Translations under genes and position numbers: made by a program | Source of the DNA: a virus | Lineage: Duplodnaviria; Caudoviricetes | IMG/VR virus record: IMGVR_UViG_3300037195_001642 | Span: 1-39,568 of that record | Length of the DNA stretch: 39,568 bases | Reading direction: 5' to 3' (one strand) | Shown: positions 1 to 39,568 of the stretch, one piece after another | How the letters are laid out: each line of letters starts with the position of its first letter | Numbering within the stretch: position 1 is the stretch's first letter | The notes under the pieces: model-generated | What the model was told of the DNA's origin: nothing | What the model saw: only the letters and a program-made list of their open reading frames with translations | Databases searched by the model: none

Positions 1-162
1 GAAAGTAATCTTTTTGGTGCGGTGGTAATTACTTCTTCTTCTTCTACTTCCCCTACTCTAGGAAGTTCATCTGATACGCCTAGTGCAGATCTTCCTGTAT
101 CTCCTAACAACGGTGCATTAGGATTAATTCCTGGCGTACCTGGATATTGTTGTCCCATTTCA
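1..162. repeat. Terminal direct repeat, copy 1 (circular overlap with 39407-39568)
   Basis: 1-162 equals 39407-39568 except at 78/39484 (g/a) and 89/39495 (a/c); a reading frame continues across the junction. Confidence 0.95.
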
Positions 163-617
163 TAACCTGGATATTGTTGTCCCGTTTCATAATATGCTTT
201 AGATGCTTTGATCCGATTTTCAAATTCCTGTTGTTTTTGCTGTTGTTGTCGGTGCTGCTGTGCTTGTTTCATTTGTTGGCCCTGAGCATAGCCTTCCATC
301 CCTGTAATAGCAGCACCAAGAGTATCTCCTGTCGCTGCTTTTGCACCCATACTAGCCCCTGTTAAACCTCCCATAACACCTGTTAATCCTGCTAAGGGAC
401 CAAGAGCTACTCCTGCTACACCACCAAGAAGTGCACCTAAAAGGCCTTGTTTCTTTTGCCTTTTAGCAGCCCGTTCAGCAGCACGCCGTTTCCTTTCTTG
501 TTCTTCTCTATAATATTTTTGTCGATAGGCATCCCCTAATTGTTCTGATTGTTGTTGTCTCAGAGACATAATATCTTGTATTCCAAATTGTTCTGATATA
601 CTGGGTCTTCCTCTCAT
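1..617 (-). CDS. 5' part of a ~444-aa probable ejection/DNA-pilot protein that continues at 39564-38689
   Basis: ATG at 617 preceded by AAGGAG; open frame MRGRPSISEQ... with a Gly/Ala-rich hydrophobic stretch (GLLGALLGGVAGVALGPLAG) and Gln-rich coil; 617-158=459 nt, in frame with the ORF at 39564; absent from the ORF track because it wraps. Confidence 0.85.
   Translation of the reverse strand, partial: MRGRPSISEQFGIQDIMSLRQQQSEQLGDAYRQKYYREEQERKRRAAERAAKRQKKQGLLGALLGGVAGVALGPLAGLTGVMGGLTGASMGAKAATGDTLGAAITGMEGYAQGQQMKQAQQHRQQQQKQQEFENRIKASKAYYETGQQYPGYEMGQQYPGTPGINPNAPLLGDTGRSALGVSDELPRVGEVEEEEVITTAPKRLL
139..192. repeat. 27-bp tandem duplication (YE[T/M]GQQYPG x2)
   Basis: cctggatattgttgtcccatttcataa followed by cctggatattgttgtcccgtttcataa. 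Confidence 0.9.
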
Positions 618-640
618 TTTAATTCTCCTTACTATTCTAT

Positions 641-1582
641 CTATCCGACTAAATTAGTTACAATTTGTTGGGCACGTCTATTTCTGTCTTGTGTGGACCA
701 ATTCATAGCTCCTTCCTGATTAAGAATCATAGCTACTTGACCACTCCTATCATCATCTAGCTGAGGCCACCTATTACCAACATATGTGTTCAGTTGATTA
801 TATGAGTTTTGTTGTTGTTGAGAGGGACTACTAAATGTAGGTCTTGCCACTTCCTGACCGGCCCCAATTTGGCCCATATATTCTTGTAACATCTGTTCTC
901 TATAGGGGTTCATCACAAATTCTTCGGGTGTTTGTCTTATTTGACGTGCCTGTTCTCCTGAGACAGAAGCATCAGCTTGTCGCAACATTTGAGGACTAAT
1001 CCCCATTTCTTGTGCTCTTCTTAATCGATCTGCATAAGCGGCTGTATTAAGATCTGCTCCGCCAAGCATACGGTTTCTACTTCCCGCATCAAGCTGGCTT
1101 ATTGCCCCTTCTCTAAAGAGACCTAATCTATTTATATCTTCTCGTTGTTGACGACTTCTTTCTTGTTGACCTTGAATATCTTGTAATCTCCTACCTATCT
1201 GTCCTCTAGAAAATTCACGTCCTAATCCAGCTTCTTGGCCAGCAAATGCCCTTTCCAATCCAGCTTGTTCTCCACTAAATTCTCGACCTAACTGTGATTG
1301 TTCACCAGAAAATTGTCGTCTTCTCGCAGCCTCATTTGCTGCAAAGGCTTGTGATAGTAAGTCCATGCCAAGATCAGCAGATATCCTATTTTGGATATTT
1401 CCCTCTCTTTCTAGCTGACGGTCTCTCAATTGATTTTGATCTAATTCCATCCCTCTACGCCCCAAATCTTGACTCATGGTGCCAAGGGTAGACTCAAAAC
1501 TTTCTCTAAGTGGCGTATATGCAAGATCTCTTGCTTGGCTAGAAATTTGATTTTTTAGTTGATTATATTGATTTTGTTGCAT
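641..1582 (-). CDS. Probable internal virion/ejection protein, paralog of 1604-2521
   Basis: Q/R/E/G-rich helical protein with 11-aa repeats (LGREFSGEQAG); strong SD; lies after the stabilization gene as in podoviruses. Confidence 0.65.
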   Translation of the reverse strand: MQQNQYNQLKNQISSQARDLAYTPLRESFESTLGTMSQDLGRRGMELDQNQLRDRQLEREGNIQNRISADLGMDLLSQAFAANEAARRRQFSGEQSQLGREFSGEQAGLERAFAGQEAGLGREFSRGQIGRRLQDIQGQQERSRQQREDINRLGLFREGAISQLDAGSRNRMLGGADLNTAAYADRLRRAQEMGISPQMLRQADASVSGEQARQIRQTPEEFVMNPYREQMLQEYMGQIGAGQEVARPTFSSPSQQQQNSYNQLNTYVGNRWPQLDDDRSGQVAMILNQEGAMNWSTQDRNRRAQQIVTNLVG

Positions 1583-1603
1583 ATATTTATCTCCTCCTTA
1601 AAT

Positions 1604-2521
1604 TCAAAAAGCAATTCTAGCTGTTGGTCGTGGGGTTCCCGCTGCTGTATAAGCCTCACTTGGGTTTATCGGCATTGAACCACGTGGTTCCATACCTAGA
1701 GCACTACCCAAGTCTTGGGCAGGTTCTTGACCACTACTTATTTGTGCCAAACGTCGTTGGAACATGTTCATTTGGCCAGGAGTCATGACATATTGGCCAG
1801 GCTGATCCATCATTAAGGCAGCTTGAGATCTCCCTAATACCGTGTCCGTTTTGCGCAACTCTTCAGGTGATATACCCATTGAATAGGCCCTATTTGCAAG
1901 ATCTGTCTCATACTGAGTTCTAACTTCCCCATATCTTCTTCTTGGCGAGAATATTGACGTTGCTGAGCCTCCACCTAAGATTCGTGATAATGTACCACGA
2001 TCTAAACTACTCGATAATCCAGCTCGAAAGTCTGATAATCGACGATTATCTAACTCTTCTTGACGAATCAGATCTTCTTCTTGGCGAGAATATTGACGTT
2101 GCTGATCTTCAATGCCACGCAAGTATTCTCTCCCAAGTTCAGATTCACCTGATTCAAAAGCTCGCCCTAATCCAGCTTGCTCTGCAGAAAAGCCACGTTG
2201 TCTAGCTGCTTCGTTTCCAGAAAATTCACGTCCTAATTCAGATTCTCTTCTTGACATAGACTGTGATAATGCGCCACGTCCTAATTGGCTCCCCAAGCGT
2301 CCAGCGACATCAGATTCAATTGATGCTTGTCTATTAAAGACGTCTCTCATCTGTTCATTACCAACACCACCAAACGCTAGCCCACGTCGTGAGAGGTCTT
2401 GGATATTAGCTTGAACCTCTCTTCTAAAAGGTTCTCTTGTTGGTTGAATAGCGGCTGTAAAGGCACTACGTGCGACATCTTCTCTTAAATCATCAAATTG
2501 TTGTGGACTATAACTCTGCAT
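1604..2521 (-). CDS. Probable internal virion/ejection protein, paralog of 641-1582
   Basis: Shares QDLxRRG, GREFSG repeats and MGISP motifs with the adjacent ORF. Confidence 0.65.
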   Translation of the reverse strand: MQSYSPQQFDDLREDVARSAFTAAIQPTREPFRREVQANIQDLSRRGLAFGGVGNEQMRDVFNRQASIESDVAGRLGSQLGRGALSQSMSRRESELGREFSGNEAARQRGFSAEQAGLGRAFESGESELGREYLRGIEDQQRQYSRQEEDLIRQEELDNRRLSDFRAGLSSSLDRGTLSRILGGGSATSIFSPRRRYGEVRTQYETDLANRAYSMGISPEELRKTDTVLGRSQAALMMDQPGQYVMTPGQMNMFQRRLAQISSGQEPAQDLGSALGMEPRGSMPINPSEAYTAAGTPRPTARIAF

Positions 2522-2532
2522 GGTGTCTCCTT

Positions 2533-4101
2533 CTATTTCACTCTAATACTTCTAAAAACCAGGTCAAAACCATATACCTGGGTAGGTTCATCTATATTCT
2601 CATTTTCAAATTGGATTTGTATATAATTACCATTTAAATTTGTGGTAAATTCCTCTGTCATTACTCCAACATAAATAAGAGGAAATTCCCCGACAGTTGC
2701 AGAACCGACATAGGCTGGACTTGACGATTCCATTTCTTTCCTTATACCAGCGTCTATAGGGGGAGTGCCTCCTTTCCCTGTTCTATATGATTGTAAATAG
2801 ACTGTTAGTGGGTACGTTTGACCGTCCATTTTAACAATGACTTTATTAAATCTTTTATAAATCGATGAACCGCCGACAGGTAACCACGCAATTTTTGCGA
2901 CTGATTTAATTGCGGCTCCATCATCATTTGTAACATCCTTTTCCAGGATAGTGTGTACTTCTCCTGATAGTCCTTTTGCGCCATAAACAACATTATCTAA
3001 GATATTGAAGAATCTATAATCATAACCCGTAAATTGGCCCCACATTGGCTGTAATGTTTGTTCAGACTCGAAGGGAATTGCTTTTGTTGTATCTGCAAAA
3101 TAAGTACGGTCCGTATAAGCTTGTATGTTTTCATTGGTTTTAAACGATAAAATATATAGATTGTTATAAACAAATGCATTTACATTTACAAAATCAGTTT
3201 CATCTTGGTGTAACTCAATGCTATATCGAAGTGAATAATTGACGATCGGGGAACCAGAGCCACCTAAGGTAAATTCATTTGATGAAAAGCTGATTGCAGG
3301 TGAAATTTTACGAACGTAACCGTCAATAGAAAAATAGAAGATCCCCATTTTAGTAGTTTTAACAGAGTCTGGGCTCTGTGTACCTACATTTGCATCTGTT
3401 TTCAGAACTTTGAAATCGGAAAGACTCGCATCTGCATTAACAAGTACATATACTGCTTCTTCTTTGAAAATGAATAAAGAATCTCCCCATACTTCCATTG
3501 CCTGGATATTTCCGTTGATACCAGGATCAACTTGGAAATTATTGGTGCCTTTATTCCAGGTATCGAAGTCTAATGTATCTGTAAAATAGATAGTGTCAGC
3601 ACCATCAGAACCAAATAATCTATTTTTGTGTAATTTTAAAAATTGTACTGTCTCAGGTGCATTATCTGGCGCACCTGTAGTCAAAAGAGCTGCTTGTGGT
3701 GATGCCCCCATATCTATTTTAATGATCGATTCTTCACCATTACATGCATACAGTGCTGGCGTAGCACCAAAACCAGCTGCTTCAAATCGCACAGTCTGAC
3801 TTGCCGTTAATGTGAGACCAAATGCGTTCCATGTCTCGCTATCATAATAGTATAGATCGGTCCCCTGAGCACAGATCAGATAAGATGTACCTGATGAATT
3901 AGTAAAAGAAGAAAGACCATAAATTGCGCCAGCAACAGGAGGATCTGAGTGTTTAGAGCCTCCAGCTCTTTCCTTTAGCCCACCATTCGCCATAAAGACA
4001 TAATTTTCGCAACGCCTTAATTGTCCTGGTAAGAGGTCCAATTCATCTGCCGAATTGTCCAGACCCAAGAATCTATCCATTGAAACAGTTTGAAAGGGCA
4101 T
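2533..4101 (-). CDS. Tail nozzle / packaged-DNA stabilization protein (P22 gp10 / tail tubular B-like)
   Basis: 522 aa, beta-propeller-like; N-terminal FLGLD...GGLKERAG, HKNRLF and LFIFKE motifs; follows the adaptor gene. Confidence 0.7.
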   Translation of the reverse strand: MPFQTVSMDRFLGLDNSADELDLLPGQLRRCENYVFMANGGLKERAGGSKHSDPPVAGAIYGLSSFTNSSGTSYLICAQGTDLYYYDSETWNAFGLTLTASQTVRFEAAGFGATPALYACNGEESIIKIDMGASPQAALLTTGAPDNAPETVQFLKLHKNRLFGSDGADTIYFTDTLDFDTWNKGTNNFQVDPGINGNIQAMEVWGDSLFIFKEEAVYVLVNADASLSDFKVLKTDANVGTQSPDSVKTTKMGIFYFSIDGYVRKISPAISFSSNEFTLGGSGSPIVNYSLRYSIELHQDETDFVNVNAFVYNNLYILSFKTNENIQAYTDRTYFADTTKAIPFESEQTLQPMWGQFTGYDYRFFNILDNVVYGAKGLSGEVHTILEKDVTNDDGAAIKSVAKIAWLPVGGSSIYKRFNKVIVKMDGQTYPLTVYLQSYRTGKGGTPPIDAGIRKEMESSSPAYVGSATVGEFPLIYVGVMTEEFTTNLNGNYIQIQFENENIDEPTQVYGFDLVFRSIRVK

Positions 4102-4110
4102 ATTCTATCT

Positions 4111-4842
4111 CTATCCCCCACCAAAAAATGTTGATGGGTCACGATAATCTTTATAACTCGAACTAAATGTTACGGGATCTAATTGAATAACTTCTGCATC
4201 TCTGTAATCAAGGTCTATATTAAGTTCATTTTCTTCTCGTGTAGCCAACATCTCATATTTTGTTTGGTTCTCGGTATCATCGATAATCTGATAGCAAAGA
4301 GCGGTAACTTTGAAAATAACGAGCATATCATAATCGTCAGAAAGATCGGTTTCATCGCTATCAGACGACAGAACTGTCGGTTTTGTTATACCAAAAATTC
4401 TTATTCCAGTTGCATCTGTACGATTAAAATATTTATTGGTTACTATTTCTCTACCACGATAAGCGAAATATGATGGATCTCCTGTATTCGATGAATCAAA
4501 AAAATTATTAGCACCTTCAATAACGATCATCTGCTGCAGATCTCGCTCAACCAACTGTCTTCCTTTCCCTTGAGAATTAAAATAATAGACTATCTGCGGG
4601 TATAATAATGTCGTGTTAAGTGTGACTTTATTGGTGCCACTTGTAATGGAATGGTCTAAGGGTGTGGAATTTTGTAACTCTACAGGCTTGATCCTCCTAC
4701 CAACCTCACGGGTAACAGTATTAATAAAATCATTAATATTGGTATTTGAGGGTACTGTATCGGCTGTTGTAGTAATATCTAACTGTCTCTCAACGTATCC
4801 TCTCAATACTTCTAATGTTGATCCCACTATGGTTCCTCCCAC
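4111..4842 (-). CDS. Head-tail adaptor (tail tubular A-like)
   Basis: 243 aa with INDFIN, TGDPSYFA and LSSDSDETDL motifs of phage adaptor proteins; gene order. Confidence 0.65.
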   Translation of the reverse strand: MGGTIVGSTLEVLRGYVERQLDITTTADTVPSNTNINDFINTVTREVGRRIKPVELQNSTPLDHSITSGTNKVTLNTTLLYPQIVYYFNSQGKGRQLVERDLQQMIVIEGANNFFDSSNTGDPSYFAYRGREIVTNKYFNRTDATGIRIFGITKPTVLSSDSDETDLSDDYDMLVIFKVTALCYQIIDDTENQTKYEMLATREENELNIDLDYRDAEVIQLDPVTFSSSYKDYRDPSTFFGGG

Positions 4843-5117
4843 TCATGTATACTTGACCAATTAAGATCATCGAATTCTTCTTGCGTTAAAAGAGATCCTT
4901 GCTCGGTTTCACTTAAAACATATTCTAACTGTTCTGGGATAGTTAATGCATAGTCTTCGGAATCCCCCTTTTTCAAACAGCTAAACCAATATTGAGTCAC
5001 TTTTCCAGTCGGATTTAATCTTGAATGGGAAGGATCTCCATTAGAACCTTGCTCATGAGCAATACGATTATTGACTTCTCTTTCTTCTTCTAAACTATTA
5101 AAAACCAAATATTTCAT
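4827..5117 (-). CDS. Hypothetical protein (possible fibre chaperone)
   Basis: 96-aa ORF tightly coupled to its neighbours. Confidence 0.6.
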   Translation of the reverse strand: MKYLVFNSLEEEREVNNRIAHEQGSNGDPSHSRLNPTGKVTQYWFSCLKKGDSEDYALTIPEQLEYVLSETEQGSLLTQEEFDDLNWSSIHEWEEP

Positions 5118-5120
5118 GCG

Positions 5121-6278
5121 CTATACCTCTCTAGATCTCAAAACCGCATTTAAATTGTCAAAAATACCAATACAAAAAGCCCCATTATACTCCTCTCTAC
5201 TCATATAAAAATTATTATAAAGGTCTACTTTTGAAGCAAAATAACCATGTGCGGTTGTATTATAGGGTGTAGCGGCCTCGTCTACCAGATTAGTGGTGTA
5301 GTCAAGCGCCCATGAATATAGAGGGACTTTTTGGTTTGTGTTTGATTTGATTTTTTTATCGTAGTCTACTCCCCTCACATAATCTAACGCCAAGTTCCTA
5401 TCTCTCGTTATTTCTTCAAACGTCCCCACTGTATACGTATGTTCAACCCCATCCTCAAAAAAAGTAACGGATGGGTTACAACTGTAGTTATAAATTGAAG
5501 GGGCCGTATCGTAATCTAACAAATTATCAAATGAATTTCCCACGGGGTTAGATGCCCAATATATTGTATAATCAACTCCAGTTATAGGCCTCCTGTTGGC
5601 GTAAGGAGACCCATCTTTAATACAATAATAGTAGTTTGAATCAGTACCCTGCATGACTGCTGGCCTACCAAAAGCACCGCCTTTTATTTCGCTTGCGTCT
5701 TCTTCATCAATTACTTGGTTTTTTGATGATGTAAAATTTGCGCTAATGATATACGAGTCAGAAGATGGTTGGTCAGTACGCTGAAACCTACCGCCCATTA
5801 AAATCCCGCTCATTTCCTCAAATTTACGCACAAAAGTCATTCGCACCACCGTTCTCGATGTATCTCCCTTGATACACGGTTCTCCGTATAAGTTTCTAAA
5901 AATACTCCCTGGCACACCAGCCCCTTCATCGTTGACAATAAGAGGCTGCCTGCTCGCCGTACTCTGGTAAATATCCGTTTTGTGTGATGAATCAACAGAT
6001 CCATCTACAAATACACTTAACCAGTTCCTGCGATTGTCCTGTTGATCGTACATCTTAGTTACAAATCCGTCAGAATTGTGACCAACAAAGTCTAATAGCT
6101 CCTTCTCATCTATCCAGCACCCTGGCTTCTTGCCAGTGAAATAAATGTCTTGTTCAACATTGTCGATACCCCTCCGTACTCTCAACGCTGGTCCTTCATA
6201 TTGGGCTACCATTTTTTGTAGTCCCCAACAACAATCGCCAAATAACTGAAAGTGCTTATACTTTTTAAGCTTCTTCAT
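5121..6278 (-). CDS. Virion fibre/lectin-like protein (arabinofuranosidase-catalytic/ConA-like N-terminus)
   Basis: YEGPALRVRR..DNVEQDIYF...LLDFVG..DGFVTKMYDQ motif, common in phage fibre domains. Confidence 0.6.
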   Translation of the reverse strand: MKKLKKYKHFQLFGDCCWGLQKMVAQYEGPALRVRRGIDNVEQDIYFTGKKPGCWIDEKELLDFVGHNSDGFVTKMYDQQDNRRNWLSVFVDGSVDSSHKTDIYQSTASRQPLIVNDEGAGVPGSIFRNLYGEPCIKGDTSRTVVRMTFVRKFEEMSGILMGGRFQRTDQPSSDSYIISANFTSSKNQVIDEEDASEIKGGAFGRPAVMQGTDSNYYYCIKDGSPYANRRPITGVDYTIYWASNPVGNSFDNLLDYDTAPSIYNYSCNPSVTFFEDGVEHTYTVGTFEEITRDRNLALDYVRGVDYDKKIKSNTNQKVPLYSWALDYTTNLVDEAATPYNTTAHGYFASKVDLYNNFYMSREEYNGAFCIGIFDNLNAVLRSREV

Positions 6279-6279
6279 A

Positions 6280-6987
6280 TTATTCTACTCGATAAAAATC
6301 ACACGTTATTTTAAAGTCCTCTGATCCTGTAACACTCCATGCACTAGCAGATTGTATACATAAATAGAGAGAAGTATCTGCTGCGGCTGTGTGAATCAAA
6401 TAATCAGAGCTATCGTCACTTAGATGAACTGATGCAGACGTTGAGGTAGTCTTGTTCCAGACAGCCACTTTCGATTCCATATATTCTGTTTCAGCACCTG
6501 TTAGTAGTATGTCACTTCCTTCAGTTTGTGCTGATGATGGTACAGAGTTCATAACAAAGATATTTAAATTTCCGATCGATGATTCAGCACCACCACTTGT
6601 CCCAATCCGAATATTTTTTAAAATAACGGCATCTCCATTAGAAGATGCAACGGTGGTTAATTCATGGAAAAAGTTACCACTAGCTTCTATGATGCCGTTA
6701 ACAGCAACTGAAACTGCTGATGCACCTGCTCTTGTAACATTAATTTGTTTTCTAACTATTTCGAATTTTTGATCGGCTTTTAATGTACCTTCAACTGCAG
6801 TTTGAATAGCCGCATTACTAGTAACTATCGTAGTCGTGTTAGTAGATGTTGTTCCTGTATTTGTTTGGATGGTAGCCGAATTTGTTTCGAGCTGTTGAGT
6901 TATAAATGGATCCCCACTTGAACCAGCACCTGTGGCCTTTACATATTTCGATTGGGAATTACCATCAATGATTTCGATATTTGCCAT
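6280..6987 (-). CDS. Virion structural protein (head fibre/decoration-like)
   Basis: S/T/G/A-rich 235 aa; KATGAGSSGDPF motif; SD AAGGAG; downstream of the spike-base gene. Confidence 0.55.
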   Translation of the reverse strand: MANIEIIDGNSQSKYVKATGAGSSGDPFITQQLETNSATIQTNTGTTSTNTTTIVTSNAAIQTAVEGTLKADQKFEIVRKQINVTRAGASAVSVAVNGIIEASGNFFHELTTVASSNGDAVILKNIRIGTSGGAESSIGNLNIFVMNSVPSSAQTEGSDILLTGAETEYMESKVAVWNKTTSTSASVHLSDDSSDYLIHTAAADTSLYLCIQSASAWSVTGSEDFKITCDFYRVE

Positions 6988-7004
6988 TCTTCTTTACTCC
7001 TTTT

Positions 7005-7136
7005 TTATATGATCGTAACTAATAACTGCGAATTATATGCCACACTAAAATTCAACTCAGCAGCTACTTTTGGTGGTCTTCCTGCGTGCTTAATCAGGTA
7101 TCTTGCAGTTAGAGCAACCGAACACCCAAGTTGCAT
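7005..7136 (-). CDS. Small 43-aa protein (MQLGCSVALT...LNFSVAYNSQLLVTII)
   Basis: ATG overlaps the upstream TGA (TGATG) and the ORF fills the gap exactly; below the track length cut-off. Confidence 0.6.
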   Translation of the reverse strand: MQLGCSVALTARYLIKHAGRPPKVAAELNFSVAYNSQLLVTII

Positions 7137-7399
7137 CAGATTAATCCTACAATATCGGCTGCTGTTGTATCAGTTGCCATCACTTTTATAGGTTTAATTG
7201 GAAGAATACTGGAATCTACTAACCCTGCAAATGTAACTACATTACCGTCAACGTCTTCTACTGCTATATTACCAGCACTACCAATATAAAGAGATCTTAT
7301 AGGTTGTGGTAAATCTAAAGTATCACTAGGCGTAATTGCAATGAAGCGGATTGAGGGTTCCACTTTATTTGGTTTTGTTGACGTATCGTACATGACCAT
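7136..7399 (-). CDS. Head spike base protein (RcGTA Rcc01079-like)
   Basis: AITPSDTLDL...RSLYIGSAGNIAV...ILPIKPIKVMATDTTAADIVGL matches the family pattern. Confidence 0.75.
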   Translation of the reverse strand: MVMYDTSTKPNKVEPSIRFIAITPSDTLDLPQPIRSLYIGSAGNIAVEDVDGNVVTFAGLVDSSILPIKPIKVMATDTTAADIVGLI

Positions 7400-7472
7400 A
7401 TTGATGAGCTCCTTTTTGTCTTGTTCATATAAAGACTGTCCTCAAAAGGGGCTTCTAGTCACTCTACAGTAA

Positions 7473-7493
7473 TTATAACAAAGCTTGTTATAA
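7473..7493. promoter_or_regulatory. Palindromic operator overlapping a minus-strand extended -10 (TGTTATAAT)
   Basis: ttataacaa-agc-ttgttataa, perfect 9-bp arms; motif recurs at four other intergenic sites. Confidence 0.75.
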
Positions 7494-7500
7494 AATAAAA

Positions 7501-8532
7501 CTACTTTTGATGTTCTTTTAACCACAAAAGTAATTTTTTACAATTTTTGACAATTGAATAGTTTTCTTTATTTGCTGTTTTCAATTCTTTAAAATCTATC
7601 TTATTTTCCCTTATGACCAAATCAAATGATCTATTATTCCTTAAGATTATAGGACCGTTCGTATTCTTATACGGTTCAACGTTCGATGCTATTAAGGGGA
7701 TGCCAAGAGAGGACCATTCAATCCACTTCAAATTCGATTTACATCGATTAAATTCGGTATCTCTTAATGGAGCGAGTGCACAATCAATGTTCATATCGTA
7801 CAGTTTCTGTGGATATTCTTCGATATTCCATGCAACAGTCTTAAAGTCAATTCTCCTATCGATCAGAAAGTCAGGTCGAAAACCACCATATCTAATCTTA
7901 ATGACACAATCTCTTTGAAAGTTATTGAGACCGTTCTGGAGTATTTTCAAATCTTCGTCATGACCACCACCCGAAACATAACCATAAGTAAATTTATCGT
8001 TTTTAGGGTTTTTCTTTTCCTCAATTGACCATGTCGTAGGATCAATACAATTGGGGGCTACAAAAACATTTTCATTAAAAACCTTACAAAATTCTGCTAG
8101 ATATGAGGTTGATGTAATGATTCCGTCACTTATCTGGCAATGATGGGCAGCCATCGTATGATGGTCCTTAAACTTATCGGCATTGATATTTGACGGGGTG
8201 ATATCTCCTATATGGTCATCAACTTCACAGTATATTTTTGTTTTTGGATACTTTTCTTTTAACCTCATCATTAATTTAAGTCCTGGTTTATGTTGGATTT
8301 TCTGGAAAATAATGACGTCAAAGTATTCAAAAGCAGCGTCTAACTTAGATTCAATCATCATTCCTTCTCTGGTATCTGTATCAAAAGCTTCCCACGCAAT
8401 GCCATCTTTGGGGTCAAAAAAGTAATCAACGTAGACTCTTGTATCATCTATTTTCAACAAATTTGTAGCGTAATTCTCGATCCTCCAATAAATAACACCA
8501 TTATTTAAACTTGGTATATACAAAATTTTCAT
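7501..8532 (-). CDS. Glycosyltransferase (GT-B fold, GT4-like)
   Basis: EVDD, VAPN, ALAPLRDTEFNRCKSNLKWIE and IASNVEPY motifs. Confidence 0.85.
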   Translation of the reverse strand: MKILYIPSLNNGVIYWRIENYATNLLKIDDTRVYVDYFFDPKDGIAWEAFDTDTREGMMIESKLDAAFEYFDVIIFQKIQHKPGLKLMMRLKEKYPKTKIYCEVDDHIGDITPSNINADKFKDHHTMAAHHCQISDGIITSTSYLAEFCKVFNENVFVAPNCIDPTTWSIEEKKNPKNDKFTYGYVSGGGHDEDLKILQNGLNNFQRDCVIKIRYGGFRPDFLIDRRIDFKTVAWNIEEYPQKLYDMNIDCALAPLRDTEFNRCKSNLKWIEWSSLGIPLIASNVEPYKNTNGPIILRNNRSFDLVIRENKIDFKELKTANKENYSIVKNCKKLLLWLKEHQK

Positions 8533-9173
8533 TTAATACACTCCAATCCTAGATATTGTGGGTCACTCTTATCAATACCCACCTCTAAACAATAACTTTC
8601 CGTAAACGGAATTTCTGTATATAGAACATTCCCTTCCTTGAATCGACTATACATAAGAGAATAAATTTGTTCAACAGAAAAATTCTGATGATGAAAATCT
8701 CCAAGTGTTTGACATATAACTGATTTGGGATGGGGTATCGTTATAATGAGCACACCCCCCTTGCTTAGAACTCGCCAAGCCTCTGATATTGCATGGTAAG
8801 GATTATATAAATGTTCTAGTACCTCACACATCAAAACAACGTTAAACTTATTATCTTCAAATTGTGATAAATTTTCAGCTTCTCCTACTTCTGCTCGAAC
8901 CCCTTTTGACTTTGCTATCTCCACCAGTTCGGGCACTATATCGATTCCCCTCACATAACAATTCTTTTTTTCTTGTAATGGTAGCGAAAATAAACCAGTG
9001 TTGCACCCAATATCAAGGACCACCGAATCGGCTGGGGTATTCTCATAAACCCACATGCACCTATAATGGTCTCTAATAGATGGAGTTCCTTTTCCTTTAC
9101 TAATCGCATCAGATCTATAATTGTCTCTGTGATCTTGCTGTGCATCATATTTAGATCTGTATCTCAATACCAT
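8529..9173 (-). CDS. Class I SAM-dependent methyltransferase
   Basis: VLDIGCNTG, GIDI, EVLEHL and RVLSKGGVLIITIP motifs. Confidence 0.9.
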   Translation of the reverse strand: MVLRYRSKYDAQQDHRDNYRSDAISKGKGTPSIRDHYRCMWVYENTPADSVVLDIGCNTGLFSLPLQEKKNCYVRGIDIVPELVEIAKSKGVRAEVGEAENLSQFEDNKFNVVLMCEVLEHLYNPYHAISEAWRVLSKGGVLIITIPHPKSVICQTLGDFHHQNFSVEQIYSLMYSRFKEGNVLYTEIPFTESYCLEVGIDKSDPQYLGLECIK

Positions 9174-9822
9174 ATTCCTCTTTATAAATTTTCTGTTTCA
9201 ATTCCCAAGCAACCTTTTTATTGCGTAGCGAGTCCCCTTCATATTTAAGCATTAATGGATTCTGGCACCCACCAAACTTTGCACCTTCCTGATTCATTTC
9301 TAAAAGAACAAATTCGTATAAATCTGTTTCCATACTATCTTCTCTATGTGGGCATCTTAGTGCTAAGTCACGGCGATATGCAACTGTGGGATAGGAGATG
9401 TTACATTTGCTATTAAAATCCCACTCATAGGCCTCTTGTCTCCATATTTCTGAAGGATTTTTTGAGCTACAGCAGGTAAGAGCACTATAAAAAACATCCT
9501 TCTCCTCTTCATCAAAAAACTCTGTAATTGCCTGGGATCTATTTTCATCATAGATGTCATTATCACAAATAACGATTATATCACCACTCGCTTCCTGTAC
9601 TAATAGGTTGCGTCCTTTTGCATGACCTTTTCTCTCCTTCATATGAATTACGTTAATGTCGTTTTTATAAAAATCTAAAATTCGTTTTGTGTTATCAGTT
9701 GACCCGTCGTGATAGACTATTATTTCACCTTTCACTTTTTGATTGATTAATGATTCGATACATTGTGCTATTAAATATTGGCCGTTATAGACTGGTAAAC
9801 AGAAACTTAGTTTTAAAGACAT
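9151..9822 (-). CDS. Glycosyltransferase family 2
   Basis: LPVYNG, DGSTDNT, GRN and DND (DxD) motifs. Confidence 0.9.
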   Translation of the reverse strand: MSLKLSFCLPVYNGQYLIAQCIESLINQKVKGEIIVYHDGSTDNTKRILDFYKNDINVIHMKERKGHAKGRNLLVQEASGDIIVICDNDIYDENRSQAITEFFDEEEKDVFYSALTCCSSKNPSEIWRQEAYEWDFNSKCNISYPTVAYRRDLALRCPHREDSMETDLYEFVLLEMNQEGAKFGGCQNPLMLKYEGDSLRNKKVAWELKQKIYKEEYGIEIQI

Positions 9823-11492
9823 CCTAGAATCTCCTCTTTGAATCTTTTTTCACAACACAGATCACGATAATATTCTTTTTTTACCTCGGCTGTTATTTTC
9901 GTTTGCTCTAATGTCGGTCTTGTCTTTGACGCTAGTTCGTATATGGCATTAATAATTTCATTTTTATGGGCCATGTAATCAGTTGGTTCTTCAAATGAAA
10001 GTTTTATATTGGCTATAAATTGGGTATCTGGAACAGACACAATACTATCTCTACCCGCTAACATGAACTGAATTGGCAGTTGTGGAAAACCATCATGTTG
10101 AGTACTCCTAATAATACAGCTACATGAATTTATAAACTCATTCATTTTATCAAAGGGGATCTTACCACAAAACTCCACATTCTTTTTCTTTTTAATTACA
10201 CAGCCATTTTCATCTTTCCAAACTCTACCTACATCGCCAAAGAATTTGAAATCGATATCGGGCATAGCACTTGCTACATCGATAATAATGGGGATATTGG
10301 ACATATTACCTTTTCCTTCTAGCTCGTTCATATTAGGAGTGTCAGAGAAATAGACAGCTACTGTGTATTTTTTAGGGAACCTTTTGGTCACCTTAAACTT
10401 ATTTAATTTGTAGATGGGCGGATAAACAAGGTACGATTCAATATTGATTTCATTTAACTCTTCATGCATCCTTTGCGAATTTACAAAACATATTATATCT
10501 TCAGATCTCAGAGCTTCTTGTATACACTTTAGATCTTCAAATGAATGACAGTTTCGTAATTGCCATACGTCCGTCCCAATAAACTGTACTAATTTTTTTC
10601 CTTTCATCACTGCAAAATGATTATTTAATGCTTGCTGAGGGGCATTAAATAGTCCTACCATAAACGTTGCCTTCCACTGATCTAGATCTAGGTTTATTGG
10701 GTATCTTATATGTTTTGGCGAGTCTGGTTCTGGTCCACAATAATCAGCACCTAAAATCTCTGCACGATGCTTTGCTTGGAGTGGGGCAGAGAAAGTTGTG
10801 ACCACTAATCTCTTAGGTTTTATATTATTTATTTTATAAAATTCAGTTGCCTTTTCGGCGAGTGTTTTACCTTGACTACCAGAAATATTATTTTCTTTTG
10901 GGTGAGCCGTGCTAAAGAAAAATTCATTTATCCATACCCCATAATATAATTTTTTAGATATTCGATAAAATAGATCCCAGTCTTGGAAGAACTTCATTCC
11001 TTCTCGAAAGCCATCAACTTTGTTAAATACACTTCTCTTAACAGGGCTCATTGTATTCACATAATTAAATGTTTCAAGATCTTGAGCATTGAATGGTTTT
11101 GAGGTGAAATTATCTTTCTTGTCGTATCTATAGTTGCCATACACAAAAGACAATGCTGGATCCTCTTCAAATTTTTCGATGCAAATAGAAAAGGTGCCTG
11201 GATATAACTGACAGTCTGAATCAATAAAAAACAAGATTTCGCCATCTGTTTTTTTTGCCCCAAAATTACGTGCAGAGGGAGCACCTGCGTTTATATCCAG
11301 GCAGTGCAATTTAATTTTATTCTCTTTATTTTCCATAAAATGATCGGTGAGGAATGACCAATCATCTTTAGTGTGACCGTCTAAGACTATCGCAATTTCC
11401 CAGTTGTCATAGTCCTGATCCCTAATAGACTCTACACAGTTTACTATTGTCTCTTTATTTTTATAATAGGGAATTACACACGAGATTTTCAT
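9813..11492 (-). CDS. Two-domain glycosyltransferase (GT2 N-terminus plus GT-B-like C-terminus)
   Basis: VIPYYK, SARNFG, FIDSD and QDWDL in the N-terminal half; HDGFPQLPIQFMLAG in the C-terminal half. Confidence 0.85.
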   Translation of the reverse strand: MKISCVIPYYKNKETIVNCVESIRDQDYDNWEIAIVLDGHTKDDWSFLTDHFMENKENKIKLHCLDINAGAPSARNFGAKKTDGEILFFIDSDCQLYPGTFSICIEKFEEDPALSFVYGNYRYDKKDNFTSKPFNAQDLETFNYVNTMSPVKRSVFNKVDGFREGMKFFQDWDLFYRISKKLYYGVWINEFFFSTAHPKENNISGSQGKTLAEKATEFYKINNIKPKRLVVTTFSAPLQAKHRAEILGADYCGPEPDSPKHIRYPINLDLDQWKATFMVGLFNAPQQALNNHFAVMKGKKLVQFIGTDVWQLRNCHSFEDLKCIQEALRSEDIICFVNSQRMHEELNEINIESYLVYPPIYKLNKFKVTKRFPKKYTVAVYFSDTPNMNELEGKGNMSNIPIIIDVASAMPDIDFKFFGDVGRVWKDENGCVIKKKKNVEFCGKIPFDKMNEFINSCSCIIRSTQHDGFPQLPIQFMLAGRDSIVSVPDTQFIANIKLSFEEPTDYMAHKNEIINAIYELASKTRPTLEQTKITAEVKKEYYRDLCCEKRFKEEILGCL

Positions 11493-11508
11493 TTATTAAT
11501 CCTTTCCT

Positions 11509-11823
11509 TTATTCACTAGCTTTTTTTAAAATGGGTGTGGCCTCCTCCACTATTTTTTTTTGAATATAATCACCCATAAACTTATTTATTGGATGATATA
11601 CATCTAACGTCTTATTATTTGACAGCTCTTTTTTTGGGTATCTTATATAGAAACCCTCCTTCTTCAAGAACTTGTATATACCTATTCCAGAAAAATAAAA
11701 CGTTGGGATGGATTCACCGTTTATCTTCTCTGCGATTGTGATCGTCGCAAATCCGACAAGCCCTTTCCTTGGCTTTATCGGTGATATATCTATTTCTGTT
11801 ACTTCTAATTTGGACTCGTACAT
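11509..11823 (-). CDS. spoVG: SpoVG-family nucleic-acid-binding protein
   Basis: VTEIDISPIK..GLVGFATITI...IGIY...IRYP...DVYHPIN pattern. Confidence 0.7.
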   Translation of the reverse strand: MYESKLEVTEIDISPIKPRKGLVGFATITIAEKINGESIPTFYFSGIGIYKFLKKEGFYIRYPKKELSNNKTLDVYHPINKFMGDYIQKKIVEEATPILKKASE

Positions 11824-11881
11824 CTTCCCTCTTAACTTTTATTTGTACTTGCCCAAGTTATTTTATTCTAGCATCACACTA

Positions 11882-11908
11882 AAAATATAACAACGTTTGT
11901 TATATTTT
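11882..11908. promoter_or_regulatory. Palindromic operator between divergent spoVG and methylase genes
   Basis: aaaatataacaa-cgt-ttgttatatttt, perfect 12-bp arms. Confidence 0.75.
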
Positions 11909-11930
11909 GATGTATACTTAATTAATCACA

Positions 11931-13124
11931 ATGTTTTTGGTAGAAGAAAGGATAACTATAAATATGAAAAATAAAATGAGTGTTGTGAGCGTAGATATTG
12001 GGTGCTTGAATGATTCGGAATATAATCCTCGTAAACTCACTAAAAAGCAGTTTCAAGACATAAAAAATAGCCTCACAAAGTATGGATTTGTTGAGAACAT
12101 AGTTGTAAATGAAAACAAAGATAGAAAAAACATAATTATAGGGGGTCACCAAAGGGTGAGAGTGGCGAAGGCTATGGGGATGAAAAATATACCTGTTCAT
12201 TATGTGGATATAGGTGACATTAAACAAGAGAAAGAGTTAAATATAAGGTTGAATAAAAATAGTGGTGAATGGGATTGGGATCTACTGGCTAATATATTTG
12301 ACGAAACCGACCTTATGGATTGGGGTTTTGATGATGATGACCTGCAATTCAAAGAACTCGATACAGTTGAAGGATTAACGGACGAAGACGATGTACCCGA
12401 GGCACCTGAAGACCCTATTACAAAACAGGGTGATTTATGGCTACTTGGTGAGCATCGAGTCCTATGCGGGGATGCTACAAAGAAGGAAGATGTTGAACGA
12501 TTGATGGATGGGCAGAAGGCTGATATGGTTTTTACTGACCCCCCTTATGGATATAAATATTTAAGTAATAGATGTTCTCAATCAAAACATAAAGAAATAT
12601 TGAATGATGATAAAATTCTTGATTTTTTACCAGCGTGTAAAAAATTTATGTTAGAAAATTCAACAATTTATGTCTGTGGTTCATTTCAAACAATAAGTAA
12701 ATGGATTGAATATGTTTCAAAACATTTTTTTTATAAAAACTTAATAGTCTGGAAAAAAAATAATTGGTCAATGGGTGATTTAAAAGGTTCTTTTGCTGGA
12801 CAACACGAATTAATAATTTTTGCCAATCAAGGTAAAGTTGAGATTTTAGGTAAAAGAGATACTGATGTATGGGAATTTAATAAAGAAACACCTAAATTGC
12901 ACCCAACACAAAAACCAATAGAATTAATAGAATTTGCTATGAGTAAATTTAAAGGTGGTATAATTTTAGATTTATTTGGTGGCTCTGGTTCAACACTAAT
13001 AGCTTGTGAAAAAACAAACAGAAATTGCTATATGATGGAACTAGACCCACATTACTGTGATGTGATAGTTAAACGCTGGGAAGATTATACTGGGAAGGAA
13101 GCTACTTTATACGGCAACTCCTAA
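11931..13124 (+). CDS. ParB-like N-terminal domain fused to an N6/N4 DNA methyltransferase
   Basis: YNPRK...GGHQR (ParB-like); TDPPY, HPTQKP and DLFGGSGSTL methylase motifs. Confidence 0.92.
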   Translation: MFLVEERITINMKNKMSVVSVDIGCLNDSEYNPRKLTKKQFQDIKNSLTKYGFVENIVVNENKDRKNIIIGGHQRVRVAKAMGMKNIPVHYVDIGDIKQEKELNIRLNKNSGEWDWDLLANIFDETDLMDWGFDDDDLQFKELDTVEGLTDEDDVPEAPEDPITKQGDLWLLGEHRVLCGDATKKEDVERLMDGQKADMVFTDPPYGYKYLSNRCSQSKHKEILNDDKILDFLPACKKFMLENSTIYVCGSFQTISKWIEYVSKHFFYKNLIVWKKNNWSMGDLKGSFAGQHELIIFANQGKVEILGKRDTDVWEFNKETPKLHPTQKPIELIEFAMSKFKGGIILDLFGGSGSTLIACEKTNRNCYMMELDPHYCDVIVKRWEDYTGKEATLYGNS

Positions 13125-13151
13125 GTAATATGATATTAACCCCAAAGACGT

Positions 13152-13190
13152 AAAAAAAACCTCCATACAATTTTGGTATCATACAGAGGC
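13152..13190 (-). terminator. Probable intrinsic terminator between convergent capsid and methylase genes
   Basis: Minus strand gcctctgtat...gtatggaggt stem (with G-U pairs) followed by T8; T6 follows on the plus strand, so possibly bidirectional. Confidence 0.6.
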
Positions 13191-13290
13191 TTTTTTGGGG
13201 GGAAAGATAAAGAGACAATAAAACTCACTTAAATCATCTCACTTACTCATGTAATACAATTTTATAGTAATATCAATTTAATAACAAGTA

Positions 13291-13308
13291 AGGGGCCCGA
13301 AGGCCCCT
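13291..13308 (-). terminator. cUUCGg tetraloop hairpin downstream of the major capsid gene
   Basis: Minus strand aggggcc-ttcg-ggcccct, about 50 nt after the capsid stop; U-tract weak. Confidence 0.65.
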
Positions 13309-13357
13309 AAACTCATGTACACCAAACATTATAGTTTGGCAAATAAAAACTAACTCA

Positions 13358-14452
13358 TTAAATTTCTGTTGACAAGATCCAAAGGCCAGCAGATTTATTC
13401 AACACTTTTGATGCTGCATAGATACTGAAGGCTGCCTGTTTCTTCTGGGAAGTGGGGTCATTTGTAGACTGATTTCCTGATTCTTTCAAGAAAAATTCAA
13501 AGCCCTTGGCACCTCCATGCCCCGAGATATTTGCACACCCATAAGCTTCATCTCCAAATAACAAAGAACAGAAAAGTGATCCAGAAGAATCTTTTAGTGT
13601 GTTCCCTGATAGAGGATAATTATAAGCTAATGTAGAAGACATAATTTTGGTTTGACCAATAAATCCATCATCTGCTGGGTTAGCACGCATCTCTTTGTCA
13701 TTCGTTGGTGCTGTCCAACCTTTGTAAGCTGTGGATGTTTTGACTTGGTACATTGCACGAGGATGAACGATTAAACGATAGTAGCCATCTCCCATTGGAT
13801 CAACGTTTTTCTCTGCAAGAGTAGTTACACCGTCCATGATAGATTTTACTGTAAGAGAAGAAGAACCAATTGACTCGACTAATGCTGATTGAGCAACACG
13901 AGTTTTGTTTGCGTACATTGGGAACCTGTCACCAGAAACACTTGCATCATGTGACCATAATCTTGCTGTTCCACCTGTACTTGAAAGTGTACCACCATCA
14001 ATAGCCAGATTGTCCATATTTACAGAGGTTGCTGATGCAACGTCAGCGACGCACATTCCAATTCCGTTTCGGACAAGTTTGTCTAATGACCTTTGTGCCG
14101 CAGTTTTTATTTTGTTTGAAGCTTGAGTTAATGGACTTGAGATACCGATTAAACTCAATTTACGAGAAAGTTGGATATATCCATCTCTCTCTTTCAAAGT
14201 GACGTTGATTACTTCTGAACTCAAATAGAGTTGTTGGGCCGTAAACTCGTCAGTATTATCTTTATATAATGCGTCTACTTTTCTGTAGCGTGTAAATTGG
14301 ATCGTATCAGAAATGTGGAGCGGAATAGTTTCCTTGACCGGACATTCTGCATAGAATACCGTATTCGCCTCAAAATCCTTCAGGATCATTTTACTGTAAA
14401 AAGTTTTTACCGCATTACTCAGTGCGGCCTGATCTGATTGTTGGTCAGCCAT
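13358..14452 (-). CDS. Major capsid protein (N4-gp56-like family)
   Basis: 364 aa after the scaffold gene; TIQFTRY, LIVHP, LFGDEAYG and STNDPTSQ motifs; strong SD; downstream hairpin. Confidence 0.85.
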   Translation of the reverse strand: MADQQSDQAALSNAVKTFYSKMILKDFEANTVFYAECPVKETIPLHISDTIQFTRYRKVDALYKDNTDEFTAQQLYLSSEVINVTLKERDGYIQLSRKLSLIGISSPLTQASNKIKTAAQRSLDKLVRNGIGMCVADVASATSVNMDNLAIDGGTLSSTGGTARLWSHDASVSGDRFPMYANKTRVAQSALVESIGSSSLTVKSIMDGVTTLAEKNVDPMGDGYYRLIVHPRAMYQVKTSTAYKGWTAPTNDKEMRANPADDGFIGQTKIMSSTLAYNYPLSGNTLKDSSGSLFCSLLFGDEAYGCANISGHGGAKGFEFFLKESGNQSTNDPTSQKKQAAFSIYAASKVLNKSAGLWILSTEI

Positions 14453-14473
14453 TTTATTCTCCTTGATTGAGAA

Positions 14474-15367
14474 TTAAGCTGAGATGGTAATTCCTCTCTC
14501 CTTCAGATATTCGATATACTCGTTGGGATCGTCGGGTTCTGATTTAAATTTTCTCGTATTAATGTTCGCAGACTTCGTATTATTAATAGAATTAGCCTTC
14601 GATTTTTTACGTTTTACATTCTCGTCATTACCAGACTTAACTTTAGGATCGGGAACAGAAAAATTATTTGAAACAACTTCAAAGATAGTTTTCTTTAACC
14701 ATCCTGGATCTGTCTCTAACGTATTTCTTATTCGTTCCTCTTGAGTCTTCCCTGAACTTTCAAATTTTTCATCTAAAAGAGGTGACACCTTCTCAAATAA
14801 TTCTGTATTATTTTGCAATTCTTGATAATCAATTTCGTTCTGTTTTTTGTTATAGGAAATCCACTCTTGTGCTTCGGCTAATCGTTTTTTTTCTCTCTTA
14901 TCCAAGATCAGTTCTATTGCCTGGATATCCTGAGAATCGTAGGAAGATAAAAGATCGTCTTCTTCCTTTTTAGGTTTAGCTCTTACTTCAGATTCAAGAT
15001 CATTAACTTGATCTTGTATCTTTCTCAAGCTTCCTATTTCGTTCCCTTGGCGAGAGATATGTCGGTTTTGCTCATCGATCATCTCGATAAGATCCTCACG
15101 ATTTTTGCCTTTATAAAAAGCAGATTCGCTATTACTTTCCTCTGTCTCCTCTTCTTGGTTTTCCTTTTCAGGTTCCTCAGAATCATCAGATTCGTCATTA
15201 ACTTCTTCTTCTTTTTTTTCTTCACTAACTTTTTCTGTCTCTTCCTTCTCAGAGGTTTCATCAGATTCAGGGTCAGAGGTTTCGCCACCAGAGTTTATAA
15301 ATTTCTCTAGCTGCTCCTCGTCCATTGAATCGAAATTGATGTCCTCATTTTTTTCTTGTTCAGTCAT
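14474..15367 (-). CDS. Capsid scaffolding protein
   Basis: Very acidic N-terminus; YKGKNREDLIEM...ISRQGNEIGSLRK motif; immediately upstream of the capsid gene. Confidence 0.8.
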   Translation of the reverse strand: MTEQEKNEDINFDSMDEEQLEKFINSGGETSDPESDETSEKEETEKVSEEKKEEEVNDESDDSEEPEKENQEEETEESNSESAFYKGKNREDLIEMIDEQNRHISRQGNEIGSLRKIQDQVNDLESEVRAKPKKEEDDLLSSYDSQDIQAIELILDKREKKRLAEAQEWISYNKKQNEIDYQELQNNTELFEKVSPLLDEKFESSGKTQEERIRNTLETDPGWLKKTIFEVVSNNFSVPDPKVKSGNDENVKRKKSKANSINNTKSANINTRKFKSEPDDPNEYIEYLKERGITISA

Positions 15368-15377
15368 TTATTTCTCC

Positions 15378-15878
15378 TTACGCACCTTCCGATGCTTCAT
15401 CACTAATTTCTTTATTGACAGTTTTGGTGTAGCCTTCGATATAATCTGTATAGGCTTTTTGTGGGTTCTTATCATGGATAATAGTTTTTAGTTTCTCTGT
15501 CGCCATATCCACAGATAAAATCGAGGCAGACTGAGATCCATCCCGATGATTCTTTAGGTCAGCTAATTTTTGTCGGTTCATCCTCTTTAAATTGAAAAAC
15601 CCCAATCGACCCACTAATTCGTTAACGATAAATCCGTCTATTTTTCGGCCGTTTAATAAATTGGCTATATCCCCCAATCTATCTATTGTTGTATCAAAAA
15701 ATTTAGCTGCTGATCTCTTGAATTTTTTTGAGGGATTATTATTGTATTCGTCTGTATCGTAGAGAGACTCATCATATTTAGGTATATCTGCCTTTTTAGC
15801 TTTACTTTTTTTTGTTTTCTTCTTTGGATTTTCTTCTACGTCTTCATTAAATTTTTCTTTTATTTTTTCTATTCCCAT
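15378..15878 (-). CDS. Hypothetical protein (head module)
   Basis: 166-aa ORF in operon with SD. Confidence 0.7.
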   Translation of the reverse strand: MGIEKIKEKFNEDVEENPKKKTKKSKAKKADIPKYDESLYDTDEYNNNPSKKFKRSAAKFFDTTIDRLGDIANLLNGRKIDGFIVNELVGRLGFFNLKRMNRQKLADLKNHRDGSQSASILSVDMATEKLKTIIHDKNPQKAYTDYIEGYTKTVNKEISDEASEGA

Positions 15879-15881
15879 ACT

Positions 15882-16094
15882 CTAACTCCTTTTTTTCTTC
15901 TCATATTTTTTATTTGCAAAATAAGTTTCTAATCTCTGAATCGCTTGTAACTTGGATGTTTCCACTAACATTTTATTTAAGTCCACGCAGTCCTTGGCAA
16001 GACAATTTTTAACTGCATTAAACTGGATTTCACTTTGTTCTTTTAACTCATTAATTAATAACTCCTTAGATATTGACTCCATAGGCCCTCTCAA
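15882..16094 (-). CDS. Small hypothetical protein following the portal
   Basis: About 66-70-aa helical ORF coupled to the portal stop. Confidence 0.6.
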   Translation of the reverse strand: MRGPMESISKELLINELKEQSEIQFNAVKNCLAKDCVDLNKMLVETSKLQAIQRLETYFANKKYEKKKRS

Positions 16095-18183
16095 GAATCG
16101 CTTTTTGTTTTATAATTTCAATATCGGAATCTGCTTTCGCTTCGTATTTTTCTGCTGCCTTGGTAATCTCCCGTTGCATATCTGCATCTTTTTTATTTTC
16201 ATCTAACTGAGTGATCATCATTCGCATTTGATCTTCTTCTTGTAATCGTCTGCTCTCTTGTTGCTGTTGCTGTTGCTGCATTTCTTGTTCTGCTTCCTGA
16301 ACCTCAGCCTCTGAATAGAATAGACCTTCGCTATCCTCCTTTATCCCAAACGATCTTAAGAACCTTTCAGTTAGCTCTCGATAATCTATGCGTTTCGCTA
16401 ATGGTGGTAATACCTGTGACAATTCAAACAATGATCGATATCCTACTTGGTGTGCTTGCTCATTATTTAGCTCTACAGTTCCTAATACACTAATGATAGG
16501 TCTAAAGACCATGTCCTTCATGGAAAAGGTTGGTACAAGCTCAATCTGGCCTGTCTCAGGGTTTTGCTGTTCTTCTACTAAGCCTTTGTTTTGTAATTCC
16601 TCCATATTCCAGACTTTTAATAGATCTTCTTCTGTTTTGAATTGGAGGTTCCTTTCAAATATCATTTCTAGGAAAGGCTTGATCTCTCGTTCTATTGTCG
16701 AGACAATAATCTCATTGAGGGGAATATCATTTTGTTGGATGACCATTGCAGTACCACTAGCAGTTTTAGGAACTAATCGTGAATCGGTCGAACCTTCTTG
16801 GACAGGTGATTGTGACCATAACTTATCGAGATCCCTTTCAATAAAAACAATGCTCTCGGATGTTACGTTGCCAAGGTAAGGATTTAATATTGGAGCCAAT
16901 CCACCTTGACCTTGTCCCTTTACTAACCCATTCGGTCGCCACGTCTTATCCCACTGGATATTCATATCTGTATTCTGATACCACATAGGACTAATAGACC
17001 GAGTCTTTGCATCAACCATTTGGGCTCTAGCTGCGTTTAATTCTTGTATTAGGTTATATGATTTTATTACGTTTGACTCCCCGTAAAAACAACCTGAAAT
17101 GGGTTTATATTTACCCGCAATGAAAGGACGGTTATATCTAATATGTCGGAAAGGCGACTTTTCTTTGCGGATTATGACATGCCCATTCGCTATAGTGACA
17201 ACGCATTCCTGTGGTTTACCGTCGTCGTCAATATCATACAGACCCCAACATTCTAGGATATCGATTATACCCGTCTTCTTCTGGTCCTTTAACTTTTTTT
17301 CATATGCTTGCTGAGACACTTCGCCCAGCCCTAGGTTCTGTAGATACGCAGTCTGCTCTGTCGTTAAACCGTTCCCCTGTAACTCAATTAAGTTGAGGTT
17401 ATAATACGTTCCCTTTTCCTCGTATCTAACTCGCTCTTTTTCAGTTTCTTCAAATATACCTATCTCATTATCTTCCCAATTAGATTCCTCAATATCAGAT
17501 TCAATAACCTTTTCTTTTCGTTTTGCATCTGCTCTTAAATCTTCCATGCTGATGGTAGTTGAATGAATATTTGCGAGAGAGTCGTATAGCCGTTCTTTAG
17601 ATAAATCAGTGTAAAATTCTTCTAATAGTAATGGCCTATAGTAAGTATTGTCTTTTACTACTACTTCTTCTTCTTCTTCATCATCAAAATAGCTGAACTC
17701 TTTTACTTCATATTCATTGGTTATCTTTGCAATAGAGGTACCGAGTATTATTTTATTTTTTTGGTTATTTTTAAATTCCTCAACAAACCCAATCTCATTG
17801 ATTTGATATTCAAATATAAATTTGTTCCAAAGCTCGACTATCTTTTCATCGAGGGTACGAGCGACCTTGTCTTGTGGTGACTCTATTCTCCCAAAGGGAT
17901 AGGAACTAAATAATGATCGATTGATCCGTGATGTAACTCCGTTGACTTTAGAGTCTATTATTGGGACACGAATATTGGATCGGCCTTCGTATACCTTATC
18001 TATTTTATTATTATTGAAATATAAATCTCTAGCGTTTCGCCATTTCCCTTCCCATTCACCACGATCATCTTCGTATTTCTTTTTTAGTTCTAAAAAATAG
18101 TTTAGACACTCCCTATCGTATTGAGTGTCTACATTAAATTCGTTATCAAACTCATCGTTCTGATCAGTTGTATCGTAGGCCAA
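16066..18183 (-). CDS. Portal protein (podovirus/P22-like)
   Basis: About 705 aa after terL; KIILGTSIAK, RPFIAG...FYGES, KTASGT and Gln-rich C-terminal barrel; likely start is TTG at 18183 (GGAG upstream) rather than 18210. Confidence 0.88.
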   Translation of the reverse strand: MAYDTTDQNDEFDNEFNVDTQYDRECLNYFLELKKKYEDDRGEWEGKWRNARDLYFNNNKIDKVYEGRSNIRVPIIDSKVNGVTSRINRSLFSSYPFGRIESPQDKVARTLDEKIVELWNKFIFEYQINEIGFVEEFKNNQKNKIILGTSIAKITNEYEVKEFSYFDDEEEEEVVVKDNTYYRPLLLEEFYTDLSKERLYDSLANIHSTTISMEDLRADAKRKEKVIESDIEESNWEDNEIGIFEETEKERVRYEEKGTYYNLNLIELQGNGLTTEQTAYLQNLGLGEVSQQAYEKKLKDQKKTGIIDILECWGLYDIDDDGKPQECVVTIANGHVIIRKEKSPFRHIRYNRPFIAGKYKPISGCFYGESNVIKSYNLIQELNAARAQMVDAKTRSISPMWYQNTDMNIQWDKTWRPNGLVKGQGQGGLAPILNPYLGNVTSESIVFIERDLDKLWSQSPVQEGSTDSRLVPKTASGTAMVIQQNDIPLNEIIVSTIEREIKPFLEMIFERNLQFKTEEDLLKVWNMEELQNKGLVEEQQNPETGQIELVPTFSMKDMVFRPIISVLGTVELNNEQAHQVGYRSLFELSQVLPPLAKRIDYRELTERFLRSFGIKEDSEGLFYSEAEVQEAEQEMQQQQQQQESRRLQEEDQMRMMITQLDENKKDADMQREITKAAEKYEAKADSDIEIIKQKAILERAYGVNI
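16837..16909. repeat. 73-bp exact repeat, inverted copy at 29317-29389
   Basis: Reverse complement is identical over 73 nt; both copies encode QGGLAPILNPYLGNVTSESIVFIE. Confidence 0.97.
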
Positions 18184-18225
18184 TTGGTGACTCCAGCAAA
18201 AAAGATTCAAATGTTTAACTGTTTA

Positions 18226-18309
18226 ACTTGGATTGAGAAGGTAGGACACATAAAGTCTGTTGCATCTACTCTAGAACACACAACAACGTCCTACCTTCTC
18301 AATCCAAGT
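18226..18309. repeat. Perfect 22-bp inverted repeat (hairpin) in the portal leader
   Basis: acttggattgagaaggtaggac (18226-18247) and gtcctaccttctcaatccaagt (18288-18309). Confidence 0.95.
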
Positions 18310-18348
18310 AATGTCACTTCTTGGTGCTTAAATTTCTTGGTGCTTAAA

Positions 18349-18369
18349 TTATAACAAAACTTGTCATAA
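18349..18369. promoter_or_regulatory. Palindromic operator with minus-strand extended -10 upstream of the portal
   Basis: ttataacaa-aac-ttgtcataa; TGTTATAAT on the minus strand. Confidence 0.7.
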
Positions 18370-18373
18370 AAAT

Positions 18374-19846
18374 CTAGTAGCCAATACCCTCGTAAATCTC
18401 TGTTTCTTGATAATGATATTTATCTTCTTTGTATTTGGTTAAACGTTTAATACATTCGTATTTCAGGATATCGATAAAGTGATCGTCTTTTTTTTTAGGT
18501 CGATTCACCATTTCCTTGCGTTCGCTTAAACTCTCTGAAACGTAGCTATCCCACACATACGTATTCATTTGTAAATTGAGACCTTTCAGATCTTTAAATA
18601 AATATAAACTGGGTTTCTTTTTGATTGTACCGTCTTGAGTCTTAACAATTTTTAATCTGCTTTTGATTGCTCCAAGTCCTAAGTTATTATCCTTCGTACA
18701 CAAAATAGTATTGATCCCATTTCTTTGGAACTCCCGTCTAACAGTATGTACATTCGTTTGATCTTCATCGGGATGAACGTTTATGACATCGGGCTTTACA
18801 GATGAGGTATCTATTTGACACCAGTCAATTTGAATGAACTTATTCATTTGTTTGCGTGAGCTTTTTATTAACAAACTAAAATCACGTATTAACATCGATT
18901 CCATTGGGGCAGATATTTCTTCAACAACGTATAAAATATCATTGTCATTGTCATACAAAAATCGAAGCCAGTGATGAGGCGTTCTTTCGTGGGGGTCTAT
19001 TCCTTCAGTAATTTTCCACCTATTTGGATTTTTTACTACAAGCTCAACATAATCAAATCTATCTATTCTATGATCGTCGTTATAAGTTTTGAAAATTCGC
19101 CCCTCTTTGATGTGAGGTTCCCCTTCCCATCTCGATTGAATCTCATCTTCATCTAATGAGTCGAGCAATTGTTTCTTTGCGTCATCTGAAATGAACGGGT
19201 TCATAAACGGGGTGAGTACACACGTCTTATGGTTAGGGTTATCAGATTTCCAAAATTTTGTCACGAGCCTCGTAAATCCCTCTAATGCTGTAAATGTTAA
19301 GATCGCAATCCCTTTTCTGTCGGCAAGCCGAACTATCGATTCTTGATATATCGAGTTCGAACACTCTTCATCGAGCCAAATTGCGTCGAGCGTATCGCCC
19401 TGATATGCATCAGATCCTTGCTCAAATGTTTTAAAATATATCACAGACTTATTTTTTGATATAATTGTGTTGTTTTTCCAGCCTCGAACTAAATTATATT
19501 CACCATACTCAATATCTTTTTTACGTAATAAGTCATATATCTTTTTCTGCTGAACTTTAACTGAAAGGTCGGATAATGTAGCAACCCATATCCTCTTATC
19601 GTGGTAATCTCTCATGATCTCAGCTATCACCCCAGCCCCTAGCTCAGTCTTGCCGGAGCGATTACCACCGAAGATAACAAACACATTTGGCCCGTGGCCT
19701 GTCTTGAACCGCTCTTGTATTGCAAGACGCATCTGGTTTTGTTCTGCGTATAGCTCCCATTCCATATAGTCCAATCTATTATCAATCCTATCTTGTTGTA
19801 ATTTTTTTAGTTGATTGTGAAGATAACTTATTTTTTTTTGATCCAT
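18374..19846 (-). CDS. terL: Terminase large subunit
   Basis: Walker A GGNRSGKT, Walker B IWLDEE, LTFT coupling motif, GIDP and DDHFID nuclease motifs. Confidence 0.95.
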   Translation of the reverse strand: MDQKKISYLHNQLKKLQQDRIDNRLDYMEWELYAEQNQMRLAIQERFKTGHGPNVFVIFGGNRSGKTELGAGVIAEIMRDYHDKRIWVATLSDLSVKVQQKKIYDLLRKKDIEYGEYNLVRGWKNNTIISKNKSVIYFKTFEQGSDAYQGDTLDAIWLDEECSNSIYQESIVRLADRKGIAILTFTALEGFTRLVTKFWKSDNPNHKTCVLTPFMNPFISDDAKKQLLDSLDEDEIQSRWEGEPHIKEGRIFKTYNDDHRIDRFDYVELVVKNPNRWKITEGIDPHERTPHHWLRFLYDNDNDILYVVEEISAPMESMLIRDFSLLIKSSRKQMNKFIQIDWCQIDTSSVKPDVINVHPDEDQTNVHTVRREFQRNGINTILCTKDNNLGLGAIKSRLKIVKTQDGTIKKKPSLYLFKDLKGLNLQMNTYVWDSYVSESLSERKEMVNRPKKKDDHFIDILKYECIKRLTKYKEDKYHYQETEIYEGIGY

Positions 19847-19983
19847 TTATAAATCCTATTGCCGAAGGGTCGGCATATTATAGTATGTTATAATTAAATT
19901 TATCAAAGGAGGTGATTCCGAACTAACTTATTAATAAAACATAAACCTGGAAAGTATATGTTGATACTTGGCTCTACGTGATA

Positions 19984-20325
19984 CTAGTTCAAGTTCAATT
20001 CTGCATATAATTTTTTAACATCTGCTATAGTTGGTATTTCCTCAGTTATATGTGTCTCTATAACATCCCGCTGGCCTAAAAGTTGCTTGCCTAAAAAGAT
20101 TAACATAGCTGGACTCAGCTTCTCCTCACATGCTCGAAATTGTAAACGCCGTAGTCTAATTTTTACCTGAGATCTTCCTTTTCTCAAAAATTCAGAATAA
20201 CTCTTTTCCAGGAGAGACGAGCTACAGCCGTAGAAATCTGCTATTTCTCTGTTTGTGCACCCATAAGAAGCGAGTTTTCTTACTTCTTCTCCCTCTATAT
20301 TTGTATACTTTTTTGGCCTGGCCAT
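19984..20325 (-). CDS. terS: Terminase small subunit
   Basis: MARPKK, HTH (GCTNREIADFYG), LRRLQF and MLIFLGKQLLGQRD; directly upstream of terL. Confidence 0.85.
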   Translation of the reverse strand: MARPKKYTNIEGEEVRKLASYGCTNREIADFYGCSSSLLEKSYSEFLRKGRSQVKIRLRRLQFRACEEKLSPAMLIFLGKQLLGQRDVIETHITEEIPTIADVKKLYAELNLN

Positions 20326-20345
20326 AGTCTTTCTCCTTAATTAAT

Positions 20346-20435
20346 CTAGATAGATAAAATAAACTTCACAATAATGTACACACACAGAATCAATAACAAT
20401 CTGGACAATAAAAATAATATAAATTCATAGTTCAT
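20346..20435 (-). CDS. 29-aa single-TM peptide (MNYEFILFLLSRLLLILCVYIIVKFILSI)
   Basis: ATGA overlap with the upstream stop; hydrophobic; fills the gap before terS. Confidence 0.45.
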   Translation of the reverse strand: MNYEFILFLLSRLLLILCVYIIVKFILSI

Positions 20436-20824
20436 GATAGATATTTTGTTGTTAGAACTGTAATTAATACTGTCATTGTCACTCCCACTAAAAACGCTAT
20501 TCCCTTAATTAACTGCGATATAAACTGCTTGGTCTTTTGTCTGCTATTTTTCTCATCGTTGATAAAACTAATCATCTCTTTCTGGATTTTATGGGACTGC
20601 TTCAAATTCGATAGGGACACGTCTAGGGCAAGATCGATCCATTCCTCCCGCCTTTTCTTTTCGTCTTTGTCATCTATTACAGGAACAACATACTTGGAAG
20701 TAAGATAGTCTCGGAGCCCCTGTAGATGATCAATAAGACTAATGTCTTCCAAATTTTCTAATTTTTCAGGCCCATCTATCGTCATAGCTCTCACATAGCT
20801 TAGCCATTGAAATATCATCGGCAC
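20432..20824 (-). CDS. Coiled-coil protein with C-terminal TM helix (possibly lysis-related)
   Basis: C-terminal IAFLVGVTMTVLITVLTT; true start may be MTIDG at 20785. Confidence 0.6.
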   Translation of the reverse strand: MPMIFQWLSYVRAMTIDGPEKLENLEDISLIDHLQGLRDYLTSKYVVPVIDDKDEKKRREEWIDLALDVSLSNLKQSHKIQKEMISFINDEKNSRQKTKQFISQLIKGIAFLVGVTMTVLITVLTTKYLS

Positions 20825-20915
20825 AGAACCAGTTAAATTGTGTCTGAGCTAATATATGAACAAACACTGCACATATAAACATAAATATAAAAAAAATAAA
20901 GAGAAAATATATCAT
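20766..20915 (-). CDS. 49-aa membrane peptide (MIYFLFIFFIFMFICAVFVHIL...)
   Basis: Open frame filling the gap after 20924; N-terminal hydrophobic helix. Confidence 0.4.
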   Translation of the reverse strand: MIYFLFIFFIFMFICAVFVHILAQTQFNWFCADDISMAKLCESYDDRWA

Positions 20916-20923
20916 TCCGTTTA

Positions 20924-21256
20924 TCAAATTCTCAGCCAATTGTAGTTCCTCCGATGCTTCTCTAAATAATCTAGTCTATGTTCAAATCTTAGAGCCTCGT
21001 GTTCAAATACTATATTCTTATATGCGTTCTTGTGAGATCTATATATTATCAAATTCAACAGATAATGAAATACATAAATTAAATAAAAAAAGATTACTCC
21101 GCACTCCAAGGCCTGTTTAAAATGTATTTCCTCGTGTCTTAATATTCGTTTAAACGTTTTATTTGCTATTAGGATAAATGGGAAGATCATTATCCCCCTG
21201 TAACCTATCATTTTAGCTAACTTTGGAACCTCAATTACGATGGCTTTCATACGCAA
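20924..21256 (-). CDS. HExxH-motif membrane-associated protein (putative metallopeptidase)
   Basis: IFPFI...RHEEIHFKQ...AYKNIVFEHEA. Confidence 0.7.
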   Translation of the reverse strand: MRMKAIVIEVPKLAKMIGYRGIMIFPFILIANKTFKRILRHEEIHFKQALECGVIFFYLIYVFHYLLNLIIYRSHKNAYKNIVFEHEALRFEHRLDYLEKHRRNYNWLRI

Positions 21257-21299
21257 ATTACGATGTCTTTCATACGCCTATGATATCATTTTTCACTAA

Positions 21300-21320
21300 A
21301 TATAACAAGGTTAGTCATAT
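21300..21320. promoter_or_regulatory. Degenerate operator at the head of the leftward (late) arm
   Basis: atataacaa-ggt-tagtcatat next to a minus-strand TTGACA (21320-21325). Confidence 0.6.
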
Positions 21321-21367
21321 GTCAACATAAAAATAGATTTAATAAGAATCTACGTATAAAAACAATG

Positions 21368-21395
21368 TTGACATGTGTAAAGTTTATGGTATAAT
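21368..21395 (+). promoter_or_regulatory. Strong sigma70-type early promoter
   Basis: TTGACA-16 nt-TATAAT with TGn extension, followed by AAGGAGGTGA. Confidence 0.85.
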
Positions 21396-21426
21396 TAGGA
21401 TATAAACTACAAGGAGGTGAATAATT

Positions 21427-21552
21427 ATGAAAAAGAGGATATTATGTATTGGACAAATTGATAAACACGGTCTTATCAATGGGTATCTACAGTTCAAAAG
21501 CGAATCGTTACAGTTGTTTGTGAGAAAAGTTAGATATTACCTTGGGAGCTAA
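21427..21552 (+). CDS. 41-aa first early protein (MKKRILCIGQIDKHG...)
   Basis: Perfect SD AAGGAGGTGA just after the consensus promoter. Confidence 0.7.
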   Translation: MKKRILCIGQIDKHGLINGYLQFKSESLQLFVRKVRYYLGS

Positions 21553-21575
21553 ATAAAAAATTAAGGAGATTAAAA

Positions 21576-21944
21576 ATGACTAATGAAGAAGAAATGACTA
21601 ATGAAGAAGAAATAATAGAAAAACTTGAATACATGTGTTCAAAAGAAGAACTTGAGTACATGTGTTCAAAATATGCTAGAGACATAGAAAACCTCAAGGG
21701 AGATGGAGATATAGAGGAATTTTTTAACAACGATGTGCTTGAAACCCGATACGTAGTAGACGGATATAAAAACTACATTGGAGCTGAGTTATGCGTAGCG
21801 TACGGCGGGCCAACAGTATGGATTAACACGATAGATCAACAGATTAAGGGTTACTGGGGCTATACTACGGTCTATAAACACTTTAGGGGTGACGTGCTAG
21901 ACGACTACTTATGTGAAAATTGGAAAAATAAAGATATGAATTGA
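21576..21944 (+). CDS. Hypothetical early protein (YIGAE..AYGGPTVWINT family)
   Basis: SD AAGGAG; paralogous to the C-terminus of 22926-23987; two internal tandem duplications. Confidence 0.8.
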   Translation: MTNEEEMTNEEEIIEKLEYMCSKEELEYMCSKYARDIENLKGDGDIEEFFNNDVLETRYVVDGYKNYIGAELCVAYGGPTVWINTIDQQIKGYWGYTTVYKHFRGDVLDDYLCENWKNKDMN

Positions 21945-22041
21945 AAAGGAGATTTAAATATGTGAAATTTGGAGCTAGACGACTACGTATGTGAACTCTG
22001 GTACAGCTTATAATAATATTAATTGAAAAGGAGATTTAAAA

Positions 22042-22443
22042 ATGAATGATAAAAAATATTATATACAAGTTCTTGAAGAAGGAGGATTTTTATATCAAAA
22101 CACGATACAATATTATTACCCGATTAAAGATGATGGTACGATCGAACCGCTTCAATCGACCCGCATTGACAAATTAACAAACCGCAACGTTATAATAACT
22201 AATAAACAATCGGGTTACGGATATGGTTGGGATGGATTCACCGGTTGCAAGCAAAACAATAAAAGTTGCGGTGAGTTATGCGGTCTAAATATAAATGAAT
22301 TATACCAATGTATATCATGTGGCGGACAGTTTCCAGAATGGGAAGATGCATGTATGGAAGGTGGGGAACGTATTTGTCAAATTTGCTGGGATGATGATTC
22401 TGTGTGTGATAATTCACCGCTTGAAATAAAAGGAGATAAATGA
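22042..22443 (+). CDS. Hypothetical Cys-rich (zinc-finger-like) protein
   Basis: CISC...CQIC pairs; SD AAGGAG. Confidence 0.7.
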   Translation: MNDKKYYIQVLEEGGFLYQNTIQYYYPIKDDGTIEPLQSTRIDKLTNRNVIITNKQSGYGYGWDGFTGCKQNNKSCGELCGLNINELYQCISCGGQFPEWEDACMEGGERICQICWDDDSVCDNSPLEIKGDK

Positions 22444-22446
22444 AAA

Positions 22447-22815
22447 ATGAACACAAACAAAAAAAAATATTCGTTTTGGTACCTATGGGAAGGAGGCGAA
22501 CAAGATGGGCAGATGTTCCCAGCGGACTATGTAGTAGGTGGTGAAAAAACAAATTTATGTAAAATAGAGTGGTTCACGCAAGATGATATGCTCACCCATT
22601 TTACTGAATTAGTCGATTATTATAAATATGACTCAAGTAATTCCGCCCCAGAGGGCTGTGCAATAGGCGTATTTGTCACAGAATACAATAAGGGAGATGA
22701 ATTGTGTTACAACAGTATCTTCCCGAAATGGCGTTGTATCGGGGAAATGAAAGAGGTATGCACGGCTATATGGGATAGGGAGGACTGGAATTTTAGGTAT
22801 CCCCTCCCATACTAA
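22447..22815 (+). CDS. Hypothetical protein
   Basis: 122-aa ORF with SD. Confidence 0.7.
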   Translation: MNTNKKKYSFWYLWEGGEQDGQMFPADYVVGGEKTNLCKIEWFTQDDMLTHFTELVDYYKYDSSNSAPEGCAIGVFVTEYNKGDELCYNSIFPKWRCIGEMKEVCTAIWDREDWNFRYPLPY

Positions 22816-22905
22816 AAATTTTAAATAGACTTCGGGGAATTGTTGGTCTGGACACTCAAAATAGGGCAGATGTCTATTTAGAATCTTTAGTATGGGAGGG
22901 GATAC
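22797..22905. repeat. 34-bp inverted repeat (32/34) with 41-nt loop
   Basis: 22797-22830 versus reverse complement of 22872-22905. Confidence 0.92.
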
Positions 22906-22925
22906 ATAAAAAAGGAGGATTAAAA

Positions 22926-23987
22926 ATGATAGATGACAAAGAAATAATAGAAGGTGGGCTGGTGTTACTCAAAAAATTAGAATCAGAGGGGCTTGCCTCA
23001 CCCATAAAATATATTGATGGGCATACATTGTGGTCAGTTACGGGGGCGGTTGATTACTACGTTGAGATTAACAACGGCCATGAGGGGGATAATATCGTAA
23101 TAACTCAATTCGAGGATAATTACGGGGACGATAGGAGCTCTAATATACCTAATAAACCTATATTTCCTTATTCTCCCGTAGATGAAGAAATTTTATTAGA
23201 ACTAAACGATGCGTGTTCTAATTCGGATGACGAAGCCGTACACAGAATATTGTTCATGGAAAATTGGCCAATAGAAACTAATCCAAACACGATGATAGGT
23301 AATACAAAACCGTTCGATATTATTACCAATATTGTTGAGCTTGAGACGCCAAGGCCGTGCTTGAAGGATAACCCATCTCGATTAATGATGTATCCCCATC
23401 CCGACTTCTATAATGACTATATGGACGCATTAACAGGTAGTGCATCAGATGCCGCTTTAGTTTATCTATCGATGAAGGAAAAAATAAAACAATTTGAAAA
23501 CCACGTTGAAAAACTAAAAAAAATAATTAATCTTGAAAAAAAAATTGATACTAACAATAAAGAAAATCTTAAAAACCTTTGTAAATCAATTGTAACTAAA
23601 ATAGAGAATCTGAATGCAACTAATGACTCTATAGATAAATTTTTTAAAAAGGTATACAAGATAAATTATATTTTCAACGATGAAACAAAATATATTGGTG
23701 CAGAATTTGTCATCGCCATATCGTGTGAGTCTGTTAATGATACTCCCATATGGATACATGTAGATACTAGATATAATCGAGTTATGGCAATTGAGGCGAA
23801 CTGGATAAAATCACGAAACTCCAAAATATATCAGCAAAAAATCAAAAATGAAACCGCTCAATACTATGAGGATATAGATATAAATAGGAATGAAGGTGCA
23901 CATTTAGATAGATACATATATAGCAAATGGTATTCAAAAGAAATAAAGACGGGGAACTCAAATAGATGTTTTTGGTATTCAAAATGA
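22926..23987 (+). CDS. Hypothetical mosaic protein; C-terminus paralogous to 21576-21944
   Basis: SD AAGGAGG; IENL..IDKFF..KYIGAEF..IWIHVDT..LDRY aligns with IENL..IEEFF..NYIGAEL..VWINT..LDDY. Confidence 0.8.
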   Translation: MIDDKEIIEGGLVLLKKLESEGLASPIKYIDGHTLWSVTGAVDYYVEINNGHEGDNIVITQFEDNYGDDRSSNIPNKPIFPYSPVDEEILLELNDACSNSDDEAVHRILFMENWPIETNPNTMIGNTKPFDIITNIVELETPRPCLKDNPSRLMMYPHPDFYNDYMDALTGSASDAALVYLSMKEKIKQFENHVEKLKKIINLEKKIDTNNKENLKNLCKSIVTKIENLNATNDSIDKFFKKVYKINYIFNDETKYIGAEFVIAISCESVNDTPIWIHVDTRYNRVMAIEANWIKSRNSKIYQQKIKNETAQYYEDIDINRNEGAHLDRYIYSKWYSKEIKTGNSNRCFWYSK

Positions 23988-24015
23988 CTAATGAAGAAAG
24001 GAAAGAAATTAAAAA

Positions 24016-24213
24016 ATGAAAAAACAAAAATATAGCAGAGAATATTTACAGCATTTATTTGATAATCATGAAACTGTAACTAACGTATGTAAAAAATTAG
24101 ATATTAGTAGAGCGGCGTTTTATAACTATCTCAAACGCCATAAAATGACTATCGTTTATACTGCCATAGTAGAACAGGAAAACGGAAGTTATTACCAAGA
24201 CATCAAAGAATAA
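24016..24213 (+). CDS. Small HTH DNA-binding protein
   Basis: VTNVCKKLDISRAAFYNYLKR. Confidence 0.8.
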   Translation: MKKQKYSREYLQHLFDNHETVTNVCKKLDISRAAFYNYLKRHKMTIVYTAIVEQENGSYYQDIKE

Positions 24214-24247
24214 TCTAACAAAGTATAAAACTATAAAAAGATAAACC

Positions 24248-24276
24248 TTGACACACTATTACTGGTAAGTTATCAT
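24248..24276 (+). promoter_or_regulatory. Sigma70-type promoter, probably producing a leaderless mRNA
   Basis: TTGACA-17 nt-TATCAT; ATG only 6 nt after the -10 and no SD. Confidence 0.7.
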
Positions 24277-24282
24277 TCTATT

Positions 24283-24483
24283 ATGATTAAAACTGACGAA
24301 TTTATCAAGAGCTGTTATTGCGAGATGGAAAAGTCAAACGTATCTATTCGGCAACTTTATTTCAAATTAGTGAAGCTAGGATACGAAAGAACCTATGCTA
24401 CACTTTGTAATACAATGAAGTGTGAGTATCGACCAGATGGCGAAACTATTTTAGCATTAAATGCATATTTTAAAATTTTGTAG
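24283..24483 (+). CDS. Cro/XRE-like small regulator
   Basis: 66 aa; SIRQL...YATLCN..YRPDGETILALNAYF resembles XRE HTH. Confidence 0.6.
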   Translation: MIKTDEFIKSCYCEMEKSNVSIRQLYFKLVKLGYERTYATLCNTMKCEYRPDGETILALNAYFKIL

Positions 24484-24539
24484 GAGCTTTTTTGCGTATT
24501 TATATACTCAGTGCTAATAGGATGGAGGTGACGAAATAA

Positions 24540-24824
24540 ATGACAAATGATTACGAGAGGATGCTGACCCAAAAAATGATGGTTGAGCAGCTCCAAGAGA
24601 TTAATAGTAAATTGGATCTAATATTTAAATTTCATGATTCGATTAAGATTTCTCAGAACGAAGCAGCCAAAATATTAAGTGCATCATTTAGAACGATCCA
24701 ACATTACGAGAAAGAAGGTTTACTTACCAATGAATCGGGAAAGGAGGGAAGAAAAGAGTTTAGTTTAAAAAATGTATTCGATATATATTACATACGAAGT
24801 TTAAAAAAAGGAAAAGTAAAATGA
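24540..24824 (+). CDS. MerR-type HTH / excisionase-like protein
   Basis: ISQNEAAKILSASFRTIQHYEKEGLL; SD GGAGGTGA. Confidence 0.75.
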   Translation: MTNDYERMLTQKMMVEQLQEINSKLDLIFKFHDSIKISQNEAAKILSASFRTIQHYEKEGLLTNESGKEGRKEFSLKNVFDIYYIRSLKKGKVK

Positions 24825-25051
24825 AAAAAGAGAAAGAAAAAACGCCCTGCTCGAACAAGGCGTTTCGGTCAAATAAATCAGTTCATGATTCAGTTAAGAA
24901 GTCTATCAGATTGAAGCGTGTGTGTCAAAATAGTGGTATTCCACAAACGCCAAAATATGATTGGGAAGCACCTCTGTGGGCAGGACATGAGGACCAAATT
25001 ATTGATGCTTTTGAAAGATTTTATGAAGAAGAAGGAGCCTGCCATGCATGA
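24821..25051 (+). CDS. Hypothetical protein
   Basis: 76-aa ORF, ATGA-type coupling on both sides. Confidence 0.55.
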   Translation: MKKEKEKTPCSNKAFRSNKSVHDSVKKSIRLKRVCQNSGIPQTPKYDWEAPLWAGHEDQIIDAFERFYEEEGACHA

Positions 25052-25520
25052 AGAAGAAAAGGATAAATATGGGAACCCCATACGCCTAAATATTGAAGAA
25101 TATACGGTGGTCGAAGAGTCTTACGATGAAATTATGGATTTTGAAAACGCTATATATAAAAAAATAGGGTATGAGATGCCAGAGCATCATGACCATTTTT
25201 TAAGAGGCATGAAAGTTGCTTTTGAGTTTATGATGGGAGAATATGACACGCTCGATAATGTTTTATCTTTATGGTGCGACGAAGGTTATGATGAAATGAG
25301 GTGGGGACACAGAAAAACATTGCCATCTATTACAACCCTTAGAGATAGATTGATTAGATCTAATAAATATAATTTTTTATTGGAGAGCAAAATTAGAGAG
25401 CGTTTAAAAGAGAACGACGATTGGTATTCAAAATATGAAAAGGATAGCCCTACAATGAGGCTCCACAAACCTCATTATACGCATGACGAAATTAAAGAAC
25501 AGATTGGAGATAAAACATGA
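25044..25520 (+). CDS. Hypothetical protein
   Basis: Likely start MHEEEK at 25044 after AAGGAG (track ORF 24918-25520). Confidence 0.7.
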   Translation: MHEEEKDKYGNPIRLNIEEYTVVEESYDEIMDFENAIYKKIGYEMPEHHDHFLRGMKVAFEFMMGEYDTLDNVLSLWCDEGYDEMRWGHRKTLPSITTLRDRLIRSNKYNFLLESKIRERLKENDDWYSKYEKDSPTMRLHKPHYTHDEIKEQIGDKT

Positions 25521-26122
25521 TAAAAGAGAAAAACATATATAAGAAGTTAACCCTTATTCAAAATGAATTGAAGGTTCCTAAGTCCAACGTTAATAATTTT
25601 GGTAAATATTCCTATCGAAGTATTGAGGATATAGAAGCCAAATTAAAGCCGTTATTACTGGCACATAATTGTACAGTCCATATCATTGATGAAATAGTTC
25701 AAATAGGGGATCGGTATTATTTGAAAGCAACTGCAATTTTCATTGATATTGAAACTGGTGAGTCCATAGAGAACACTGGATTTGCTCGTGAGGCTTTAGA
25801 AAAGAAGGGAATGGACATGGCACAATTAACTGGAGCATGTTCCTCTTATTCTCGCAAATATAGCTTAGGTGGGTTATTTCTAATTGATGATACAACCGAC
25901 CAGGATTCAATGGACAATACAAGCACCACGTTAAAAGAGAAGTCTACTGAGGAGGTAGAATTTGATTTTAAAGAGAATGAATTCAAAGAAAAGCCAATAA
26001 TAAAAACATGTGCTTGTGGGGGTACTATTAAGGGGCCTTGGCCAACTTGCTATAACTGTAAGATTGCCAAAGATGAAAATGAATTGGCTCCTGCACCAAT
26101 GGATGGCAGCTATTCGTATTAA
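25517..26122 (+). CDS. erf: ERF-family single-strand annealing protein with C-terminal Cys4 motif
   Basis: IQNELKVPKS..N.FGKYSYRS.EDI, AQLTGACSSYSRKYSLGGLFLIDD..DQD; CACG...CYNC. Confidence 0.92.
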   Translation: MIKEKNIYKKLTLIQNELKVPKSNVNNFGKYSYRSIEDIEAKLKPLLLAHNCTVHIIDEIVQIGDRYYLKATAIFIDIETGESIENTGFAREALEKKGMDMAQLTGACSSYSRKYSLGGLFLIDDTTDQDSMDNTSTTLKEKSTEEVEFDFKENEFKEKPIIKTCACGGTIKGPWPTCYNCKIAKDENELAPAPMDGSYSY

Positions 26123-26152
26123 TATAAAAAAATTAAACTTAAGGGAAAGATA

Positions 26153-26302
26153 ATGCAAATTTACAACTTTATATTGGGAATGTGGGACTCTTTTTGGTCT
26201 ATTCCTACTCATAATCAGATCATCTTACTAATAGCCGTGTCGTATATAGTCATAGGGCCATTTTATAGTTATAAGATCATGAATCAGAGGCAAGATAAGT
26301 GA
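26153..26302 (+). CDS. 49-aa membrane peptide
   Basis: MQIYNFILGMWDSFW...IILLIAVSYIVIGPFY; stop overlaps the next start (GTGA). Confidence 0.5.
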   Translation: MQIYNFILGMWDSFWSIPTHNQIILLIAVSYIVIGPFYSYKIMNQRQDK

Positions 26303-27288
26303 AACCATTTATAATGATAGAGAAGCATATAATGGAAAAACCGTGGGCTAGAGACCCACGGAATTTTTACGTCTACTATTACCTTCGATCTAACGCAAAC
26401 TATACATCTGAAGAGAGTAATGACATTCTAATTAAGCGTGGACAAATACTGACCTCTCTAAGGGAAATATCAAAAAAAACATATATCCCAAAAAACACTG
26501 TTGATAGAATTTTAAAAACACTTGTAAAGCACCATGAAATTTCGATAGATAGAAATGGTAACTCTACTATCATTACGATATTGAATTATGAAATTGATGA
26601 CAAAAAAGAAGGGGTTGGGACACCTTTCGGGACACCTGAAATTGAAGAAAGTGGGACACCCTTACAGTCTGATTTCCAGGCTCAAATTGATGATAAAATG
26701 ATAGAAAAAACAGACAATGTGGGACACCCTAAAACAGACAATGTGGGACACCTTTCGGGACACCTTCCTAATGTAACTCTCTTAAGTTACTATCTCTTAA
26801 CTAATATAAATAATATAACAAACACTGCGTGTGTGCGTGATAAGGCTTCTTTCAAAAAAAGTCAAGAAAAAAAATATTTATGGACGTTTACAATTCCACC
26901 AGAAGAGCTTACGGGACCGATCCAACACGATATCGGAATTTATCGAAGAGAGACCCTAAAGAACATGTTTAAAAACTGGCCAATAGGTAAAAGGCCCAGT
27001 GTAAGAATCGAATTTATTAATCAAATTGAGTCTAAAATTGAATTGAGATCCTACGAGATCATTAATTTATTTGAAAAGAGTTTTGTTAAAACACATAATC
27101 GAATATTAGAATCCTTAAAATTAAAGTGGAATAATGAGCCCGAAGTTCTGGTTGATGAAAATCAAATGAAAAAACAAATTGCTCAGTTTTGGCCAAGCTT
27201 TGAAAATTATTTAAAAGATCCGTTTAAGGACCTATCCGATGAATCGTCTGAGAGGCTCCAAATTTTAGTTGTAACGTCTAATTCATAA
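26299..27288 (+). CDS. Replication initiator / replisome organizer (lambda O-like)
   Basis: IKRGQILTSLREIS..TVDRILK..TIITILNY winged-HTH followed by an iteron-bearing linker. Confidence 0.85.
   Translation: MKPFIMIEKHIMEKPWARDPRNFYVYYYLRSNANYTSEESNDILIKRGQILTSLREISKKTYIPKNTVDRILKTLVKHHEISIDRNGNSTIITILNYEIDDKKEGVGTPFGTPEIEESGTPLQSDFQAQIDDKMIEKTDNVGHPKTDNVGHLSGHLPNVTLLSYYLLTNINNITNTACVRDKASFKKSQEKKYLWTFTIPPEELTGPIQHDIGIYRRETLKNMFKNWPIGKRPSVRIEFINQIESKIELRSYEIINLFEKSFVKTHNRILESLKLKWNNEPEVLVDENQMKKQIAQFWPSFENYLKDPFKDLSDESSERLQILVVTSNS
26617..26764. repeat. Replication origin iterons (GGGACACC x6)
   Basis: GGGACACC at 26617, 26629, 26653, 26721, 26745 and 26757 inside the initiator gene. Confidence 0.8.
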
Positions 27289-27305
27289 AGGAGGAATGTA
27301 ACGCT

Positions 27306-27791
27306 ATGGATTATTTTCAAAAGTGGGAAGAGCGAGAAAATAAGGCTGATCAACAAATTAAAACTGTTTATGAGCAACAAACTTGTCCGATAACCCAAAT
27401 ATTGGTAGAATTAAAAAATCACGTAGGGTCAAGAATGACCGGGGTCACAATGAAAACTTGGGTAGATGCTATAAAAAAAGAAGCTATTGAACTTGAAGAA
27501 TTAGAGATATTTTTAGAGGACTTTAAGTCAAATAAAATTGACAATAAAAAATTTAAGTTGAGTATTTTTAATTTGATAGAATACATCAATAAAAAGCGAC
27601 AATCTAAAGAAAAAAAGTTTTATAATAGTACCCAAACAGGAAAGACATATGAGGCTAGTGAAAGGGGGTATGAACAAGAGAAAATAGACATAGATAATAT
27701 GCCAATGGGTGATAGAGATATTCACAATTGGAACAGGTGGTTTAAGGGGTCTAAAATATTAACGAATAGTGGGAGATCTTGTGATGGATGA
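27306..27791 (+). CDS. Hypothetical protein (possible helicase loader/inhibitor by position)
   Basis: Follows the initiator; SD AAGGAGG. Confidence 0.6.
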   Translation: MDYFQKWEERENKADQQIKTVYEQQTCPITQILVELKNHVGSRMTGVTMKTWVDAIKKEAIELEELEIFLEDFKSNKIDNKKFKLSIFNLIEYINKKRQSKEKKFYNSTQTGKTYEASERGYEQEKIDIDNMPMGDRDIHNWNRWFKGSKILTNSGRSCDG

Positions 27792-28158
27792 TTTTGATAT
27801 GGACAATTTATTAGATTGGCAACAGAAATGGTTAACGAGGTCATCTAGACCGAATCAAATACCAAATTGGAATATAAATATTGATATGGAAGATGCTGTT
27901 AGGTATCCAAACGGTGATCCAGTTCTAGTTTTAAAACAAGATCAATATAATCATATATTTCGATTGCCGTATGATTTAATTAGCCTAAACACTCATTTAA
28001 AAATGGAAGAGTTGGTTGATTTTGAAGGCGGAAAGTGTCTTTTAGAAGAAGAAGAAACTTTTGAGTTCAATGAATTTGAATTCCAAATGTTCTATAATGA
28101 AAACTATACAAATGCCGAACCCAATATCCAAAGTAAAACATCGTACGTCTGGAGTTGA
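27769..28158 (+). CDS. Hypothetical acidic protein
   Basis: About 125-aa ORF in operon. Confidence 0.6.
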   Translation: MGDLVMDDFDMDNLLDWQQKWLTRSSRPNQIPNWNINIDMEDAVRYPNGDPVLVLKQDQYNHIFRLPYDLISLNTHLKMEELVDFEGGKCLLEEEETFEFNEFEFQMFYNENYTNAEPNIQSKTSYVWS

Positions 28159-28516
28159 CAAATATAAACGGTCAGTCCCAGAATCTACTCATTTACAGAT
28201 ATGTTTATATATGTTAAAGCTGAATGGTATTACAGCATGGCGTTGTAATACTGGTGGAGCTAAATATAAGAATAAAGATGGTAGCTATAGGACTGTCAGA
28301 TATGGTGTTAAAGGTTTACCTGATATTATGGGTTATACTAGCAAGGGCCAATCTTTTTTTTGGGAGGTTAAAAAATATGGTGGGAAGCCTACAAGAGAAC
28401 AATTAAACTTTCTCGAAAATGCCTTAGAGAATAATTGTTTAGGTGGCTGGGGTACTTCCGATGTCCTAGAAAAATATCTTAAATTTGTCTACAAAAAGAA
28501 CGAAAAATTAATTTAG
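28061..28516 (+). CDS. VRR-NUC family nuclease / resolvase
   Basis: WRCNTGG...GLPDIMG...FWEVK..GKPTREQLNFL; true start probably later (about 28112). Confidence 0.88.
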   Translation: MSSMNLNSKCSIMKTIQMPNPISKVKHRTSGVDKYKRSVPESTHLQICLYMLKLNGITAWRCNTGGAKYKNKDGSYRTVRYGVKGLPDIMGYTSKGQSFFWEVKKYGGKPTREQLNFLENALENNCLGGWGTSDVLEKYLKFVYKKNEKLI

Positions 28517-28611
28517 TTGTTTTGCCATTTTTTTTGTATCAAAAAGACCTCTGTTTAAATTAAAGGTAACTGTTATAATTAGATCATCAACTACGAGGAG
28601 ATGAATAAAAA

Positions 28612-29070
28612 ATGACAAATATAGATGCAATGACAAATATAGATGCTCTGAATGATGGTTTAACCCCATTACACCTGGCTGCTATGCAAGGAGATCTTCC
28701 ACGAGTAAAAAGTCTTTTGACCAAAACATGTAGGGGTGAGGACTCTTATTTATTGGATAATGAAGGGGCAACGCCACTACATTATGCGTCTCTTAATGGA
28801 CATTTAGACGTCGTTAAAGCAATCTACGAAAAATTTTCAGGGGATGACCCTAATCCAGGTGATTATGACGGAGAAACACCGCTAAACTATGCTTCTCTTA
28901 ATGGACACGGTGAAATTGTTACCTTGATTACAGAGATGCAGAAGTTATTCAATAATCAAAAATCTAAGATTTGTAAGAAATGTCAGCGAAAATTAAGAAA
29001 AAGAAATATATTCAATGAGTTACAAAAAGGAGGTTGTAAAGGAGGTTGTGATGAATCTATTAAAATGTGA
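28612..29070 (+). CDS. Ankyrin-repeat protein
   Basis: Three repeats: GLTPLHLAA, GATPLHYASLNGH, GETPLNYASLNGH; own TGTTATAAT (28571) and SD. Confidence 0.93.
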   Translation: MTNIDAMTNIDALNDGLTPLHLAAMQGDLPRVKSLLTKTCRGEDSYLLDNEGATPLHYASLNGHLDVVKAIYEKFSGDDPNPGDYDGETPLNYASLNGHGEIVTLITEMQKLFNNQKSKICKKCQRKLRKRNIFNELQKGGCKGGCDESIKM

Positions 29071-29584
29071 ATACATTTATGGGAATACGGCTATGGATTT
29101 CGGAAAGAAATTAAAAAAAATGAGGGCCGATAGGGGGCTTTATCAACGAGATATTGCACGATTTTTGAATTTAAGGGGTAACTCCTATATAGCAGGCGTA
29201 GAGTTAAATAATCAATCAGCACCAGTTTATTCTAAATTAAAAAAAATCTTGGATTACTTTGCTACCATCAAACGAGTGCCGGAGTATGAGGTATTGGATG
29301 TCCTTGAAATGGCAGCTCAAGGTGGATTGGCTCCAATATTAAATCCTTACCTTGGCAACGTAACATCCGAGAGCATTGTTTTTATTGAAGTCTATCGGAA
29401 AGACGGACCACGACGATCTGAAGATGATAGGGAACTGATGGATGCCATTAAAGAATATCGCAAAAAGTGTATGCAGTCTGGTGATCTAAATCCTGAATTA
29501 ATAGCTATTGTTGATGAACTGGCAGATCTTCCTATAGAGAAATATGACTCGGTACTTCGTATTATTAAGGATCTAAAAAATTGA
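29051..29584 (+). CDS. XRE-family HTH regulator carrying a portal-derived insertion
   Basis: FGKKLKKMRADRGLYQRDIA...YIAGVE; paralog of 29652-30074; start after duplicated SD aaaggagg. Confidence 0.85.
   Translation: MNLLKCEYIYGNTAMDFGKKLKKMRADRGLYQRDIARFLNLRGNSYIAGVELNNQSAPVYSKLKKILDYFATIKRVPEYEVLDVLEMAAQGGLAPILNPYLGNVTSESIVFIEVYRKDGPRRSEDDRELMDAIKEYRKKCMQSGDLNPELIAIVDELADLPIEKYDSVLRIIKDLKN
29317..29389. repeat. 73-bp exact inverted copy of portal 16837-16909
   Basis: Direct base-by-base comparison. Confidence 0.97.
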
Positions 29585-29651
29585 TTGATTGATAATAAAA
29601 ATTAGATGATAATAAGAATGCTTGTGATTGTTAAAAAAATTAAATAGGGAG

Positions 29652-30074
29652 ATGACGATGCAAAAATATGATTGTGATGATAACACATTTGGGGATCTAT
29701 TGAAGAATTGGAGAAAGAGAGAGTGCTTCACTCAAGAAGACCTTTCGGAAGAACTTGGTTGGTCTGGCAATTCGTTTATCAACCGATTGGAGAATGGCGT
29801 TAATAACCCCCCAAATTTCCGCACTCTGAAAATATTAGGAAGATTACTTAACCTAAATTCACATGATCTGACCGAGTTTTACCGGCAATCCTTTTTAGAT
29901 CGTTTAGATGCCGATCAGCGTGAACATTTAGATGCTGTTAAGGATACCTTTAAAGAGACCATTAAAAATGATGGCTTATCACCACAGTTTCAAAAAATTT
30001 GTGACCTATTAGCAGATGTTAGCCCTAAGAAATATGACGTGATAATCGCAATGATAGAGAATCTTCTGAAGTAG
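29652..30074 (+). CDS. XRE-family HTH regulator (candidate repressor)
   Basis: FGDLLKNWRKRECFTQEDLSEELG..SFINRLENG..P. Confidence 0.88.
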   Translation: MTMQKYDCDDNTFGDLLKNWRKRECFTQEDLSEELGWSGNSFINRLENGVNNPPNFRTLKILGRLLNLNSHDLTEFYRQSFLDRLDADQREHLDAVKDTFKETIKNDGLSPQFQKICDLLADVSPKKYDVIIAMIENLLK

Positions 30075-30359
30075 CTAAGTCTTCTTTCATGAGAAAACCG
30101 AAACGTATATTTAAAATACGAGTCATAACTTTATCTCTCAATTTATTCTTAGATGTTGGTCTCTTTGTTTCCAGCTTATACATAATATATCCCCTTAATA
30201 TTTGCCCCTAAATAGTCAATAAACATTATTAATATTATCATCAAAATACTAAATCAGTCTAATGAACATTTATCATTATGTCATTAAATGGTATTATAAA
30301 CTATACAATAATATGTGATGTATTAAATTGGCTTTTGGTAAAATGGGTGATGATTAAAT

Positions 30360-31364
30360 ATGGCTTTTTTAACTCAAGACAGAGGCGTTTATGGTATTTA
30401 TGAACGTTCAAAAAAGAAGGGGAAGTGGCGTAATGTACGTATCCTTAAGCTTGGTAATATAACCAAAAAGGAAGCGCAGTTACAATTTACACGATGGATG
30501 GATGCCAATCAATTGAATATTTCAAGCAATGTATCTTTTTCTGTTGCTATAAGCAAATTCAAAAATAATTTGAAAATAAAAATACGAGAAGGAACATTAA
30601 AAGAAAATACTCTAAAATTACATTTCTATTTTCTTGACCGCTATATAAACAAATTTTTTGTCATTAATAAAATAAATATTAGAAACGTTAACTATCAAGC
30701 TATTGAAGAATTCAAACGATACATGGATCAATTTGATATTAAGAATAGAACAATTAATCTTTCATTAAATACCCTCTCTCTTTTTCTAAAATATTGTGTG
30801 AGGATGTCCATAATATCCAATATTCCACCAATAGACCGATTAAAAAATATAGAGAAGGAAATTGAACGGCTTACATTGGACGAATGTAAAATTCTGATTG
30901 CTCATTCAAATGAAAACTTAAGCTTTTATATCCAACTACTACTCTTTTCTGGGATGCGTCCCTTTGAAGCCAACAATTTATTGTGGAGTGATGTAAACTT
31001 CCCAAGTAAAACAATACATATTAAATCTGAAAATAAATACAAAAGAGGGCGTAAGTTTTATATGCACCCTGAACTATATGCCCTTCTAATCCAATATCCT
31101 AATAAAAAAGAATATGTTTCGCCTTATAAAAAGAGTGATAGCACTAGATCATCATTTAGAGCGCTCTATAAAAAAACAGGTATCAATGCAACCTCTAAGA
31201 TATTTAGAGCTACGTTTGCTTCAATATGGGCCGAAAATGGAGGGCCTTTAGATAAACTATCTTTATATCTTGGTAATAGTCCCGTCGTTCTAAAAAAATA
31301 TTACGCTAATATTGAGGCGGACTCATTTAAGAATGATATTCATCTAATGCCGTCATTGTCTTAA
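30360..31364 (+). CDS. int: Tyrosine integrase
   Basis: SGMRPFEA (R), IFRATFAS (R), LGN and YY (Y); adjacent attP. Confidence 0.92.
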   Translation: MAFLTQDRGVYGIYERSKKKGKWRNVRILKLGNITKKEAQLQFTRWMDANQLNISSNVSFSVAISKFKNNLKIKIREGTLKENTLKLHFYFLDRYINKFFVINKINIRNVNYQAIEEFKRYMDQFDIKNRTINLSLNTLSLFLKYCVRMSIISNIPPIDRLKNIEKEIERLTLDECKILIAHSNENLSFYIQLLLFSGMRPFEANNLLWSDVNFPSKTIHIKSENKYKRGRKFYMHPELYALLIQYPNKKEYVSPYKKSDSTRSSFRALYKKTGINATSKIFRATFASIWAENGGPLDKLSLYLGNSPVVLKKYYANIEADSFKNDIHLMPSLS

Positions 31365-31373
31365 GATTTGGGG

Positions 31374-31526
31374 CTGAGAGAGAGAGGCATAAAGTTTTCA
31401 GTGATGTAATATAAAACTGGTTATGAGATATATCACGCATTCAAATTTTAAAGTGATGAAAAACAAAGAGTTTACTGACTATTTGTTAAAAGTTCTTTAA
31501 GTGTAGTAGCTGCTTCTCTCTCTCAG
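31374..31526. repeat. 16-bp inverted repeat enclosing about 120 nt just after the integrase
   Basis: ctgagagagagaggca and tgcttctctctctcag (15/16, the difference is a G-U pair). Confidence 0.8.
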
Positions 31527-31587
31527 ATGATGATACAACATAAAAAATCTTGGGCAGGCCTTTTATGTCTTTTAGTTCTTATAAATA

Positions 31588-31612
31588 AAATATAACAAGG
31601 TTTGTTATATTT
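31588..31612. promoter_or_regulatory. Palindromic operator near attP
   Basis: aaatataacaa-ggt-ttgttatattt, perfect 11-bp arms. Confidence 0.75.
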
Positions 31613-31639
31613 GGCAACAAAAATATCTAATTTGTCCAA

Positions 31640-31911
31640 TTTGCTCTGGATATGCTCTGTAGGTTAAAAATAATTAAACAGTAAAAATAACACTATTTTG
31701 AGGCTAAATTAATGGTGCGCTCGAAGGGATTCGAACCCCTAACCTCCTGACCCTCAGTCAAGTGTGTATTTAAAAAATGTCTAAAATATGTTTATAGTTA
31801 TATAGCTTTATGTAATTTTAAGGCTATATAAATGAAGCTATTTCATTATTATTTGCTCTGTTTTTTGCTCTGTTTTTTTATAAAATTTAACTTGCTCTGG
31901 ATTTGCTCTGG
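31640..31911. other. attP region with arm-type direct repeats (T)TGCTCTG flanking the core
   Basis: Paired copies at about 31640/31652, 31852/31864 and 31892/31902 on both sides of the tRNA fragment. Confidence 0.75.
31713..31764 (-). other. attP core: 3' part of a host tRNA (anticodon arm to CCA)
   Basis: Reverse complement CA-CTTGA-CTGAGGG-TCAGG-AGGTT-AGGGG-TTCGAAT-CCCTT-CGAGCGC-A-CCA; no D arm or 5' acceptor strand. Confidence 0.9.
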
Positions 31912-32117
31912 ATAAAAATGTTTGTTATATTAGGGTTAGGTTATGAGATGGGGATATACTTTGGACTTATACTCCACAATGTTTGCTAAGTAAAAGTGAT
32001 AATAAAGGGTAGGTTGGGTTACAGATGATAGTAATGACGATGTGGCTCGTAACCTAAAATTTAGAGTCCTAGGGTACCACTCCCCAATGTGTGTTCCCTA
32101 GGATTTCTATATCTATT

Positions 32118-32210
32118 AGTATGTTTGGGCGCAAAGATATACGATTATAAGTATGTTTGTGTGCAAAGATGTACGATTATAAGTGCGTTTGTGTGCAAAG
32201 ATGTACGATT
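32118..32210. repeat. 32-bp tandem repeat, about 3 copies
   Basis: agt(at/gc)gtttg(ggc/tgt)gcaaagat(a/g)tacgatt(ata) units at 32118, 32150 and 32182. Confidence 0.92.
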
Positions 32211-32701
32211 TATAAAGGTATATTAATGAGGAGTGTTGCTTCCCCATTTAAAATGGTAGCTGTTTTTGATTTAAAGGGTGACGGATAATTATATACTGCA
32301 GTTTTAAATGGATAATAAAGAAATTTTATTTCAGCAAAGCCTATCTTGGTTTCAAAGCCCATGATAAAAGCATATGTATCTATAATATAAGAAGGTCTAT
32401 CTGTTACATCTACTCTAGAACACACATATGCAAGACCTCCCGTAAAATTTAGTTTTAGTTGTTCGGGTCTTTTATTTCTGAATAAAAGATGTAATTTCCA
32501 ACCCTCTTCTTTTACCTTACCTAAAGCTATATTAGTGGAATCGTTATAACTATAATAAGCAACACCAAAATGTGTTGTTTCTGTGTTAAATGAAATTCCA
32601 CCATACAGATCCTCGTAAAATAACCCCAGATCTATATCAGTAGCAAAAACATTTAAAGAAAATAAGAATACTAAAAATAGCGACAGAATTAGTTTCATCA
32701 C
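32210..32701 (-). CDS. Exported protein, possibly a small outer-membrane beta-barrel
   Basis: Signal peptide MKLILSLFLVFLFSLNVFA followed by alternating aromatic/Gly beta-strands. Confidence 0.6.
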   Translation of the reverse strand: MMKLILSLFLVFLFSLNVFATDIDLGLFYEDLYGGISFNTETTHFGVAYYSYNDSTNIALGKVKEEGWKLHLLFRNKRPEQLKLNFTGGLAYVCSRVDVTDRPSYIIDTYAFIMGFETKIGFAEIKFLYYPFKTAVYNYPSPFKSKTATILNGEATLLINIPL

Positions 32702-32713
32702 GATAAGAGTATA

Positions 32714-33070
32714 CTATAATTTTACTTTCTTTTTAAGTGCGTTATTATTAATGATAAGTTCTTCTGGCTTATAAATTAATTTTAGATTAAGAAGGTTCCC
32801 TTTCTCCTGATTAATTTTATCTATTATCATTTTTCTTTTTAGCGCATCTTTCTCTTTCTTTATAAGAGAAACACAATTATTAACAACGAGTGTCTCGAAA
32901 ATCTTTTGTGCTTCGTCATCTAACTTATTCTTTGTAAGCGCCACAAATGTACGTAAACAGCTATTTAATTTAATTAATACTGCCTCTACAAAAAACAGTT
33001 TCCCAAATGAAAGAAAATTTAATAATAAAATAAATGTATTATATATTAATTGTGCGAAAATTTTTGTCAT
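32714..33070 (-). CDS. Hypothetical protein with hydrophobic N-terminus (lysis module)
   Basis: Coupled to the endolysin stop; TKNKLDD motif. Confidence 0.55.
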   Translation of the reverse strand: MTKIFAQLIYNTFILLLNFLSFGKLFFVEAVLIKLNSCLRTFVALTKNKLDDEAQKIFETLVVNNCVSLIKKEKDALKRKMIIDKINQEKGNLLNLKLIYKPEELIINNNALKKKVKL

Positions 33071-33510
33071 GGCTTAAACACCAATATTCCGTCGAAAGGT
33101 CTATATCTTATATCTGCATGGACCCAACTAACATCATCTTCTAATGCTCCTATATTCTGGAATTTTCCTTTCTCGAATAATAAGAGAAGTTCAGCTCGAA
33201 TAATGTCAGAGTCAATTCCTTTAATTGTAAAGTCAATGGCACGACCCATTTGATGTTGAGATACTTTTAACTTGTTTCTTGTAGGACTCTTATAATAATC
33301 GAATGGTCGCCATCCCCTATATTGAAATTTTCCGTTTCTACTCCAGTTATTTATGGTCATGGACTTATTGAAGTGATCTCTTATCTCTTGCCCTAATTCA
33401 ACTAATTGCGGGTCTATATAACGATAAAATTTGTTGAGATCATCGCCAATATATTCATAGAGTTCTGGCGGCACATATTCTTGTATAACAAAATTTTTAG
33501 AAACATTCAT
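33067..33510 (-). CDS. Endolysin, peptidase M15 family
   Basis: SQHQMGRAIDF (SxH..D) and WVHAD zinc-ligand motifs. Confidence 0.88.
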   Translation of the reverse strand: MNVSKNFVIQEYVPPELYEYIGDDLNKFYRYIDPQLVELGQEIRDHFNKSMTINNWSRNGKFQYRGWRPFDYYKSPTRNKLKVSQHQMGRAIDFTIKGIDSDIIRAELLLLFEKGKFQNIGALEDDVSWVHADIRYRPFDGILVFKP

Positions 33511-33519
33511 AGTTTAACC

Positions 33520-35022
33520 TCACTTTTTCATTAACATTAAATTCCATTTTAATGGAGCCCTAAAAGTTGGAGCATCGGCATCTTTGAGCCCCCAGCCATT
33601 AAAATAAAGATATTGAGGGAACGTCCAAGCCGCCCAAAAGTCAACATCCTTAAGCTTCTCATTATAAGCATCCACATCCGCACTGATATCTCGAGTATCT
33701 TGAGTGCCATCGGCTGTATATTTTGCGTTTAAAAAATAATTTTCCATGATTCCGTATTGAGGGGTCGACGGCAAAAAATAGCCACTATCTGTCACAAGAG
33801 TAAACAAATCCCAAATTACATCTAGTTGATTTACTAGAAGATCTACAGGTCTACAAGAAAAGCCAGGCAAGAGCATCCAAGCGGGATATTTATCATAATC
33901 ATAACCACTTGCTACCCAGTCACTTTGCCACTGTGCATTATAATCGTCTATGAAAGATCTCATATCGTCCCAGTCTTCAGTAATTTCAGTGCCTTCTATA
34001 TCTTGTAACAGATCGTATGCATCGTCATAAATCGATCCATATATGACTACTAACTCACTAATAGAAACCAGACGAGCCGCTACCTGGGCCATTGTATTTG
34101 TTACCATGGGACTCGTAAATAAATTATTTTGATATTTCCACGCCACTGGAGGTATTAGAAAATTTTTGTGAACGTAAGCTATTAACCTTGTCGGATTAAG
34201 TTCATCGTCACGCTGTAGAGTAACATTAAATTGATTTTGAGATCCCAAATATTGACTAGTATAAGGTGGTATAACAGGATAAGTAAATGTATTGTCATTA
34301 TCAGAACTTGAATCGTTTGTATTTAACATATGACTACTTTGTAGAACTACATAGTCGTGAGGGTTGGTCCCTAGAGACGTAGAAAATTCAATTTTTAGGA
34401 ACTCGGAATCGCCACCATCTTCCATGCTAACAGTATCTACATTTAATGAATCGCTATAAACTAACGTAGTTGAAGTTAAAACATCTTTTTCTGCGCTAGA
34501 TAAGGGGGTTGTTGAAAGTATTGCCCAGTCAGCATCATTGTTTAATCTACTATCTCCTATTGGGTTAGAATATGATGGATGGCTCCCTTGGACTCCACAC
34601 ATTGATTGCATCACAGTATTTACCCATCTTCCATCACTCCCAACATCACTAACAGACGTGCCAGCGGCATCGACGTCATCGATATGGTTTAAGCGCACAT
34701 CTTCAATATCCTTTCTCCAGAAATAACTAACTGATGTTGCTGCTATTACGCCACCAGAATCAGTACTAGATAAATCAAGGTCTGAAGAGCCATCAAAAGA
34801 AGCTGTTCCCGTTACATCGCCAGTAAGCGTAATGTCTCTGGCTGTCTCGAAACGAGTCGCCGTACTCGCATTTCCGACAAGATCACCAGTAATAGACGTA
34901 GTCGTAATATCCTTCGTGCCATCACTTAATCCATCAACAATAGCCGTTTCATTTACATTCATATTTGTTGCATTTCTGAATGTATCATCTGCCCAAGTAA
35001 GGGGTGGGGTTATGTCAGGCAT
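33520..35022 (-). CDS. Tail fibre/spike protein 3
   Basis: Shared N-terminus DGLSDGTKD..GDLVGNASTAT.FETARDITLTGDVTGTASFDGS. Confidence 0.75.
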   Translation of the reverse strand: MPDITPPLTWADDTFRNATNMNVNETAIVDGLSDGTKDITTTSITGDLVGNASTATRFETARDITLTGDVTGTASFDGSSDLDLSSTDSGGVIAATSVSYFWRKDIEDVRLNHIDDVDAAGTSVSDVGSDGRWVNTVMQSMCGVQGSHPSYSNPIGDSRLNNDADWAILSTTPLSSAEKDVLTSTTLVYSDSLNVDTVSMEDGGDSEFLKIEFSTSLGTNPHDYVVLQSSHMLNTNDSSSDNDNTFTYPVIPPYTSQYLGSQNQFNVTLQRDDELNPTRLIAYVHKNFLIPPVAWKYQNNLFTSPMVTNTMAQVAARLVSISELVVIYGSIYDDAYDLLQDIEGTEITEDWDDMRSFIDDYNAQWQSDWVASGYDYDKYPAWMLLPGFSCRPVDLLVNQLDVIWDLFTLVTDSGYFLPSTPQYGIMENYFLNAKYTADGTQDTRDISADVDAYNEKLKDVDFWAAWTFPQYLYFNGWGLKDADAPTFRAPLKWNLMLMKK

Positions 35023-35023
35023 A

Positions 35024-35935
35024 TTAATCTCCTAAATTATAAATTAATACATGAAGTTTGTTAGGGGTAGAGAACCTATACATCTGTGAGAAATCTGAAA
35101 TGATTCTAATTTCTAGGTCACTCGCAAGAGTAGAAATAGGCCATACTTGGATTGAGTAGGTAGGACACATAAAATCATTGATTAGTTCTGTTCCCCCCGC
35201 ACCATTACCCGTAACACCTGCTGGCCCAAAGAAATTGGCAAATACCATCGGATTTAAAAAGTTTGTGGTTACAGAGTTATCTAAGTCCATTTTAATATAC
35301 TTCTTCCCGCCAGCTATACCAGCAGCACTATTCCACGTACCTATTGCAAAATTAGAAAGATTATTTGAACTCTCTGTGGTTATAGCTTCGTTTGCCTTTG
35401 TTGCTAATAGCGTTGTTTCATTGCCAGCACTTATTTGGTCTAGTGGAAAAGCAGTATTATAATCGTCTATTGCATCTTGGAGTGATACCCCACCAACTGC
35501 CCATAGATCAAATGTAGCTGCATATTGGATTTTTTCCCAATGATATGTAAAAAGTTCGTAGCTAGTACTCACTAAACTAGCAGCCATAGTATCCATTATC
35601 GTCTGACATGTATTATTAAAACCAAACGTCAATATAGCTTCTGCGACTGGATAAAGAGGTGCTCCCATACTAGCCAATACATTTTGACTACCATCAAAAG
35701 CAACACTTCCACATGCAGCACCTGTTGTGGAGTCAATAAAATTTATGTTTTGGGCATCTTCTAACAGTGTATTTGTACTCGCATTTCCCGCTAGATCAGA
35801 GGTTGCTTGATTAATATTTAAGTCTTTTGTCCCGTCACTCAAACCGTCAACAAAATCGTCCACATTACCATTTAAGCGATCTGCGGTAATTGTATCGTCA
35901 GTTACCCATGTATGTGATTGTGTTATATATCCCAT
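35024..35935 (-). CDS. Tail fibre/spike protein 2
   Basis: SHTW..RLN..DGLSDGTKDLN..GNAST..FDGS N-terminus. Confidence 0.75.
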   Translation of the reverse strand: MGYITQSHTWVTDDTITADRLNGNVDDFVDGLSDGTKDLNINQATSDLAGNASTNTLLEDAQNINFIDSTTGAACGSVAFDGSQNVLASMGAPLYPVAEAILTFGFNNTCQTIMDTMAASLVSTSYELFTYHWEKIQYAATFDLWAVGGVSLQDAIDDYNTAFPLDQISAGNETTLLATKANEAITTESSNNLSNFAIGTWNSAAGIAGGKKYIKMDLDNSVTTNFLNPMVFANFFGPAGVTGNGAGGTELINDFMCPTYSIQVWPISTLASDLEIRIISDFSQMYRFSTPNKLHVLIYNLGD

Positions 35936-35948
35936 TTACTTCTCCTTA

Positions 35949-36947
35949 TCATAGTGAATTTAAAACTCGTATAGTAAATGATTCGGGTCTCAATATTTTT
36001 TTTATGACGTAAATACTCTCATCGGCATTACCCAGCATCTGCGTAAACCATACCTGTAGACGAGTAGTATAAACATCACTTGAATTAAAAAATCCAGTGA
36101 GTCCCATTTCGGCATAAATGTTTCCACATGCAAATTCAAATTCAGCGGTAGCAAGAGAAGCAGGCGGTGGATTTATGAGACAATCGACAAAGTCAGCATC
36201 ACTCAAATTAAGATCATCATAATTGAATGTTGCAAAGGCAATCTCAATTGTTTTTGTTGAAAAGGTAGCTGGTAATACAGGTGTACTTAAATCCGCAAAA
36301 GTAAATTCATAATAAGGGCCAGTTCTTGAGGAGCCTCCGATAGCATCAGTCGTGGACTCTAAAATAGTATCGTAAAGGTTCATATTATATGATCCTTCAA
36401 CGTTTGCTGGAATACCATTTAAGATATTGGAATCGTTAAAATCTGATAATTGGCCAGCACTCCATGTATAAGAGTGGTTTGAGGTAAGATATGTATTTAA
36501 AGGTACTATTTCAGCGGTATAGGTATCGGGTATCATCGATTGATACGATACAAATGCAGCCCTCATCATAGTTTGAGCTGTTGAATCTGCTAAAATTGCT
36601 GGGTTAGAGTTGGCATCATCGAAAGCATCTCTCATACTCTTTCGGAAGCCCGAACACACAGTAATGGAGTGGGCTACCCTTCCCGTCGTTGGAATGGAAA
36701 TATTTCCTGTCCCGTCAAATCCTTGTGGAGTCCCAACAATATTTTCTGTTAGTCCTATTGTTCTAGAAGTTTCTAGTTGGGTACTCGTGGTAGCATTTCC
36801 GATAAGGTCTCCTGTCACTTGATTGACATTGAGAGTCTTTGTCCCATCACTTAACCCGTCAGTAACAGCCAAAATATTATTATTAAGCCGGGAAGGATAT
36901 AATAACTCACCATTCATCCATGTATGCGATGCTTCAATAAACGCCAT
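35949..36947 (-). CDS. Tail fibre/spike protein 1
   Basis: SHTW..RLN..DGLSDGTKTLN..GNATT..FDGT N-terminus. Confidence 0.75.
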   Translation of the reverse strand: MAFIEASHTWMNGELLYPSRLNNNILAVTDGLSDGTKTLNVNQVTGDLIGNATTSTQLETSRTIGLTENIVGTPQGFDGTGNISIPTTGRVAHSITVCSGFRKSMRDAFDDANSNPAILADSTAQTMMRAAFVSYQSMIPDTYTAEIVPLNTYLTSNHSYTWSAGQLSDFNDSNILNGIPANVEGSYNMNLYDTILESTTDAIGGSSRTGPYYEFTFADLSTPVLPATFSTKTIEIAFATFNYDDLNLSDADFVDCLINPPPASLATAEFEFACGNIYAEMGLTGFFNSSDVYTTRLQVWFTQMLGNADESIYVIKKILRPESFTIRVLNSL

Positions 36948-38689
36948 TATTCTTCCTCTAGATCTTCCATGATATATTCTCTTTCTAAAATATTTTCTAT
37001 TTCTGGTGCAGCTTTCTTTAGTTTTGGTGCAACTTTCTTTAGATCTTTCTTTAGTAAGAGCTTTCTTTTTGGTTTTGGTTTTATTCCACTAGCCTCTTGT
37101 CTAGCCTTTTTTATACCCTTTTTTCTTTCCCGTTCAAGACTTCCTTTAACTACTTTTTTCCTAATAGGACGTAGAAAAGCATCTACCGTACTCTTTACTA
37201 TTTCTGTCTTACGACCACCATAAGGAAGGGTTTCCAAAATACCTGGATTTGTACCAAAATGTTTGTTCCATGATGTCCATCCAGAAATTGTATCAAACTC
37301 TTTTAAGGCTCTCCTAGTAAACTTATTAGGATATTCTTTTAAGACTCTTACTATTTCAGTTACTTCTTGGTCTGCAAGGTTCTTCAAAGCAAATCTTTCT
37401 CCTCCACCTAATTTTTCCAACTCCGTTGTTTTTTTCCCAAAAGCTTTTAGTTTATTGTGAAGTCCTTTTGCTGCTTCATCATATTCTTTAGAAACAGCCC
37501 CTAATTTTTTTCTGAATAGTCTTCTAACTACTTGCATCCCCCTATCTCTTACCGATCCTCTTTTTATAGCAGCGTAATCAATCGCTCCATCTAGTGCCTT
37601 TATATAATTATATAGCTCTAAAGGAATCATTTTTATTGGTTCAGGTGGAAATAATGGTAGTCCCTTCTCAGTAACCATTTCATCTAGAACACCACGAGGC
37701 GGTCTTTTTTTAAGTTCTTTAATAATTTTGCCCAAGAGTGGTTTTGATGTAAACTCGGTAACTTTTCCTGTTTTATCTAATAATGCCAAATCATCGAGTT
37801 GAGGTAATATTTCGTCTAATAATTCACGAGTATCAAATGTAACATCTTCTGGTATTTTCTCTATCGCCTTCTTCATTTTTTTAGCTTCATTTTTATATAC
37901 ATCGTTCATTGAATCCCTAAAATCATCCCCAACTTTTTTTATATATTCAGGGTCATTTAATTTCTTTATAGTTAAAGTTTTATTGCCTAAAGTAGAAGCA
38001 TTTTCAAACATCTGCTCTTTTACGGTTTTGAATGCGGCATTTGCTACCTCATCACCTAATTGCTGATCTTCTAATATTTCTTTAGCTATTTTTTTATCTG
38101 TTGCTATTTTATCTGTTGCTATTTCTTTTTCCGATTTTCTTAATAGCTTTTTAGCACCTGATAAATCCGGAGGTGCTTCCCAATCATAAACGCCTTTTGG
38201 CGTTTTTGGCGTTTTAGGTGCATACTTATCCACTATCTTAGCAAGTCTAGACAAACCTTCCTTAGCCGTAGCCTTAATGGTTTCTCTTTTTGCCATTCCA
38301 CGAGCTATTGGTCCTACCATTCTAAATGCTGCTGCACCAGGAGCTATTGGAGAAAAATATTCACCTGCCTTAGCTGCAACATGAGCTGCACGTGATTGAG
38401 GATAGTGTTTTGATTTCCCTGTTCGTTCAGCTACATCAACCCCTAAAAGACGTCCTAATTCATCTTGTGTGCGTTGGGCACCTTCTGATATTGAAAATGC
38501 AATGTCCTTTCCTGTTGCTAGTGCCTCCCCTGCAGCAATAGCCATAATTTCTTCTGTAGTTCCTTTTACATTAGTTTTATATTCTGGATATTTTTCTAAT
38601 ACCCTTGTAGCAAGCTTTAGAGTTTCTACTTCATCATACTCAGGATATTTTTCTTTTATACGTTCACCAAATTCAGTTAAAGTAACCAT
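36947..38689 (-). CDS. Probable large ejection/internal virion protein
   Basis: 580 aa, helical and Lys-rich; twin KYPEY N-terminal motif; lies between pilot-like and fibre genes. Confidence 0.65.
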   Translation of the reverse strand: MVTLTEFGERIKEKYPEYDEVETLKLATRVLEKYPEYKTNVKGTTEEIMAIAAGEALATGKDIAFSISEGAQRTQDELGRLLGVDVAERTGKSKHYPQSRAAHVAAKAGEYFSPIAPGAAAFRMVGPIARGMAKRETIKATAKEGLSRLAKIVDKYAPKTPKTPKGVYDWEAPPDLSGAKKLLRKSEKEIATDKIATDKKIAKEILEDQQLGDEVANAAFKTVKEQMFENASTLGNKTLTIKKLNDPEYIKKVGDDFRDSMNDVYKNEAKKMKKAIEKIPEDVTFDTRELLDEILPQLDDLALLDKTGKVTEFTSKPLLGKIIKELKKRPPRGVLDEMVTEKGLPLFPPEPIKMIPLELYNYIKALDGAIDYAAIKRGSVRDRGMQVVRRLFRKKLGAVSKEYDEAAKGLHNKLKAFGKKTTELEKLGGGERFALKNLADQEVTEIVRVLKEYPNKFTRRALKEFDTISGWTSWNKHFGTNPGILETLPYGGRKTEIVKSTVDAFLRPIRKKVVKGSLERERKKGIKKARQEASGIKPKPKRKLLLKKDLKKVAPKLKKAAPEIENILEREYIMEDLEEE

Positions 38690-39564
38690 TAAAATTGTCC
38701 TAATTGTAACGCATCTTCAGTTATTTCTTCTGCTTCAGCTGCTTGTTGTTCTTGCATCTGGTTCAATTCATCTTCTATTTCGTCTCGCTCTTCATAAAAA
38801 GATCTAAAATCATCATCTGCTACTCCAGGCGCTGATCCATATTTCATTTTCTGTTCTATCTTATTCATCAGATGCCTTGATCTCTCTAATTTATATTTGA
38901 CAATCTCTGGAGTATCCAATGGAGTCCACGAAAGAATCGCCATAAATCTAGTAACTTCAGTATCAGGCATGGCTGCTCCTGTAAGCCCCCTTCCTACTGC
39001 CTCCATTATACTCAAGTTATTACTACGTAATAGTCTTTCCTTCTTATTATCATCGGTTGCTGCAAATCTAAGTACATTTCCTTTCCATCCTGTCATAGCA
39101 CTCTCACGTAAATTTGTGGATGAAAATTTATCGCTATCGATTCCCTTAATTACGTCTAAGGCTGTTCCTCTAGCGACTTGCATATTAGATAGGATAGTTG
39201 CTTGATTTCCTGTTAAATTTCTTGGTGGTTTTACTAGCTCTGTTCCATAATAAGTTTTAATTGCGTGTTGAGGTATACCTGCTAAAGTCTCTTTTGACAT
39301 GTCTTCTTTTTTTGTCCATCCCTTCATTTTAAATTTTTCAATGTCCATTTCTATGTTTCTTTGTTCTTTTCTATTTTCTTTATCAAGGTCTTGTTGTGCT
39401 TTAGGGGAAAGTAATCTTTTTGGTGCGGTGGTAATTACTTCTTCTTCTTCTACTTCCCCTACTCTAGGAAGTTCATCTGATACACCTAGTGCAGCTCTTC
39501 CTGTATCTCCTAACAACGGTGCATTAGGATTAATTCCTGGCGTACCTGGATATTGTTGTCCCAT
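38689..39564 (-). CDS. 3' part of the wrap-around ~444-aa probable ejection protein (starts at 617)
   Basis: In frame with 617-1 across the terminal repeat. Confidence 0.85.
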   Translation of the reverse strand: MGQQYPGTPGINPNAPLLGDTGRAALGVSDELPRVGEVEEEEVITTAPKRLLSPKAQQDLDKENRKEQRNIEMDIEKFKMKGWTKKEDMSKETLAGIPQHAIKTYYGTELVKPPRNLTGNQATILSNMQVARGTALDVIKGIDSDKFSSTNLRESAMTGWKGNVLRFAATDDNKKERLLRSNNLSIMEAVGRGLTGAAMPDTEVTRFMAILSWTPLDTPEIVKYKLERSRHLMNKIEQKMKYGSAPGVADDDFRSFYEERDEIEDELNQMQEQQAAEAEEITEDALQLGQF

Positions 39565-39568
39565 TTCA
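39407..39568. repeat. Terminal direct repeat, copy 2
   Basis: 160/162 identity to 1-162. Confidence 0.95.

What the first reader, a model, noticed from the sequence alone, without database searches (positions are those of the whole stretch)
18212..18349. Portal leader hairpin assembled from fragments of two distant phage genes
Seen: 18226-18254 matches tail-fibre gene bases 35145-35173 at 28/29. After one base, 18256-18282 matches exported-protein gene bases 32400-32426 at 26/27. Then 18288-18309 is a perfect inverted copy of the first 22 nt. It is flanked by tandem duplications (tgtttaac x2 at 18212; ttcttggtgcttaaat x2 at 18318) and lies just downstream of a minus-strand operator/extended -10 (18349). 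Inference: the transcript would carry one arm antisense to the tail-fibre mRNA, sequestered in a stem. This could be a guide-like or regulatory RNA built from captured self sequence, or a multi-jump template-switching scar.
Basis: partly seen in the sequence, partly recalled or inferred. Interest (0 to 1): 0.85.

Follow-up and report, generated by a model that had tools for sequence, protein, structure and literature searches.

The report
Phage hairpin stitched from own genes
An 83-base hairpin built from copied bits of two distant genes sits just before the portal gene of one marine phage lineage and is missing from its close relatives; it is likely a DNA-repair scar, one of several such self-copies in this genome, rather than a guide or antisense RNA.

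Summary
Relatives about 97.5% identical, in two other studies, lack the 83-base insert and one copy of the 16-mer. None of 31 scanned terminase-portal junctions of distant relatives has such a stem. The two pieces join in frame through a shared 3-base microhomology, and the right arm is a fold-back copy of the already joined pieces. The same genome holds further self-copies in unrelated genes, including an 89-base, mostly portal-derived in-frame insert in a repressor-like gene that the relatives lack. Five related genomes and 23 loci hold none. The antisense arm is locked in the stem (unpaired probability 0.006), both targets are mid-gene, and no array, Cas, Nop or reverse-transcriptase gene was found. 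Verdict: a likely multi-jump template-switch scar from a recurrent, lineage-specific process whose enzyme is unidentified. A side effect on portal mRNA is possible but untested. The scan noted a similar lineage-only hairpin on other DNA (e1-6065117; not checked here).

The parts
18227..18309 (.). Lineage-specific 83-base insertion (the hairpin)
   Evidence: Runs X8 and X10 join 18226 to 18334 with 8 letters between; X4 and X7 contigs span it with 0 differences
18226..18254 (+). Copy of donor 1 (35145-35173); left arm of the stem
   Evidence: 28/29
18254..18257 (+). Junction of the two pieces; both donors offer ATC here (one Asp codon on the minus strand), and the copy differs at 18255
   Evidence: X7 contig shows the joint 35173 to 32400 with one letter between
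18256..18282 (+). Copy of donor 2 (32400-32426); mostly in the loop
   Evidence: 26/27; its variant codon (Ala) is seen in sibling protein P0056
18281..18309 (+). Fold-back copy: reverse complement of 18226-18262 lacking 1 and 7 bases; includes the perfect 22-base arm 18288-18309
   Evidence: alignment 29/29 with two gaps
18212..18226 (+). Left flank with the 8-base tandem; present before the insertion
   Evidence: X8 contig matches 18137-18226 with 0 differences
18318..18333 (+). Lineage-specific extra copy of a 16-mer
18348..18367 (-). Extended -10 match overlapping an operator-like palindrome; likely portal promoter (inferred)
   Evidence: not listed
16066..18183 (-). Portal gene; likely TTG start at 18183 with GGAG at 18195-18192
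   Evidence: PHROG and Pfam SU10_portal; homologue N-termini
18374..19846 (-). Large terminase gene upstream of the leader
35145..35173 (-). Donor 1, codons 255-264 of the 303-codon gene 35024-35935 in the tail-gene block
32400..32426 (-). Donor 2, codons 91-100 of the 162-codon gene 32210-32698; a site that varies between sibling alleles
29320..29408 (+). Sister event: 89-base insert in an HTH repressor-like gene, mostly a copy of portal 16837-16909, in frame (net 29 residues)
   Evidence: absent in X8 and X10 and in P0070-P0072; native to portal
28921..28953 (+). Sister event: exact 33-base copy of adaptor gene 4182-4214 in the ankyrin gene
   Evidence: segment conserved in the G001 adaptor
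22060..22246 (+). Sister events: 36-base and 21-base copies of the SpoVG-like gene (11645-11680, 11702-11722) inside orphan gene 22042-22443
   Evidence: region absent in X8 and X10
38171..38215 (-). Sister event: 45-base in-frame insert with a 19-base exact copy of 24956-24974, a 6-base inverted piece and a 9-base tandem
   Evidence: absent in G001; anatomy

Best explanation
The hairpin is a lineage-specific 83-base insertion, made of two distant pieces of the phage's own genes plus a fold-back copy of them, that likely arose in one error-prone repair or template-switching event and likely has no guide function. Inferred steps: a free 3' end in the terminase-portal spacer primed on 1-3 shared bases in the tail-block gene, on another genome copy or a co-infecting sibling, and copied 29 bases; it jumped about 2.77 kb through a shared ATC into the 162-codon gene and copied 27 bases; it folded back on a 2-base match, copied its own new strand with two skips, and rejoined the spacer, with a 16-base duplication nearby. 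The same process likely made the other self-copies in this genome. The enzyme is not identified; host polymerase helped by the phage's Erf annealing protein is my working guess. If the predicted portal promoter is active, the stem would sit in the portal 5' leader clear of the ribosome site, so it would be tolerated and could at most alter mRNA stability or RNase III cleavage.
For: Shown: absent in 2 of the 2 relative-bearing runs laid on it (X8, X10; about 97.5% identical, 34 differences in 1370 bases) and present unchanged in X4, X7, L007 and L008. The right arm equals the reverse complement of 18226-18262 minus 1 and 7 bases, and all three differences from the window's donors are mirrored in it, so it was copied after the pieces were joined. 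The junction lies on a shared ATC and is in frame. The Ala variant of piece 2 is a real sibling allele, and X8 has small deletions at 32393-32400 (table cut). Strict scan: 7 distant near-exact pairs in this genome (5 gene pieces, 2 operator-like pairs), 0 in 5 of 5 related whole records, 0 in 23 other loci of 352,301 bases. Sister inserts are polarised by relatives; one shows the same signature of distant piece, inverted piece and tandem. An Erf-family gene is present. Templated insertions and snap-back synthesis are known products of microhomology-mediated repair (PMC2943611 abstract; 10.1101/2022.03.14.484287 passages).
Against: No enzyme was found: no polymerase, Ku, LigD or reverse-transcriptase family hit among 47 ORFs, and no Ku or RT in two candidate host genomes of unknown completeness. 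The arms have not diverged from each other, which fits recent origin but also selection to keep the stem. The insert is carried by all window-like samples examined, so it is not visibly harmful and could be useful. The two-skip reading of the 5-base linker rests on few bases. Exact short tandem duplications are not enriched here (7, against 6, 6, 1, 2 and 2 in five relatives). The control loci are partial, which lowers their chance of holding distant pairs. The Phe variant of piece 1 is in 0 of 4 cluster members, so its origin is open.
Confidence: 0.76

Rival explanations
1. Same origin, but since kept by selection as a cis-acting mRNA element: a 22-pair perfect stem (about 32 pairs with G-U and one bulge) between terminase and portal that is cut by RNase III or shields the portal mRNA 5' end and so tunes portal-to-terminase output.
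For: Minus-strand fold -55.2 kcal/mol, z -6.5; an idealised E. coli RNase III substrate is a 22-bp helix (PMC3867540 figure legend); the stem lies between a predicted promoter and the ribosome site, whose predicted accessibility hardly changes (0.31 with the stem, 0.37 without); a second lineage-specific long hairpin (22791-22911) also precedes a gene.
Against: Close relatives do without it; 0 of 31 scanned junctions have a perfect inverted repeat over 14 bases; no compensatory changes exist to show selection; any fold-back copy yields such a stem.
Confidence: 0.13
2. A guide-like or antisense RNA built from captured self sequence that represses or targets the tail-block gene, the 162-codon gene, or sibling phages.
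For: The pieces are spacer-sized (27-29 bases); the 5' arm of a minus-strand transcript would pair with tail-gene mRNA at -35.4 kcal/mol; donor 2 differs between sibling alleles right at the copied edge, as escape might; an unchecked scan note reports a similar hairpin in another marine phage.
Against: The arm's unpaired probability is 0.006 and cis pairing is stronger (-39.2); both targets are mid-gene, not at ribosome sites; single unit, no repeats or array; no Cas, Nop, Argonaute or IS110-type hit in 47 ORFs; no credible Rfam match; not conserved; sister copies sit inside coding frames where they cannot plausibly be guides.
Confidence: 0.06
3. A miniature inverted-repeat mobile element or a piece brought in whole from another replicon.
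For: Terminal inverted repeats of 22 bases; absent from relatives as a clean insertion.
Confidence: 0.03
4. An assembly or amplification chimera.
For: Fold-back chimeras are a recalled artefact of strand-displacement amplification; only contigs, no raw reads, were available; all carriers come from two studies that may be one campaign.
Against: Identical in X4 and X7 (different samples; X7 not marked as a possible source) and in two further assemblies; the copy differs from both donors, and one difference matches a sibling allele; the HTH protein with its insert is recorded on 11 contigs.
Confidence: 0.02

Closest known systems
[quoted passage not shown]
   Same: Insertion copied from templates, short microhomologies at the junctions, fold-back synthesis.
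   Different: Described in Drosophila and dependent on POLQ; here a phage, with donors 14-17 kb from the site and no such enzyme identified.
G2L4 reverse transcriptase MMEJ and snap-back synthesis in bacteria (10.1101/2022.03.14.484287, passages seen)
   Same: A bacterial route to snap-back copying from short 3' microhomologies, including discontinuous products.
   Different: No RT family hit in the phage or in two candidate host genomes; an analogy only.
Replication template switching that creates hairpins (Loytynoja and Goldman 2017, PMC5453318, abstract seen; de novo miRNA preprint 10.1101/2023.04.19.537475, listing only)
   Same: One event yields a perfect stem without compensatory evolution.
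   Different: That model uses nearby templates; here two distant jumps precede the local fold-back.
Relaxed recombination by Rad52-like phage recombinases including Erf (De Paepe 2014, PMC3945230, passages seen)
   Same: A temperate phage with an Erf gene exchanging DNA over short homology.
   Different: That work shows exchange between homologous stretches; here pieces land in unrelated sites with 1-5 shared bases and a fold-back, which annealing alone does not explain.
TIGR-Tas (PMC12045711, abstract and outline seen) and phage mini-CRISPR arrays (recalled)
   Same: Phage-borne stem-loop holding spacer-sized pieces.
   Different: No array, no repeats, no Nop or Cas protein; the two pieces match two different genes, not both strands of one target.

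Membership tests
Templated-insertion / template-switch scar (SD-MMEJ-like) | Insert absent from the ancestral allele | tested here: met
   runs X8 and X10
Templated-insertion / template-switch scar (SD-MMEJ-like) | Inserted bases traceable to templates | tested here: met
   two donors plus a fold-back account for the 83 bases
Templated-insertion / template-switch scar (SD-MMEJ-like) | Microhomology at junctions | tested here: inconclusive
   3 bases between the pieces (one changed in the copy), 2 at the fold-back, 1-3 at the outer ends; too short to be significant alone
Templated-insertion / template-switch scar (SD-MMEJ-like) | Dependence on a Pol theta-like or G2L4-like enzyme | tested here: inconclusive
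   none found in the phage or in two uncertain, possibly incomplete hosts
CRISPR mini-array | Spacers separated by direct repeats | tested here: not met
CRISPR mini-array | Cas proteins in phage or host | tested here: inconclusive
   none in 47 ORFs; Cas1 in 0 of 2 candidate hosts of unknown completeness
TIGR-Tas | Tandem array of about 36-base units | tested here: not met
   single unit
TIGR-Tas | Nop-domain Tas protein | tested here: not met
   PF01798: no match in the record
Trans-acting antisense RNA | Accessible pairing region | tested here: not met
   unpaired probability 0.006 (equilibrium prediction)
Trans-acting antisense RNA | Expressed as a discrete RNA | not testable with these tools
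   no RNA holder listed
RNase III processing hairpin | About two helical turns of duplex in a transcript | tested here: met
   22 perfect pairs, predicted (PMC3867540)
RNase III processing hairpin | Cleavage in vivo | not testable with these tools
   needs RNA end mapping
Intrinsic terminator | Stem followed by a U run | tested here: not met
   0 terminator-like sites in 18000-18600
MITE | Several copies with target-site duplication | tested here: not met
Diversity-generating retroelement | RT gene and adenine-specific template/variable repeat pair | tested here: not met
   no RT; the three changes fall at adenines of opposite strands; definition recalled

The most novel reading that the evidence does not exclude
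This phage lineage, or its host, runs an undescribed insertion-prone repair pathway, polymerase-theta-like in its products but without Ku, LigD or a reverse transcriptase, that repeatedly pastes 20-80-base pieces of the phage's own genes into new sites and folds some into perfect hairpins; the portal-leader hairpin would be a ready-made regulatory RNA caught at birth, and the repressor-like gene with 29 new residues its protein-level counterpart.
Probability: 0.15. Interest if true: 0.8.

Novelty: new variant of a known kind. Interest (0 to 1): 0.42.

Why it matters
As a single hairpin it is likely a neutral scar. What deserves attention is the pattern: one natural phage lineage carries several short self-templated insertions that close and distant relatives lack, with fold-back and microhomology signatures best known from eukaryotic alternative end joining. 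If general, this is a route by which phages gain new peptide segments, orphan genes and perfect RNA stems in one step. It also warns that a hairpin holding a self-gene piece is not by itself evidence of an RNA-guided system.

Tried and rejected
The portal alignment found no relative in bacterial or archaeal genomes. Cultured phages gave only weak terminase matches (best 26.5%). Rfam gave three sub-threshold matches, none at this site. No tRNA gene. No RNA holder was listed, which says nothing on expression. The letters of relatives at donor positions 35157 and 32406 were not among the rows shown (259 rows not shown), so the donor alleles rest on proteins. X8-X10 contigs barely cover 37026-38828, so the insert in gene 36947 is polarised by G001 only. 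Whether the ankyrin-gene copy is absent from relatives is inferred from two opposite-strand joints. A source for the last 19 bases of the HTH insert was not found. A sense-strand bias of the copies was considered as a sign of RNA templates and dropped: the numbers are too small, and direct and inverted copies are about equal. The in-frame fusion gives a 24-codon frame with no obvious ribosome site and was rejected as a gene. Tandem-duplication excess was tested and not found. Atlas searches for two unknown ORFs gave no usable hit. The host clue is weak, so searches are not used as proof of absence. Searches for a phage precedent returned none that describes this in the listings; the library lacks most subscription papers and no supplements were opened.

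Full report
Setting. The window is a whole 39.4-kb temperate phage genome with a 162-base terminal overlap, SU10-type portal and adaptor, terminase, integrase, Erf recombinase, two HTH regulators and an ankyrin gene (47 of 101 listed ORFs were scanned, chosen as the long non-nested ones). All listed holders are marine or aquatic metagenomes. The feature lies between the large terminase (18374-19846) and portal genes on the minus strand. Homologues begin at the TTG at 18183, so the stem ends 43 bases before the start and 31 before the GGAG.

Observation. All three matches are as described. Sixty Markov simulations gave on average 0.0 distant pairs with 25 or more matches, against 6 observed. 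Contigs of runs X4 and X7 span the feature with no difference, an X7 contig shows the junction between the two pieces, and assemblies L007 and L008 carry it. X4 may be the source of the window, X7 is not so marked, and the carriers come from two studies that may be one campaign. Only contigs were available.

It is a lineage-specific insertion. Of the four runs laid, two (X8 and X10, from two other studies) hold a relative about 97.5% identical over the portal gene (34 differences in 1370 bases). Each has one contig that joins 18226 to 18334 with 8 letters between, 7 of which match 18310-18317. The relatives therefore lack 83 bases (18227-18309) and one copy of the 16-mer, but already have most of the left tandem. 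Among 57 loci of distant relatives, 36 had both genes in order and 31 junctions were short enough to scan; their longest perfect inverted repeat was 4-10 bases in 30 and 14 in one (many are near-duplicates).

Anatomy. Donor 1 is codons 255-264 of a 303-codon gene in the tail block, and donor 2 is codons 91-100 of a 162-codon gene. The right-hand 29 bases (18281-18309) align without mismatch to the reverse complement of 18226-18262 with gaps of 1 and 7 bases. This accounts for the 5-base linker and shows that the three differences from the window's donors (18238, 18255, 18262) are all mirrored, so the arm was copied from the joined pieces. The change at 18262 gives Ala, as in sibling protein P0056 (1 of 3 cluster members), and X8 has one-base deletions at 32393-32400 (table cut), so the template may have been a sibling or earlier allele. 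The change at 18238 would give Phe, seen in 0 of 4 members. The joined pair could also be the junction of an earlier 2.77-kb duplication or circle; the sequence cannot separate these.

It is one of several. A strict scan (25 or more bases, 90% or more identity, over 2 kb apart, low complexity masked) found 7 pairs in this genome, five gene pieces and two operator-like pairs, against 0 in 5 of 5 related whole records and 0 in 23 further loci totalling 352,301 bases (those loci are partial). The 76-base portal piece is native to portal and forms most of an 89-base in-frame insert in an HTH gene that X8, X10 and three 148-residue relatives lack. The 33-base adaptor piece and the 36-base SpoVG-like piece are conserved in G001's orthologues, so the ankyrin gene and gene 22042 are the recipients. 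Gene 22042 has no relative outside its own cluster among 1.84 billion representatives apart from one weak hit and is skipped in X8 and X10. Gene 36947 has a 45-base insert relative to G001 holding a 19-base exact copy of 24956-24974, a 6-base inverted piece and a 9-base tandem, shared by 3 of 3 cluster members. Against a general instability, exact tandem duplications of 10 or more bases are not more common here than in G001 or G002.

Function. A minus-strand transcript from the extended -10 at 18356-18348 would fold into a long stem (-55.2 kcal/mol, z -6.5). The antisense arm would be unpaired with probability 0.006, pairs better in cis (-39.2) than with tail mRNA (-35.4), and the ribosome site is about equally accessible with and without the stem. 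No terminator-like site and no plus-strand promoter-like site were listed in 18000-18600. No repeat array, Rfam family, or Cas, Nop, Argonaute or RT hit was found. A 22-pair helix matches the idealised RNase III substrate length (PMC3867540, passages), so an effect on portal mRNA is possible but untested.

Mechanism and precedent. Templated insertions with created microhomology are the products of SD-MMEJ in Drosophila (PMC2943611, abstract). A bacterial RT performs snap-back synthesis (10.1101/2022.03.14.484287, passages). Template switching makes perfect hairpins in one step (PMC5453318, abstract). Erf-type recombinases work on short or diverged homology (PMC3945230, passages). TIGR-Tas needs an array and a Nop protein (PMC12045711, abstract and outline). 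Searches listed no paper describing this pattern in a phage; the library is incomplete and no supplements were read. The enzyme is not identified. A 38-base attP-like stretch at 31712-31749 matches tRNA-Arg(ACG) exactly in 2 genomes of the collection, both labelled Pelagibacterales, with similarity running a few bases beyond the tRNA end. These showed no Cas1, Ku, MutS-I or RT match, but the host link is weak and their completeness is not given.

Earlier notes. The scan held nothing on this genome or look-alikes. One note, e1-6065117, describes a lineage-only hairpin with a 30-base piece of a self gene in a marine crAss-like phage; I did not check it and had reached my reading before seeing it.

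Verdict. Real, and best read as a multi-jump templated insertion from a recurrent, lineage-specific process (0.76). A cis effect kept by selection gets 0.13, a guide or antisense RNA 0.06, a mobile element 0.03 and an artefact 0.02. New variant of a known kind; interest 0.42, carried mainly by the genome-wide pattern.

Noticed in passing
window 24224-29038: Relative to X8/X9 (opposite-strand joints 24219-28483 and 24224-29039) and to G001's gene order, the replication block appears inverted and the ankyrin gene added, which would separate the HTH repressor-like genes from their divergent partner.
   Followed up: partly
window 29015-29584: HTH repressor-like protein with a 29-residue insert that is mostly portal sequence in portal's own frame; its effect on regulation is unknown.
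   Followed up: yes
window 22791-22911: A second long hairpin (121 bases, -56.6 kcal/mol, 20-base perfect core) just before gene 22926; it lies in a block absent from X8 and X10, and its loop has no self-match of 13 or more bases.
   Followed up: partly
window 22042-22443: Orphan Cys-rich gene holding two pieces (36 sense, 21 antisense) of the SpoVG-like gene; possibly partly built de novo.
   Followed up: partly
window 7475, 11887, 18351, 21302, 31592: A recurring palindrome (ATAACAA-N3-TTGTTAT type) that overlaps extended -10 matches; likely one phage regulator's operator.
   Followed up: partly
window 31703-31764: attP-like 3' half of a tRNA-Arg gene downstream of the integrase, with exact 38-base matches in two Pelagibacterales-labelled genomes.
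   Followed up: partly
window 21574-21613, 28611-28646, 29026-29049: Exact 12-18-base tandem duplications at or next to start codons of three genes.
   Followed up: no
window 38700-36947 gene; P0079: A 4-residue indel near residue 78-81 of gene 36947 is polymorphic among 3 cluster members, suggesting ongoing short duplications or deletions.
   Followed up: no
window 7501-11492: A block of three glycosyltransferases and a methyltransferase within the virion module, conserved in G001-G005.
   Followed up: no
window 32114-32215: A 32-base tandem of 3.2 copies at the end of gene 32210; X8 and X9 show a joint there, so the copy number may vary.
   Followed up: no

What the first reader, a model, noticed from the sequence alone, without database searches (positions are those of the whole stretch)
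29317..29389. Exact 73-bp piece of the portal gene inserted in frame into an XRE repressor
Seen: 29317-29389 is the exact reverse complement of 16837-16909, and both are translated as QGGLAPILNPYLGNVTSESIVFIE. The adjacent paralog (29652-30074) aligns on both sides of this point but lacks about 30 residues, so the repressor looks like the recipient. Inference: this is a recent templated insertion from 12.4 kb away. Because the copies are inverted and in frame, recombination between them would flip the intervening segment and make reciprocal HTH-portal and portal-repressor fusions. Whether it is a switch, a displayed decoy peptide or a neutral scar is unknown.
Basis: partly seen in the sequence, partly recalled or inferred. 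Interest (0 to 1): 0.85.

Follow-up and report, generated by a model that had tools for sequence, protein, structure and literature searches.

The report
Portal scrap in rewired phage repressor
One lineage of a marine phage carries an exact 73-base copy of its own portal gene pasted in frame into its predicted repressor gene, next to an inversion that separates the repressor from its ancestral divergent partner gene; the copy is most likely a tolerated DNA-repair scar, not a flip switch or a decoy.

Summary
Observation confirmed: 29317-29389 is the exact reverse complement of portal 16837-16909, read in the same frame. It is real and derived. An independent contig carries it with the same flanks. 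Three runs show an empty allele, 9 of 9 aligned homologues lack it, and both forms occur in one sample. The event is larger than noted: 89 bp replace 2 bp (net 29 codons), comprising a 3-bp microhomology junction, 70 portal bases and 19 bases of unknown source. It falls in a predicted two-residue turn, and both domains are predicted to stay folded. The genome holds at least four other short self-copies: some out of frame, one intergenic, one probably copied into a virion gene. This argues for accidental templated capture filtered for open frames. Carriers also have 24224-29008 inverted, which breaks the ancestral divergent cro-like/repressor pair and puts the repressor behind an ankyrin gene. 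The proposed portal-repressor flip has no support, would split the only portal gene, and cannot be excluded with these contigs. The scan noted similar portal scraps in other phages. Verdict: real templated insertion of a known kind in an unusually rewired immunity region; function untested.

The parts
29317..29389 (+). 73-bp exact copy of the portal gene. The first 3 bases (TCA) are shared with the empty allele (microhomology); 70 bases are new.
29390..29408 (+). 19-bp filler of unknown source that completes the 89-for-2 replacement
   Evidence: no match over 11 nt in the window; 0 hits in viral contigs; 4 hits in GTDB against 4.3 expected, none extending into the flanks
16837..16909 (-). Donor segment in the portal gene, residues 435-458
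   Evidence: homologous segment present in the relative G001
16066..18210 (-). SU10/P22-like portal gene, single copy
29051..29584 (+). XRE repressor (cI-like by position), 177 aa with the insert and 148 aa without; the ORF is open from 29015
29658..30074 (+). Paralogous XRE gene without insert; the tandem pair is also in G001
24224..29008 (.). Segment (cro-like gene, excisionase-like gene, Erf, replication genes, nuclease, ankyrin gene) inverted relative to the ancestral arrangement; breakpoints near 24219-24224 and 29008-29039
   Evidence: joints and loose ends in X4, X8, X9; L006; outgroup G001
24283..24483 (+). 66-aa cro-like gene (named by size and position only; no Pfam or PHROG hit), with a TTGACA-17-TATCAT site at 24248-24276; divergent from the repressor in relatives
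28612..29070 (+). Ankyrin-repeat accessory gene, now directly upstream of and overlapping the repressor; extended -10-like site at 28571-28579
28921..28953 (+). Second exact self-copy: 33 bp of the head-tail adaptor gene (4182-4214), read in another frame
25517..26122 (+). Erf-family single-strand annealing protein, candidate catalyst of short-homology joins
   Evidence: Pfam ERF E 8.6e-36; role inferred
30360..31364 (+). Tyrosine integrase, full-length ORF (temperate gene set)

Best explanation
The 73 bases are an exact, recent copy of this lineage's own portal gene inside an 89-for-2 base replacement in the repressor gene, likely captured by accident as filler when a DNA break or stalled fork was rejoined through a 3-base microhomology, and likely kept because it leaves the frame open and falls in a predicted turn between two folded parts. 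Shown: exact copy, empty allele, direction, junction anatomy, the other self-copies, and linkage to the 24224-29008 inversion. Predicted: both repressor domains fold around a disordered 29-residue loop. Inferred: strand annealing or template switching (Erf is the candidate), selection for a full-length repressor, and expression of the repressor from the ankyrin gene's promoter or by read-through now that its ancestral leader is gone. The portal peptide as such likely does nothing.
For: Real: contig L004 (9 mismatches and one 30-bp gap against the window in 9.7 kb) carries the insert with identical 60-bp flanks. The 189-aa form is on 11 contigs from three sources. Unitigs run into the repeat from both repressor flanks in X2 and X4. 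Derived: joint 29319 to 29409 with 2 letters between in X8, X10 and X4 (sides 112, 119, 42); 9 of 9 aligned homologues lack the segment; G001 has the portal segment but no insert. Recent: 73 of 73 identical to this portal, whereas the portals of X9 and X10 differ at 3 of 72. Filter: only 1 of the 6 frames of the piece is stop-free; 9.4% of 50,000 random 60-100-nt pieces placed here keep the gene open; 42% of stop-free 69-nt pieces of this genome are in their native frame. Recurrent process: adaptor to ankyrin (33 bp, other frame), SpoVG-like gene to ORF 22042-22443 (36 bp, other frame), ORF 24821-25051 and tail gene 36947-38689 (same frame; G001's tail gene lacks those 15 residues), and an intergenic patchwork at 18226-18309 that X8 lacks. 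Fold: helices 78-92 and 95-114 in the empty allele; with the insert the same number of helices (8) and residues 93-121 under pLDDT 50.
Against: Microhomology is seen at one junction only, 3 nt is weak, and the 19-nt filler has no source. The template lies 12.4 kb away, not nearby. The site is a tight junction with no length variation in 9 homologues, so neutrality is not assured. The models rest on 9-10 sequences (mean pLDDT 69 and 80). In all data seen the insert travels with the inversion and a distinct HTH allele (8-11 residue changes in the HTH part against X10 and X4, from the 40 of 44 variant rows shown), so its own effect cannot be separated from theirs. No single raw read was available. 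The unitigs reach 30 letters into the repeat, one short of the tool's 31-letter rule for bridging.
Confidence: 0.6

Rival explanations
1. Selected regulatory change: the longer linker, with the inversion and the new HTH allele, alters repressor dimer geometry or stability and creates a new immunity type or a shifted lysis-lysogeny balance. The length of the insert would matter, not its portal origin.
For: Insert, inversion and HTH allele are linked. The carrier type is near-clonal across samples and occurs beside the ancestral type in X4 (depth about 27 against 19.5). The family has no natural loop at this site. Several rearrangements cluster in this one region.
Against: One linked haplotype cannot show which change was selected; hitchhiking explains the same pattern. 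The predicted recognition helix is the same in P0001 and P0002.
Confidence: 0.17
2. The repressor is decommissioned: the inversion removed its ancestral leader, the phage lost bistable control, and the insert is debris in a gene under relaxed selection.
For: The ancestral divergent leader is replaced at the breakpoint. The scan lists no promoter-like site within about 90 bases of the repressor start.
Against: Only about 9% of random inserts keep the frame open. No frameshift or stop is seen in the carriers. An extended -10-like site lies upstream of the ankyrin gene. The paralogue and integrase ORFs are full-length.
Confidence: 0.1
3. Decoy: the repressor displays a portal peptide that occupies a host portal sensor (Avs4/Avs11 type) or interferes with portal assembly.
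For: Native frame and an exposed loop. The two exact copies come from portal and adaptor, both known Avs triggers (bioRxiv 10.64898/2026.01.04.697583, passages read). The scan's notes on other phages report similar portal pieces (unchecked; my search words selected for them).
Against: The adaptor piece is in another frame. One self-copy likely went into a virion gene. The peptide is not a conserved patch: 17 of 24 identical to G001 (250 of 654 windows score higher) and 6 of 24 to G002 (512 of 576 higher). Avs sensors recognise folds over extended interfaces. There are no substitutions from which to read selection.
Confidence: 0.07
4. Programmed inversion switch between the two 73-bp copies, giving a roughly 368-aa HTH-portal and a roughly 522-aa portal-repressor fusion.
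For: The geometry allows it (inverted, same frame; lengths). Erf-type recombinases act on short homologies (PMC3945230, passages read).
Against: It would split the only portal gene. The repeat is not conserved in relatives. All 10 cluster members examined keep the parental flanks. No relative among proteins of 311-2000 aa (weak). No dedicated invertase was annotated.
Confidence: 0.03
5. Assembly chimera.
For: No listed unitig spans the whole insert; no raw reads were served.
Against: The same junctions appear in runs of several samples and in an independently assembled contig with its own SNPs. The 19-nt filler exists nowhere else in the genome.
Confidence: 0.02

Closest known systems
Templated insertions by microhomology-mediated template switching (MMBIR type; PMC8421209, abstract and outline seen)
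   Same: The insert copies a template elsewhere in the same genome, has a short microhomology at a junction, is composite, and sits next to a larger rearrangement.
   Different: Described there in human genomes and detected with nearby templates; here a phage, a template 12.4 kb away, one junction without microhomology, and an unknown enzyme.
Minihomology repair of cut phage DNA (T4 UvsX; PMC8262927, abstract and passages seen)
   Same: A phage recombinase joins DNA through 3-4 nt of identity.
   Different: The T4 products are mainly deletions, and the insertions named in the passages are 1-5 nt. Here there is a 70-nt templated capture, the phage encodes Erf rather than UvsX, and no cut site was shown.
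Phage mosaicism through Rad52-like recombinases (Erf, Red-beta, RecT; PMC3945230, passages seen) and protein-fragment shuffling (PMC10684548, abstract seen)
   Same: Temperate phage with Erf; a fragment shared by unrelated proteins; mosaic alleles of the HTH region.
   Different: Those exchanges are between genomes and use homologies of hundreds of bases or whole domains. This is a sub-domain copy within one genome, with donor and empty allele both in hand.
Lambda-type divergent cI/cro switch (general knowledge, recalled)
   Same: Relatives L006, X8 and G001 have a small gene divergent from an XRE repressor across roughly 90-100 bp, with early and replication genes behind it.
   Different: In the window the pair is separated by an inversion and the repressor lies at the end of the early block behind an ankyrin gene. 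There is no S24 peptidase domain; the C-terminal part is helical (weak Foldseek likeness to SinR and DdrO, E 0.0025 or worse).
DSAD1, competitive inhibitor of the tail-tube sensor DSR2 (PMC11087589, abstract seen)
   Same: Precedent for a phage protein occupying the site where a sensor binds a structural protein.
   Different: DSAD1 is a dedicated folded protein. Here a 24-residue predicted-disordered piece sits in a repressor, with no binding evidence.

Membership tests
MMBIR-type templated insertion | Insert is a copy of a template elsewhere in the same genome | tested here: met
   70 new bases identical to the portal gene
MMBIR-type templated insertion | Microhomology at the entry junction | tested here: met
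   3 nt shared by the donor and the empty allele; weak by length
MMBIR-type templated insertion | Microhomology at the return junction | tested here: inconclusive
   A 19-nt piece of unknown source lies between
MMBIR-type templated insertion | Template close to the break | tested here: not met
   12.4 kb away; so filed as 'works like', not as a member
MMBIR-type templated insertion | Made by polymerase template switching | not testable with these tools
   Annealing of a free fragment would leave the same scar
Site-specific DNA inversion switch (Gin/Hin type) | Dedicated invertase near the sites | tested here: not met
   49 ORFs scanned; the only site-specific recombinase is the tyrosine integrase
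Site-specific DNA inversion switch (Gin/Hin type) | Inverted sites conserved among relatives | tested here: not met
   Repressor copy absent in X8, X10, the second type in X4, P0002/P0005/P0006 and G001
Site-specific DNA inversion switch (Gin/Hin type) | Both orientations present in the population | tested here: inconclusive
   Contigs cannot phase a 73-bp repeat; no fused protein found (weak)
XRE/cI-like phage repressor | N-terminal XRE HTH | tested here: met
   PHROG 8 E 2.5e-7; predicted helices 17-73 at high confidence; Pfam score under the cut-off
XRE/cI-like phage repressor | Divergent from a cro-like gene, next to the integrase | tested here: inconclusive
   Met in L006 and G001; broken by the inversion in the window
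XRE/cI-like phage repressor | Binds operators and gives immunity | not testable with these tools
   Needs binding or reporter assays
Anti-defence structural mimic (DSAD1-like) | Copied part is a conserved patch of the trigger protein | tested here: not met
   Average or low conservation in two relatives
Anti-defence structural mimic (DSAD1-like) | Binds and blocks a host sensor | not tested
   Host unknown; no sensor in hand

The most novel reading that the evidence does not exclude
This phage lineage runs an active self-copying process that grafts 20-70-base pieces of its own genes at break points. One burst of it rebuilt the lysis-lysogeny switch: the cro arm was inverted away, the repressor came under the promoter of an ankyrin accessory gene and gained a portal-derived spacer, and a new immunity type arose that now coexists with its ancestor in the same seawater sample.
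Probability: 0.17. Interest if true: 0.68.

Novelty: new member of a known kind. Interest (0 to 1): 0.38.

Why it matters
It is a clean natural record of how short pieces of DNA are grafted inside a phage genome: donor, filled allele, empty allele and an outgroup are all available, with at least four sister events in the same genome. The more unusual part is the setting. A lineage seen in several marine samples has its cI/cro-type switch taken apart by an inversion, while a full-length repressor and integrase are kept. If insert and inversion create a new immunity type, the two types form a ready-made pair of alleles for testing how temperate phages escape their relatives' immunity. If the insert is neutral, the case warns against reading in-frame portal scraps as decoys or switches.

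Tried and rejected
Chance repeat: rejected. Ancestral segment: rejected. Antisense control of the portal: rejected, because both copies are in sense orientation to their genes. Structured RNA: no Rfam match in the window. Source of the 19-nt filler: none in the window or viral contigs; 4 GTDB hits equal chance. The alignment query gave one unrelated HTH locus, L007, dropped. Host: not found (integrase in GTDB; the 13 ankyrin homologues are only 32-41% identical). The portal has no PDB sequence hit and was not folded, so the place of the peptide in the portal structure is not shown. No RNA holder was listed. Of 12 listed runs, 7 were laid (X2, X3, X4, X8, X9, X10, X11). X9 and X11 do not cover the insertion site; for X3 only the left junction is among the pieces shown. 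Dimer formation of the insert-bearing repressor was not modelled and stays open. Ten paper searches listed, by title and start of abstract, no report of a portal segment inside a phage repressor; the library lacks most subscription papers and no supplements were read.

Full report
Setting. The window is a whole 39.6-kb virus record with a 162-bp end repeat. It encodes an SU10/P22-like portal, terminase, capsid and adaptor, an Erf annealing protein, two tandem XRE genes and a tyrosine integrase: a temperate phage, probably short-tailed. The runs that hold it are marine or aquatic metagenomes. The host was not found.

Observation. 29317-29389 is the exact reverse complement of 16837-16909, and both read the same 24 residues. 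The longest exact inverted match in 60 simulated genomes was 14-28 nt.

Is it real? In run X2, unitigs 28924-29346 and 29360-31600 enter the repeat from both repressor flanks, and the repeat itself is one 73-base unitig at depth 34.8 against 18-22 on its flanks. X4 shows both junctions. For X3 only the left one is among the pieces shown. These unitigs reach 30 letters into the repeat, one short of the tool's bridging rule, as expected where a 31-mer graph branches; none spans the whole insert. Spanning evidence comes from assembled records. L004 differs from the window by 9 mismatches and one gap yet has the insert with identical flanks, and the 189-aa protein is on 11 contigs. X2, X3 and X4 are three samples of two studies that may be one campaign.

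Direction, size and age. X8, X10 and a second type in X4 join 29319 to 29409 with two letters between. This matches the 148-aa proteins P0002, P0005 and P0006. So 89 bases replaced 2, a net gain of 29 codons. The first three bases of the repeat are shared by the donor and the empty allele; 70 portal bases follow; then 19 bases with no source in the window, in viral contigs, or beyond chance in GTDB. All 9 homologues aligned lack the segment (three near alleles, the paralogue and five distant proteins picked from 150 listed for long matches). The portals of X9 and X10 differ from the insert at 3 of 72 bases, so the copy is younger than those splits. At the 0.1% divergence between L004 and the window an unchanged copy is expected 93% of the time, so no gene conversion is needed.

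Effect on the protein. In the empty allele the site is a two-residue turn between helices 78-92 and 95-114. With the insert the model keeps eight helices and leaves 93-121 below pLDDT 50. The family shows no length variation there, so tolerance is predicted, not shown. Of the six frames of the piece only the native one is stop-free. Only 9.4% of random pieces placed here keep the gene open, and 42% of stop-free pieces of this genome are in native frame. 'In frame, same peptide' is therefore what selection for a full-length repressor would leave. It is not evidence that the peptide is used.

A recurrent process. Self-comparison finds further short copies between unrelated genes: 33 bp of the adaptor gene in the ankyrin tail (100%, other frame); 36 bp of the SpoVG-like gene in ORF 22042-22443 (94%, other frame; a second 18-bp match is near chance); a piece shared in frame by ORF 24821-25051 and the tail gene 36947-38689, where G001's tail gene lacks those 15 residues, so the virion gene is the likely recipient; and an intergenic hairpin at 18226-18309 built from pieces of two other genes, absent in X8. 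Adaptor and SpoVG donors are conserved in G001. G001 itself shows no such copies apart from tail paralogues and low-complexity or ribosome-binding-site-like matches (one control genome).

The larger rearrangement. L006 (92-96% identical to the window) and X8 have the 66-aa gene of 24283-24483 divergent from the repressor. The complete relative G001 has the same order, with replication genes on the other strand, so the window is the inverted form. X4 holds both types. One is the window type (depth about 27). The other has the ancestral leader, an empty repressor allele with 35 differences in 262 bases (depth 19.5), and the ankyrin tail joined to 24219; the ankyrin and portal sequences are shared. 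The breakpoints carry small indels and no inverted site. The repressor has lost its ancestral leader and now overlaps the ankyrin gene, which has an extended -10-like site. HTH alleles differ by 12-14 silent and 8-11 replacement codons (40 of 44 rows shown; one further replacement lies in the C-terminal part), so they are old variants, not decay. No record with the insert in the ancestral orientation, or with the inversion and no insert, was seen; linkage across the shared node 29058-29087 rests on matching depths.

Mechanism. Most likely the copy was captured as filler during rejoining through microhomology, with Erf as the candidate catalyst. Phage recombinases can join through 3-4 nt (PMC8262927, abstract and passages) and Erf works on short or diverged homology (PMC3945230, passages); templated insertions by template switching are described in PMC8421209 (abstract). 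The enzyme and the order of insert, inversion and allele change are inferred.

Rivals. A flip between the two copies would split the only portal gene. Cluster members keep the parental flanks and no fusion was found (weak), but the contigs cannot exclude a rare flip. A decoy has precedent in kind (PMC11087589, abstract), and portal and adaptor are Avs triggers (bioRxiv 10.64898/2026.01.04.697583, passages). Against it, those sensors read folds, the peptide is not a conserved patch, and the sister copies ignore frame and direction. A selected change of repressor geometry, or a dead repressor, remain open.

Novelty. Ten paper searches listed no such case (calls named under Tried and rejected; limited library). 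The scan's notes on other genomes describe several portal scraps judged to be scars and a few judged possible decoys (unchecked, and selected by my search words). This is a new member of a known kind. Its extra value is the empty allele in the same sample and the rewired switch. Interest 0.38.

Noticed in passing
window 24219-24224 and 29008-29039: Inversion that breaks the ancestral divergent cro-like/repressor pair. Position 24219 is the join point in three different arrangements (window, X8, second type in X4), which is unexplained and may mark a cut site or hot spot.
   Followed up: partly
window 28484-29070: Ankyrin-repeat accessory gene, skipped by a joint in X8 and without a hit in G001. 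Its tail holds a 33-bp adaptor copy, and the inversion appears to extend its C-terminus. Closest homologues are only 32-41% identical.
   Followed up: partly
window 18226-18350: Terminase-portal intergenic patchwork: perfect 22-bp stem matching a tail gene, 40-nt loop with 27 bp matching gene 32210-32701, then a 17-bp tandem repeat; X8 skips 107 bp here. No Rfam match.
   Followed up: partly
window 7475, 11887, 18351, 21302, 29612, 31592, 31912: Operator-like palindrome ATAACAA-N3-TTGTTAT: 9 matches at up to 2 mismatches against 0.65 expected, 7 of them between genes, one just before the second XRE gene.
   Followed up: partly
window 22060-22095 and 22226-22243: ORF 22042-22443 holds two pieces of the SpoVG-like gene (11509-11823), one inverted and one direct; X8 skips 22027-22913.
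   Followed up: partly
window 36947-38689: Virion or tail gene with several short inserts relative to G001, including a 15-residue piece shared with ORF 24821-25051 and a 5-residue tandem duplication.
   Followed up: partly
window 29026-29049: 12-bp tandem duplication in the ribosome-binding region of the repressor, only in the inverted type.
   Followed up: no
window 29652: A in the window but C in 5 of 5 laid runs that cover it; the paralogue likely starts at 29658.
   Followed up: yes
window 7501-13124: Block of three glycosyltransferases, a methyltransferase and a SpoVG-like gene, conserved in G001, followed by a ParB-DNA methylase gene without a hit in G001.
   Followed up: no
window 22791-22911 and 32114-32209: A 43-bp inverted repeat with 35-nt spacing, and a 3 x 32-bp tandem repeat downstream of the integrase.
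   Followed up: no
run X3, window 29058-29087 and 29421: Unitigs break at the same nodes where the ancestral allele branches in X4, which suggests a minor ancestral-type population in that sample too; no joint was listed.
   Followed up: no
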